A DNA stretch of 64,000 bases, taken from contig NIVC01000774.1 of assembly GCA_002269645.1 (NCBI GenBank), forward strand, positions 1 to 64,000. The letters are read 5' to 3'. The number at the start of each line of letters is the position of its first letter. Position 1 is the first letter of the stretch. The stretch is from Macrostomum lignano (Eukaryota). The notes below the pieces were generated by a model, which searched no databases, was not told the origin of the DNA, and saw only the letters and a list, made by a program, of their open reading frames with translations. This document shows positions 1-64,000 of this stretch, in pieces. The translations under genes were made by a program, and so were the position numbers.

Positions 1-589
1 GGAACGCAACAGACTAAACTCTTATAGGGTACGAATCTGTAAATGCATGCTTCTATCCACAATTATCAGTTCGGGATACTAGTATGCCTAATATTAACTG
101 TATCAAATTTCAACCAGCTTGAAAAGATAAAGTTGCTTGTAAAACAATTCTGCCGCAAATTCTCTTTGATGTCTGGATGATAAAAATGCAAGAATGCGAA
201 TCCAAGTTATCTAACGTTTAGCTGCGGCGGCATATGCAGCCAGATGCCCAGACGTAGAGCTCCACCAAGGCGCTGACTCCTGATATTGATTCCAGCAGTT
301 GCTCCCCGCTAATGTACATTTACCCCAATGTACAACTTTGATCAAGTGACTTATTTTCCTACCCTTATTATCGATCTAGCTTTCCTTTTCTTTGCATTAG
401 CGGGAATTAAGTGTGAATTAATGACATCCGTGCTGGACAAAATAATACATGTACATAAATGATTATCCGGTGTACAATAATGTACTTGCTTAGTATGCAC
501 TGTATGTACATGTATCCTATAGTTTGTAGAATGTATGTTTAAAGACAGTTGAATAATTGCAAAAAGCTACCATTGCCGGTATGTCTGGG

Positions 590-877
590 AAAAAATTATA
601 ATGCAATGCCTTCGGCGACATCTTGACCCACAACACAACAGTGCAGAAGCAATTCCACTCATTCCACTGACTTCTGAGCACACCCACCACACGTTCTCAA
701 AGTCAGGCATGTACACTCTCTGCGCCTTGGGGGTTGGCCCTCATGAGTGCGAATCGCTCGACAACCCCTGTTCAAATCTTTGTGCACAAGCCCGGTTGAA
801 ATGAATGCGGCCGCGCTCGGAATCGAACGTATGGCTAAGAGTCCAAGACGTGTTTACCACTGAGCTGCTATGCCCCT
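590..877 (-). mobile_element. tRNA-derived SINE-like element (pol III A/B-box head)
   Basis: The minus strand reads GGGGCATAGCAGCTCAGTGGTAAACACGTCTTGGACTCTTAGCCATACGTTCGATTCCGAGCGCGGCCGC: an A-box-like TAGCAGCTCAGTGGTA and a B-box GTTCGATTCC at tRNA-like spacing, with no complete cloverleaf. About 220 nt of unrelated body follows. The 3' end is approximate. Confidence 0.5.
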
Positions 878-3800
878 CGCATATACGGATTGGCAAATGC
901 AAATTAGACTGGCACAAATGGAACGACAGACCTTTAAATATACGAGTAGGAAGTAGTGAGTACAGCTGAGCACTGATAGAAACAGAGTTGCTAATCGAGC
1001 TGGCTGGTAGAAATGCGAGTAAAAAATGGCCTTTCTAAAAGGGGTCAAGACTCCGCGCCACATCCGCGCCGTCTGAAGCCCCCCCCGGGGCTGCGAATTT
1101 ATTGATACAAGGCGACTCGAGCATATGAGGGGACCGCCTTGTCAGTCTGTTTATCTCCCGCGGCCAAAAACCGAAACCCCACTTCGGCATATAGCTCGTA
1201 TAGCTTATATTCGCGCGATTGGTTGCCAGGCCTGTCCTGGAAATGCGATACATGTTTATGAGACTAGAATTGTGTTATACGACTCAATTTCCGTTTGGTA
1301 GTGCAACGATTGTTTTTTGGCGACGACCATTTTGACAGCTCAGTAGATGCGGATATTAACACACTTAAGTGTCTATTGAGCAATGAGCGGTTTTATTCTC
1401 TAGCTCACTGGCACAAGCGCGCAGGCTCTGGACTGGCAAAAAGGTAAACGTTGGCATAAACGCCGCACCGGCGCTGTCAATCTTTGGCACAAGCGCGCAG
1501 GCAAATGACGGCAGCCAGAGTCAGCAGTGCTCATTATCGCAACACATTTATTTGCTCAATTCCCCGAAGCGCTTCACTGCGCTCACTCAGCAGGAGTCTT
1601 CTCTGGCAATACCGCTGACGTTTCCGTTTGCTTGTGCCAGGACTGGTGCTCATGAGGCTTTAGAACAATTTAAGATACAATTTTAACAAGTGATCAACTG
1701 CATTACACACTACGTGGCTTCGTACATGTATTAATTAAAGTTGGCAAGCATTTTTGGACACATCGAGAGGAACAGGTAGACCGGGTCACCTCGGTTTGAA
1801 CGAGATGTTTTCGCCAGTTCCACATTTGCTAAGCACTGCAGCGGACAAATGCGAAGAAAGCCATGCAAAGCCTATAACTAGGTTTGTTGCTGCTCAGTAA
1901 TGCAGCAACGAATTTTTTAAGTTAATAGTTAAGTTAATGATTTTTTTAACTTGTGCAGGGCTGCGCAAATAAACTCGTTTTAAGGTTTCCATCAAATTCA
2001 AACTTCCACCGCTTCGTCCCCCCTCCCCCTTCCATTCTACTCTTGCAAAGAAGAGTAGAAGACTGACAGAAGGCTTCTTGTGCTCCAGGAGTGTATTGCT
2101 CATGCATGCGCAAGTTTTTTTGCACACTGAGCCCGGAGCATTGCCTAACTGTCCCGCACAACCGGTTCAGCAAGCACACTGCAGCTTACTCCGCAAGGCC
2201 TTTCTTTGTTCATTATTGTCTGAACAGTACTCCGACAGGCGAATATCAAAATTTCAGGCCAGGCCACACGGCAAGGCCTGCTGCTGATGCTGTCTGGTGG
2301 GCACAAACAGAAGAAAATAGAACAGAAGAAGATAAGTCAATAATAGATCCCAGCATGGCTGCATCAATGTTTGCCAACACTTCTGTAGAGGCCTTCGCAT
2401 CGCAGAGCTTAATACACAAGATAATTGCTTTCAGAATTTTCAAGGTATTGTACTGGTATGGGAGCACTTGAAGGACCTCACAATGAGCCAGTTGTCAACT
2501 GGAAGAGCAGCAAAGCTGGATGGCCAAGTCAATAATATTCTCATTTTTCTCATTCTACTCGGTGTTGACTGTACAAGCCGCGGCCACTTGCAGAGCGGTC
2601 CGATTCAATTGACTTCGATTTTCTCCTCAGATGCGCGACAGCCTCGCCATCAATCCGCGAGCAGCCAAACTTTTGCTCTGTGGCGGCCTCATTTCTCCCC
2701 ATCACTCTTCCACTATGCTTGCCTGTCACTTCATCATGACGACTTAGCGGGTCAACTCCATTTTTCCACTTTCATATTGCGGCCTGTTTTCTCTACCGAT
2801 TCAGCCAAATTTAATCACTACACTCGGTGCTATAGCGAGCCCTCTTCACCAGCCATCATCAACGACTTGCATATGGCCAATCGATGCTTGAGAATTGACA
2901 GACAGGTCCACCACGGCTACCATGCCGTCAATTGCCGTCACATACACACACGGATAGGAGGAATTGAGTGCCAGGTAAACTACGAGTATGAACGCGAATT
3001 TTAGATTAAAATTTGTAGCTACTAAATAATTAATTTATTGCAGCAGAATCGATAATCGTGCCCAGTAAAGTTTGACCTTACGAGGAATAGCGCGACAAAA
3101 TTCAGTCAATAATCTTCCCCTAGCATTTAGAAGAAAGGCATATAAAGTGATGTCCGCTTAAATAAGCTTAATTGGCGATCTAGCGCTACATAATCAGGCA
3201 ATTTCTCCTTATCCCAAAGGAATAATGCAAAAATGCACAATGCGCAGGACACCAATGCCTAACAAGCAGAATAGAAAGCCAACTAATTGACTTTTCGTGT
3301 GCAGCCGCGGTGGGTCGAGCAGGAAGAGGAAGAATGAAACCTGGAGCTGGGATATCACTGACACTTGATCTTCAGGGCATCCATGCTGACCGCCATTCAA
3401 AGTTAACGAAGCACGTGACTGATAGTACAATGATAGGAAATTCGTAAACAATCTGAATGAGGCCAGCGGTGTGCTTTGGTGTGCGACAATAAAGCTGGCT
3501 TATTTCTGTTACACTACGACATTTGTTCAGCACATTAAGCTGTAAAGCACTTAACAGCAGAGAGGTGTTTGCGGTAATTCAAGTCTGGGGAGGCGATAAA
3601 TCGGATCCAGACTCCTCGTTTGTGGATGATATATTGACGAGTTAAGCCTGGGATCAAAGCAGTGCGCACTCACAGTTAACAGGAACCTCTAATCCGCAAG
3701 GGCGGGCATAAATTGTAGCAATTATTCAGTGCTGACTTGAATCTGCATGAATTCACGAACCTCTCTCGCAACAGAGACTAACAGCTACTCGACCTGTAGG

Positions 3801-6800
3801 CACATTATAGAGCGTATGACAAAACTAATGAGCAAGATCGACTGATGATCCTACCTGGCTCACGTATCGAAAAAAGCTTACTGTTAATTCTTAAATTCTT
3901 AGTTAAGTACTTGAAAAGTTTGTACTAGCAGTGCTGGCAATACTTATTGTAAGCCGCTAAGCCACTGCATCCGTGACGCATAGCCTTCACTCAGACAATC
4001 ATCAAATTTAATATTTCGTGAAGCTTTGATTTGTCAACTTGAAAAAGTACTTTGCATCTGTTTTCTACCGTTATAGTTTCTTCGAATATACGAACTCATC
4101 AGAATATATGGCTTGGCAGGATTCAGTAACGATCAATTAGACGATCGAAGGAACAAGAAATGATAGGTTGTCAGCTCTCTTTTTCTGCTTTATTTTTTTT
4201 CGAGAAAGAAAGATAAGCCGATGAGATGGAGGAGGCGAACTTATTTAGCTTTAGGCCACTCGGCAAGGCCGGGAGCCGAGCTGCAGCAGCTGATTACTGC
4301 AATGCTAATACTTCGGTGCAGTTGCATTAATTAATTTATGGTGCAGGGCGCCAAGATTTTTTAACGGGGAAAGTTTTTTGTCTCATCAGCATTGAAAGTT
4401 GGTTAAGCTGCTTATGACTAAAAATAACCAGGCTTGACGACGAACAAACGATTTCAAGAACGAACTAGAGCCGGTGGGGCTGCCAGGAAACTGCAAGCCT
4501 ACACAATCTTTCATTTTCTCTCTTGCTTGAAGGCTTTAGTCATTCACAGTTGCAAGGGATTTAGTTCCATTACCCACTGACAGCGTGCATTGGTTAGGAT
4601 ATAATGCATCGAACAGTCTGAAAGGCACACGAATTGACCGAATCGTGTGCCTCACATTGCAGCCAAATGTGAGGGCGCACGAGTCGTATTTTTCGCTTAT
4701 CTGTGCGAATGCCGCCGCGGTGCAGTTATTCAGATGGATTGAGGATTTCGAGCGAGGGGACATGTCTTGCGAGGCTGCAGACGCAGCCGGCTGATACATT
4801 CAGCTGTGTGGCGGCATCGCACGCCCTCAGCACATGGCGGCCATGAGGAGAAGCCTTCCCATAGTCGTGTTTACGCGGTGTTTACGCTGCCTAAACCTCT
4901 CCCTATCCTGCTGCCATGCGTAGCGCAAGTCACTACTATCTGGCGATCCAGCGCAGCGTTATATACGGCTGGTGCTGTAGCTCTAGCATCTGCATTACGA
5001 ACGTACACTTAATGCAACTCCAGTTGTGCCAGAAGTCTGGCCAATAAAAAAACTATTCCAAACGAAGTATCTAATTCACAGAACCGCACGGATTCACATC
5101 GATGCCACTAGAAACAGAAACCAACCGAGAAGAGTCCTTCAGAAACAGGCATTCGGCATTGAGAGTTGAAACTCATGTGCAGCGGAGATCGCCAAAGACC
5201 ACAAAAAGCCGGGTCAATAAGAATGACAAGCTCCAATTGACCCGACCGGCAGGCAGACACGACTATCCAAGCGGAGCAGGCGAAGGCAGAGAGAGGCCCG
5301 TCTGCTTTAACCAGCCCTGCGGGCGATTCTCGGCGGATCAGCTCTGTGAAAGATTGAATTATCTGACAGACACCACAGGCCGTGAGTAGCTATAATATAA
5401 GTTCTGTTTCGCTTTAATGCACTTCAGCAGCAGCATCTTTGTGCACACGCGAGCAGCTGCCAATGCACTTTTTAGCTCCGTTGCTTGCTTGCGCCTGCAC
5501 AAAAATCATATCCATTCTCGAGTCGCTAGTCTGATTGAATCTATGAACTTCTATGAGTGGTAGAATTACAGGTGTTGATAGAACAGGATAAAAGGCTTGA
5601 TGGTGTGTCGATGCTTTTCCTAATATTTTTATTTGAATAAATTATCAAAGCAACGTGATTTTACACAACCGTAGAATTATTATTAAGATAAATAACCCAA
5701 GCTAATTAGCAATTCATAACTGAGCCCACAGATACTAGAATAATAAGGCAACACAGACTGTGCCTTAAACAAAAGCGTCTGTTACCTGGGCTATAATTCA
5801 ATCCAACACAGATAGATAGATAGATAGGTTCATTGATTGATTGATATGTAGATAGTTTATCTGTCTTCTATCTATCTATTTATCTACATATCTATCCCCG
5901 AACGTAGCTCCCAACGCTTTACTCTCTAATTACTAAATCTAAAATGCAAAGATAATGAGCAAGATAAAACATCACAGTACATGTGCCACTTGGTGAGTCA
6001 AATTGTTGTGAAGAGTGTCCGATTGCAATAGTTAATAGTAGTGTGAAATTTTGTCCAGATCAAAATGCAACAACCTGTTTATTGTAGCTTGATGCTTGCT
6101 GACTCAAATTATGCATTTTTATGCGCTCGCCTTGCTTTAATAATGGTAATAAAATAGAGATTTTGCATGGCATGACGGTTAATAAATTTTTGAGCTTGCA
6201 CTCTAGCCAGAACAAAAAAATGTTTAGACGCACAGTCTGCCTACTTTAGCAAATAAACCTGAAGTAGTCAGATAAGAAAATGCGGGAGCTAAATAGGCCG
6301 TGTGTTGCAAAATAAAATATAATTAAAAGTATAAACAATAGACGCAGACAAAAACTAGGTACGAAAAAGTTCAGTGAAAGTTTCACCCAAATAGCACCAA
6401 CTAAAATACAGCCGAAAATGCACAGAAGAAAACAATATAGAGAATAGTTGGAGCACATCGGTATTAGAACAGGATTGAAGTTGTTTTCTTTTATTAATTT
6501 AGGTTTGAGTTTAATGTATATATACATGTATATGTGAGATCATAAATAGGCCAAGTTTAGATGACAGTATGAAGGACAATATAAATACATTGAACTGCAA
6601 GCTCGCAGTAAGCGGTTTCACAAGCTAAACAGACTGTGTATGAAAAATGCAACCCAAATGAACGGAAATGTTCAGCCAAATAAGATTTGAGCCTAACCCG
6701 CTTGGACAGACTGGGAAGATAAAAAATTGGAATATTTACTAAGATAAAGTGAACAAAAGTATTAATAATTTTATAACTAATAATTCACACAAGATTGGCA

Positions 6801-6875
6801 GGTATATAGTAGTAGAATAGAGTAAAATATATTGCAAGCCCAACACAAAGCACCTAGTACTTTAAGTAGCTTATA

Positions 6876-9475
6876 TCAATGCTTCTGACTGTTAACAATC
6901 TTGCGCAGATTTGCGCCAGGCGGAGTGTTCCACACGGCGCTGCTGCTCCTTGGCGCCTTCTCAGCGGCCGCTGGGAACACCAGCTTCATTGTGGCTGCCA
7001 GGTCCAAGGTCTCAACTGGTTTGAACACCGACCACCAATGCGGACCGCGGAGGGTCTGCTTAGCGAAGAAGCGGTGCTTATGGTTGCCCTGCACCCAGCG
7101 AGGCAGCGCGTGCCGCGGCGCGTCCTCGTTATCGGTCTCGGCGTCCGAGTTCAGATCGTCAAGCGGATAGGTCTGCGGCGACGAGCGCGGCGGCGGGATC
7201 AGCTTTTTCTCGTAGGCGGTGGTTGGCACAAACGGCTGCGACACTTTCAGCGCCTCCGACTGCTTCTTCCAGGCTAGCTGGGACTCGCGCTCCTCAGCTT
7301 GCGCTGCCGCTGCCGCTTCCTCCGCCGCTTTGCGTCTGCGCTCGGCCTCCTCGGCCGCCGCCTTACGCTGCCGTTCCGCTTCCTCCTCTTTCGCTTTCCG
7401 ATTTCGTTCAGCTTCTTCAGCTGCTTTTTTCTTTGCCTCTTCAGCAGCAGCCAACCGCTTCCGCTCTGCTTCTTCAGCCGCTCTTTTTCGTTCCGCTTCT
7501 TCCTCTGCCAATTTTCGTGCCGCCGATCGCTTGCGATCCGCCTCCTGCTTTTCGGCCAACTTTCTGCGCTCCTCCTCTTCAGCCGCTTTCTTTTCGCGCT
7601 CCGCCTCCTCATTTTTGCGCCGCTGTTCCTCCTGCTTTTTCTGCTCTTCCTCGGCTTTGCGCTTCTCCTCGGCCTTGCGGTGCTCCTCCTCAGCTCGGCG
7701 CTTGCGCTCCGTCTCTTCGCGTCGTTTGGCCTCGGCCTGCAGAGTCTGCGCCACCCGGCCAGTCAGTTCAGTCTGCGCCAACTTCTGCGCAGACCTAGCC
7801 TGAACCTCCTGCTGACGCTTCTGCGCATTCTCCAGAACGCGTTTGCGCTTCTCCTCCTTGTCGCGAGCCTTCTGCGCGCGCAGCTCTTCGGCTTTCTCGC
7901 GGCGCTTGCGCAGGCGCTCCTCTTCGGCGCGCTCCTTCTCTTCTAGGAGGCGCCGGCGCTGTCGCTCCTCTGCGGCATCGTCAGAGGCGCGCGATACGGC
8001 CGCTCCGCCGCCGGCATCGTGCGGCACCCGAGAGCGCGTCTTGCTACCCTGCGCCTTGCTGGTGGAGGCGGTGCCATACCGACCAGACGATGACGATTGC
8101 GGAGCCCCGGCGCCTCCGCTACACTGACCGGCGACCGGGGTGCGGCCAACAGCGGCGGCAGCGCAGCCATCGTCAACAGACATTAGAGAGACATTGGGGT
8201 CCACTAGCTGGCAGCTGACATCCTCTGTCATGTACGACGAGCCGGCTGCTGCCTCCCTATTGACTGCCGGAGTTGAAATCGACGCCTTCTTGGCGCCTTT
8301 TGGCGACGAGGCGGCAGCAGCGGCCCCTACAAAATGCGGAGCGACCAGCGGCGCGTGAAACTGACGTGATACGGCCGTGGCAGCCGGGGTCATGCAGGCC
8401 GGGGCCCGGTAAGGAGCTGCGCCGGCGGTGCGCTGCTTCTTTTTTTCAGCCTCGGCTGTGCCAACGATGCCGCGGGTGAACGGCGAGGCGGCCACGGGAG
8501 AGCGAAGCCGCTTTTTGGACGACTCGGCAACTGGAAGGGGGAGAGGAGATGTGGAATGAAAGAAAGATAGCTACTCACCCACTCTACCACTACCACAGCA
8601 GTCAGCACTGAAGCTACTCACCCACTCTACAACAGCAGCCAGTCAGCACTAAAGCTACTCACCCACTCTACAACAGCAGCCAGTCAGCACTAAAGCTACT
8701 CACCCACTCTACAACAGCAGCCAGTCAGCACTGAAGCTACTCACCCACTGAACCCCAGCAGGCAGTCAGCACTGAAGCTACTCACCCACTCTACAACAGC
8801 AGCCAGTCAGCACTGAAGCTACTCACCCACTCTACAACATCAGCCAGTCAGCACTGAAGCTACTCACCCACTCTACAACAGCAGGCAGTCAGCACTGAAG
8901 CTACTCACCCACTCTACAACAGCAGCCAGTCAGCACTAAAGCTACTCACCCACTCTGCCAGCGGCGGCCGGCCGTCCCCTAGCAGACGTGCTATTAGTAG
9001 AAATAGCAGCTGACGCAGCCGCGGCCGCCGCTCGCCCGGTGCGGGTGCTGCGAGCCGGAGCAGCGGAGGCGGCCGCGACAGCCCGAGTACGCGTGGTCCT
9101 GGCGCCAGCGCCAGTAGTGTTAGACGCCGCATTGGCGCCATTAATAGGACTACGCGAGCGCCGTTTTGAACTGGCCTGAACGCCGAGCATTTCAACGCTA
9201 AGCGGGCCATAAATATCGTCAGCCCCAATAGTAGCCGTGGTCGCTGTTGACAAGTTCGAAGCGGCAGTGGCGCCGATTCGCTTAGCTTTTTTCTTGGGCT
9301 TCGGAGTCTTAGTGGGCAGGGGATTCAAGTTGCGACCCTCAACGAGGCCGGGCATCCGTTCAAATGCCTGCTCCAGGAAGGCCAACTGCTCGCTATAGAG
9401 CTTCTCCGTGGCCTCCTCGGCCTTCAGACGCCAGCGGAGAAGTCCCAGACCGGGAAATGTAGGGCAGTTGGCCAT
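6876..9475 (-). CDS. INCENP: Inner centromere protein (chromosomal passenger complex scaffold); exons 9475-8950 and 8530-6876, about 726 aa
   Basis: The N-terminus (..EQLAFLEQAFERM..PLPTKTPKPKKK) resembles the INCENP N-terminal helix. A long E/K/R/A single-alpha-helix region follows, then a C-terminal IN-box (YPLDDLNSDAETDNEDAPR..PRWVQG..PRSSSAVWNTPP). A phase-1 GTGAGT donor at 8949 and a CCTTCCAG acceptor at 8531 join the two ORFs in frame. The start ATG is taken at 9475. Confidence 0.9.
8571..8951. repeat. 41-bp minisatellite filling the INCENP intron
   Basis: CTACTCACCC recurs at 8571, 8614, 8655, 8696, 8737, 8778, 8819, 8860, 8901 and 8942. The unit is AAGCTACTCACCCACTCTACAACAGCAGCCAGTCAGCACT(G/A). 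Confidence 0.95.
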
Positions 9476-9616
9476 GGCTTTGCTTTGGAGCAGCAATGTG
9501 TTAAAAATTATCTATGCTAGACTGTCGATGTTCACTTAGTTAGATGGTCAGATGTTTGAAATTTTAGTCTGAACTTTAAGACGTGAAAGTAGAATTTGAT
9601 GGGCTGTAGGCTATAT

Positions 9617-9707
9617 TAGAACTTGGTGGCAACCTATAGTCCTGAGCTGCAGTCTATATTACTCGTAGAACTTGGTTGCAACCTATAGTCCTGAGCTGCA
9701 GTCTATA
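9617..9707. repeat. Two near-identical 42-bp direct repeats upstream of INCENP
   Basis: TAGAACTTGGT(G/T)GCAACCTATAGTCCTGAGCTGCAGTCTATA occurs at 9617 and 9666. Confidence 0.85.
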
Positions 9708-10971
9708 AGTACCAAATAAATGCATCCTAGAAAAAGCTGGCTTTCTTTCTTTGCCATAGATGCTTGAAGCTTTATGCATCAATGTATCAAGCAATTTAAA
9801 AAATTACTATTTGCAAAACTAAGCCTTGACCACAAAGCATATTTTAGGTATTTTAGATATTTTAGGTACCTAACCATGCATATATAACTGCTAGCCAACC
9901 TGGCAAATCCAGCATTGTAAATAAAAGCTGACAGAGAAAAAAATGCAAAATTGATGAATTTTTAGTCCCTATTGGAATAAATATTGAAAATCTATAGACA
10001 CATTTTAGAATCATATATAAGTGATTTTATTTCACTTAAGCATTGTATGAAAAAAATTCCCATAGAACTATACCTGTTTTACCTGCAATTAAAAGCTATC
10101 AATCAATATAAATATATACTACGAGCGTATCAATAAAGCAACATTGCATTTGCACAAAATCAAGGCCTATAGATAAGTAAAAGTAGAAATCTAAATTTAT
10201 TATAACCACTTTCAATCAAAAAAGTTGATAAAATTATCTTTTCACTTTTTAGGCAATAACAAAAAGCATGGACATCTTGTTATCAGGCAAAGATCTAGAA
10301 AACTTTTGAGGGGTGGGGGCAAGCTATACTAGGCACTACAACCCAATATTAGAAAATAGACTTAGCATAGTTGCAGGCAAAAAAAGTATGCCCAACATTT
10401 TTCTGGCTGCAGCTAAGGGAACAGTAATATCAATAATATGATATTCTACTGGTGATAGCATAGCATATAATATCAAAGAATTCGACATTTTTTGTTTCTT
10501 GGTATTTGAAATGTTTCATAAAAGTTAGACAAAATTAATTTCTAGAAATCAAAGAGTACTACTTTTATTTGAGTTTAATAAATAGATTCTGAAAAAATAA
10601 ATATGCTGAATTCTTAGAAATACTATAATAACTTTTGTAATATAATGCCCTAGGCTAGGCCCCCCTAAAAAATTTTGTCACAATAAGTATTACAATAAGG
10701 CCTTTAACTATAATAGCAATATTAGAATAATAATATTTTTATATATTTAAGTATTATTCTTATCATTATGAAAATGTTAACCAATAGAACTAATTTAACA
10801 CCTTCTTGACTATGGAGCCTATGGCATTTAGCTTTATCATTATAATTATAATTAATTATTCCTTCTATTTTTGCTTAGGTTTCTTTCATAGATAAGTCAC
10901 ATTTTTGAGCAAAAGTTAGTCCCAAAGCTAGACTAAATCATAGGAAAGGCTTGCACATATAAATGACCTAC

Positions 10972-11280
10972 ATAACTTTTGCTGACACATTTTTAGACAA
11001 TCTTCTGACATTTTTCTATGCTATTTAAATGACCTATATAACTTTGCTAACATATTTTCAGATATATTTTGATACTTTTTTACAACACATGTCATAATGA
11101 ACTTGTTTCACTAACCTATTGCTAAAACTAAATAACATGTTGCAAAAGTGTTAGAAGATATGTCTAAAATATGTTGCAAAAGTTTACCATTATGATACTT
11201 TTCAAACACTAGGCCTAATTTTCACAACATTTTAAGTGTTTGTTAGAAGATATGTCTAAAAATGTATCAGCAAAAGTTAT
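10972..11280. mobile_element. Decayed MITE-like or fold-back element
   Basis: About 40-bp imperfect inverted repeats: ATAACTTTTGCTGACACATTTTTAGACAATCTTCTGACA (10972-11010) versus TGTTAGAAGATATGTCTAAAAATGTATCAGCAAAAGTTAT (11241-11280), with internal partial copies. Confidence 0.55.
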
Positions 11281-11335
11281 AAAGATATATAATATAATTA
11301 TCATATAATATCATATAATATAATAATATGAGGCC

Positions 11336-11566
11336 AACTCCTCTGCTGGAGGAGAAAGGGGAAAAACTCCCATCACTGGAATTCCATTCCCTGAAATCCA
11401 TCAGATGAATCACACCATCCAACTCCTCTCCGCGAAACTGAACACCATCAAAATCCTCTCTGCGGAACAGAAATCCTCTCCGTGAAACTGGACTCACTTG
11501 AAATTTTCTCCGTCAAACAGAACTCAACTCTCAGGATTCAGTGGCTAGGGTTAGGGTTAGGGTTAG
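11336..11566 (+). repeat. Dispersed repeat, copy A, ending in telomere-type (TTAGGG)n
   Basis: AACTCCTCTGCTGGAGGAGAAAGGGGAAAAACTCCCATCACTGGAATTCCATTCCCTGAAATCCATCAG matches the reverse complement of 51851-51959. CTAGGGTTAGGGTTAGGGTTAG lies at 11545-11566. Confidence 0.75.
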
Positions 11567-12149
11567 AGCTGCACAGAGCTGCATGCTGAAAGGCGCCGAT
11601 AATAAATAATTAAACCAATTTATTGCACAATTGATTTCTTAGTCAGCCAGTATCAATCTCAGTTAAGTTAACAAAATGATTGCGCAATCTAAATCAACCC
11701 TCTAATACACAGAGGCAGTAAGAAGTTGAACCCTCCCCGCAACTTTATTTATTACATCTCGCGAAACTGAGTACAATCTTTCCAGAAAGTTAAATGTATA
11801 GAAATCGTACTTGAATGCTCAGCTTTTAGTTTTTATACTTACAGCAAACAACTTATATCCCTGAACTCAGTGTTGCAAGATCTTTCCAGTAATATAAGTC
11901 TCTTCTCTCAAAGTTCAAAACTCGAAGAGCAGTTAGCGTTTGAAACTTTCTGATTTAAAGGATTGAAATATCGAGTGTACGTTCACTGCCTGCTCAATGC
12001 ACAGGACTGCCTAAGACAGAACAAAATAACAGTAGCCAAATCATTGCGCAATTGTCTATACACTCCGCCAGTGAGCTAGGGTTAGATTTTACACACACAG
12101 CCACTGAGAACACGACCATCCCCCCACTGGAGAGAAAATGCAGTGGCAT

Positions 12150-12423
12150 GATAGGAGAAAGTTGTGGCGCAATAACTCAAAATTGATGCAAATTTTAAGT
12201 TCAGAACAGAAAAATAGGCCAAAGAAGGTTGAGAAAACAGTTTTCTGCTTTTTTAACAGACTAAATTAGAAAATTTTAACATTAAAATAGCCTATTTGTT
12301 GCGTAGGAAAATTCTGCACTGATATATATAAGTCCCGTATTTGAGTTGCTAGCCATCAAGGAAGAGATACGCGTTAAACCCAGCCAGTTGATTGATCGAT
12401 CCACTCAGCTTTAGATATAAGAT
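12150..12423 (+). mobile_element. Non-autonomous Helentron/DINE-1-like (HINE) 3' end
   Basis: 12372-12413 (CGTTAAACCCAGCCAGTTGATTGATCGATCCACTCAGCTTTA) matches 55239-55276. Both end in ...TTTA(G/T)AT...AGAT, which is typical of HINE termini. The left boundary is approximate. Confidence 0.45.
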
Positions 12424-12639
12424 ACATGTATATTCATATATTAAATTTGTTATTTTAACAAAATCTCTATTTTATATTTATGGGTTATAATCATTTCAGC
12501 AAAAAGTCATTTTGATATTTTGATAAAAAGTTTTCACCATGTTTAGAAGGCGCTATATAATTATAGTGTATTACCTCTTTGTTTATCAGTTGTTTGTTGT
12601 ATGCAAAAAGAATATGCCTGCATCCGGGTTCCTATGTAA

Positions 12640-13257
12640 GTAGTGAGTGAATAATATACTATACACCTTGTTGTTGTAATGTCTGGACTTCACAAAGGTG
12701 AACTTACTGTCAACAACCAAGGTGGCCTTCTTCCTTGTCAATGCCTCTTCTAGCACCTCAAATCCTGGCTTCTCCTCCATAGCAACCTTGACAGGCTGTG
12801 GGCAGCCAACAACAATAGCTGCTACTAGAAATGGTAGCTAGATGTCTTCCTCCAAATTGAAGCCATCCTCTTCTGTGATAGAGACATGTGCTATTTCTAC
12901 AAATACATGGCTGCTGCCTTGCCCTAGAACAACTCTCATTATTGCAGGTGCTGCTTTGGCAACCTCCTGCTTGATGGCGACCTCAGCTGCTACTTTGGCA
13001 ACCTCCTGCTTGATGACGACCTTAGCTGCTATTAATGCTGCTGCTCTGGCAACCTCCTGCTTGATAACAACCACCTTGACTACTCCTGATGCAATGTAGC
13101 TATAGCACTTTTATTCAAAGTCTTCACTTGATGTCATAAGATTGCGATACCTTTTGCCAGACATGCCTGTATTACACTTTAGGTGATACCATTGCTGGCA
13201 TTCATCACATTGAAGTGCAAACTGATGTATAGTTACTTTACATGAGCAGATTAGGCA
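12640..13257 (-). pseudogene. Decayed ORF: PHD finger, three IKQE repeats and a FLYWCH-like segment; probable DNA transposon (Mutator-like) relic
   Basis: One continuous frame reads CLICSCKVTIHQFALQCDECQQWYHLKCNTGMSGKRYRNLMTSSEDFE*KCYSY (PHD pattern; the conserved W became TAA at 13113-13111 and the last C became TAC), then VIKQEVA x3, a TAG at 12840, and KKATLVVDSKFTFVKSRHYNNKVY (FLYWCH-like). The transposon assignment is an inference from the domain order. Confidence 0.6.
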
Positions 13258-15714
13258 CTATGACTCTATTTCAGTATTGGATTGGTTAATAGTTAGGCAG
13301 TAGTGACAGCATTTTGAGCATTTTGTTGATATATTGTGTGCTACATAGTGTATGTTACAAATGTGTGTATGTGTGTGTGTTATTATTACGAATTCATACA
13401 GTGAATTTTTGGCTATATAAAAACAATTGCTTTGTTTTGGCTCTTTGGAATTCTCAAGCAAATTGTATATATGTACACTAAGTGATGTCTATTTTTATAA
13501 ACACTCTTAAGGTCAGCTATTAGCCATACACTGAGTGGTAGATGAAATTGGCACTGAATTATACTAGTTGATTGAATGATTTAGTAAGTTTTAAGAGTGC
13601 AGTTGCATACATACCAACCAATTGCACACCAAAGAAATCGATTATCACTTATGTTGCTTTAAAGTTTGCACACTTGTTGCACACACTTATATATAATATT
13701 ATTGAAAAAATCCCAAATTAACATTTAAATTTTATTTATCACTAAGAAAATGTTTGTTTCATAGCAAGCTTAACTTGCACCATTTTATATATATATATTA
13801 GTAAGCTTTTTGCCAAAAAAGCTTTTTTGACTTTTTTTGACTTTTTAAAATATGTTTCAAAGAAAGGCCTTTCACCAAAATGACTTTTTGCCAAAATGAC
13901 TGGCATCCATAATTATAGATATTAATTGATAGGCTAGGCCTGCATGTATATTGCTTGTATAGCATACAATACATAAGATTTTCTATTTATTTAAGCAGTA
14001 TACAACTAAGATAGCCACATACCAAGACGGTCATAACATTGAATATCTATTATATCTATTCTTTCTTTATTATTAATAAGCAATTTAATAGTTATTGCCA
14101 TATTATTATGTTTAATCAATTATATTCATAAATAAATAATAATATAATAATAGATTTAAAACTTAATTATCTATGATACAAAACCTTTAATCTTGTTTAG
14201 TCTATACAAATTTATTTTCTATCATTATATTTATCAGTATCAAATCTATCATTATCAGTTTATCAAGAAACCATTGCTAATAGTATCCTAATAACAAAAT
14301 AGGATAAATATACAAGGTGCTAAGCTAATTGTTTTATTTATTAGATAAATATCTATAGGTCACTTGTCAGGCTACAATAAAAGCTAAAGCCAAAAGGAAT
14401 GATTATAATTAATATAATTCTATTATAGGCCTAGCATCTATTTTTCCAAGACTTAAAGATCTACACTTATTACAAATGACTGCCAATAAAAATGAGTGAA
14501 ATAGATACCTAGGCTATAATAAGACATCAAGGTTATGCACCATTTGACAGATTTTGAGCATGCAATAGGCTTAAAACAGGAATTTAAAATAATTTACTAA
14601 GAATATTACATATAAAAACTTGATTAGATTAAAAAGACAAAGCCTAAAAATGATATAAAAGTAAATACCTTTTTTTCTAATAAAGATTGAATAATAAGAT
14701 TGTTTTCTTTTGTGAAAAGAAAACAAAGACTCAGCCTATTTAGTTATATTATTTGGTTATTTGGTTTAGTTAGTTTAGTTTATTTGGTTAGTTATAATAT
14801 TTGGATTAAAAAGACAAAACTAGGTAAGAGTAAGACAATGTGGACAAAGCCAACTGGTTGCAGGTATCATAAGAATAGGCCAACTTTGAATTGAAAGTAA
14901 TATTTCAAATATTCTATAAAGCCTAGGCCTAATAATTTTCTTTAATAGCAACATAACATAACACAGGCCCACAGCACAACACAACAGACCAACAAGCTGA
15001 AGCTGTTAATTGCATTAATGATATCGATAGTCGATAGGCCTAACTTGCCTAAAGTATAATAATTACTGCGAAAGTAAACAATCGCCGAAATCTTTTAAGG
15101 GTTTTTACGTGTATAAGAACACGAACAAAACACACCCACTGCTCGGGCCATGAGGGCCATAAGGGGGTTATTTTTTTTTTTTTTTATTTATTTATTTTTT
15201 TTTTTATTTTTTTTTTTGGCTCAGGCAATTAGCCTGTTTGGCCAATATATTATAGAGCTATGTATTTGGAATTTTCGAATATAGAAGTTTATAAAGACGA
15301 TTTGACGACGATTTGCTGAGTTATTGTAAAAGATAAAGTATTTGAAAGCGCGCCAGAATTTTTACGGTATTTTTAGACGAAAAGTGACGACTAACAACTA
15401 ACGAGTATAAATATTAATACAAAAATGAGTACAAATTACGAGGTATAGCTTTAATTGCGAGATTACTTTGGTAAGCGAGTTTGTAAAAAAAAAAGATGTA
15501 GTATTTTTGAAAGCGCGTGATATTTCAAAGCGTGAAAAACGAACATAAACAATACTTCGAAAGAATTTTACTTTTAACGAATAACGACGATTTAAATATA
15601 GGAAATTAAAAAAGACAGTAAATGAATAAACAACTGAAAAGCGGATTTGTTACACTGCTGATGTATCTGATTCAGTTTGTTTAACTGTTTTAGCTATTCA
15701 TGACTTCATATATT

Positions 15715-18700
15715 TTAGCTACACCAGTGAGCTCTTTTCTGACTCTTTTTTTCATTTGTAGCATATCCTATCTTGTGTATTTGATTGCTATTTAAGAGGT
15801 ATTGACAGAAGTATTTTTTCCTGATCTCTTCAGTTTGTGGACATTCGGTCAAGTAGTGTAGAATGTCAGAACCATTTCGCGCTCCACACATTTTACATGG
15901 TTCTTGAGAAAAAAAGTTGGGTGTAATCTCGCATTTCAGTTTTAGGAGGGTTGTTAAGAATTTTTTGTTTCTAAATGTACATGGAAAGAAATCTGAAAGG
16001 TCGGGCCTGCAGATTTTTTTGTAGAGATAGGCGTTTTTGTAGAGTTTAATATGTTGCTGATTCTCTAGCTTTTGGCTAAGTTCTCTTTCTCTGTGTATCT
16101 TGAGGTGCTTTTTCACTAGGTATTTCTCGTTATTAAAGCTTTGGGAAAGTTTATCTTCAGTTAGTGCTTTTAGGTCTATACTTTCTAGTTTCTTTAGTAC
16201 ATTCATTTTCCATGGATTTTTTTGGCCGGTGTTTGAGTAGAAAATTTCTAGAGTCGTTTGGCAGAGTTTTTTGTGTCTAATCTTCAGCCAGTAGATGAGG
16301 TAGGTTTTAGCGATTCGTTGAGAGATTGGAGTAAGCTCAAGTTCTGATGATACCACACTGTTGCTAGCAAATTTTGGTAGATTGAGGAGATATTTGTAGA
16401 ATTTCAGCTGAATATTATCAATAGCTTTTGTATCAGACATGGTAGCCAGAGGGCCCCAGAGCTCACAACCGTAAGTGATAACGGGGGTAACAAGCGCGTC
16501 AAATAGTCTGCGAATGAGTGTGATGTCTAGGGACATATTCTTTACCCTATGGAGTAGGGAAAACATGGCTGTATATCCCTGCTTAGTTTGGTGTTCAATA
16601 CATTTTTTAAAGCTGTTTTTTGGTTCAAAAATAATTCCCAGGTATTTAAATTCATTTACTTCCTCTATTTCTTGGTTGTCGTAGTATATTTTTGTAGCAA
16701 TGCTTTCTGTGTCGTTTTTTTGTCTGGTATTGCCCTGCATGAACTTTGTTTTGCTTGCGTTTACTTTCAAGTAATTTTGTTTGCAGTAATTTTCCATAGT
16801 CGTAAATGTGTCTTGAAGTTCGTCTTTGTTTTTAGCTAGAATGGCTTGATCGTCTGCAAAGAGTAGGATGAGTGGGAAAGCAGATCTCGTAAGAGAGCGC
16901 CTAGCGCTAGAGAGTTCAAGATATTCAACAATGTCGTCAATATATAGTTCAAAAAGGATGGTAGAGAGAGGGTTGCCTTGAAGAACACCTTTAGATATTG
17001 GGATTGGCTGGGTTTCATCATCATCATCATCATTTTTTAGAATGAAGCAGGCATTTTTATGCATGTTCTTGATAAGTTCCGTCATTTGACCTTTAATACC
17101 CTGGTTATCCGTTTTGTGCCAAAGGGTTGGTTGATTTAAGCTATCGAAGGCTTTTTCATAGTCAACAAATCCAATAAAGAGTTCTTCTTTGTTGTAGATG
17201 GATTGGTTTATAATGTTGTAAAGATTAAAACATTGGTCGATTGTGCTGTGATTGGGCTTGAAACCGTATTGGTATTTTGATATAAGATTGTTTGCGTATG
17301 CTAGGTTTTCGAGTCTGGATTTAATAATTTGGCAAAAGAGCTTGCCAAGAATTGGTTGAATGCAGATTCCTCTGTAATTGTTGGGGTCGGCACTGCTGCC
17401 TTTGTTTTTATAAATCGGATGAAGTGTATTTGTTATCCAACTAGTTGGGAAGGTTCCTTGTTTGAGTGCTTCGTTGAAAAGTGAGCATAGGAGGTCAGCA
17501 AGTTCGTTCTCGAGGTATTTGAGTGTTTCTACATATACTTTATCGTGCCCAGGTGCTTTGTCGGTTTTGAGCTTTTTAATATGTTTTATAACTTCTTCTT
17601 TGGTGAATGGGGCATTGAAATCCTCTAAATCAGCCAGAATAGGGTTGTCAAGGTGAAGATTGTATGATAGTCTAATGCTGCTGTCTTGTTCAGTTACAAG
17701 ATTTTGAAAGTGTATGATAAATTTTTCATCAATTGTTACTCTGTTGTTTGAGGGATTTGGTGTTTTTAATAAGTTCCAAAGTTGTTTTGTATCGTTTTGA
17801 ATAAAGGCTTGGTTGATCATGTTGTCTGCACAGAGAGTTGTTTCAAATTTCCATGAAGTGAGCTTTTTTTCGTATGCTTTTTTGAGTTGTACTTTGCTTG
17901 AGAGGTTGTTGGGAGTAGGGAAGGTTTTATATCTTCTGCAGGCATGTCTAGCAGCGTTTCTTAAATCTTTAAGGAAGCGAGGCAGTGTTGAGCATAGTGG
18001 GTTCTTTATCTCTACTGTGATGTTGTTTTGAATTTGTCTAACTTTTCTACTTAATTCATTTATAAAAGCTGGGTTTTGTATGTCTAGATTTGTGATTTTG
18101 TCATTCATGTTTTTCAGGTCATTTGCGAAGTTATTGATATGTTTTTCTTGTTGCAGGTTGGGTTTATGTGACTTTTTTAGGACTCTATATCTCATTTTCG
18201 AGTTATTGGTTGCTTGTTTAGTTTCTGTGATTTCCTCTGTGAATTCACTTGATAGGGAGAGCACTATTTGGTTGTGGTCGCTAAAGTAGGTGTGGTTCTT
18301 TACTTTAAAGTCTTCGAGGTGTTGGAGTAAGCTGGTAGAGACGAAACAGAGATCTATAACAGAGGAACCAGATTTTGAGAGAAAGGTGAATTCACCATTT
18401 GTGTCTGATAATGATCTACCATTGATTAGATGCAGGTTGTATGAGTCAGTAATCTGGTTAAGTAGTCTACCATTTTTGCAGGTTTTCTTGTCTTGGCTTT
18501 GTCTAGTAAGTGAGATGTTTTTTGCTCTGGTGGTATATATTGAATTTAAATCTATGTATGAGGTATTGTTTATATGAGCATTGAAGTCTCCAATAAGGAA
18601 GATGTTTTCTTCGGAGTGGTAAGCATCCAGGAGAATTGTTAACTGTTCCCAATTTTCTTCTTCATAATATTTTGAAGACAGTGGGGGTATATAGGAGTTT

Positions 18701-19293
18701 ATTAAGGTGAAGCTTTTGTTTTTATCCTTTTTGTGTTTAAAATTTAGTGTCAAGAAGTTTTTATAATGTTTGAATGATTCTGTAACATTGTATTGTGTAT
18801 CTAGTGACTTTTTGTAAGCTGTTAATAATCCACCAGAAGCTCTGCCAATGAATTTACAGCCTTTTTTGTTTGCAGGCTTTTGGTATGTCATGTAGTTTTC
18901 AGACAGGTTGTTGATTTTGAGTCGCTTGTTTTCATTTTTTGTGTCTATTATCCAAGTTTCTTGAAGGCAGAGAATATTATTCTTAAAAATTGATTCAGTT
19001 TCCAGTAGTTCAAGTTTGGGAATCATCACAGAGTCTTTTATTGTGTAAAGTCCATTGATATTCCAGCTGCTAATAGTAAATTTTTCTTTATCAATTTTTT
19101 GGATAATATTAAATTCAAGGAGTTTTGATTTGATATTGTAAGGAATTTTTTTGATCTTTTGAGCATTGTTATTTCTAATAGAAATGAGGTACTCTCTAGT
19201 GTATTGTATCCGCTTTTCATTTGCCTGGATAATATTTTGACTATTTTGACTATTAAGTGTTGGGGTATTTAAGTCACAGTTTACAGAGGAAGT
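15715..19293 (-). CDS. LINE ORF2: AP endonuclease, reverse transcriptase and C-terminal CCHC knuckle
   Basis: APE motifs WNINGL (19065), LCLQETW, GDFNAH, SVIDL and SDH. RT motifs QYGF, FVDYEKAFD, GVLQGNPLS, LFADD and YLG. LFDALVTPVITYGCELWG is RTEX-like, and CKMC..HYLTECP is the knuckle. The frame is open from 19293 (manual translation); the first ATG is at 19026. Confidence 0.9.
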   Translation of the reverse strand, partial: TSSVNCDLNTPTLNSQNSQNIIQANEKRIQYTREYLISIRNNNAQKIKKIPYNIKSKLLEFNIIQKIDKEKFTISSWNINGLYTIKDSVMIPKLELLETESIFKNNILCLQETWIIDTKNENKRLKINNLSENYMTYQKPANKKGCKFIGRASGGLLTAYKKSLDTQYNVTESFKHYKNFLTLNFKHKKDKNKSFTLINSYIPPLSSKYYEEENWEQLTILLDAYHSEENIFLIGDFNAHINNTSYIDLNSIYTTRAKNISLTRQSQDKKTCKNGRLLNQITDSYNLHLINGRSLSDTNGEFTFLSKSGSSVIDLCFVSTSLLQHLEDFKVKNHTYFSDHNQIVLSLSSEFTEEITETKQATNNSKMRYRVLKKSHKPNLQQEKHINNFANDLKNMNDKITNLDIQNPAFINELSRKVRQIQNNITVEIKNPLCSTLPRFLKDLRNAARHACRRYKTFPTPNNLSSKVQLKKAYEKKLTSWKFETTLCADNMINQAFIQNDTKQLWNLLKTPNPSNNRVTIDEKFIIHFQNLVTEQDSSIRLSYNLHLDNPILADLEDFNAPFTKEEVIKHIKKLKTDKAPGHDKVYVETLKYLENELADLLCSLFNEALKQGTFPTSWITNTLHPIYKNKGSSADPNNYRGICIQPILGKLFCQIIKSRLENLAYANNLISKYQYGFKPNHSTIDQCFNLYNIINQSIYNKEELFIGFVDYEKAFDSLNQPTLWHKTDNQGIKGQMTELIKNMHKNACFILKNDDDDDETQPIPISKGVLQGNPLSTILFELYIDDIVEYLELSSARRSLTRSAFPLILLFADDQAILAKNKDELQDTFTTMENYCKQNYLKVNASKTKFMQGNTRQKNDTESIATKIYYDNQEIEEVNEFKYLGIIFEPKNSFKKCIEHQTKQGYTAMFSLLHRVKNMSLDITLIRRLFDALVTPVITYGCELWGPLATMSDTKAIDNIQLKFYKYLLNLPKFASNSVVSSELELTPISQRIAKTYLIYWLKIRHKKLCQTTLEIFYSNTGQKNPWKMNVLKKLESIDLKALTEDKLSQSFNNEKYLVKKHLKIHRERELSQKLENQQHIKLYKNAYLYKKICRPDLSDFFPCTFRNKKFLTTLLKLKCEITPNFFSQEPCKMCGARNGSDILHYLTECPQTEEIRKKYFCQYLLNSNQIHKIGYATNEKKSQKRAHWCS

Positions 19294-20139
19294 TCAGTAG
19301 GTTTTAAAAAAAAAACTTTTAATGAAGGGAACTCCCCTCTTATAGCCAATTCGGATGTTTTTCTCACCATTTTCTTGACGAGTCTTAAGCTCTTTAACAA
19401 TCTTCTGCTTAAATGCCCGTTCCTTTTCTGTTAAGTCGTTCTCAATCCGAATACGGGAGTAGGCAGAGCCAGTTTCGCGCAGGTTTCTCAGATTACCGAA
19501 GAAGGCCGCTTTGTCGCTATCGTTGACCAGCCGAACAACGAGGGGCCTTGGTCGATTGCTGAGAGGTTGTTCGCGACCGATACGCCTGGTGGCGACAATT
19601 GGGACAGTTGCGGGGGACACTTTGAGCCCATCCTGCATAAAGTCCTCGAGCTTAGCGTCTTCTTGGAGTCCAAAAACTATGATGTTATTCTTCTTTATAC
19701 CGCGCTGCCTGACTTCCTCCACGATTTCATCAAAGCTGATGTCGTAGGTGACAGTTTGCTTCCCGCTCTCAATCGACTCTAGCTCTTCTATGCGTTCTTC
19801 GAGGGCCGTCAGCTTGACTTTGAGGTCTTTAAGCAGCTCCACGCTGTTAAGTAGCGCGCGGGCATGGGTCTTGCAATCTCGGCAAGTCCATATGAGACCA
19901 TTATCGCTAGGGCCATTTGCGATGGCGGTGAAAATTGGCTTTGCTAGGCCGGAGCAGGACTGGTGGCACCAGCGGTGACAGCTTTCGCATTGAATGCCTT
20001 CGTGCACTTCGTCGTTGCAGGCTAGGCAGCTGCCATCAACAGTCTCTCGCCTTGATTTCGCGTTCGGTGGAAGGGAGATGCCTGTTGGGGATGCTTCTTG
20101 TTCCCCAACGTTGTTCTTTCGTTTGCCTTTTTGTGACAT
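19294..20139 (-). CDS. LINE ORF1: PHD finger, coiled coil and RRM-like domain, 281 aa
   Basis: CLAC..IQCESCHRWCHQSC..WTCRDC (PHD), a heptad-rich LKDLKVKLTALEERIEELE segment, and NNIIVFGLQE..RPRPLVVRL..IENDLT, typical of LINE ORF1 RRM-like domains. Confidence 0.85.
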   Translation of the reverse strand: MSQKGKRKNNVGEQEASPTGISLPPNAKSRRETVDGSCLACNDEVHEGIQCESCHRWCHQSCSGLAKPIFTAIANGPSDNGLIWTCRDCKTHARALLNSVELLKDLKVKLTALEERIEELESIESGKQTVTYDISFDEIVEEVRQRGIKKNNIIVFGLQEDAKLEDFMQDGLKVSPATVPIVATRRIGREQPLSNRPRPLVVRLVNDSDKAAFFGNLRNLRETGSAYSRIRIENDLTEKERAFKQKIVKELKTRQENGEKNIRIGYKRGVPFIKSFFFKTY

Positions 20140-22199
20140 TATACGAATAGTCGAACTTCCGAAAATGTTATTATTATGGGGGCAAATTTTTAGTAAATTT
20201 TACTTTTTGAAAATGTAATCTTTAGTTTTAAGACTTAAGAATACTCGCTTTTAAAAACTTTGTTTTCTCTTTAAAGGTAATTTTTAACAAAAATTAAATG
20301 TCTAGATTGCTTAATTGTGACTGAAAGTGTCTTTAATTTTTCATTTGGTATACCAATACAGAAATAAAAATACCGGTATATATTTACCTTGACACCAACT
20401 ACTTAAACTTTTGTCTTCGGTTGGATTAAATGATAGAAAAATTTATATTTTTGAGCGTAGCATATACCAAACAATTACTCTGGTAAAGCACCACTTTTTG
20501 TTCCTAGAACTAGATGACCTGGTCACAATAAATGAGTCAAGGGCCCTCAGATTTTGTATAGTTTTGTGAACTTATGTTTGTAATGCAGTTGGACGTAGTG
20601 AAATTATTATGTATATGTATATATAATATATATAGGTGAATCTTTTACCACGGCCCACTTTATACTAATTTTTGTGCTATGGGTAATGAAAAAATGTTTT
20701 AATCTAAATTTTGTGGAACATAGTAGGACGACTGCAACTTTCAAAGAACTCTACGTCGTTTAGCATAGTTAGGCCTATTATAAATATAAGGATGTTGTTA
20801 TTTAGACTTTTCACGAAGATTGGTTCCAGAACCAGAATAATTCCGATTCCAGAGCCAGAATCAGTAATAAAATGTAAAGCTTTAAACCTTTTTATGTTCG
20901 TCAGTTTTTATAATTTTATTTTGCTTTGTCTTGGATATGAAAATAACAGAGTGAGACTAGGCCTACTATACGCCAGAGTAGGCCTACCTCAATAATGAAA
21001 AATTGATTAGGCCTATTTCAAATATATTTTGCTGTTAAAAGTATAAACATGACAATGGATAAAGAAAATTTCTTGAACCAAATTCCAGAATTGGATCACA
21101 GTTCTGGAAACAATTCTGAAAATGGAATAGACAATAGGCCTATAAATTGCTTTGAACTGATTCTGGTTCTGGAATTGGTAGGCCTAATTGAATATTATTA
21201 TGGTCAGCATATAATAAATAGCAAAACTGGTTAGGCCCCTATGTTTATGGTCAACATAAAAGAAATACTAGGTCTAGGAGCCTATCTATTCTAAATTAAG
21301 TTAGGAACTTGTATTGCAAGTATTAAGAGTCTGTTAAAATTTAAAGAAAACAATTTAATATGTAGTCTGTAGATAGACCCTACAATCTATCTACTGTGGT
21401 TATTTTTAGTTCTAGTGCTTCTTGTCATGTCACCAACTTTCACTAGGCCTAGCTTTCTTAATATAATTATTAATTATTAGGGCCTAATGTAAATAATATT
21501 TCTTCCCTATCTATGTTGAAAAGTAGGCCTAACCATTGCTTTTTATTATTGCCTATTATTATTTTTTTGGATTTGTGTATAAATGCACCTAATAGAAAAG
21601 CAAAGCATAGTTAAGCCTTATCAAAGTCTTTTACAAACATTTTTTTATTTACTTCATTCTTAGTTTAGAATTCAGATCAGGTTTGAGGTTAATTTGATAT
21701 CAAAATTTATGTTATAAAAGTCTCTATTTATTTTGGCTATTATAAGTAATGGTAGGGCCTAGGCCTTATACACTATAGTATAGCAGACCTATTAATCTGG
21801 CAAAATATTTATAGAGCCTAGGCCTCTATGCTTATATTCTTAGCCCCCTCACTTTAGTATAAAGTCTAAAATGTAAGTCTAACATAACAAATAAAAAAGC
21901 TTAAGAGTAAAGTTGTAATTGAAAATTTTTTATTCTAGAATAGACTTATAATCCTACTTATCATATTTTTCACAAATGGTTTATGCTTAGCTTAATTTTG
22001 TATAGACCTTAGCATTAGGCTAAGCCACACTCAAATCTGTTAAATACAGTATGCCAAAATAAGTGATCCCCTATATTTTTCATTCAAGTTTATATAAAAA
22101 ACAAATTTACTCATGATATACCTGCCAAATATCAAAAAGGCATTGCAATAATGAAGGACATTTTTTACTTTGTAACAATCACCTTTTGTTGTAGTAATA

Positions 22200-22570
22200 G
22201 GTCCAGAATTTCATTTTAGGGGGGTAGGAAGCAGTCCAAGTTTAGGATGCCAACACGAATTTTAGAGGCACTAATTTTTAAGCTAAAAGGTATAAATATG
22301 TATAGGATGCAAAAAATGAATATAGAAGGCAAAAAAATCAAGCTTAAAGGTACAAAAATACATGTAAAGAGCAAAAATTTGAGCTTAGTAGTACAAAAAA
22401 TGCAATTAGGGGGTGAAAAGTCAAGCTTAAAGGTGCAAAAAAGGTGTTCTGGGGAAAAATCAAGTTTTGAAGTGTAGACTTGGGTTGTAGGAGGGGGGGC
22501 ACAATATATTCTATCAAACTATTTTGGGAGGATGGCACTTCCCCCTTTGCCTCCACCTTGAATCTGCCCT
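22200..22570. mobile_element. Heavily decayed MITE-like element with G-run/C-run termini
   Basis: It starts GGTCCAGAATTTCATTTTAGGGGGG and ends CCCCCTTTGCCTCCACCTTGAATCTGCCCT, with degenerate internal repeats of about 20 bp. Confidence 0.3.
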
Positions 22571-23569
22571 TACTTTCTTGTGTTATATCATTTTGGTCTG
22601 TTGTATACCACTAACTATGCCATACACTAGCTTTGTAATGCAATTTTCTAGCAGATTGTTTTGTATATTAAATATTTTATGCCAACCATTTTAAATGTTC
22701 ATTGTATGCTGGAACTTTTTGATATATATATAAAATTCAGGAGTTAGAAAGAATAAATTATTTTTAATACAAAATTTGCAAAAAGCAGTATTAAATAATA
22801 TTAAAAGGAAATGAGATCTTTATAATAGGCCTAACCTACTATATTAACATTTTTAAAGCATAAAAGGCATTATAAATAAAAAAGCATTAATGTACTTATG
22901 CTATATCTTGCTATCACAGAATAGGAAATTAATTTTGGTTAATAAAAAGCAAGACTATTTAATTTGTAGATATGCATAACACTAACTTTATACTATAGTT
23001 TAATACAATGAATCAACTATTTATATATTTTTGTTTTGGTTATTTCACATATTTTTGAACTACTTGAAAACATTAAACACTTATACCAAATAAGGATAAA
23101 ATATCAAAATGTTGTTATAGTTAAATTAAATGTTATATATCAAAATGTTGTTTGATATATAACTGATGATTATAGATCATTGATGATTATAATGAACTGA
23201 TGATGATTAAATGTTGTTATATATCAAAATGTTCTTTTTACATTGTCAAGACACTATATACTTATACAGAATAGCAAAGTTTTCATTATTATTAGTAACA
23301 AGCTGTTGAAACCCGCGGATTTTGAACCCGGAGAATTTCAATCCCCGGAACTACTTTTGCATGTATTCTGAAATCTAAGGTCATACACAAACAAAAACTT
23401 GTTAATAGTTAGTAGGATAGAGGTAGACATAAAGTGGACACATTCGTGTAAAATTAGGATTTGAGGCAAACATTGATATTGTTGGCTGGGGTACTGCACA
23501 GAATGTCAGGTAATGTCTATCTGACTCTAAAACATGTATTGGCAAACTCTGGCCTCTCCCTGACTCTCC

Positions 23570-23952
23570 CTATGTCCCTTGGATCCTTTAAAATTTCTAT
23601 CGTCTCTTCTGTTTCCTCTCTTCTCTCTCGTCCCTCGTCTCTACTCTCTCTTCTCTCCTCTCTCCTCTCTTCTCTCATATCTTCCCTAATCTCTCTTCTC
23701 TTTCATCTCTCCTATCTCTTGTCTCTTCTCTCTACTCTTTCCTCTCTCTCTCCTCTCTACTTTTCGTTTTCTCACTTATCTCCTCTCTCCTGTCTCCTCT
23801 CTACTTTTCGTTTTCTCTCTCCTCTCCTCTCTCCTATCTTTTTTCGTATCTTCCCTCATCTCTCTTCTCTTTCATATCTCTTATCTCATCTCTTCCCTTT
23901 TCTTTTCTCTCTCCTCTCCTCTCTCCTCTCTACTTTTTCGTTTTCTCTCTTC

Positions 23953-24010
<58 letters not shown>

Positions 24011-24720
24011 TCTCCTCTCCCATCTCTCTTCTCCTCTCTACTCTCTCCCCTTTTCATTCTCCTATTTCTTCTTCTCTCTCCCTGTCTCTCCTCTCTCCTC
24101 TAGTCTCTGTAATCTTTTCTCTCTTATCTCTCCTCTGTTCTCTCTACTCTCCCATCTCTCGTCTGTTCACCCTCATCTCTGCTCTCTCATCTGTCATCTT
24201 TACTCTCGTCTCTCTGCACTCCCCTCTCACCTTTTTGATCTCTCATCTTTACTCTCTCATCTCTCCTTTTTTCTGTCTCATCTCTACAATCTCATCTCTC
24301 CTTTCTCCCCTCTTCTTACACCCCTCTCTTATCTCTATCTCTTCTCTTCTCACTCCTCTCCCCCCCTCTTATCTCTATCTCTTCTCTTCTCACTCCTCTC
24401 TCCCCCTCTTATCTCCTCTCTTCTCTATCCTTTCTACTCTCTCCTCTCTAATCTCTCCTCTTCTCTTCCTCTTGACCCTCTGTCATCTTCTTTCTGCTCT
24501 CTCATCTCTACTCTCTTCTCACTCTTCTCTACTCTCCTCTCATCGATCCTCTGTCTCATCTCTCCCCTCTTCTCACCTTTACTCTTTCCTCTCCCTCCTT
24601 TCTCCCCTCCTCTCACTTCTTCCTCCCTTCTTCTCTGCTCTCTCCTCACCACTTGTCTCTCCTCTTATCTTCCATGTTTTCTATTATCCCCCTCTCGCCT
24701 CTCCTCTCTTCTAATAGTCT
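23570..24720. repeat. About 1.1-kb CT-rich polypyrimidine low-complexity tract with a (CT)n core
   Basis: The + strand is strongly C/T-rich, and a pure (CT)n run lies near 23957-24006. Confidence 0.95.
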
Positions 24721-25399
24721 ATTCCTTCTCCTTTCCACTCTCATCTGGCCCGCACATAAGCTGGATTCTTTATCTGGCTTTTGAAGTAAAAGTCTGCCGA
24801 TCCCTGCTTCGAAAGCCAGTTTGTGGGACATACTACTCTCATCGTTATTCTCATGCTTTGATCATGTCATCTTTCTTGCCAATTTGCAGCCCTGAAAGGA
24901 ATTTGTGTATCTTCAGCTCCACTGCAGTCTGCATCAGTCTAACAACCAAGGAAATACGCATTTCTTAGGCCATTTAAATTTCAAAGTACTTTTAAGAGAA
25001 ACTTAAAATTTCAATGGTGTGCCTAATTAAGTAGGGTTGTATTGCATCGCATCGCCTTTTCATAAATCTTTCGCTTTTTACAAACCATGCTGGATTGCCT
25101 CGATTTGCCAATTGCCATCCACTGTTAAACTGCTGCAGAGTTTGCCAATACAGAGGGGAGGGCAGTGGTTAGAATTTCTTACTAAACTGTTATGGCTAAA
25201 CGTAGCCTCTCCACTCTCGGGGTGCAGAGAAGGTTATAAATAAAGTTATTCCAAAACACTGTACATTTGCTATGTACATTCAGTCCTATTGCCTGATCCT
25301 TCGTCTGGCTCTGGGGGAATGAGTGAGTGAGTGGCACAAACAACAGAAAAAGCAGACAAACTTCACATGCTTACAGTTTCTTTTTCGGTTGAGTTACAG

Positions 25400-25969
25400 A
25401 GTTGAAACTTTACTTTTAGATAGAGAATGAGTCAATGAAGAATTGTGTCAAGTTTGAAGTCAATTGCTTTATTTGGAGCAAACTTATGGCAGCTGAAAGT
25501 TAGTCAATTTTGAAACCCTTTTACACATCTGGGCCCAGATCGGGATCGAGAAAGAGAGGCAGGCGGGCGGAGGTTGGAGTGGTTGCTACGCTGAAAAAAA
25601 CAGCCTAACTTTAAAAGTGCACAGCGCCGTTCAGGATTAACTTTGAAACTCGAAATTTTACATGATTGTTCCAAAATAGTTGAAGATTATCTGTGTCAAA
25701 TTTGAAGAGAATCGGTAAAAGTGAAATGGCGCTATGGAGTATTTAGTGAAAAAATTGTGCATTTTGAGCAGTTTTTTGTACTTTTAGGTAGGAAGACTCA
25801 AATTTAGGAAATTTAAAGGTAGCCTAAGACATTCTCCGTAGTGAGTTTAGGGTGGGTGTAAAATTTGGTGTCATTTGGTTAAGCGGTTTGGGAGTCCATA
25901 GCGATCAAAATTGTCCACACACAGACAGACACACACACACACAGAGTTTTGATTTTTATATGTAGAGAT
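25400..25969 (+). mobile_element. Non-autonomous Helentron/DINE-1-like (HINE) element
   Basis: Repeated core blocks (TGTGTCAA(G/A)TTTGAAG; AAATTTGGTGTCATTTGGTTAAGCGGTTTGGGAG), then a (GACA)/(CA) microsatellite and a terminal TTTTTATATGTAGAGAT. This is the usual HINE layout. The left boundary is approximate. Confidence 0.55.
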
Positions 25970-27351
25970 TTCTATTCTAAATATATATTCAATAAGGCTT
26001 TGATCTAAAAATTACTCCAATTGGGCAATATATGCATAAAACTTATAACTTATCTGATTATATAACAAGATGGCTAAGGTAGTTAGTTATATCAAACTAA
26101 TCAACTAAGAACCAAATATTTATAAGGAGTTATATAGGACAAAAACATGTAACTCTTAAATGAATAAAAGAGAAAAGACAAAAAAGGTCAAAAATAGAAA
26201 AAAATGGTGCAAAACTAGGCTATGTTACAAAAAGCTCTCTAAATATAAATATATTGCATTTTCATGGAAAATATATCATATTAGTTAGATAAAATTTAGG
26301 AGGTTATGTATATATAAATATATCAAGAGTTAAGTTGTTGATTATATAATATAATGAGGTCTCAGTTCTTTAGAACTATGGCTAGTATAGGGGTAATAAG
26401 CTATTGTAGTCTATATTGGAATTTGTTTAATATAATATTAAAGTAATGTTTTATAATTCTAGGATTATTAAGCAATCATGATAGCTGAGATTCTTATTAA
26501 TATATAATTTTAATATGTTTTATAGTTTACATATATTTTTATGAACAATACTATATCTTTGCAATAAAGGAAGTTTTCATGAGCAATAAAATAACTGTTA
26601 GTATTAATAAACTTAAATTATTTCTGATACCTTATAGGCCATTCATTAAGTTTGCTTTTAGTGATAGTAGATATACCTCATTTCTTATATCTGAACTATA
26701 ATTGGATAACTTTAAATGGAAACCTAGAGATAAGCACCTTATATTTGAATCTAGATTTATACAAAAATATTACCTTAAGGTTATTGATAATTATTGACAA
26801 GCCTAGAGAGACACTCCTAATTTTAATTCGAATACTAAAATGTTGTCTATATCCCTAATCTCACAGCTAGGGATATGGTAGGTATGTATATAACATATTC
26901 CCCATCCCAGCTATAGATTATATGTAGTTATTCAAAGTAATAGCTTGCTGGCCTAGTAGACAATGGCTTATACTTCTAACTTTTAAAAGTTGTTCCAACT
27001 TAGTACTAATTTCTGCTTAGCTATTGTCGTCATGCTACTGATAATCAGTAGTATGGCATTAATATACACTAAGAACATTCTATATATTTAATCCAACATT
27101 AACTCAGCTAGATGAGCTGGGATTGGTTGATTCGTTTGTCTATTTTAGTGTATATGTCTATAACAAGCGATCGTTGGTGTTATATATTATTACAATTTTG
27201 CTATGTACTCGTATATTCTCACCATTGTTCAATAAAAAGCAAGGCAATAGAATAAAGCGTAGGGAGTTGCTGCATGCTCGGCACTGCAGCATATATATAG
27301 TACACTAAAAGTGTTGTGTAGTGAGCAGGCGAATTACTGCCAGGCAACCAA

Positions 27352-28719
27352 ATGTACTTCGTTCGCGCTTACGATCACGAGGATCATCGGTATCGAACTG
27401 ACTATCGCGGTCAAACGGTGGTTCCAAGTTTCACTCTTGAATGTCAGGAAGATCACAGCTGTTACTTGGAAGGCTGTCAAAGAGTTGTAATCAACGTGTC
27501 AGGTGAAGTATTTGAGACGCAGTTAAAAACGCTCAATCGTTATCCGAACACTCTGCTTGGCAATGAGGCGAAACGCCTGGCCTATTGGGATCGCGCTCGA
27601 TGTCATTTCTTTTTCGACCGTCATCGACTCTCGTTTCCCGCCATATTGAACTTCTACCAGACTGGCGGAAAGCTGCGCAAGCCGCACGAAGTGCCAGAGG
27701 AGATCTTCTACGATGAATTGAAATTCTTTGAAATTGACGAAAGCGTCATCCGCGACTTTTTGCTAACAGAAGGCTACACAATGCAAACTGTGCGCACAGT
27801 TGCGCAAACGAATTGGCGCACTCGGCTTTTCTCAGCGTTTGAATATCCAGATTCTTCGTTATTTGCTAGAACCGTAGCAATGTTTAATGTGGCTGTTATT
27901 GCTCTAAGCATAGCGCTATTCTGCTTAGAAACTCTGCCAGCGAAATCTTCTCCAAAGTGTCCAACCCTCGTATCTGCCAAGCAACAGGGCCAATATCAGA
28001 CTTTGGTTGCACCAGTGCCAACAACTACGCCAATTCAGATTTCTCAGCCGTCGAAAACCTACGGATTTAGTTGGTTCTTCATCTTAGAGACGCTCTGCGT
28101 ACTGTGGTTCGGTTTTGAGTTCGCCATCCGACTAGTAACATATCCTTTTCCTCGAAAAGCGTTTATGCTTTCCTTAGCGAATTGGCTCGATTTGGCCAGT
28201 ATATTGCCGTTTATAGGATCCTCAATAATCCTGCACTTCACTGTGGACTGCTATGACCAGTGCCAGAAGGGCTCCATATTTCTCAATCTGCTTCGCTTTC
28301 TAAGAGTGTTTCGGATATTCAAGTTTTATAAATACGTCACTGGAATGAAAATTCTTGCTCGCACTCTGCGCATGAGTTTTCGCGAGATGACAATGTTTAT
28401 ATTATTTTTAACCATATGCATAGTACTATTCGCCACGGCAATTTACTTTGCTGAAACTGGTAACGACCGTCTGCAGTTCAACAGCATACCTGACTCATTC
28501 TGGTGGGCCATCATCAGCATGTGTACAGTCGGCTATGGCGACTATGTCCCGCGTAGTCTACCAGGAAAGCTTGTTGGCAGCATCTGTGTAGTAGCTGGCG
28601 TGATGACTATTGCCCTGCCAGTGCCGGTTATTGTCACAAACTTTAACATAGTATATCGTCAAACACTACAGAAGCGATTTCGGCCAGAGCTGACTAGGGA
28701 GAAGCAGATACCGGTGTAG
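27352..28719 (+). CDS. Shaker/Kv1-family voltage-gated potassium channel, intronless, 455 aa
   Basis: A Kv1-type T1 domain (RVVINVSGEVFETQLKTL..FFFDRHR..FYQTGGKLRKP), S1-S6, S4 LRFLRVFRIFK, pore WWAIISMCTVGYGD and S6 gate ALPVPVIV. Confidence 0.95.
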   Translation: MYFVRAYDHEDHRYRTDYRGQTVVPSFTLECQEDHSCYLEGCQRVVINVSGEVFETQLKTLNRYPNTLLGNEAKRLAYWDRARCHFFFDRHRLSFPAILNFYQTGGKLRKPHEVPEEIFYDELKFFEIDESVIRDFLLTEGYTMQTVRTVAQTNWRTRLFSAFEYPDSSLFARTVAMFNVAVIALSIALFCLETLPAKSSPKCPTLVSAKQQGQYQTLVAPVPTTTPIQISQPSKTYGFSWFFILETLCVLWFGFEFAIRLVTYPFPRKAFMLSLANWLDLASILPFIGSSIILHFTVDCYDQCQKGSIFLNLLRFLRVFRIFKFYKYVTGMKILARTLRMSFREMTMFILFLTICIVLFATAIYFAETGNDRLQFNSIPDSFWWAIISMCTVGYGDYVPRSLPGKLVGSICVVAGVMTIALPVPVIVTNFNIVYRQTLQKRFRPELTREKQIPV

Positions 28720-28923
28720 TCCATCTAGGAACCCTTGACAGTGAAAAATTTTATTTAGTTAAATATTTGACGGCTATGTTAATTCTTCATAGTAAATTAT
28801 GCCACAGCCTGTTTATTACCAGGTGCAGTTTTATTGAACCCCGTGTACTTTGTTTCTGCAATCCTGAGCAAGCTTTAGCAGCCATAGAAATTTCATAAAT
28901 AGCCAAATCAATCCATTGTCATC

Positions 28924-31542
28924 ATGTCGCAAGAGAATGCCCCGATAAAGATTGACAAGTGGGACGGCAATGCGTTGAAAAATGCGCTGGATGACGCTGC
29001 TAAAAAGGTACGAATATACACGCGCATTTTGTCACACTTCTACTTCCTAGTTTATACTCGTATAATAAAAATACGTGCATATACCCAGTATCCACTTGCA
29101 ATGTATTCAACTGAGTCCTGCAAATGCCATAGCGGATATGTTTGAGCAGTCACTCTTGATCACCGCGTGTACGAGTATATTATAAATGCACAATTTATAA
29201 GATTGATAAGGCTCCTGAGTTGGTCCTTTCCTGGCTCTGCCTTTCTCGGTTAAGTTTATCTATCTGGAATTGCTAACTGTAGTTTTTGCACCACAATTAG
29301 CATAATAAATAAATATGGAATGCAATGGGCTACGCAGCCACGCTGGGACCTCCGCCCACTTTCTAAGACTTGCTTTATCTTTATCATAATTGTTCTGCGT
29401 CACCGCGTCTTGTTCCAATGTCTGGTTCTGTTCTTGGATTGCCAGCCAACTGTGAAATTAGCAATCGTTGCATATGCAGATAGCTTTTTGTTCCGCTTCT
29501 TTCTTTGGGTTGGCTTCCTTTCTCCGCTTATATTTCATGATATTTATGAGCTCTGTGTGTGACAATACTTTAATTGCTGCGTATCGTTATTACTATTAAA
29601 GCTGCTGGTCTATTTTAGTTCATTATGCTCATACTGTTGTTAAATGGCACATTTTATTCTCCACTAGGTGTCACTACCTCACTGGAGAATGAAGGGGGTA
29701 GTAACATCACTGGAGAATGAAGGTGGTAGTGACACCACTGGAGAATGAAGGTGGTAGTGACACCACTGGAGAATGAAGGTGGTAGTGACACCACTGGAGA
29801 ATGAAGGTGGTAGTGACACCACTGGAGAATGAAGGTGGTAGTGACACCACTGGAGAATGAAGGTGGTAGTGACACCACTGGAGAATGAAGGTGGTAGTGA
29901 CACCACTGGAGAATGAAGGTGGTAGTGACACCACTGGAGAATGAAGGTGGTAGTGAAACCACTGGAGAATGAAGGTGGTAGTGACACCACTGGAGAATGA
30001 AGGTGGTAGTGACACCACTGGAGAATGAAGGTGGTAGTGACACCACTGGAGAATGAAGGTGGTAGTGACACCACTGGAGAATGAAGGTGGTAGTGACACC
30101 ACTGGAGAATGAAGGTGGTAGTGACACCACTGGAGAATGAAGGTGGTAGTGACACCACTGGAGAATGAAGGTGGTAGTGACACCACTGGAGAATGAAGGT
30201 GGTAGTGACACCACTGGAGAATGAAGGTGGTAGTGACACCACTGGAGAATGAAGGTGGTAGTGACACCACTGGAGAATGAAGAGATAGTGACACCTGGAG
30301 AATGAAGAGGTATCACTATCTCCTATGTTCTCCAGTGGGTGCCACTACCCTCCATTGAGAGCTGGTACACAATGTCTTGTACACAATAATCTAATTATAA
30401 ACTTTAGCTCATAACAGAATTAACTCATAATTTCGTCTCGCAGATCATGAATGAAAGCTACGGTCTGGTGGAAAGCTTCAAGCTCATCGATGGCCGCCTA
30501 GCCCTGTGCTCCATTGCCGTCAGCTGCTCGCTGTTTGCGCTGCTCTGGGACTTTCTGTACCCTTTCCCAGCATCCAAGACTGTCCTCATCATCTGCGTGG
30601 CCTGTTACTTTATTCTAACCGGCGTGATTTCTGTTTACCTGCTTTACTTCGAGGGCGGCGTGTTTTACGTTGGCCTGGAAAAGGACAAAGCCGGTATCGA
30701 CCCAGATGACAAGTGGACTCTTCAGTCGTCGCTGAAGAAGTGAGTTTTCTTTATAGTAACTACGTTCTTAAGGAGTTAGAAGTGAAAGTTACTTTTAAGA
30801 TTAATTCTAAGGCCTAAAATCATTGTTAATTAATTAATCTGTGAGAATCGCCCCTAATTGATCTCTGAGAATCGCCCTAATTAACCTGTAAGACTCACCC
30901 TAGTTAACTTGTGGGAATCGCCCTAATAAATTTGAGAATCGCCCTAATAAATTTGAGAATCTCCCCTAATCAACCAGTGAGAATCGCCCCTAATCAACCT
31001 GTGAGAATCGCCCCTAATCAACCTGTGAGAATCGCCCTTAATCAACCTGTGACAATCGACCCTAATCAACCTGTGAGAATCGCCCCTAATCAACCTGTGA
31101 GAATCGCCCCTAATTAACCTGTGAGAATCGCTACTTATTAACCTGTGAGAATCGCCCCTAATAAATATTTGAGAATCACCCCTAATTAATCTGTGAGAAT
31201 TGCCCCTAATCCATCTGCAAAAATCGCCCCTAATAAGGATTTGAGAATCGTCCCTAATAAGTATTTGAGAATCGCCCCTAATTGATCTCTGAGAATCGCC
31301 CTAATCAACCTGTGAGAATCTGCAAAAGCAATCAGATCAGCCCATCCTTGCTCAGGTACGATGACCAGTACTGCCTGAAGATCACTTACACAGGCGGCGT
31401 GTCCAAGCAGACTCGCAGCGTTGAAAGAGTGTGCTCAGTAACTGAGTTCTTCGACGAGGAAGGCACCCTGTGCTACGACCTGTACGAGGCCACTGTCAAG
31501 GGTCTCAAGGACAGTCTGAGCGCTGACAAGAAGGCAAAGTGA
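28924..31542 (+). CDS. SPCS2: Signal peptidase complex subunit 2 (SPC25); exons 28924-29007, 30444-30739 and 31356-31542, 188 aa
   Basis: KIDKWDGNALKNALDDAAKK, ESYGLVESFKLIDGRL, two TM helices, SLKKYDDQY and TEFFDEEGTL. The GT-AG junctions keep the frame (phase 0, then phase 2). Confidence 0.95.
29680..30310. repeat. 28-bp minisatellite (about 22 copies) in SPCS2 intron 1
   Basis: The unit CACTGGAGAATGAAGGTGGTAGTGACAC is nearly invariant. Confidence 0.97.
30840..31320. repeat. About 24-bp degenerate minisatellite in SPCS2 intron 2
   Basis: The unit is GTGAGAATCGCCCCTAATCAACCT. Confidence 0.92.
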
Positions 31543-33099
31543 TTTGTGTATCAACGATTCCGATTGTTTTGCTGTTTAGTTTCTCTGATCGCAAATTTCA
31601 ATAACTCTGTAATTTCTTCTGGTCCTGCTAAATATTATTCAACTATTTGTGTACCCTGGTGGCCGTTAGCTCTTGCATCACATTGTGCTGGCTTTTCATG
31701 CAGTTTATTTACAATTTAATTGTCTAGCTTAAAAATCGAGACTGTGTCAATGTTCTGCTTCAGTGATTTTAGTATTCAGAATGTATTCTGTCGTACACTA
31801 AATATAAAGGTAGTTATGGGACTCTGTGTGCATTCGAGCATTGTTAAATTTGCGTTTTCATTTTTAAATGTCGTTGATAAATTCTAATCTCTTTGTAGCA
31901 GTCCTTAATTGTAACCGTTTGTTCTTGCTGTGGGTTTCGGGTTATCCATCATTTGTTCGCTTTTGCTCTGTTTCATCTAGAATATTTAAACTGCAGGTGT
32001 TTTATCCTGCTTCTGCTTCAGTTTTTGCTTCTGCTTAATAAGAAAGCATATTGAATGCGTTTTGCTGCCTGGTACTCAGAAAAATTACATTTTTATTTGT
32101 TCCCGTTATCGTTTGGTATGTAATAAAAGAATCGGCCTTTTTTTATTGCTTTGTCAATTAAATTAATTAGTCTTTGCTAAGGCCCCCCCACCTCAGTTAG
32201 CTGGTAGCTGTTGATTTCTGCTAGATAGATCATTTTAATTATATTAATTAAGCTCTAATTGGTTGAGCAGTACGGCATGCGATTGAGCCTTACACGAGCT
32301 GTAGCTTAAACTCCCCTGTTCAACAGCCATTTGAGCTGCCCAGCTCACCAGTCCGTGTGTGTGCGTGTGTGTATTCTGTAATTATCATTTTTCTAGCAGT
32401 AAATTAATTGCATTATCGGTGCGCGCTGCGCCCTAATGACTCCCGTATCCCCAACCCCCTTGAGTACTTGCTGAGCTGGCCTACCATCGGGCTTTTTGTC
32501 GGATAGGACAGGGCGGACTGCTTTAGGGAGGGGAGATGTGGTTAGGCCAACAAGATTACTGCACATGGGTGGGTTGGGGGATGTTTAATTCTATTTGTCC
32601 GCTTCCCATATGCACTGCCGGTCAGAAACCCGTTGCATGTCATATTGTAGCTCTCATCACGCCTTCCTCCGCCATCTTAGTGCAGTTTTTGCCCCTTGGA
32701 TTTCTGCATAGGTAAAAGCGACATTTTTTACCTGCCCATTCTTACCTCTTCACACCCCCCTTCTCTGCCTGACACTGTCATCTGTGCCAACCACCGCAAT
32801 GCTCACTGATACTCACTGGCCTGGTTGTGTGCGACTTTTTATGCAGGATTTTATGTGCTAGTCATGATGCATCACGTGACTGCCTCCGGCGTCTCTCTCC
32901 AATCTGGTGGGGAGTCGATCATAAAGCCCCCATGGCTTCTCTCTCCCGCATTGTTTATCCGTATTCCGCTCTCCCAAGCAATGTTGGCCTGTCCCAGCGA
33001 AATATACTTTTAGCATGCCAGCAACCCAATAAATGCACTCCATCTACATGTGTATGCCAAACTGTTCCCATTGACCACTGAGACTTTAATCTAACCCAC

Positions 33100-34510
33100 T
33101 ACAGAATCGCCCTAAAATACTTTACAATCACCATAAACCACTCTAGCAGCCGTAGAGAATCATCCTAAACCCTTTGAGTCGCTTTAAACCCCTCTAGAAT
33201 CCACCCTGAACCCCTTTGAGATTCATTCTAAACCCCTTGAGAATCACCCTAAACCCATTGAGAATCACCCGAAGCCCCTAGAGAATCAGCCTAAACCCAT
33301 TGAGAATCACCCGAAACCCCCAGAGAATCAGCCTAAACCCCTTGAGAATCATTCTAAACCCCTTGAGAATCACCATAAATTCTTTTAGAATCACCCTAAA
33401 CCCTTTGAGAATCATCCTAAACGCCTTTGGTAATCCCCTAAACCCCTCGAGAATCGCCCTAAACCCCTTGAGATTACCCTTTGAGAATCATTCTAAACCC
33501 CTCGAGAATCTCCATAAACCCCTCGAGAATCGCCCTAAACCCCTTGAGATTACCCTTTGAGAATCATCCTAAACGCCTTTGGTAAACCCCTCTAGAATCG
33601 CCCTAAACCCCTTGAGATTACCCTTTGAGAATCATCCTAAACGCCTTTGGTAAACCCCTCTAGAATCGCCCTAAACCCCTGGAGATTACCCTTTGAGAAT
33701 CATTCTAAACCCCTTGAGAATCAGCCTAAACCCCTTGAGAATCATTCTAAACCCCTTGAGAATCACCATAAATTCTTTTAGAATCACCCTAAACCCTTTG
33801 AGAATCATCCTAAACGCCTTTGGTAATCCCCTAAACCCCTCGAGAATCGCCCTAAACCCCTTGAGATTACCCTTTGAGAATCATTCTAAACCCCTCGAGA
33901 ATCTCCATAAACCCCTCGAGAATCGCCCTAAACCCCTTGAGATTACCCTTTGAGAATCATCCTAAACGCCTTTGGTAAACCCCTCTAGAATCGCCCTAAA
34001 CCCCTTGAGATTACCCTTTGAGAATCATTCTAAACCCCTTGAGAATCAGCCTAAACCCCTTGAGAATCATTCTAAACCCCTTGAGAATCACCATAAATTC
34101 TTTTAGAATCACCCTAAACCCTTTGAGAATCATCCTAAACGCCTTTGGTAATCCCCTAAACCCCTCGAGAATCGCCCTAAACCCCTTGAGATTACCCTTT
34201 GAGAATCATTCTAAACCCCTCAAGAATCTCCATAAACCCCTCGAGAATCGCCCTAAACCCCTTGAGATTACCCTTTGAGAATCATCCTAAACGCCTTTGG
34301 TAAACCCCTCTAGAATCGCCCTAAACCCCTTGAGATTACCCTTTGAGAATCATCCTAAACGCCTTTGGTAAACCCCTCTAGAATCGCCCTAAACCCCTTG
34401 AGATTACCCTTTGAGAATCATTCTAAACCCCTTGAGAATCACCCTAAACCCCTCGAGAATCTCCATAAACACTTTGAGAATCACCCTAAACCATTTGAGG
34501 ATCACCCTAT
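33100..34510. repeat. About 21-22-bp minisatellite with higher-order duplications
   Basis: The unit is about GAGAATCGCCCTAAACCCCTT. Near-identical blocks of about 260 bp start at 33300, 33693 and 34018. Confidence 0.93.
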
Positions 34511-34841
34511 TGTTGAAAAAATTTGGTTTGGTTTTGAACAATGCAAAATTATCTCTTATTCACAGCTAGCAAGATTATAATTACGAATGCAGCTGTGAAA
34601 TGCGCATATATAGCTAAACTATAACGCAGCCTGCATTTCCGTCATCATTTTTTGTTTTTTTTCTTTCCTTCCGCCTCTCCTACTCCCGTGAATCAAAAAA
34701 TTTGCCAATTAGTGCCGGTCCGCCAAAGCGCGCTGTTTTTTAGCCTGCCTATAGTTTTTAATTATTCAAATAGCGGCTAGATTACAGCCAGCATCATTGC
34801 CTTGCCGCATTATTGCCGATTTACTACCTTCATATGAAAGC

Positions 34842-35093
34842 AGATGGGACTAGATTGCTTGGAGACTAGGGTGACAAATTTTACAGTAGGATAAGCTATC
34901 ATATAGATGGGACTAGATTGCTTGGAGACTAGGGTGACAAATTTTACAGTAGGATAAGCTATCATATAGATGGGACTAGATTGCTTGGAGACTAGGGTGA
35001 CAAATTTTACAGTAGGATAAGCTATCATATAGATGGGACTAGATTGCTTGGAGACTAGGGTGACAAATTTTACAGTAGGATAAGCTATCATAT
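34842..35093. repeat. 63-bp tandem repeat, 4 copies
   Basis: AGATGGGACTAGATTGCTTGGAGACTAGGGTGACAAATTTTACAGTAGGATAAGCTATCATAT occurs at 34842, 34905, 34968 and 35031. Confidence 0.97.
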
Positions 35094-35319
35094 AATTTTT
35101 GTCCGAGTTCCTGCTGGTTTTTCATCTGGGTGACTCAATCTGTTATTAACTTCCATTTGAAGTTTTTACATTGTTAAAAGGAGCTGAGAGTATCGAATGC
35201 ATGTGTTTTTCAATATCGGAGAGTTTTATCGAATACTGTGAACTGGTTAACCTCTGACTGGAAAATCTGTGAAAACTCAGAGTTGCTATGTGAGGACATG
35301 GGGCAAGTATAGGAGTTTC

Positions 35320-36249
35320 GAGAGTCCATGATTGCAATGCAGCAGTCAGTAGTCAGACACTGGAGCTTCCAGTCCAGATAGTTTAGGAGTCCTTGATTGA
35401 AATTCAGCAGCCAGTAGCCAGACACTGGAGCTTCCAGTCCAGATAGTTTAGGAGTCCTTGATTGAAATTCAGCAGCCAGTAGCCAGACACTGGAGCTTCC
35501 AGTCCAGATAGTTTAGGAGTCCTTGATTGAAATTCAGCAGCCAGTAGCCAGACACTGGAGCTTCCAGTCCAGATAGTTTAGGAGTCCTTGATTGAAATTC
35601 AGCAGCCAGTAGTCAGACACTGGAGCTTCCAGTCCAGATGTTTAGGAGTCCATGATTGCAATGCAGCAGCCAGTAGTCAGACACTGGAGCTTCCAGTCCA
35701 GATAGTTTAGGAGTCCTTAATTGAAATTCAGCAGCCAGTAGCCAGACACTGGAGCTTCCAGTCCAGATAGTTTAGGAGTCCTTAATTGAAATTCAGCAGC
35801 CAGTAGTCAGACACTGGAGCTTCCAGTCCAGATGTTTAGGAGTCCATGATTGCAATGCAGCAGCCAGTAGTCAGACACTGGAGCTTCCAGTCCAGATAGT
35901 TTAGGAGTCCTTGATTGAAATTCAGCAGCCAGTAGTCAGACACTGGAGCTTCCAGTCCAGATGTTTAGGAGTCCATGATTGCAATGCAGCAGCCAGTAGT
36001 CAGACACTGGAGCTTCCAGTCCAGATAGTTTAGGAGTCCTTGATTGAAATTCAGCAGCCAGTAGTCAGACACTGGAGCTTCCAGTCCAGATAGTTTAGGA
36101 GTCCTTGATTGAAATTCAGCAGCCAGTAGTCAGACACTGGAGCTTCCAGTCCAGATGTTTAGGAGTCCATGATTGCAATGCAGCAGCCAGTAGTCAGACA
36201 CTGGAGCTTCCAGTCCAGATAGTTCAGGGGTCCATGATTGCAATGCAGC
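35320..36249. repeat. 64/65-bp two-variant minisatellite (about 14 copies) directly upstream of NOSIP
   Basis: A shared core CAGACACTGGAGCTTCCAGTCCAGAT is followed by variant A (AGTTTAGGAGTCCTT(G/A)ATTGAAATTCAG) or variant B (GTTTAGGAGTCCATGATTGCAATGCAG). Confidence 0.95.
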
Positions 36250-36307
36250 AACGATTAGTCAGGCGCAAAGCACACAATCGCACAAATTCATGCATGCGTG
36301 ACCAGTA

Positions 36308-37150
36308 ATGACGCGGCACTCCCGCAACAACACATCGCACAGTGTGTACACTTACCACGAAAAGCGTCGCGACGCCCAGGCCTCAGAGTACGGCACTAAG
36401 GAGGTCCGAGTCGGTCGGGACAGCGTCAAGAAATTCGACTGCTGCTGCCTGACTAATCAGCCGTGCAAAGATCCGGTGGTGACGCCTCAGGGCTACCTAT
36501 ACGACCGCGAGGCCATCCTGCAGTACATGCTGCAGCAGAGGCAGGAGCTGGTTAAGCAGGCCAAAGCGCGCGAACGCCAGCTGGCGGCCGAGGCGGCGCG
36601 CCAGGCGCAGGAACAGAGCAAGCAAGAGCACGAGACTGAGGTTAGCAAATACCTGAGCGCTAATACCGTGGCCAGCAGTCCGGATAAGAAGAAATCCGGC
36701 AGCGCCGAGCAGCCGGTCACGGCCTCCAACTTTTGGATACCCTTGGCCACGCCGTCCTCTTCTTCGGCGTCGTCCTCATCGACGGCGGCAAAGCCGGCAC
36801 CGGCCCGACCGGACGACAAGGTCCGCTGTCCGATGTCTAAGAAGCCCCTGAGGCTGAAGGATCTGATTTCCATTCAATTTAAGCCCGCGCCCGGCGGCGG
36901 CTACCTGTGCGCCCTGACTGGCGATGTGTTGAACGATTCGACTCCGTTGTGCGTCATCCGGCCGTCCGGCTGCGTGGTCACCAAGGAGGCCGTCGACAAG
37001 CTGGTGCGGCCCGAGATGCGCGATCCGATCAGCGGGCGCGAGCTGACCCAGGCTGACATTGTGCAGCTGCAGAGGGGCGCTAGCGGCTTCGCTGGCAGCG
37101 GGCACAACCTGCTGTCTAAGCACACTGGCGTGGTTATGCATGTTGCTTGA
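36308..37150 (+). CDS. NOSIP: Nitric oxide synthase-interacting protein (U-box/RING-like), intronless, 280 aa
   Basis: MTRHSRNNT..VYTYHEKRRD..YGT..GRDSVKKFDCCCLTNQPCKDPVVTPQGYLYDREAILQY and the C-terminal CPMSKKPLRLKDLI..QRGASGFAGSG are characteristic of NOSIP. Confidence 0.97.
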   Translation: MTRHSRNNTSHSVYTYHEKRRDAQASEYGTKEVRVGRDSVKKFDCCCLTNQPCKDPVVTPQGYLYDREAILQYMLQQRQELVKQAKARERQLAAEAARQAQEQSKQEHETEVSKYLSANTVASSPDKKKSGSAEQPVTASNFWIPLATPSSSSASSSSTAAKPAPARPDDKVRCPMSKKPLRLKDLISIQFKPAPGGGYLCALTGDVLNDSTPLCVIRPSGCVVTKEAVDKLVRPEMRDPISGRELTQADIVQLQRGASGFAGSGHNLLSKHTGVVMHVA

Positions 37151-37261
37151 CTAATACTCTGCGCTTAACTGGCTTGCATTGTGGATTCTGGCTCCTCTCA
37201 TCCTTAATCTGGGACTTTGTGTTGTTTAATGTAATGCTAATCTAAGTCGGACTCTGAGAAT

Positions 37262-37372
37262 GATCCTAAGACCGACTCTAAGGCTGACCTATAGACTGAC
37301 TATAAGACTGACTTCAAGACTGACCTTTAGACTGACTCTATGACTGACTCTAAGGCTGACCCTAAGGCTGGG
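37262..37372. repeat. Short 12-bp degenerate repeat in the putative NOSIP 3' UTR
   Basis: Variants of (T)AAGACTGACTC occur in tandem. Confidence 0.8.
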
Positions 37373-37473
37373 TTACGAGTACTATCAGGATGGGTGTTGT
37401 TAAGGCAACCCAGAATTTCAATTAACTTGCGATTGTCAACAGTTTGTATATGAATGGTATTAATCTCTGTACA

Positions 37474-37479
37474 ATTAAA
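37474..37479 (+). terminator. Putative NOSIP polyadenylation signal (ATTAAA)
   Basis: ATTAAA lies 324 nt after the NOSIP stop and is followed by a T-rich tract at 37551-37564. Confidence 0.4.
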
Positions 37480-37651
37480 TTTTAAATACACTTGCAATTG
37501 ACGGCAAATCCCATTTACTAAACATTTTACTACGCAGTAAAATATAAAAATTTTTTTTTTATTTGGCATTGTGGCCACATTTGACTGCCTAGTAACTGTA
37601 ATTGCACACCTGTGCCAACCATTGTCAGTAAAACTGCCAACCAAACCGCAG

Positions 37652-38977
37652 GCGCTAACGGTATTCGGTCTGACTGCTCTGGAGTTGGCGCTGTGCTTAG
37701 CCGGCTGCCTCTGTCGGCTGGCTCTGCGCGCCTGGCTAACGCCGCAGTCCGTGCGTGCCTGGTCCAGCTCACCTGTGGAGTCCTGGACAGCCGTGCGCGA
37801 GTACCTGGCCCTCCGTCGGGCCGGCGTCGATCCGTACGACGGCAGCGCGTTGCACTTGCCGCCGCTGTCGCTCCGGCTGATGCTGGCCGCCGACAGTCTG
37901 CTTGGCGGCGGCGACGGCGACCGAGCCTGGCTGGTGCTGCTCGCCCTGGAGCTGGCCGGCTGTCTGGCGCTGAAACGGTTGCTGCGCGAATTCGGCGCTT
38001 ACACCCTGCGCCGACAGGCGGCCAACGTTGCCAGCTATTGCTCCGCCAGCGTCCCCATGCTGCTGTCCGGGGACAGCCTGCGCCGACTGCGGCTTCCCGT
38101 CATTGCCGCCTACTGGTTCAATCCCTACAGTCTGGTGGCCTCAGTTGCCGAGGCAACCACGCCGCTTAGTAACCTGGTTGTCCTGCTCTGCCTAGCCGAG
38201 CTGTGCCGCGGTCGGGTCGGCTTCGCCGCCGCCTTGTGCGCGGCCGCCGCCTATCACGGCCTGTACCCGCTGTGCCTGATTGTGCCCATCTGCCTGGCCG
38301 GCCCGGCCCGGCCCGCCCTGCTGGCCTTTGCTGGCACGCTGGCCTGCCTGCTGGCAACTTCCTACATGCTGACTGGCGGCAGCTGGGCCTACCTGCAGTC
38401 TGTGTACGCCTTTCACGCTCTGGCGCCGGATCACACGCCCGGCTTCAGCCTGTCCTGGTACCTATTCTGCGAGGCGTTCGATCATTTTCGCAGCCTATTC
38501 CAGGCTGTGTTCCAGGCCAATCTGGTGTGCGTACTGGCCCCGCTGGCTATCAGATTCCGCTCCGATCCCTGCTTCCTAGCCGTGATCTGCTGGGCCTACA
38601 CGGCTATATTCAAGCCCTACTGCTGCGTGTCTGAGCAGGCCCTGATAGCCTGTGTGTTCATCATGCACGCTCAGCTGCATGCTCACATGCGCCGAGCTCT
38701 GCTAGCTATCATACTACTAATAGTAGCATTTGTACTGGCGCCAATCATGCACCATCTGTGGCTGTATCCGGGCAGTGCAAATTCCAATTTCTACTTTGCC
38801 ATCTCGCTGTTGCACTGCACAGCTATGGCCCTGCTGCTGTATCTATTCTGCATTGCCTATTTGAAACGGGAATTCCTACTGCATCACGGGCCCCAGCCGT
38901 TGAAGTTTAGCGACGGCACCGAGGCTAAAATTGTGCTGCAGGCGCCAACAGTAAAACTGCTGTTTGTCAACAATTGA
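37652..38977 (+). CDS. PIGU: GPI transamidase subunit PIG-U; the coding exon lacks its own ATG and starts after the acceptor CCGCAG|GCG
   Basis: SSPVESW..GVDPYDGSALHLPPL, YWFNPYSL, PDHTPGFSLSWYLFCEAFDHFRSLF, FKPY, HHLWLYPGSANSNFYFAISL and DGTEAKIVL all match PIG-U. The ORF-track start at 37571 is GTG, the frame is closed by TAA at 37538, and the first in-frame ATG lies after conserved motifs. Confidence 0.93.
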   Translation, partial: ALTVFGLTALELALCLAGCLCRLALRAWLTPQSVRAWSSSPVESWTAVREYLALRRAGVDPYDGSALHLPPLSLRLMLAADSLLGGGDGDRAWLVLLALELAGCLALKRLLREFGAYTLRRQAANVASYCSASVPMLLSGDSLRRLRLPVIAAYWFNPYSLVASVAEATTPLSNLVVLLCLAELCRGRVGFAAALCAAAAYHGLYPLCLIVPICLAGPARPALLAFAGTLACLLATSYMLTGGSWAYLQSVYAFHALAPDHTPGFSLSWYLFCEAFDHFRSLFQAVFQANLVCVLAPLAIRFRSDPCFLAVICWAYTAIFKPYCCVSEQALIACVFIMHAQLHAHMRRALLAIILLIVAFVLAPIMHHLWLYPGSANSNFYFAISLLHCTAMALLLYLFCIAYLKREFLLHHGPQPLKFSDGTEAKIVLQAPTVKLLFVNN

Positions 38978-39269
38978 ATTCATTTTTCAGTCAAGTCTGC
39001 ACTGTTAGCTACTGTATCCAATTTGTAGCCAAATTCTTAGTTTCGCTGGAATGTCTGTTTCTCATGCTCTGTTACAACGCTAATTTCGTTTCTTGTTTAG
39101 TAATTTTCTCTCTACTGCTTATCCTGTGCATTCTTTTGTAGTGTCGCTTGAAAGCTGTCTGTCTGTCTGTCTTTATTTGTTATCTTTGCATTATTCTCTG
39201 TTTTATAGTAGCTGCCATATTCACTGTTCCATAATTGTTCCTCTTGGAAATGCCTTGTTACACTATTCA

Positions 39270-39275
39270 AATAAA
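39270..39275 (+). terminator. Putative PIGU polyadenylation signal (AATAAA)
   Basis: A canonical hexamer about 290 nt after the stop, with T-rich sequence downstream. Confidence 0.45.
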
Positions 39276-39349
39276 TATACAGCAACTAGTACAAGTTCAT
39301 GCCTTTCTTGCCTCTTTGTGTTGCTCTTTATTTTACTTTATAGGTTTCG

Positions 39350-40200
39350 CATCTAACCTTCCAGTCTCTCAGTTCTACATGCATCTAACCTTCCAGTCTC
39401 TCAGTTCTACATGCATCCAACCTTCCAGTCTCTCAGTTCTACATGCATCTAACCTTCCAGTCTCTCAGTTCTACATGCATCTAACCTTCCAGTCTCTCAG
39501 TTCTACATGCATCTAACCTTCCAGTCTGTCAGTTCTACATGCATCTAACCTTCCAGTCTGTCAGTTGTACATGCATCTAACCTTCCAGTCTCTCAGTTGT
39601 ACATGCACCTAACCTTCCAGTCTCTCAGTTGTACATGCACCTAACCTTCCAGTCTCTCAGTTCTACATGCATCTAACCTTCCAGTCTCTCAGTTCTACAT
39701 GCATCTAACCTTCCAGTCTGTCAGTTCTACATGCATCTAACCATCCAGTCTATCAGTTCTACATGCGTCTAACCATCCAGTCTGTCAGTTCTACATGCAT
39801 CTAACCATCCAGTCTCTCAGTTCTACATGCGTCTAACCATCCAGTCTCTCAGTTCTACATGCATCTAACCATCCAGTCTCTCAGTTCTACATTCATCTAA
39901 CCTTTCAGTCTCTCAGTTCTACATTCATCTAACCTTCCAGTCTCTCAGTTCTACATGCATCTAACCTTCCAGTCTGTCAGTTCTACATGCATCTAACCAT
40001 CCAGTCTATCAGTTCTACATGCGTCTAACCATCCAGTCTGTCAGTTCTACATGCATCTAACCATCCAGTCTATCAGTCATCCAGTCATCCAGTCTATGAT
40101 AGGGTCTATCAGTTCTACATGCATTTAACCTTCCAGTCTCTCAGTTGTACAGTCATCTAACCTAACCCTCCAGTTTCTCAGTTCTACATGCATCTAACCC
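39350..40200. repeat. 32-bp minisatellite (about 26 copies) between PIGU and FAAH2
   Basis: The unit is CATCTAACCTTCCAGTCTCTCAGTTCTACATG. Confidence 0.96.
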
Positions 40201-40274
40201 TCTAGTCATGCGATTAAAAGAAATCGCATGAAACTGTTTGCCAGTAGGTTAATCCGCTAATCCCCGCTGGTCTC

Positions 40275-42086
40275 ATGGCCAACCCATCTGCAGCCAGCCG
40301 CGACAGTCGCGTCGCTCTCAGCGACCGCCTGATTAGCATGGTGATGCGCGTTCTGCTTGGCACCATCCGCCCCCTGACCGGTATCTGCTTTGAAATTGTT
40401 TACCGACTGTTTGTGAAGCGTCGCCGAGTGCCGCCGCTGGAGAGCCCCCTGCTGGGCATGTCGGCCGTGGCCCTGGCTGACGCTATCAGGCGCCGCGAGG
40501 TCACCAGCGAGGCCGTGGTGCGCGCCTCCATTGATCGAATGCGTTTGGTCCATCCGATTATCAACGCCGTGGTGTGGGAGAGGTTAGCAATATCATATGC
40601 AATCTGATCTGTTATGAGCAGCTGGGCCAGGGCAGAAGTCTAAACGACGAAAAAACTGAAAGGGATTATCTGGGTCAAATAAATAAATGCCTGCTAGACA
40701 CTGTTCAGGCAAGCTCAAGCATTGGATGCTAAGTTAAATATGAGTCAACTGTCACTTTGTCGGCAATCAGTTTGTTTGCAGTCAGTCTATCGGCAGTCTG
40801 TCTGTCTGCAGTCAGTCTATCTGCAGTCTGTCTCTGCAGTCAGTCTATCGGCAGTCTGGCTATTGGCAGTCTGTCTGTCTGCAGTCAGTCTATCGGCAGT
40901 CTGTCTCTGCAGTCAGTCTATCGGCAGTCTGGCTATTGGCAGTCTGTCTGTCTGCAGTCAGTCTATCGGCAGTCTGTCTGTCTGCAGTCAGTCTATCGGC
41001 AGTCTGTCTGTCTGCAGTCAGTCTATCTGCAGTCTGGCTATTGGCAGTCTGTCTGTCTGCAGTCAGTCTATCGGCAGTCTGTCTGCAGTCAGTCTATCGG
41101 CAGTCTGTCTGCAGTCAGTCTATCGGCAGTCTGTCTGTCTGCAGTCAGTCAGTCTATCGGCAGTCTGGCTATTGGCAGTCTGTCTGTCTGCAATCGGTCT
41201 ATTGGCAGTCTGTCTTCCTGCAGTCAGTCCCAACACTGGCGGCCAGGCCAGGCCCAAAACGGCAACTATGTCCCCTTTCTCCCAGAAAGTAGTTTAACAA
41301 TTATTACGTCATCATTTGTAAGAGCCGAATAGAACATGTATTCACGTATTTATTTCTGCAGGTACGAGGCGGCCCTGCAGGACGCCAGGCGAGTTGACGC
41401 TATGCTGGACTCCGACCCGGACAATCCCGAATGGAGCCGCGAGGCCAAGCCATTCCTGGGAGTGCCGGCCACCGTGAAGGAGGCCTTCGGCTTGGTTGGT
41501 GGCACCCAGTCTGTTGGCCTGTGGCTGCGCACCAGCGTGCGCTCAGAGCGGGACGCCGTCTGCGTTGAACGAATGAAATCGGCCGGCTGCATCCCGCTGT
41601 GCCTCACCAACGTCAGCGAGCTGTGCATGTGGTGGGAGTCGCACAATCGGGTCAACGGCATCACTGGGAATCCCTACGATAGTAGGCGAATCGCCGGCGG
41701 CAGCAGCGGCGGCGAGGGCGCCAATGTGGGCGCCGGCTGCGCCCCGGTCGGCCTCGGCTCCGACATCGGCGGCAGCATCCGCATGCCGGCCTTCTTTAAC
41801 GGCGTATTCGGCCACAAGGCCACCGCCTACATGATCCCCAACGCGGGACAGTACCCCGATGCCATAGCCGAGGGCCGCTACTTCATGCTTAGCGGCCCGA
41901 TTGTAAGCCACGCCGAGGACCTGCTGCCCATGGTGCGCCTCATGGCCGGGCCCGAGAACTCCGCCCGGCTGCTCATCCGGCCGTCCGATCCCAGGCCGGA
42001 CGTGAAACGGCTCAAGATCTACTATATGGAAGGTGAGCAGGTGGCATCTGTGTCTGTCTGTCTGTTTGTCTGTCTGTCTCTGTTTT

Positions 42087-42169
<83 letters not shown>

Positions 42170-42176
42170 CTGTTTT

Positions 42177-42211
<35 letters not shown>

Positions 42212-42458
42212 TAGTGTCTCAGTGTCTGTCTGTCTGTCTGTCTGTTTGCCTATCTCTCTGTGTGTCTTCTGCCTGTCTGTCTGTCTGTTTTTGTCTGTCT
42301 CTGTCTCTTTGTCTGTTTCTGTCTCTGTCTCTTTGTCTGTCTGTCTGTCTCTTTCTCTTTGTTTCTGTCTGTCTGTCTCTGTCTCTTTGTTTCTGTCTCT
42401 TTGTTTCTGTCTGTCTGTCTGTCAACTGTTTGTCTTTGTTTTGTTTATCGATTAGTTC

Positions 42459-42489
<31 letters not shown>

Positions 42490-43162
42490 TACAAGCATTT
42501 TGCCCGTTTTTTGCTCTGTAACTCAACTGTATTGCACAAACTGGCATTCCAGTGATTCCAGTTGGATTCCAGTGTAGCAGGGCAAATTTCCCAGTGCATG
42601 ACTGACAATCTCTGGATAGTGAATTAAGTCGCGTTCTTAAACATATCCCAATCCCTTTGCTGACTCGGTAGGGTAAATTTAAGAAAACTTAAGTGCGTTT
42701 TAACGCAGAATTTACACGTTTGCCGGAACAGACATACTTGAACAGCATTTTGACCTTCTATTCTTCCTTGTTGGAGATCTGACGCTTTTTGCTACCAGAT
42801 TTTCCAGTTTGTCAGCCCTGCGTGTACGAGGAGATTTTAGTTTTAAATAATATTGAGATATGAATGATTCAAGTTTTATGTGCCTGCGGCTTTCCATTCC
42901 GGCTCTGTTAGTTCATTAGTTCGTTAGTTTTAGTTAGTTAGCTAGTTAGCTAGTTAGTTAGCTATTTAGTTAGTTAGTTTCTTAGCGAGTTAGTTAGCTA
43001 GTTATTTAGTTAGCTAGTTAGTTAGTTAGTTAGTTAGCTATTTAGTTAGTTAGCTAGTTAGCTAGTTAGTTAGCTATTTAGTTAGTTAGTCAGTTAGTTT
43101 CTTAGCTAGTTAGTTAGTTAGTTAGTTAGCTATTTAGTTAGTTAGTCAGTTAGTTTCTTAGC

Positions 43163-43225
<63 letters not shown>

Positions 43226-44549
43226 CTTGTTAGTTTGTTTGTTTGTTTCTTAGCCATTTAGTTAGTTATTTAGTTAGTTAGCTAGTTAGTTAGCTTGTTA
43301 GTTAGTTAGTTAGTTAGCTAGTTAGTTATTTTCTTAGCTAGTTAGTTAGATATTTAGTTAATTAGTTAGCTAGTTAGTTAGTTTCTTAGTTAGTTAGTTA
43401 GATAGTTAGTTAGTCACTTAGTTAGCTAGTTAGTTAGTTAGCTAGTTAGTTAGTTTCTTAGTTAGTTAGTTTCTTAGCTAGTTAGTTAGCTATTTAGTTA
43501 GTTAGTTAGCTAGTTAGTTAGCTTGTTAGTTAGTTAGTTAGTTAGTTAGTCAGTTAGTTTCTTAGCTAGTTAGTTAGATATTTAGTTAGTCAGTTAGTTA
43601 GCTAGTTAGTTAGTTTCTTAGTTAGTTAGTTTCGTAGCTAGTTAGTTAGCTAGTTAGTTACGTCAGCTTCAGACACTGCCGCGCGTTTAGGCGACAAGCG
43701 ACCCGCAAACAGTGGGGAGACAAGCAGTTATGCCCAATTTCCTGAACCCTAAGCACTCACCCGATCACGTATGCCAGGCAGTAACCTCCCAGATTCAGAC
43801 AGTACTTATACAGTGTATCAGAGTTGGTCTGTATAGGCGTTGATTGAGCTCAAAATTTACAGTCAAGGCAGGCCCTGTTGCCTCTCACAAAACAATATAG
43901 TTGCATTGAATTTGCAGACAGCGGCGACTCAATCTGGTGCTCTCCAGTTGAGCCTCGCATTCGCGAATGCATCCGCCAGGCGGCCGAGCACCTCAGAGCT
44001 GACCTCGGCCTGCCTGTACAGAAAGTGCAGCTGCGCAAACTGCGCCTATCGCCTCATCTGTGGTCAAGTAAAATGAAACTATCTGGCGAAGAGAGATTCG
44101 CTGTTCAAATGGGCGGCGGAGTCAAGCTGAACTGTTACCTGGAGCTGATCAAGTGGTGCCTATTGCGCTCGCATCACACCTTGCCAGCTATTGGGCTTGG
44201 CCTGTTCGAGCAGTTTGGCTCCGAGAATCTTGATAGGCGTCTGGCGGCCATCTGCGACCAGTTGAAGGCCGAGATGGAGGAGCTGCTGGGCGACGACGGC
44301 GTGCTCCTGTACCCGGCTCACCCCACCTCGGCTCCCTACCATCACCAGCCGCTGACTCTGCTGTTTAACTTTGCCTACACTGGCATCTTCAATGTGCTGG
44401 GCCTGCCAGCTACTAGCATCCCGATGGGCCTGGATCACAAAGGCATGCCAATTGGCCTGCAGGCTGTGGCCAATATGCACAATGATCGGTACACTCTGCT
44501 GCTGGCCGAACTGCTTGAGAACAAGTTCGGCGGCTGGGTTCGACCGTGA
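40275..44549 (+). CDS. FAAH2: Fatty-acid amide hydrolase 2-like amidase; exons 40275-40582, 41362-42032 and 43918-44549, about 536 aa
   Basis: Amidase signature [19 protein letters not shown] and [11 protein letters not shown] (Ser-cisSer-Lys triad), plus the C-terminal [24 protein letters not shown]. The splice phases (2, then 1) join in frame. Confidence 0.93.
40760..41230. repeat. About 30-bp CAGT/GTCT-based minisatellite in FAAH2 intron 1
   Basis: Variants of GTCTGTCTGCAGTCAGTCTATCGGCA. Confidence 0.92.
42050..43670. repeat. Compound microsatellites in FAAH2 intron 2: (TGTC)n 42050-42430, (AAT)n 42463-42490 and (TAGT)n 42910-43660
   Basis: Direct inspection. Confidence 0.95.
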
Positions 44550-44820
44550 TGATTTGTGGCGCTGGGGCTTTAACTTTTTTTATTTTAATATTGCGTGTTT
44601 CCCAGCCTAGAAGCTGGCAATTTAGAGAATGGTGATAGAGTCAAGCATTGAACGCTAAAAGCGTGCTTAAATGGCTCGTGATCGCTTATTGGCTGGAGTC
44701 ATTTAATGCACGAGAAATATATCGTGTTACAATACTACTCAATACTTGGTTTTGAGTGCTTAAATGGCTAGGTCACGAGTGCGCGAAGCACAATCCTATA
44801 TTGAAGACTTGCTTTTCATA

Positions 44821-45611
44821 GTCTATGGCCCAAAACGGGGGTCTGTGGAGCAACCAATTTGAGAGTTTTGGCGCTCAATTACTCCTAATCCTTTCCAAAG
44901 TATTAATCGATAGAAATCCTGGGTGTCTCAAAGCAGAGCTGGAGCTTTGTCTAATCGACTCTGTGATTGTCTATGGTCCAAGGCTGGCACAACTGTGGGG
45001 AAAAAGATTTTCAAATTGAACTCAAAGTCTAAAACTGGTTGCTCCATTTGTATCCACCTTTTGGATCATAGACAATGAAAAGCAGGTCTTCGAATAGATT
45101 GATTCTCCCAGTGAGGCCCAGTGACTGTCTATGGCCAAAAGGCTATTGATTTAAAAGGGACTGTCTATGGCCAAAAGGCGATTGATTTAAAAGGGACTGT
45201 CTATGGCCAAAAGGCTATTGATTTAAAAGGGACTGTCTATGACCAAAAGGCTATTGATTTAAAAGGGACTGTCTGTGGCCAAAAGGCTATTCATTTAAAA
45301 GGGACTGTCTATGGCCAAAAGGCTATTGATTTAAAAGGGACTGTCTATGGCCAAAAGGCTATTGATTTAAAAGGGACTGTCTGTGGCCAAAAGGCTATTC
45401 ATTTAAAAGGGACTGTCTATGGCCAAAAGGCTATTGATTTAAAAGGGACTGTCTATGGCCAAAAGGCTATTGATTTAAAAGGGACTGTCTATGGCCAAAA
45501 GGCTATTGATTCGAAAGGGAAAGCCATCAGGCACTGAGACCTGTCTGTGGTAAATACTCGCCAGTTTACTAATGCTAACTATATAGAACGAAGGCAGGTT
45601 GGGCCATAGAC
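44821..45611. mobile_element. Putative non-autonomous DNA transposon with 13-bp inverted termini enclosing a 36-bp minisatellite
   Basis: GTCTATGGCCCAA (44821-44833) and TTGGGCCATAGAC (45599-45611) are exact reverse complements. About 11 copies of ACTGTCTATGGCCAAAAGGCTATTGATTTAAAAGGG lie at 45123-45520. Confidence 0.5.
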
Positions 45612-46583
45612 AACACAAAAATTCCTTACAAGCCGAGAGTCGGACATCCAAATTTGCAACTTACGGCCGCAGGGTTTTGTCAGAGACTGAAAGTCTGTAT
45701 CATTCCAAGAAAGCGACTTTGTATAATATAGCAAGCTTGGATGTCCAGCTCTGTGCTTGCATATTACATGTAGCTACCTGCTGGTGGACTCATTCTGTTA
45801 CTTCTGCTATTTTCAAAGCTAACAATAAGTGCTGATTCAAGTGTCGATTTTATAATAATTAGCTATCCAGTTTGGTTTCTATTCTTCTATACTATTTGCA
45901 AGATTTTCGCAGAGAGACACAATTATATATAGACAGAATTTTTTCTCTTTGCTTGAACTGATTTTTACTGCTTTCCTCCCTCCCTGCAAACCTGCGGACC
46001 ATAATTGTTGTTGTTGTGTGTGTGTGTGTGTGTGTGTGTCCTGTTAGTCTGTTTTATCCGCTTCGTTTTGCTCTCTTCGTCTTAGAATTTCACTCTGGAA
46101 AGCTCCTGTCTTTTTTATTTTTATTTTGTGTGTTGCTTTAAACTCAAATCTTAAGCTTTTTCAAATATTCATTATTCAGCACACACACAGTTTTGTTTTT
46201 CAACACACGATATGTTGTGCCATGCTTTGTTTTCTTAATAAGGTTTTAGTTGCTTTATTACTCGTATAGTTAGTACTCTTACTTACTATTTGCTTATTGC
46301 AATTATAATATTATTGCAATTAGTGACCGCAATTCATTCAAAGCGCCTTGTCGCTTTGAGTCTGCTAATTTTTTTCTAAATCCCACTTTGCTTTAACTGC
46401 CTATCAAGTAATAATTACGAGCTAATAAAATCTCTTTTCTGAAAAAGGCCTAATTGAGCCTAATTAAACGAACATGGCATCGGTACAATTCTCTGTTTTA
46501 ATTAAACATCAAGCGGGTCAAATGCGAACTGTTGGTTGCCTTTCATGTTGATTACAGTTTTTTTGCACAGAAAAATTCATTTT

Positions 46584-46790
46584 CTCCCAGATCCTCAGTT
46601 GCTGGGCCAGACTCCCAGATCCTCAGTTGCTGGGCCAGCCTCCCAGATCCTCAGTTACTGGACCAGACTCCCAGATCCTCAGCTCCTGGGCCAGACTCCC
46701 AGATTCTCAGTTGCTGGGACAGACTCCCAGATTCTCAGTTGCTGGGCCAGCCTCTTGGATTCTCAGTTGCTGGGTCATCCTCCCAGATCC
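46584..46790. repeat. 28-bp minisatellite upstream of ALKBH6
   Basis: The unit CTCCCAGATCCTCAGTTGCTGGGCCAGA occurs in about 7 copies. Confidence 0.9.
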
Positions 46791-46833
46791 TCAGGCATTG
46801 CCGCCACCCTTCCAGACCCTCAGAGTGGGCCAT

Positions 46834-46868
<35 letters not shown>

Positions 46869-46930
46869 AACTATTCAATACAATGCATTCATTTCAGGCA
46901 GTCATATATAAATACAGACAACAATAGAAA

Positions 46931-48621
<1,691 letters not shown>

Positions 48622-49187
48622 CCGTTTTCACCTTTTTATACTCAATATTTCAATAAAGTCGGTTGTAAAATGAGTGCATTTTTAACTAAGCTTAATTTAA
48701 GATTCTGTTTATAATCCTGGTTATCTCCTGATTGCAATCGTCTTTTATTTGATAATTAATAATAATAATGTTTGAATACGCCTGTCCTAATGGCCAGATG
48801 TGCAACCGACAGCTCAGCCGCAGCTATTGCGCGGTGCATCTGAAGGTTGCGTACGGCTGTTCAGTCCACGAACTGGGGGGTCGCCACACAGCCTCAATTA
48901 CCCCAGCTAATGCTGGCACCCATTTTACAGCTGGGTGAACTGAAGCAATGCAGAGTTGAGTGTCTTGATCATAGACACAAATTGTTCCGAGTGGGTCACG
49001 ATCGAGAATCTAGCCAAAGGCTACAACCCCCTTTACAGTGTTATATAAAATACGATTGCTTATTTAATCGTTAAAAAATTGTACTATTCTGAGCCGGGAA
49101 GTGTTGTCTGTGGTAATTTTTAACAAAAACTAGGATATTATATCATATAATCTCCTCGAAATCAGGAGCAATCGAATTTAATATATG

Positions 49188-49332
49188 ATAAACGCCGTTT
49201 AATTCATCATAGTCTATGGTTAGAATATCCTCGGCTACAATCAATGGTCCTCGGCTCGCTACGCTCGCCTCGAGACCATTAAACGCAGCCTCGGACATTC
49301 TAACCACAGAATGTGAATTAAACGGCGTTTAT
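49188..49332. mobile_element. 145-bp fold-back MITE-like palindrome
   Basis: A perfect 19-bp inverted repeat ATAAACGCCGTTTAATTCA / TGAATTAAACGGCGTTTAT, inner inverted TGGTTAGAAT / ATTCTAACCA, and a central GGCTCGCTACGCTCGCC. Confidence 0.7.
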
Positions 49333-49969
49333 TATTTACTTAAAATATTATTTTCATTGGCTTTTAATGAGCATCAGCAAACTAGAAAACAATAATATAA
49401 TATTCAGAAAGTATGGGCACCTCAGCACATCATTTTCATTCACACTAATTATTATTTAACAGTAGTCACATGAGCAAGTGTAATTTAAATATTTATTTTA
49501 TACGACAGTACTATCACGGCATTGCGAAATCGAATATCACAGGCTACACGCGCTATTATTCAGCAGTATTGTATGTCGGATACTTATAAAAGTTACTGAC
49601 AAGAATTAAAAAGTGCAAATTGTACTTGTGTAAGAGTGCAACCAGCCTAGAAAATTTTAGGTTCAAGTACCAACTCCAGTAGAAGGATTGAGCTTGATTT
49701 CTTAGACTTTTTAAAGGTTCGAACATAATTTATTTGGATACTTGTTTTGTAAAACCGGCCCTCAATTCTTTTCTAAGAAACTAATAGACCCGTCCTTCCA
49801 CTTAAGTCGTGCTTGGAGAAAAAGCTGTCCAAAGGCTTGTAATGAAGTTTTGGTCTGGCTGTTGGATTTGACACTAGCTCGGTACAGGCTTGAATGGCAC
49901 AATAAATCAGTATCACATTAATCGCATTAAACCATGCGGCCATCACAAATGTACAGTAGACATAGTGCA

Positions 49970-52900
49970 TCACCGATAGCCATGGTAGTCGAGGTAACGG
50001 TAGGAGTCGGCCGCCATCAGCGCATTTGCCAACGCCTGCGATTTGCGCGAGCGCCTCAACGCCAGCCGGGTGATCCGGGCCCGCTGGCGCTCCAGCTTCT
50101 CCTCCTGACGGCGCTGCTCCTCCTTCCTGCGGAGCCATCTGGAATGGGGAGGGGAGGTGCAAGGACCACTGCGTCATCTGCTTCAATTCCAGTCCAAGTG
50201 TTGTCCAAGGACCACTAGTGCGCAACTATGTTAATCAGAGTTTAAAAACCTGGGTTTTTTAAGCGTCACAATTACGGTGTCGTTAATTAAAAAAGTTTTG
50301 ATACTTCAAATAATTATGCATTCTAGTTAAAATGCGGAGCTTGTATTAAATGGCTTGGAAACAACTAGGTGCCAATTTCAAATTCAGGATGCATATGTAC
50401 GAAAGTAGGACCAGCTCTGCACTGCATTAGGAATGCACGATGGCAGTTGTGACCCTGCGGTCTCAGCCCCCACCGTAGCCGCATCGTTTCCATGTGCGTG
50501 TTTGCATGTAACCATGCGTGTGTTTGCATGTAACCATGTGCGTGTTTGCATGTAACCATGCGCGTGTTTCCATGTAACCATGTGTGTTTGTTTCCATGTG
50601 ACCATGTGTGTTTGTTTCCATGTGAACATGTGTGTTTGTTTCCATGTAACTATGCGCGTGTTTCCATGTAACCATGCGTGTTTTGTTTCCATGTAACCAT
50701 GCCCGTGTTTCCATGTAACCATGCGTGTTTTTCCATGTAACCACGAATACTCGGCCCTGCTCACTGCTTGAACGCCCGCCTGCAGTCCTCCTGCGAGTGC
50801 TGATCCGAGCCGCCTCTGCTGCCGGCCTCCTCTGCCTCCGGATCTTCGCCCCGTCGCCGATGCTCCCGCTTGGCTGCCAGCCACTGCTCAAAGCTTATCC
50901 GGTCTTTCTCGCCGTCCCGTTGGCGTCGTCGTTCCTCCTCGTCGCGCTCCGCCTGCTCCCGTTGGCGCCGCTCGTCCTCAGCTTTCTGACGCTTCCGAGC
51001 CAGCCAGGACTGATAGGCGGCCTCGTTGTCCTCCGGTGACTTGTCGTCGGCAGACTTGGCGGAGGCCTGCCGCTGCCGCTGCCGCTGCTCGGCTTCGGTT
51101 CTCTGCTGCTCCCGCTTCCGTCGCAGCCAGGCGTCGAAAGCGGCCGAGTTCTCGCGCCGCCGCTCCTCGTCCTGTTCGTCTCGACGTCTCTGCTCCTCCG
51201 GACGGGCGGCCTTGGCGCTGCCGGCCCGATTGTTCTGCTGACGGTCCCCGCCGCCGCCGCCTCTTTGCCGATTCGCGGTTGACGAAGCCTTTGGTTGAGA
51301 TTGAGTTTGGTTGCTCAGTTTGTTGAAACTTATGCGGTTGCTATGCGGATGGGACATACCAAGGACTCCTCAAGTAGAAGGATGGGAACTACGTTTCTTG
51401 GAAAATGTTATTAGGCAGGTTTACCGAAAAATACATTAGGGATATAGGAGGTTTTCATTTGTTCAGCATAAAGTTTGTTTTTGCTTTTGATAGGAGGCAG
51501 ACCCAGTATTCATCTTTTAATATGACTTGCCTGTCTCAAGGTTCTACTGATATTTACAAAGTTTTTCGTTTAGAAAATTAGAATTCTATGTAAATTTTAT
51601 ATCCTACGTACACGTCGTATACCTTAAAATTATAAAAATGGCACATCTCGACTCGTTGGTTCTATGAATCTACTTTATCATTACGAGCTATGTAGAACAT
51701 TTTGTTACTACGATTACAAGTAGAATATAAAACTAACATGAAAAATAAAAACCCCCTTTCTCCGTAATGTATTGTTTTCGGTAAAACCTGCCTCCTAAAA
51801 TTTCCCAAGAAACGTAGTTTTCCGTCCTTCTATTTGAGTGGATGGATTTGGAGGGGAGTTGGATGGTGGGATTGGGGTCATGGAATTCAGCTGATGTATT
51901 TCAGGGAATGGAATTCCGGTGATGGGAGTTCTTCCCCTTTCTCCTCCAAAGGAGGAGTTCTACTCGTACTACTATAGTACTTCTTACTAAACGACGGCCT
52001 CCGCATGGGTTCGGCAATGCTATTGGTGCAGTGTTGAATCACTCAGCGACTTACCGACTTCGCCCGGGAATTCCTGCCGGGCTTGGCGCCCTCGCCGGAC
52101 TCTTCATCGTCGCTGATGTCGAACGCTTCGTCAGCCTCCACGTCGCTCTTGTTGACGTAGCGAATTTTTCCGTCGTTAACCACCACGACCTTCTTGGAGC
52201 GGGGCGAAGAGTCCTGATCGCCCCCTGACGTAGAAGAATTCCTCGCCTCTTCCGGGTCCGCGCCTTCGGAGTCCGTGCCGCGTTCGGGAGGTGGCGCCGA
52301 CTCGTTTTCCGGAGTGGTTGGCGCCACCTGCGGTTGCAGCAGCGTGGTGCTTAATGGTATTTTGGTATGATCTCTGGGGTGAAGAATTAAAGTAAAGATG
52401 ATGCACAACAACAAGTTTATCAAGCCATTTTTTCCAAAATGCTACCGGAGACCGGCAAGCAAGCGAAGCTCCGACGAAATTTCAATCTATCTCTTTAGTG
52501 TATTTTTTCGAACGAAATCGTCTATGGCAGAAGCTCTGCGCGTCAACGGTCAAACAAATTGAATGGCCTTACCTGTACGATATTCTCGCTGAACCGGATG
52601 CGCGGCTTCCGGCCGCCAGCCTGGCCGTCGTCTTCTTGCGGCGCCGGCTCGTTTTCCAGACGGGCGTTCAGCTGTCCGAGGCGGGCCCGCGTCTCCTCGT
52701 AGTCCGGCGCCGGGTCTGCAGTGGATAGTTCCGGATTTTTCCGGATTTATTTTTCTAATCAGCAGTTCAATAAAAAAATCTGAATGTCTTAATTCACTCA
52801 AGTTAGGTTGCAATTACTTTTTATTCATTTTAATGATATAGGCGATAATTTCAAATCTAACATTCAATAGAACATGTGGCCCTAAAATGGCCTAAATTGT

Positions 52901-53477
52901 TCTTTTTTATTATTTTCAAATGCACAACATCGAAGGGTATGCGCAGAATGATAGCCAACAAAGATCTATAAAGATATTTTCTAATCAATTATTAAAGAAT
53001 CGATAATATGTGCAGAATGATAGCCAACAAAGATCTATAAAGATATTTTCTAATCAATTAATAAAGAATCGATAATATGTGCATATATACACCGTATTCA
53101 GAGCACAGAATAAAACAAACATCTTATCAAGTTAGTTAACTGTCAGTACTCATACAATAAATCAATAATTAACCTTTTTAAATGTGTTAAGATATAAAAG
53201 AAGGATTGGCATGTTTTGTGCTTGTCGATCATTAAATACTTACCCATTAAGAGCTGATAAAATTCTGCATCTTTTTCTTCTGCAATAAAAAAGCATTCAT
53301 TTTGGTCCATGATCCAGAATGCATCTGTGAGTTAGTAAGCCATATTGAAATAGCCAGCTTAAACTCACCATTCCAGTCTTCAGGCTCTGTTTGCTGAAGG
53401 CGTTCTATTTCAGCTGTTGTTGACTTTGGGTCCCCTTTGCTATCTTGATCTACTTGATGATCCTCTGAGTCTAACAT
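49970..53477 (-). CDS. CCDC181: CCDC181-like coiled-coil protein; exons 53477-53369, 52715-52573, 52327-52055, about 51290-50765 and 50138-49970
   Basis: LGQLNARLENEP..RIRFSENIV, KKVVVVNDGKIRYVNKSDV, RRENSAAFDAWLRRKREQ and RRAFKQ|WLRRK..RITRLALRRSRK parallel vertebrate CCDC181 blocks as I recall them. The splice phases are consistent. The 5' boundary of exon 4 and the start codon are uncertain. Confidence 0.7.
50483..50742. repeat. About 22-bp minisatellite in the last CCDC181 intron
   Basis: The unit is TTTCCATGTAACCATG(C/T)G(C/T)GTG. Confidence 0.92.
51369..51838. mobile_element. 470-bp MITE with about 70-bp imperfect terminal inverted repeats, inside a CCDC181 intron
   Basis: The left end CTCAAGTAGAAGGATGGGAACTACGTTTCTTGGAAAATGTTATTAGGCAGGTTTACCGAAAAATACATTA matches the reverse complement of the right end (TAATGTATTG..AAACCTGCC..CCAAGAAACGTAGTTTTCCGTCCTTCTATTTGAG). 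No clear TSD. Confidence 0.8.
51851..51959 (-). repeat. Dispersed repeat, copy B (inverted relative to 11336-11440)
   Basis: The reverse complement reads AACTCCTCCTTTGGAGGAGAAAGGGGAAGAACTCCCATCACCGGAATTCCATTCCCTGAAATACATCAG. Confidence 0.75.
52943..53083. repeat. 69-bp tandem duplication in CCDC181 intron 1
   Basis: GCAGAATGATAGCCAACAAAGATCTATAAAG... occurs at 52943 and 53012. Confidence 0.92.
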
Positions 53478-54663
53478 TTGTAATTTTGCTGTAATATAAA
53501 ATTACTTTAAAATTGGCAAGCCTTCAAGTCAAATTTTACTAATCATTTGAGAAAGTGGTGATGGATACAAAAGGACAAATTTAAAGAAATGCTATGGTTT
53601 CACAGATATCAAAATACTCAGTAGCCCTTTCAACCTGACATCTCACATGCACATTGTAGCTTCTATAGTACTGTCTAACTCATGTATGAAAATAAATTCA
53701 TATTAAGATTTATACTATACATAGTATTTAAATAAATTGACTACTTTTAGACAGATTGGATAAGAAAGGCATTCAATATTAGCTAGCATCCTCTTTTGTA
53801 GACTCTAGAACATATGCTTTAAATATATCATTTATATAGATTGTCAGTTACTAGCTTTAATAAAGTATATCACAAGTTTAACTTAAACAAAAATGCACAT
53901 GAACAACTTTAAGGAAAAAATCACTAATTTATAACTTTGAACAAATAATTTTGAAGCTAGATAGGCCTATGTTTAGCATCTATTTTCATTTTTTGTCATT
54001 GCATTTTCAATTAAGCAGAAATTTTTTCTATGGATCCTTGACAATCAAGATAAATAAATGCTAAAAATTATACCTGTACGCCTAGGCTTATTGATAAGCA
54101 TATCCAACTATTAAGCCTTTAAAACGATTTAGCAGTTACTGTTTTTATTTTTTACCCAGCTGCTGCAATAAAGGTATTTGATCAAAAGCTTTTGTATTTT
54201 TAATTCGGTGGCGTTTCAGCAACTAAACTCTTCATAATTATTTTCTAAAGCAATTGATAGCCACAGAAATATATTGTACACAAAGCTATATATACAATAC
54301 ATACACATTATACATATACATATATCGTTATGTATCACATGAAGAAATTATTTGTAAACATTATACGATTAAGATCATTTAAATTTATTTCACTTAAAGC
54401 ATTATTTGAAATTATTCCAGTGTCACGTCGAACGCGTTGCTATGGTTTTCTCATGAAGTCGCATTTAACGAGTTTTGAAAAAACGCAACGTGTACCTACA
54501 TCATAGTAGAATATAATATTTTGTGTGAATTTTTCTTACTTTCTGTATCATGCATTTTTATTTTACACAGGCATTGCAGTTGTTTTTGTTTCCTACTTAA
54601 TTAGTTAAGATGGTTCTTACCCTCATAATTCTAATAGTGCTAAATACGTTTACAAGAAATACT

Positions 54664-55090
54664 ATTCTGTATAGGGGCGTCGCTACCGGGGGGCGACAGG
54701 GGCAGGGGGGGGGGCATGCAAAATGCTTTGCCCCCCACCCAACCTTGTAACCTGTTATGGAAATCAATATTTTTGCTTCAGGGCGACAAAACATAGTAGC
54801 CGAAATAAGTGCCTGCAGCGCTAAAAATGAGTTCCCGCAGTGCGAAAATTAAGTGCCTGCGGCGCCAAAATGAGTGGCTGCCGCGCTAAAATTAGTGCCT
54901 ATGGAGCCAAAATGATTGTGCCTGCGGCGCCAAAATGAGAGTGCTTGCGGTGCCAAAATGAGCGCTGACAACACTGATTCAGAAAATACGCTCGTAATTA
55001 ATGTAACATGCATGTAGGAATTTATTAGTCATGTACATGTAGAATTCTTGGCTTTGCCCCGCCCACCATAAAATCCATGGTCAACGCGTA
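54664..55090. mobile_element. MITE-like element with a G-run terminus and internal 20-22-bp repeats
   Basis: It starts AGGGGCGTCGCTACCGGGGGGC. Internal AGTGCCTGCGGCGCCAAAATG repeats lie at about 54810-54965, and GCTTTGCCCC recurs near both ends. Confidence 0.4.
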
Positions 55091-55099
55091 TTATTATTT

Positions 55100-55301
55100 A
55101 ATGTTCAAAAATTGTGATTTTTTTCAATGATAACATAAAATCTGAAAAGATAACCAATTTTTTATGGTTGGTGTCGTACCGAATCTGGTACTCTTAATAT
55201 ATGGGTGTCCGGGTGTGAAGAGGTTTTTTAAAAATATACGTTAAACCCGGCCGGTCGATCGATCCACTCAGCTTTATATTTAATTATATATAATTAGAGA
55301 T
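55100..55301 (+). mobile_element. HINE-like 3' end, related to 12372-12423
   Basis: CGTTAAACCCGGCCGGTCGATCGATCCACTCAGCTTTATATTTAATTATATATAATTAGAGAT. Confidence 0.45.
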
Positions 55302-55748
55302 GCTATTGAGCAAACCGCAGCGACGCGTAACATGTACAATCGTATATGCATGGACAAGGGACTGCATACAGCTCATTCTAAGATCAAGGAAGAACCCTAT
55401 TATAGAGACCCAAGCTGCATGGTTACCCTTATTGAGAAAAGGTGCCATCTAAAAATCCAAAATGATTTAGTAGAGTGAATTTTGTCATGCATTGTTGTGT
55501 CTATTAATTAATAGCAATTACGCTGGACCTTTTGAAGCCTTTATATTCACATCTAACAGCATGCACTGTACACTTACAAGCGCAAGTTAAGTGAGCAGCA
55601 GTTTTACAGTTGTAATTCATCATGTTCACTGGCTTACTTTTCTTTTGTTTTATTGACTCATTGACATTAGTAAATATATTCTTAATCAGTATAGTCTGAA
55701 TAAATTGTAACAAACTGGGCTGGTCTCTAGAGTCAACATAGTCTTTCC

Positions 55749-56234
55749 TTAATTTATGATGCTGAGACACGAACTATCACTTCTTTCGCTTTCTTTAACA
55801 AAGCCTTTTCCAAAAATCAGCCAGTTCTTCACGTCCATCTTGCTGAGGTCCATCGGCTTCATTTCGGGATCCTTCATGTTGCTAGCCAATGCCGTTAGAT
55901 TGAATCCCTTCGGCTTACTCTGGCCGGTCTGTTGCAGCAGCATCAGCCTCTCCTGGTACAGGATGATCTCACGCAGCATCTGGCTGATGTTTGGGTAGCC
56001 GTGACTCTCCTTGCGCTTAAATATGCACTCTTTATTCACGTAGACGTCAAACGTGCCAAAGTCGTCAGTCTCGTAGCCGTCAATGTTGACATCCCAGAAG
56101 TGCTTCATCACGGCGCTCCTAATTGCGTAGAATGCCACTACATTTGGCTGAATTCCACAGAATCGAATCTCGATTCGCAGTGGTTCCTTCTTCTGCGGGC
56201 CCTTTGGGGCGTCGCTTTGTCTCGTGGTGGACAT
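55749..56234 (-). CDS. Rdx-family (SelW/SelT/MIEN1-like thioredoxin-fold) protein, intronless, 161 aa
   Basis: IEIRFCGIQ..GTFDVYVNKECIFKRKESHGYP matches the Rdx pattern (I..Cxx[C/U]..G.FEV.V...IFSK...G.P), with a unique C-terminal extension. Confidence 0.65.
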   Translation of the reverse strand: MSTTRQSDAPKGPQKKEPLRIEIRFCGIQPNVVAFYAIRSAVMKHFWDVNIDGYETDDFGTFDVYVNKECIFKRKESHGYPNISQMLREIILYQERLMLLQQTGQSKPKGFNLTALASNMKDPEMKPMDLSKMDVKNWLIFGKGFVKESERSDSSCLSIIN

Positions 56235-57726
56235 CGAATTTCGTTTTTGCGAAGTCGAATAGTCGGTTTTTACGAATTAATTAATTGCTGCATGCAGCTA
56301 CGTGTGAGTTTGCAGGCATCTCTCATGTTCCCAGAGACTGAAATTATTTCTAAAAGTGCATAATTTGGGTACATTCAAAACCAAAGACAAAAAATGCTAA
56401 ATAAGTCATAACAATCGATTAATGTATAGAATATGTGGTAAAAGCAATTTTTAAACTCCCTGGCAATTTTGGGGTTGAATTTTACGAAGCACGTTCTGAT
56501 TACGGGACAAAAACAAGCTAGCAAACCAGTGGTTTTGCCAATAGTGATTTTATACGAAGCGACGTGGTTAAGTTAACTATCAATCCAGATTAAACCATGA
56601 GTTACATGTTGGCATATTGTATGATGGTATATGCTCTATGCTTCTAATGATGCTATATGTTCATGTTTGCATGGCTATTGATAAATGCTAAAGAATTTGA
56701 AATATGATCTGACACTAATGTTGGGTAAAGTCAATATTTATAACGCTCGTATTTAACTATTTTACATATAAATAGAACGAAAACAGTAGCAGAACAGACT
56801 TGAACAGAAACAGCAGACGTACTTGCGTACAGCAGGTAGTTTCATAGTTTATTCCATTTAGTTAATTCAGTTACACTGAGCCTGTCAGTATCCGTTGATT
56901 ACCATCCTGACCAGACACCTCGGTACAAATTAAGCTGAAGCTTCTTAAAGCACAAATAAAGAACAATAAAGAACATAAAGAACAAATTAATCTGTTCTGC
57001 TACCGTTCACTGTCATATCATCAGCAAAGTGCCAGTAGTTGCAGGTAAAGTCTCTCAATCTTTGTGAGTGACGCAACTTAGCTACGCCGCGGCAGACTTG
57101 AGTTGAGGAATGAAGTGGGGGAAGCGGTGTGCGAGGGTTGAACAGATTCAAAGCTACTCCTCAGTTTTCTCACATTTTTTATTTTAGAATACTCCAAGAG
57201 AAATTTCTCTTGGAGTATGCTACTGCCCTGGCTTAACTGTTTAATTCTACACGTACTCAGTTTTTTGTTTAATAAACATGTTGTTTATGGCCTTTGCCTA
57301 GTTTTACCGATAACTAAGCTGATATACTGGCTAATTTAGCTTGCCGTTGCATGGCAGACATGCCTTAGTTAATGTACATGTATTAATGCTTTAATATCAC
57401 GAGTTATACCATTTATAGAGCACACTTAAGAAGCAATGAAATATCTTTATATTTGTAATCATGGATACGGTATACATTAGCATGTAAAAAGCAAGTCCTG
57501 GATCGCGATCATCACGGGTTCCGGAGTCCCGTTCGCAAGCATCTGGATCGCATTCTTGATATTCAGAATGAGGTCTGAAGAATTAGACTAAGACAACTGT
57601 GGTACACTCGGCCTATCCAAATTTCGCTTCCAAATGCAACACCGCTTTAGATTTGTTGTCAAATTCCTAACAGTCTCATATTTGTTTGTTTGTTTATTAA
57701 TACTAATTGGAAGTATTGCAATACTA

Positions 57727-57953
57727 CTCAAGTAGAATTTTCTTGGAAAATTTTAGGAGGCAGATTCTACCGAAAATATTGAGATAGGAGGTTTTTATTT
57801 TGCAGCACAAAAATTGTTTTTGCTTTTGATAGGAGGCAGACCTAATGTTTATCTTTTGATATGTTGTGCCTTTCTTATAGCTCTATAGATATTCATAAAA
57901 TTAAGCTTTTCGTTTCGAAAATTAGAAATTTATGTTAATTTTATATCCTACGT
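57727..57953 (+). mobile_element. Truncated second copy of the 51369-51838 MITE
   Basis: CTCAAGTAGAA..TTCTTGGAAAAT..GATAGGAGGTTTT..TTGTTTTTGCTTTTGATAGGAGGCAGACC..TTTTATATCCTACGT is colinear with the left half of the first copy. Confidence 0.8.
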
Positions 57954-58174
57954 CCAAGTACCTGTCCTATACAAGATAAAGAAATTTAGCCCTATAAACA
58001 CCGATCTCATTATAAGTGCATTTTAAAGTGAAATGGGACCTACCAAGGTGTTTTTTATATGATTTTCAATTGTTGTGTCCTCTTGATACCTTTTGGTGGT
58101 CCTTGGAAGCCGGACCTGGATGACGGTCCGAGCCAAGGACCAGTCAACCCCCCCCCCTGTCTCCGCTTCAAGGT

Positions 58175-58741
58175 TCACATGATGAAGCAGCGCCAGCCGC
58201 TCCTTCCCAGCTCCTTCTTGCCGGGCGGTCCGCGGCCCAGCCTGGCCGCCTCCTCGAACACGGCGCAGACTCCGTCCTGAGTCAGGGCGGAGCACTCCAG
58301 GTAGCGCACCGCTCCGATGTCCTTGGCCATCGCCATTCCCTGCAGCCGGCTGATGCACCGGCCAGGCGGGCTGTCCTGCCGCCGGAGGTCCAGCTTGGTG
58401 CCAACCAGCAGCAGGGGGGCCAGCGGGCAGAAGTGGCGAACTTCTTTCACCCATCGGTTGCGCGCGTTCTCGTAGCTGGCCGGCTCAACCAGCGAGAAGC
58501 AGATGATGATGACGTCAGTCATGGGGTAGACCACGGGCCGCAGGCGGTCGTATTCGCTCTGGCCGGCCGTGTCCCACAGGCTGAGAGCGCAGACAGCCCC
58601 GTCGAGGTTGATGATGGTGGAATAGTTGTCAAACACTGTGGGGATGTGGTCGGCTGGGAAAGCATTGCTGACGTAGCAGATCATCAGGCTGGTCTTGCCG
58701 ACCTCGCCGTCGCCAACGACTACCGCCTTGATGGTGTCCAT
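58175..58741 (-). CDS. Rac/Rho-family small GTPase, intronless, 188 aa, CaaX CFIM
   Basis: G1 GDGEVGKT, switch [10 protein letters not shown]3 WDTAGQ, G4 TKLD, G5 ECSAL, a Rho insert and a CaaX box. Confidence 0.93.
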
Positions 58742-59897
58742 TTGGCTAGCGGCTGCTGCTGGTTCTGCTGCAGCAATTGAATAATTGGCTTTCAGCGCCG
58801 TTTTTCCGTTGTTTTCAGTTTTGTTTTACTTCGAGAGAGGATTTCTGTGCAGTAAGCTTGTGGCTTATTAGAGTGAAAATGAACTTATTTAGCAGGCAGA
58901 CTGCAGGCTAAGGATGCCACTGCGATCAGATATTTAAACTCTATCTTTGGTCAGTGGCGGTTAGCTGAGTTATTAAAACTGCAGCTTACAAGTGGGTGGC
59001 TGTGGGTGCTGCACGATCCGCCTCAGGCTGTGTTCTAGTCGCCCCCCTCCCAAGAGGCAAATCAAAAATGCGATTTATTTTCACTGTCTTCCCTCGCGAC
59101 CACCCGCCACCCAATCCAGCCAAACAGAGCTGTGGCGCATTGCCAGTGTGCATGGTGACAGCCATAATTCGCTTGGGGCATCGCATATGCACAGCTGCAC
59201 CGCTTTTTGCTTGACGATGTTTATCGCCAGATACACGTAATACCAGCCTGTGCCTGTGTCTGCACCATGTAATATTGAGAAATTAAAGGACAAATTGCTT
59301 TTCTATGAAATGAAAAATCAATGGATTATATAAGTTAGAAATGTTTATTTTAATATAGTTAATATTTCGATGATTATTCAAGAAAAAATTAGAATATAAT
59401 TATAATAATTGAATGGGCAACTCAGTACATTTGCGTGTAAGCTACTTTCAGTTCAGTAGCGAGTTTAAATAGAAGCATTTTAACGTATTTTAAGACAAGG
59501 CCCTCGGACCCCCAGCGGAACCCCAGCTGTGTGGAAGGACCCCCAGCGAATCTTTCCACACAAAATCCTCGGTGTTGCAGCCTAAAGCTGGCATGTACAT
59601 TCTCAGTGGCTCTGTCTGGCTAATGTACATTACGGCTGCACCAATAGCCAGTTGTTTGCGTCTGCGAGTAACTCCAACTGCTTGTCTTCATAAAATAGCT
59701 TGCGCATTCTTCCTTACTACTGAGCTGAAAGTAGAGAAACTGCTGTATGCCTAGGCAATACATGTATAAGCATTAACATCAGCAACAATGCATTACAACG
59801 TGTGCTTCAAACTACGAGCGTAATAAATACTTTAACCACCACGATTTCAAGCATTACAGGTAAACCTAGTACACCTCCGTAACTTTGTACATGGTCC

Positions 59898-60613
59898 TCA
59901 ATGGCAGCCCTCAATGTGCATCTGCATGTGCTTCAGGTAGACTCTGGGAACGAAGCCGGGCTCGCCCAGTCTGTGCAGCTGATTCACCAAGCACTTGCCG
60001 CAGTAGGGGCTCACTGGCGGCCGCTCTCGGGGACAGTCGTTGCTGTCGCACACGTGCCGGTGCAGCTGCTGCTCCCGCATCGCCTGGCTGGTCTGGCGCT
60101 TCCACTTTGTCCTGCAAGCGGAACCAATTAAAACGACTTGGTTTCAATGGTGGCCCAAAAGAGAGAAGCCTCAATTATCTGCTGTGACTCTCATCGGCAT
60201 TCTCACCTGCGGTTCTGATACCAAGTCTTCACCTGAGTCTCAGTCAGCTCCAGCTGCTCTGCAATGTCAGCCCTGTCAGCCACGCTCAGGTACTTCTGAC
60301 AGTGGAACCGGCGCTCCAGAAACTGCAGCTGCGAGTGCGTGAAGGCCGTCCGCCGGCGGCGTTTGCCCGCACCGCCGCCACCGTCGGCAACTCCGTCGAC
60401 ATCCGCGTCGTCTTCTGCCTCCGCATCGGCTGCATCGGCATCGTCCGCGGTGTCAGCCGGGCCGGGGACGTCGCTATGATGGTTGGAGTCCTCCTCGGAC
60501 TTAAGAATATTTCGCATTAGGAAAGACTGTCCACCGCAGACGCTGGTAGTTGACTTCTGCGGCTTCCCGACGTCTCTGCCGACTTCCTCTGCTGGCGTCG
60601 CCTTGTCCGCCAT
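59898..60613 (-). CDS. NK-like homeobox gene of the Bari/BarH type; exons 60613-60207 and 60111-59898
   Basis: eh1 motif SFLMRNIL. The homeodomain [51 protein letters not shown]|RTKWKRQ has the Bar-type WYQNRR. A 95-bp phase-2 GT-AG intron joins the exons. It is closest to insect Bari/CG11085 as I recall that sequence (unverified). Confidence 0.88.
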
Positions 60614-61307
60614 TTTCTTTGAGGCGAAGCGAGGCGTGCGACGAGGCGAGCCTTTATATCAGCGAGCCGCCTTGTGGCTCATTATCGCGTCATTTCTCCC
60701 GGCGCAAATATTCGTGTTTTCCCTTCCGCCAAAGCATTTTACCGCCATTCATGCGACCGGGGCCTGCTAAGTAACAAGATCACACGGCCTGGCAGCGCTG
60801 AAGAATGGCTGAGCAGCCCTCCAGGCGCCTTTAACGCCTGCTGAAAGGGAAATTATTAAGGCAGCGAAAGCGGCCTGGCTAGCAAATTGTGCCAGTTCCA
60901 ACGGGCCCTCGCCATTGGCCCGCCTGGCAGTCAATTTTCTCGGTGGCACAATGCCTGCAGGGTACAAGCCCCAGTTCCCGTGCGAGCCTCAATTTCCCCT
61001 ATTTGGTGTCGAGTTATGGAAGTGAGCGGCTTTCAAATTGGCCGCCGAGTGTTAAATAAATGCCCACTTGAGCGGAAGCTGCTTGCTTCGCTTGGCGAGG
61101 ATCGGTTGCGCTGGACAATGAAATCTGCGGTTATTGGCGAGCACAGAGGAGTATAGCGAGTGGCTTAGGGCCGCCAAAGTGGATGGCAAAGTTGATTTTT
61201 GTTCAAAAGCGAAGTCCGGATTCCTCGCTAGACAGCTTATCTTTAATCTGAGGCGTTGAATATAGCTTGAAATTGCAAGCACTTTGGCTACAGAACTGTA
61301 TGGCATA

Positions 61308-61865
61308 ACAGGCTATGACTGTAGCAGCGTAGGTTATGACTGCTGCAGAGTAGGTTATGACTGTAGCAGAGTAGGTTATGACTGTAGCAGAGTAGGTTAT
61401 GACTGTAGCAGAGTAGTTTATGACTGTAGCAGAGTAGCTTATGACTGTAGCAGAGTAGGTTATGGCTGTAGCAGAGTAGGTTATGACTGCTGCAGAGTAG
61501 GTTATGACTGTAGCAGAGTAGGTTATGACTGCTGCAGAGTAGGTTATGACTGCTGCAGAGTAGGTTATGACTGTAGCAAAGTAGGTTATGACTGTAGCAG
61601 AGTAGGTTATGACTATAGCAGAGTAGGTTATGACTGTAGCAGAGTAGGTTATGACTGCTGCAGAGTAGGTTATGACTGTAGCAGAGTAGGTTATGACTGC
61701 TGCAGAGTAGGTTATGACTGTAGCAGAGTAGGTTATGATTTCTGAAGAGTAGATTATGATTTCTGAAGAGTAGGTTATGATTTCTGAAGAGTAGGTTATG
61801 ATTTCTGAAGAGTAGGTTATGACTGTAGCAGAGTAGGTTATGATTGCTGAAGAGTAGTAGGTTAT
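61308..61865. repeat. 21-bp minisatellite (about 26 copies), with about 2.5 stray copies at 62510-62560
   Basis: The unit is GTAGGTTATGACTG(T/C)(A/T)GCAGA. Confidence 0.96.
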
Positions 61866-62759
61866 GTTGTGCCCGGGTGCTTTTGCACCGATGAGCAATC
61901 TCTGGCTCCCGGTCAAGTTTGCCTGGCACTGCACTCCCACCCCTCCCGGCCGTGTGCCTGCGCCAACCCCCCATTCTGTTTGCGTCAACCCCCCTCCAGT
62001 TGCACCCACCCCACTGTCTGTTAGGTTAGCCGGTTTTGGCTGGCTGCGGCTCCAATGCGCCCCTCGCTCGCCCTGCGATTGGCTGGTGGTAGTGATACCC
62101 CAGGGCTTAACCAGCTAGCGTAAATATAAATATTTGCAGGAGCGGCGGTAGGGGAGGCATCTTTTTGGTTGAATTGTGCAAGACACAGCCATAAGTTCTA
62201 GTATTGTAATCAGACCCGAAGTTATACTCGGTTACTCAGAAGTTACCCAGCCAGAACTGAAGAGCGAAGTTGAGAGAAGCCTCCCCTACTGCCGTCGCCG
62301 CTGCTTCGGGAAGATAAAAGAGTGAGTCGCGCTTTTTCTCATTTGAGGGACTGGCGGGGATTAATTCGTGCAATAGGGACGGGCTGATCAAGTCTCTTGA
62401 TCCCTCGATCCCTCACTCAGAGTCCGAAGTCAGTCCGGCCAGTTGACTGACGCCATCTTCGGCTCGTTCACTGAGATAATCAGAGTCGCGATCCGGCCTG
62501 TAGCACAACAGTTATGACTGCTGCACAGTAGGTTATGATTGTAGCAAGGTAGGTTATAACTTGGCTATGAATTTGTCACTCGGCAGGGTGTCTGAAATGA
62601 GATTTCCCTTGCATAACTTAGAAGATTTCTGTCTACTGAAGTGCAGCTGTTTATTAGCAAAGCCAATAATTTCGTGTATTTGTTTTCACAAAAATACTTA
62701 ATAAAAACATTCGATTGTAAAGCAATAAAGATTTGTTCGGACGCCAACTCAACAGGGAT

Positions 62760-63488
62760 TTACAACTCCGCACTGTGCCTCTGCGGCATCCACCGCTGCT
62801 GCTGCTGCTGCTGCAGCTGGCACAGCTGCCGCCGCCGGCGTCTCCGTTGCCTTTGCAGGTGTCTTCGAGCATCGCTAGCGGACAGCATTGACGACCTTCG
62901 CTGTTGCGGCGGTGGCAGCTTCCGAGGCGGCTGCCCGCTGTTTTGCTCCGCTTCCTCGGCCGCCTCGACAGACGGCGACAGCGGCGGCGGCTCCCAGCAG
63001 GCGCAGCTGTTGATGCGACACCACAGAGCGGCGCCCCAGACTGAGCCGCCCACTGTGGCTGCCGCGCCCACCGCCAGAAGCCAGGCGCCTGCCAGGCCGA
63101 GCCGCGCCACCACTGTACTCGCCTGGCCTTCCCGCTGGCTCAGCAGAGCCGCCCTGTACAGGCAGCCAGTGCCAGCGACAAGCAGAGCCGCGCCAAGCAG
63201 AGCGCAGGTGGCGCATTTCAGGTACTGCCGGCGCTCTGCCCGGGGCCGACGCTCCCGCCCGGCTGAAGGGATCTCGCCGCAGGCTGCGTAATAAGATGAA
63301 GCGTAGAGGCTGCAGGTGGAGGATCGCCGGTCCAGGGCGGACGCGGAAGAAACTCGCCGGCTGAGAAGGCCGCCGCTGCCGCCACCGCCGCTTCCTGCTA
63401 AGAGGTTGTATGACGGCGCCAGCAAGCTCACATGCGGAGCGGAAAGGTGGTGAATTGAGTCGGAGGCTGGGGCTCGCACGGAGCGCAT
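62760..63488 (-). CDS. Uncharacterised 242-aa protein with two predicted TM helices
   Basis: GC-rich coding-like composition, two hydrophobic segments (CATCALLGAALLVAGTGCLY; LGLAGAWLLAVGAAATVGGSVWGAALWC), and an upstream acceptor TTCTCTCTCTACAG. No family was recognised. Confidence 0.6.
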   Translation of the reverse strand: MRSVRAPASDSIHHLSAPHVSLLAPSYNLLAGSGGGGSGGLLSRRVSSASALDRRSSTCSLYASSYYAACGEIPSAGRERRPRAERRQYLKCATCALLGAALLVAGTGCLYRAALLSQREGQASTVVARLGLAGAWLLAVGAAATVGGSVWGAALWCRINSCACWEPPPLSPSVEAAEEAEQNSGQPPRKLPPPQQRRSSMLSASDARRHLQRQRRRRRRQLCQLQQQQQQRWMPQRHSAEL

Positions 63489-63919
63489 GCTGATGCAGCT
63501 GATGCTGGCTGGAGGCTGGGAAAATTCTGTAGAGAGAGAAATTCACTGAGATTCGGTGCACAGCACTTATATAGCTACATGTAAATTGATCCAAGGCAGG
63601 AGTGTCGAGTCTCTCACAAAACTCTCATATAGTCAGATGAGCTTGATTGATCGGTCAGAGAATTTCGGCTGTATTGGCAACACGGCCCCATGCTTAGCTA
63701 ATGCCGAATGGGCCGCGATCTTCATCAAACACAGGCGGACAGTCCAGTTTATGTGTAAAATGACGCCAAGTTTGTAGGCCCTGCGCAAGCTCGTAAAGGC
63801 GCAGCTCAGAAAGCCGGAAAAGTCGTTAGGCTAAGAATTGACTCCGAAAGGGCGCCGCTCCTTTTTGTATTTAAAAATCAGTCAAAAAGGAAAGGTAGAT
63901 TTAAGGACTCCGATGGATC

Positions 63920-64000
63920 CAATGAGCGGAAAGGCAGATTCAATGAGCGGAGAGGCAGATTCAATGAACGGAAAGGCAGATTCAATGAGCGGAGAGGCAG
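63920..64000. repeat. 21-bp tandem repeat running off the window end
   Basis: CAATGAGCGGA(A/G)AGGCAGATT occurs about 4 times. Confidence 0.9.

What the first reader, a model, noticed from the sequence alone, without database searches (positions are those of the whole stretch)
37474..37700. PIGU has no start codon of its own: candidate initiation from the spliced-leader AUG
Seen: the PIGU frame is closed upstream by TAA (37538), and it contains no ATG until about residue 104 of the ORF-track translation, past the conserved SSPVESW and GVDPYDG motifs. An acceptor of the kind used elsewhere in this window (CCGCAG, 37646-37651) is followed by GCG CTA ACG exactly in frame, near the expected PIG-U N-terminus. 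Upstream lie a T-rich tract (37551-37564) and the putative NOSIP ATTAAA (37474). Known: flatworm SL exons end in AUG, and this AUG can act as the initiator Met (shown in Schistosoma). Inference: NOSIP-PIGU is an operon in which trans-splicing is obligatory to create the PIGU ORF (M-ALTVFGL..). That would tie GPI-anchor biosynthesis to SL supply. Alternatives are a cis micro-exon ending ATG|GTATTA at 37454-37462, or GTG initiation at 37571.
Basis: partly seen in the sequence, partly recalled or inferred. Interest (0 to 1): 0.8.

Follow-up and report, generated by a model that had tools for sequence, protein, structure and literature searches.

The report
ATG-less PIG-U gene started by spliced leader
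In this Macrostomum lignano scaffold the GPI-transamidase subunit PIG-U has no start codon of its own and almost certainly takes it from the AUG at the end of the trans-spliced leader, a mechanism already known in flatworms, so this is a clean new example and not a new mechanism.

Summary
The window is Macrostomum lignano Mlig_3_7 scaffold NIVC01000774.1. The PIG-U frame (Pfam E 1e-76) is closed upstream by TAA at 37538. It has no ATG in any frame from 37457 to 37879. Its first in-frame ATG (37880) lies past conserved N-terminal motifs.

The deposited RNA-seq-based gene model starts its 5'-partial CDS at 37652, the first base after CCGCAG. The two other genomic copies are also annotated as partial. 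The M. lignano spliced leader ends in ATG. Joining it at 37652 gives M-ALTVFGL..., which aligns with Met1 of human PIGU. This leaves 41 residues before a conserved proline, against a median of 39 in 88 homologues. GC3 jumps from 0.35 to 0.73 at the acceptor.

NOSIP and PIG-U carry locus tags of one transcriptional unit (Mlig001430 g2 and g3) and lie 501 nt apart, which supports the operon reading. I did not see the SL-PIGU junction or any translation evidence directly.

SL-AUG initiation is established in Schistosoma and Echinococcus, so this is a new member of a known kind.

By-product: at three neighbouring trans-splice sites the assembly carries SL 3'-end bases in place of the acceptor. This is probably an artefact of polishing with RNA-seq.

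The parts
36297..37150 (+). NOSIP mRNA body. The inferred trans-splice exon starts at 36297 and the CDS is 36308-37150 with its own ATG. An SL-AUG joined at 36297 would open a 4-codon uORF (MRDQ*) whose UAA overlaps the NOSIP AUG (UAAUG).
   Evidence: Pfam zf-NOSIP E 1.2e-33. Paralogues have the consensus acceptor CTTCAG immediately before 36297, and their annotated 5'-partial CDS begins 6 nt upstream of the ATG. uORF translation.
36291..36296 (+). TGCATG, the last 6 nt of the SL, sits where the two paralogues have the acceptor CTTCAG. Probably an SL 'imprint' left by RNA-seq polishing.
   Evidence: Alignment A2 and the three-way locus alignment. Pilon polishing with RNA-seq is stated in PMC5730564.
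37474..37479 (+). ATTAAA, the best candidate poly(A) signal of NOSIP. AGTAAA variants at 37536 and 37627 are weaker alternatives.
   Evidence: Conserved in all three copies. The cleavage site itself was not observed.
37538..37540 (+). TAA closing the PIG-U reading frame upstream. It directly follows a CAG (37535-37537).
37551..37564 (+). T-rich tract in the intercistronic region. It may be the downstream element for NOSIP 3'-end formation. Its length varies between copies (indels of 3 and 4 nt), so it is not coding.
   Evidence: The function is inferred.
37646..37651 (+). CCGCAG, the inferred SL trans-splice acceptor of PIG-U. Identical in all three genomic copies.
   Evidence: The annotated CDS of the window's own copy (P0005) starts at the next base. 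It matches 5 of 6 positions of the published trans-splice acceptor motif [T/C]TNCAG (PMC8629364).
37652..38977 (+). PIG-U coding exon: 441 codons plus TGA, no intron and no initiator ATG. With the SL the product would be M-ALTVFGLTALELALCLAGC... (442 aa).
37880..37882 (+). First genome-encoded ATG of the PIG-U frame (codon 77 of the exon). Starting here would remove the first transmembrane segment and 56 residues of the Pfam domain.
37742..37747 (+). Second in-frame CCGCAG inside the CDS. It is a possible minor alternative acceptor (the product would start MSVRAWSSSPVESW).
   Evidence: All annotated 5' ends lie upstream of it.
39270..39275 (+). AATAAA, the candidate poly(A) signal of PIG-U. 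A 32-nt x 26.6 tandem repeat follows at 39349-40207.
40271..40278 (+). 5' end of the next gene, a FAAH-like amidase. The annotated CDS starts at 40278 (ANPSAAS...), directly after a genomic TCTCATG. One paralogue reads TTGCATG, the last 7 nt of the SL. The SL AUG is in frame here too.
   Evidence: Pfam Amidase.
28855..28858 (+). Trans-splice acceptor of SPC25, 65 nt upstream of its ATG (28924). The window reads TCTG, paralogue L001 reads TCAG (consensus TTTCAG) and L003 reads CATG.

Best explanation
PIG-U is the downstream gene of a polycistronic unit in Macrostomum lignano that contains at least NOSIP and PIG-U. The flanking genes SPC25 and a FAAH-like amidase are also trans-spliced. The NOSIP mRNA is probably cleaved and polyadenylated after ATTAAA (37474). 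The 35-nt spliced leader CGGTCTCTTACTGCGAAGACTCAATTTATTGCATG is then joined to the acceptor CCGCAG at 37651|37652. The leader's terminal AUG lands in frame directly before GCG CTA ACG and is the only AUG for the next 228 nt. It therefore initiates translation of the full-length 442-aa protein M-ALTVFGL.... Without trans-splicing no complete PIG-U can be made from an AUG. Shown: the sequence features, the AUG-terminated SL of this species, the start of the RNA-seq-based gene model at 37652, and the fit of the N-terminus to orthologues. Inferred: the SL-PIGU junction itself, use of the SL AUG by ribosomes, and the poly(A) site of NOSIP.
For: 1. The window is M. lignano Mlig_3_7 scaffold NIVC01000774.1, and window coordinates equal record coordinates.
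2. The M. lignano SL ends in ATG, and 30-39% of genes carry it (PMC8629364; PMC5730564).
3. The deposited annotation comes from RNA-seq. Its 5' ends were cut at peaks of SL-trimmed reads, and ORFs were called by TransDecoder. In the window the 5'-partial CDS P0005 begins ALTVFGL at 37652, the first base after CAG. The frame is open back to 37541, so a transcript model reaching further upstream would have given a longer partial ORF.
4. The other two genomic copies are also annotated as partial. They start 3 and 36 nt downstream and never upstream.
5. No ATG occurs in any frame from 37457 to 37879.
6. In the HMMER alignment to human PIGU, residue 11 of the exon pairs with human residue 12. Extended without gaps, the SL Met therefore falls on human Met1.
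7. In 88 homologues that start with Met, the number of residues before the conserved Pro of the SP..SW motif has a median of 39 (IQR 36-45). The SL-Met model gives 41 and the GTG model gives 67.
8. GC3 is 0.35 in 37541-37651, like intergenic DNA, and 0.73 in 37652-37762, like the CDS.
9. NOSIP is BOX15_Mlig001430g2 and PIG-U is BOX15_Mlig001430g3, so both carry the same transcriptional-unit prefix. The stop-to-acceptor distance is 501 nt, under the 1-kb operon criterion of PMC8629364.
10. The neighbouring genes show SL 3'-end bases written into the assembly exactly at their acceptors. This shows that SL-bearing RNA exists for SPC25, NOSIP and the amidase.
11. SL-AUG initiation is established in flatworms. 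In S. mansoni the SL AUG is in frame in 28% of trans-spliced transcripts, and more than 40 cDNAs need it (Cheng et al. 2006, cited in PMC9851317). Use is conserved in Echinococcus (PMC3510090).
Against: No read, EST or protein with the junction ...TTGCATG|GCGCTAACGG could be retrieved. The protein collection holds only the three partial NCBI models, and a metagenome scan found nothing. The three annotated 5' ends are not identical (offsets 0, +3 and +36 nt), so not every model boundary is an exact SL peak. The acceptor lacks a pyrimidine tract and matches the published motif at only 5 of 6 positions. Unlike its three neighbours, the PIG-U acceptor carries no SL imprint, so there is no embedded RNA trace for this gene. 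The context of the SL AUG has U at -3 (G at +4), which is weak by vertebrate rules. Translation was not tested.
Confidence: 0.8

Rival explanations
1. A cis-spliced upstream exon supplies the ATG and is spliced to the same acceptor at 37651. One candidate is the micro-exon ending ATG|GTATTA at 37454-37462, but the exon could lie elsewhere.
For: ATG|GTATTA exists at 37454-37462 and is kept in the paralogues. In flatworms, acceptors are often shared between cis- and trans-splicing (PMC12582326).
Against: None of the three RNA-seq-based gene models contains an upstream exon, and all are flagged 5'-partial. The candidate lies inside the NOSIP 3' UTR, upstream of its ATTAAA. GTATTA departs from the M. 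lignano donor consensus GT[G/A]AG at positions +4 and +5.
Confidence: 0.05
2. Non-AUG initiation on an unspliced or polycistronic RNA, at GTG 37571 or another near-cognate codon.
For: The frame is open from 37541, and GTG 37571 is in frame.
Against: The 27 extra codons have non-coding composition (GC3 0.35 against 0.73). They would leave 67 residues before the conserved Pro, against a median of 39 in homologues. The annotated transcripts start downstream of 37571. One copy has a non-synonymous change there, and the copies differ by indels just upstream.
Confidence: 0.03
3. Translation starts at the first genomic ATG (37880) and gives an N-terminally truncated PIG-U, or the gene copies are decaying.
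For: 37880 is in frame. It is the next AUG that leaky scanning would meet, because no out-of-frame AUG intervenes. The SL AUG has a weak -3 base.
Against: A start at 37880 would delete the first transmembrane segment and the conserved SP..SW and G.PY.G motifs, which is 56 residues of the Pfam domain. All three copies keep the 76 upstream codons open, with coding-like GC3. The Pfam match is full-length.
Confidence: 0.05
4. The SL is joined mainly at a different AG, for example the second in-frame CCGCAG at 37742-37747. In that case 37652 is only the end of read coverage.
For: A second CCGCAG lies in frame 96 nt downstream. The annotated starts differ between copies.
Against: All three annotated starts lie upstream of 37748, and one is exactly at 37652. 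The three AGs upstream of 37650 are each followed by TAA, so the SL AUG there would be followed at once by a stop. The N-terminal length fits 37652.
Confidence: 0.05

Closest known systems
Flatworm mRNAs that use the spliced leader's 3'-terminal AUG as initiator methionine (Cheng, Cohen, Ndegwa & Davis 2006, J Biol Chem 281:733; Schistosoma; extended to Echinococcus in PMC3510090)
   Same: The SL ends in ...UUGCAUG. The acceptor puts that AUG in frame with a conserved ORF that has no AUG of its own at the orthologous N-terminus. The result is a full-length protein.
   Different: The host is a free-living, early-branching rhabditophoran, not a neodermatan parasite. The gene (PIG-U) has not been reported in this class as far as my searches show. 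Translation from the SL AUG has not been tested in this species. In the papers I could read (Wasik et al. 2015 was not held), it is mentioned only as likely (PMC10468722).
SL-resolved operons of M. lignano (Wudarski et al. 2017, PMC5730564; Ustyantsev & Berezikov 2021, PMC8629364) and of C. elegans
   Same: Same-strand neighbours and a short intercistronic spacer: 501 nt from stop to acceptor, and about 170 nt from ATTAAA to acceptor. The downstream gene is trans-spliced, and both genes were cut from one transcriptional unit.
   Different: There is a single SL type and no SL2-like specialisation. The upstream gene NOSIP is also trans-spliced. The spacers around the pair are inflated by tandem repeats.
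slORFs (ORFs created by SL addition; slORFfinder, PMC9851317)
   Same: The start codon is supplied by the leader, not by the gene.
   Different: Here the leader-started ORF is the main conserved ORF, not an alternative or upstream ORF. In the same window the SL AUG creates true short uORFs on NOSIP (MRDQ*) and SPC25 (MQS*).

Membership tests
PIG-U / GAB1 (CDC91) subunit of GPI transamidase | Full-length match to Pfam PF06728 and homology to human PIGU of the solved GPI transamidase complex | tested here: met
   PF06728 E 1.3e-76, model positions 6-377 of 378. 7wld_U and 8imx_U E 2e-51, and yeast GAB1 9ub7_B E 5e-33. 1076 homologues at E<=0.001.
SL-AUG-initiated flatworm mRNA | The species' spliced leader ends in AUG | tested here: met
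   The SL is CGGTCTCTTACTGCGAAGACTCAATTTATTGCATG (PMC8629364; PMC5173321). No SL RNA gene lies in the window.
SL-AUG-initiated flatworm mRNA | The mRNA is SL trans-spliced at a defined acceptor | tested here: inconclusive
   Indirect only. The RNA-seq-derived gene model starts at 37652, right after CCGCAG, and is 5'-partial in all three copies. The pipeline cuts at peaks of SL reads. No junction read was seen.
SL-AUG-initiated flatworm mRNA | The SL AUG is in frame with the main ORF with no intervening stop | tested here: met
   ATG + GCG CTA ACG... reads MALTVFGLTALELALCLAGCL and continues to the TGA at 38975-38977.
SL-AUG-initiated flatworm mRNA | No genomic AUG can give the conserved N-terminus | tested here: met
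   No ATG in any frame from 37457 to 37879. The first in-frame ATG is 76 codons into the exon. Length to the conserved Pro is 41 against a median of 39. The SL Met aligns with human Met1.
SL-AUG-initiated flatworm mRNA | Ribosomes initiate at the SL AUG | not testable with these tools
   This needs initiation-site ribosome profiling, a reporter assay or N-terminal proteomics.
M. lignano operon (criteria of PMC8629364) | Adjacent same-strand genes, downstream gene trans-spliced, repeat-adjusted intergenic distance below 1 kb | tested here: met
   NOSIP stop 37150 to acceptor 37652 is 501 nt. Both genes are on the + strand. The trans-splicing status is inferred as in the row on the defined acceptor.
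M. lignano operon (criteria of PMC8629364) | One precursor transcript spans both genes | tested here: inconclusive
   Locus tags Mlig001430g2 (NOSIP) and Mlig001430g3 (PIG-U) share one transcriptional-unit prefix. The naming rule is in PMC5730564. The precursor reads themselves were not seen.

The most novel reading that the evidence does not exclude
Obligate dependence on the leader's AUG is not a peculiarity of parasitic flatworms. It is already common in the early-branching free-living Macrostomum. In this one 12-kb stretch the SL AUG is in frame on two of four consecutive trans-spliced genes: it is obligatory for PIG-U and optional for the amidase. If so, the universal conservation of the SL 3' AUG across flatworms would be maintained by many essential housekeeping genes that have lost their own start codons. 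A large share of the '5'-partial' proteins in the M. lignano annotation would then in fact be complete once the leader Met is added.
Probability: 0.5. Interest if true: 0.45.

Novelty: new member of a known kind. Interest (0 to 1): 0.3.

Why it matters
This is a clean case of a conserved, presumably essential single-exon gene in a free-living model flatworm that cannot make its full-length protein from any AUG of its own. It would make a convenient test substrate for SL-AUG initiation in a species where transgenesis works.

It also has a practical consequence. Gene models flagged 'partial' at the 5' end in M. lignano may be complete apart from the leader-encoded Met. Conversely, some genomic ATGs at gene starts in the Mlig_3_7 assembly may be leader bases written into the assembly by RNA-seq polishing.

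It does not point to a new mechanism. Nor does it indicate a special regulatory link between GPI anchoring and SL supply.

Tried and rejected
- **Junction evidence.** The 5.8-billion-protein collection holds only the three NCBI partial models and no M-ALTVFGL protein or transcript fragment. An exact scan of metagenome contigs for the first 31 nt of the exon found nothing.
- **Gene identifiers in the literature.** Mlig001430, Mlig025826, PIGU and NOSIP were absent from the full-text library and from the held supplements.
- **Papers not held.** Cheng et al. 2006 and Wasik et al. 2015 are not held. Cheng et al. is cited through PMC9851317, PMC3510090 and PMC12582326.
- **SL RNA gene in the window.** None, even with up to 3 mismatches. 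TTGCATG is not enriched window-wide: 11 found against 14 expected.
- **Other gene starts.** Exact look-ups of two guessed products, INCENP-like and Kv channel, were not on record. Searches failed on my wrong minus-strand coordinates.
- **'Decoy' idea.** Each of the three AGs upstream of the acceptor is followed by TAA. The AGs upstream of the NOSIP and amidase acceptors show no such pattern. Two of the three sites are AGTAAA, a poly(A)-signal variant. I treat this as unexplained, not functional.
- **Intercistronic RNA structure.** Only modestly more stable than shuffles (z -2.2), so I draw no conclusion.
- **Multiple alignment of N-termini.** MAFFT scattered the terminal Met residues. I rely on the count of residues before the conserved Pro instead.
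Full report
**Identity of the window.** The PIG-U ORF retrieves three near-identical NCBI proteins of Macrostomum lignano. The one identical to the window (P0005) lies on NIVC01000774.1 of assembly GCA_002269645.1 (Mlig_3_7). Its first base is record position 37652, so window coordinates equal record coordinates. Two further copies lie on NIVC01003183.1 (locus L001) and NIVC01001558.1 (locus L003). This fits the known partial genome duplication of the DV1 line (PMC8629364). Gene order on the + strand is SPC25, NOSIP, PIG-U, a FAAH-like amidase, and a 2OG-Fe(II) oxygenase.

**Check of the observation.** Every coordinate is right:
- ATTAAA 37474
- TAA 37538 in the PIG-U frame
- T-rich tract 37551-37564
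- GTG 37571
- CCGCAG 37646-37651, followed in frame by GCG CTA ACG
- ATG|GTATTA 37454-37462

The ORF is PIG-U: PF06728, E 1.3e-76, almost the whole model, and human PIGU of the solved GPI transamidase, E 2e-51. The upstream ORF is NOSIP. The first in-frame ATG is 37880, codon 104 of the GTG-ORF and codon 77 after the acceptor. It lies beyond SSPVESW and GVDPYDG. No ATG exists in any frame from 37457 to 37879, whereas base composition predicts about 4.3 (P about 0.014). The three genomic copies are identical from 37565 to beyond 37700 except for one substitution. They differ by 3- and 4-nt indels in the T tract.

**Where the transcript starts.** The deposited annotation is not ab initio. Transcriptional units were assembled from RNA-seq. 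Reads carrying the leader were trimmed and mapped, and the TBONE pipeline cut the units at the resulting peaks. TransDecoder then called ORFs (PMC5730564). In the window the annotated CDS is 5'-partial and starts ALTVFGL at 37652, the first base after CAG.

The frame stays open back to 37541. A transcript model reaching further upstream would therefore have produced a longer partial ORF, so the model starts at 37650-37652. The other two copies are also 'partial' and start 3 and 36 nt further downstream, never upstream. This scatter is what I would expect if leader-bearing reads fail to map. General RNA-seq was mapped end-to-end, so coverage would fade just inside the first exon. That explanation is my inference. 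No copy has an upstream exon.

**The leader supplies an in-frame AUG.** The M. lignano leader is CGGTCTCTTACTGCGAAGACTCAATTTATTGCATG (PMC8629364; PMC5173321). Joined at 37652 it reads AUG GCG CUA ACG..., that is MALTVFGLTALELALCLAGCL..., and the frame stays open to the TGA at 38975-38977.

**Does that N-terminus make sense?** Four results say it does.
- HMMER aligns residue 11 of the exon (E of ELALCL) with residue 12 of human PIGU. Extended without gaps, the leader Met falls on human Met1.
- I took 88 of the best-scoring PIG-U homologues from the representative library that start with Met and align at the conserved Pro of SP..SW. The number of residues before that Pro has a median of 39 (IQR 36-45). 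The leader-Met model gives 41, the GTG model gives 67, and the 37880 model removes the motif.
- Composition changes at the acceptor. GC3 is 0.35 in 37541-37651, like the 39% GC intergenic DNA, and 0.73 in the next 111 nt. The whole CDS has GC3 of 0.75.
- The Pfam match begins about 20 residues after the acceptor.

**Other AGs.** The three AGs between the poly(A) signal and the acceptor (37536, 37591, 37627) are each followed by TAA. The leader AUG there would be followed at once by a stop. A second CCGCAG at 37742-37747 is in frame but lies downstream of all annotated starts.

**Operon.** NOSIP on NIVC01001558.1 is BOX15_Mlig001430g2 and PIG-U there is BOX15_Mlig001430g3, with consecutive accessions. 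Under the naming rule of PMC5730564, a shared prefix means the genes were cut from the same transcriptional unit or cluster of units. The NOSIP stop is 501 nt from the acceptor, and ATTAAA is about 170 nt from it. Both are inside the 1-kb operon criterion of PMC8629364.

The PIG-U stop is 1300 nt from the amidase 5' end, or 441 nt once the 32-nt tandem repeat at 39349-40207 is removed. The amidase may therefore belong to the same unit. SPC25 lies 4.75 kb upstream across repeat arrays.

**An unexpected trace of the leader in the assembly.** I aligned the three 21-kb loci and found four tight substitution clusters. [quoted passage not shown]
- **NOSIP.** The paralogues read CTTCAG|CGTGACC. The window reads TGCATG|CGTGACC at 36291-36296.
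- **SPC25.** L001 reads TTTCAG|CAATCC, the window reads TTTCTG| at 28855-28858, and L003 reads TTCATG|.
- **Amidase, a third case.** The window and L003 read TCTCATG|GCC, and L001 reads TTGCATG|GCC. The annotated CDS starts directly after that ATG, not at it.

The assembly was polished with Pilon using RNA-seq as well as DNA reads (PMC5730564). The simplest explanation is that reads carrying the last few leader bases mapped with mismatches and overwrote the end of the outron. Only the last 2-7 bases are affected, and the sequence upstream is unchanged. This argues against a biological cDNA-mediated conversion.

Two consequences follow. SPC25, NOSIP and the amidase are demonstrably joined to the leader at these sites, so PIG-U sits in a run of four trans-spliced genes. 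And the amidase's apparent genomic ATG (40275-40277) is probably the leader's AUG, in frame with its ORF. For the amidase the leader AUG is not obligatory, because in-frame Met codons follow at positions 22 and 24. The PIG-U acceptor is intact in all three copies, so this trace is absent for PIG-U itself.

**What the leader AUG does on the neighbours.** On NOSIP it opens MRDQ*, whose UAA overlaps the NOSIP AUG (UAAUG). On SPC25 it opens MQS*. PIG-U is the only one of the four genes where the leader AUG is the sole route to a full-length protein.

**Comparison with what is known.** All reported flatworm leaders end in AUG (PMC12582326). Cheng et al. 2006 showed that it serves as initiator Met in Schistosoma. 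[quoted passage not shown] In Echinococcus, 10 of 15 orthologues of such genes keep this use (PMC3510090). [quoted passage not shown]

The mechanism is therefore known. The new elements are the gene and an obligate case in a free-living, early-branching flatworm. The proposal that GPI-anchor synthesis is thereby tied to leader supply has no specific support, because a third of all genes are trans-spliced.

**Rivals.**
- A cis micro-exon lies in the NOSIP 3' UTR, has a poor donor, and is absent from all three models.
- GTG initiation adds 27 codons of non-coding composition and an atypically long N-terminus, and it lies upstream of the annotated transcript.
- A start at 37880 deletes conserved sequence that all copies keep open.

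Together I give these and an alternative acceptor about 0.2.

**Limits.** I saw neither the junction nor translation. The inference rests on the deposited gene models, the published pipeline, sequence logic and comparison with orthologues. The three copies are too similar to give evolutionary evidence. No other Macrostomum PIG-U was present in the collections available.

**Verdict.** It is a new member of a known kind, of modest interest. There is a useful technical by-product: leader bases written into the Mlig_3_7 assembly at trans-splice sites.

Noticed in passing
window 36291-36296; 28855-28858; 40271-40277 (paralogous sites L001:8599-8604, L003:631-634, L001:13559-13565): At three trans-splice acceptors (NOSIP, SPC25, amidase), one or more of the three genomic copies carry the last 2-7 bases of the spliced leader (..TTGCATG) in place of a consensus ..CAG acceptor. 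The flanks are otherwise identical. This is probably Pilon polishing with RNA-seq overwriting the outron end. It destroys acceptors and can create false genomic ATGs.
   Followed up: partly
window 40278-40343: The amidase CDS is annotated from 40278 (ANPSAAS...), directly after the leader-like ATG. The leader AUG is therefore in frame here too, but in-frame Met codons at positions 22 and 24 offer alternatives.
   Followed up: partly
window 36297-36311 and 28859-28870: On NOSIP the leader AUG would open a 4-codon uORF (MRDQ*) whose stop overlaps the NOSIP AUG (UAAUG). On SPC25 it would open MQS*.
   Followed up: no
window 37535-37541, 37590-37595, 37626-37632: All three AGs between the NOSIP poly(A) signal and the PIG-U acceptor are followed by TAA (CAG|TAA, TAG|TAA, CAG|TAA). 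Two of them read AGTAAA, a poly(A)-signal variant. This could be chance, decoy start-stop sites or 3'-end signals.
   Followed up: partly
window 37524-37543: A perfect 8-bp palindrome with a 4-nt loop (ATTTTACT ACGC AGTAAAAT) lies just before the T-rich tract. The intercistronic region folds only modestly better than shuffles (z -2.2).
   Followed up: partly
window 37241-37370: A 12/36-nt tandem repeat in the NOSIP 3' UTR varies in copy number between the three genomic copies (insertions of 36 and 71 nt in L001 and L003).
   Followed up: no
window 39349-40207; 35314-36262; 33155-34509; 42907-43660; 42051-42423: Large tandem-repeat arrays fill the spacers and introns: 32 nt x 26.6 between PIG-U and the amidase, 65 nt x 14.6 ending about 35 nt before the NOSIP trans-splice site, and (GTTA)n and (TGTC)n inside the amidase gene. 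They inflate the intergenic distances of the putative operon.
   Followed up: no
window 15718-19029 (-): An intact 1104-aa ORF has endonuclease (Exo_endo_phos) and reverse transcriptase (RVT_1) domains, so it is a LINE-type retrotransposon. An adjacent 281-aa ORF (19297-20139, -) has weak zinc-finger-like matches (C1_1 and PHD, both below Pfam's gathering cutoffs).
   Followed up: no
window 27352-28716 (+): A 455-aa ORF has BTB_2 and Ion_trans domains, so it is a voltage-gated K+ channel. It is not on record with exactly this product, so the annotated model probably differs.
   Followed up: no
window 6879-8393 (-): A 505-aa ORF with an INCENP ARK-binding region has an ATG preceded by TGC (TGCATG, the last 6 nt of the leader). 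This may be another leader imprint. No paralogue was available for comparison.
   Followed up: no
window 40709-40713 (L002:13062): A further 5-nt substitution cluster lies in amidase intron 1. L001 has a consensus acceptor CTTTTAG|CATTGG where the window and L003 read GCTCAAG|. It does not look like the leader. It may be an analogous imprint from a cis-spliced exon, or a real difference.
   Followed up: no
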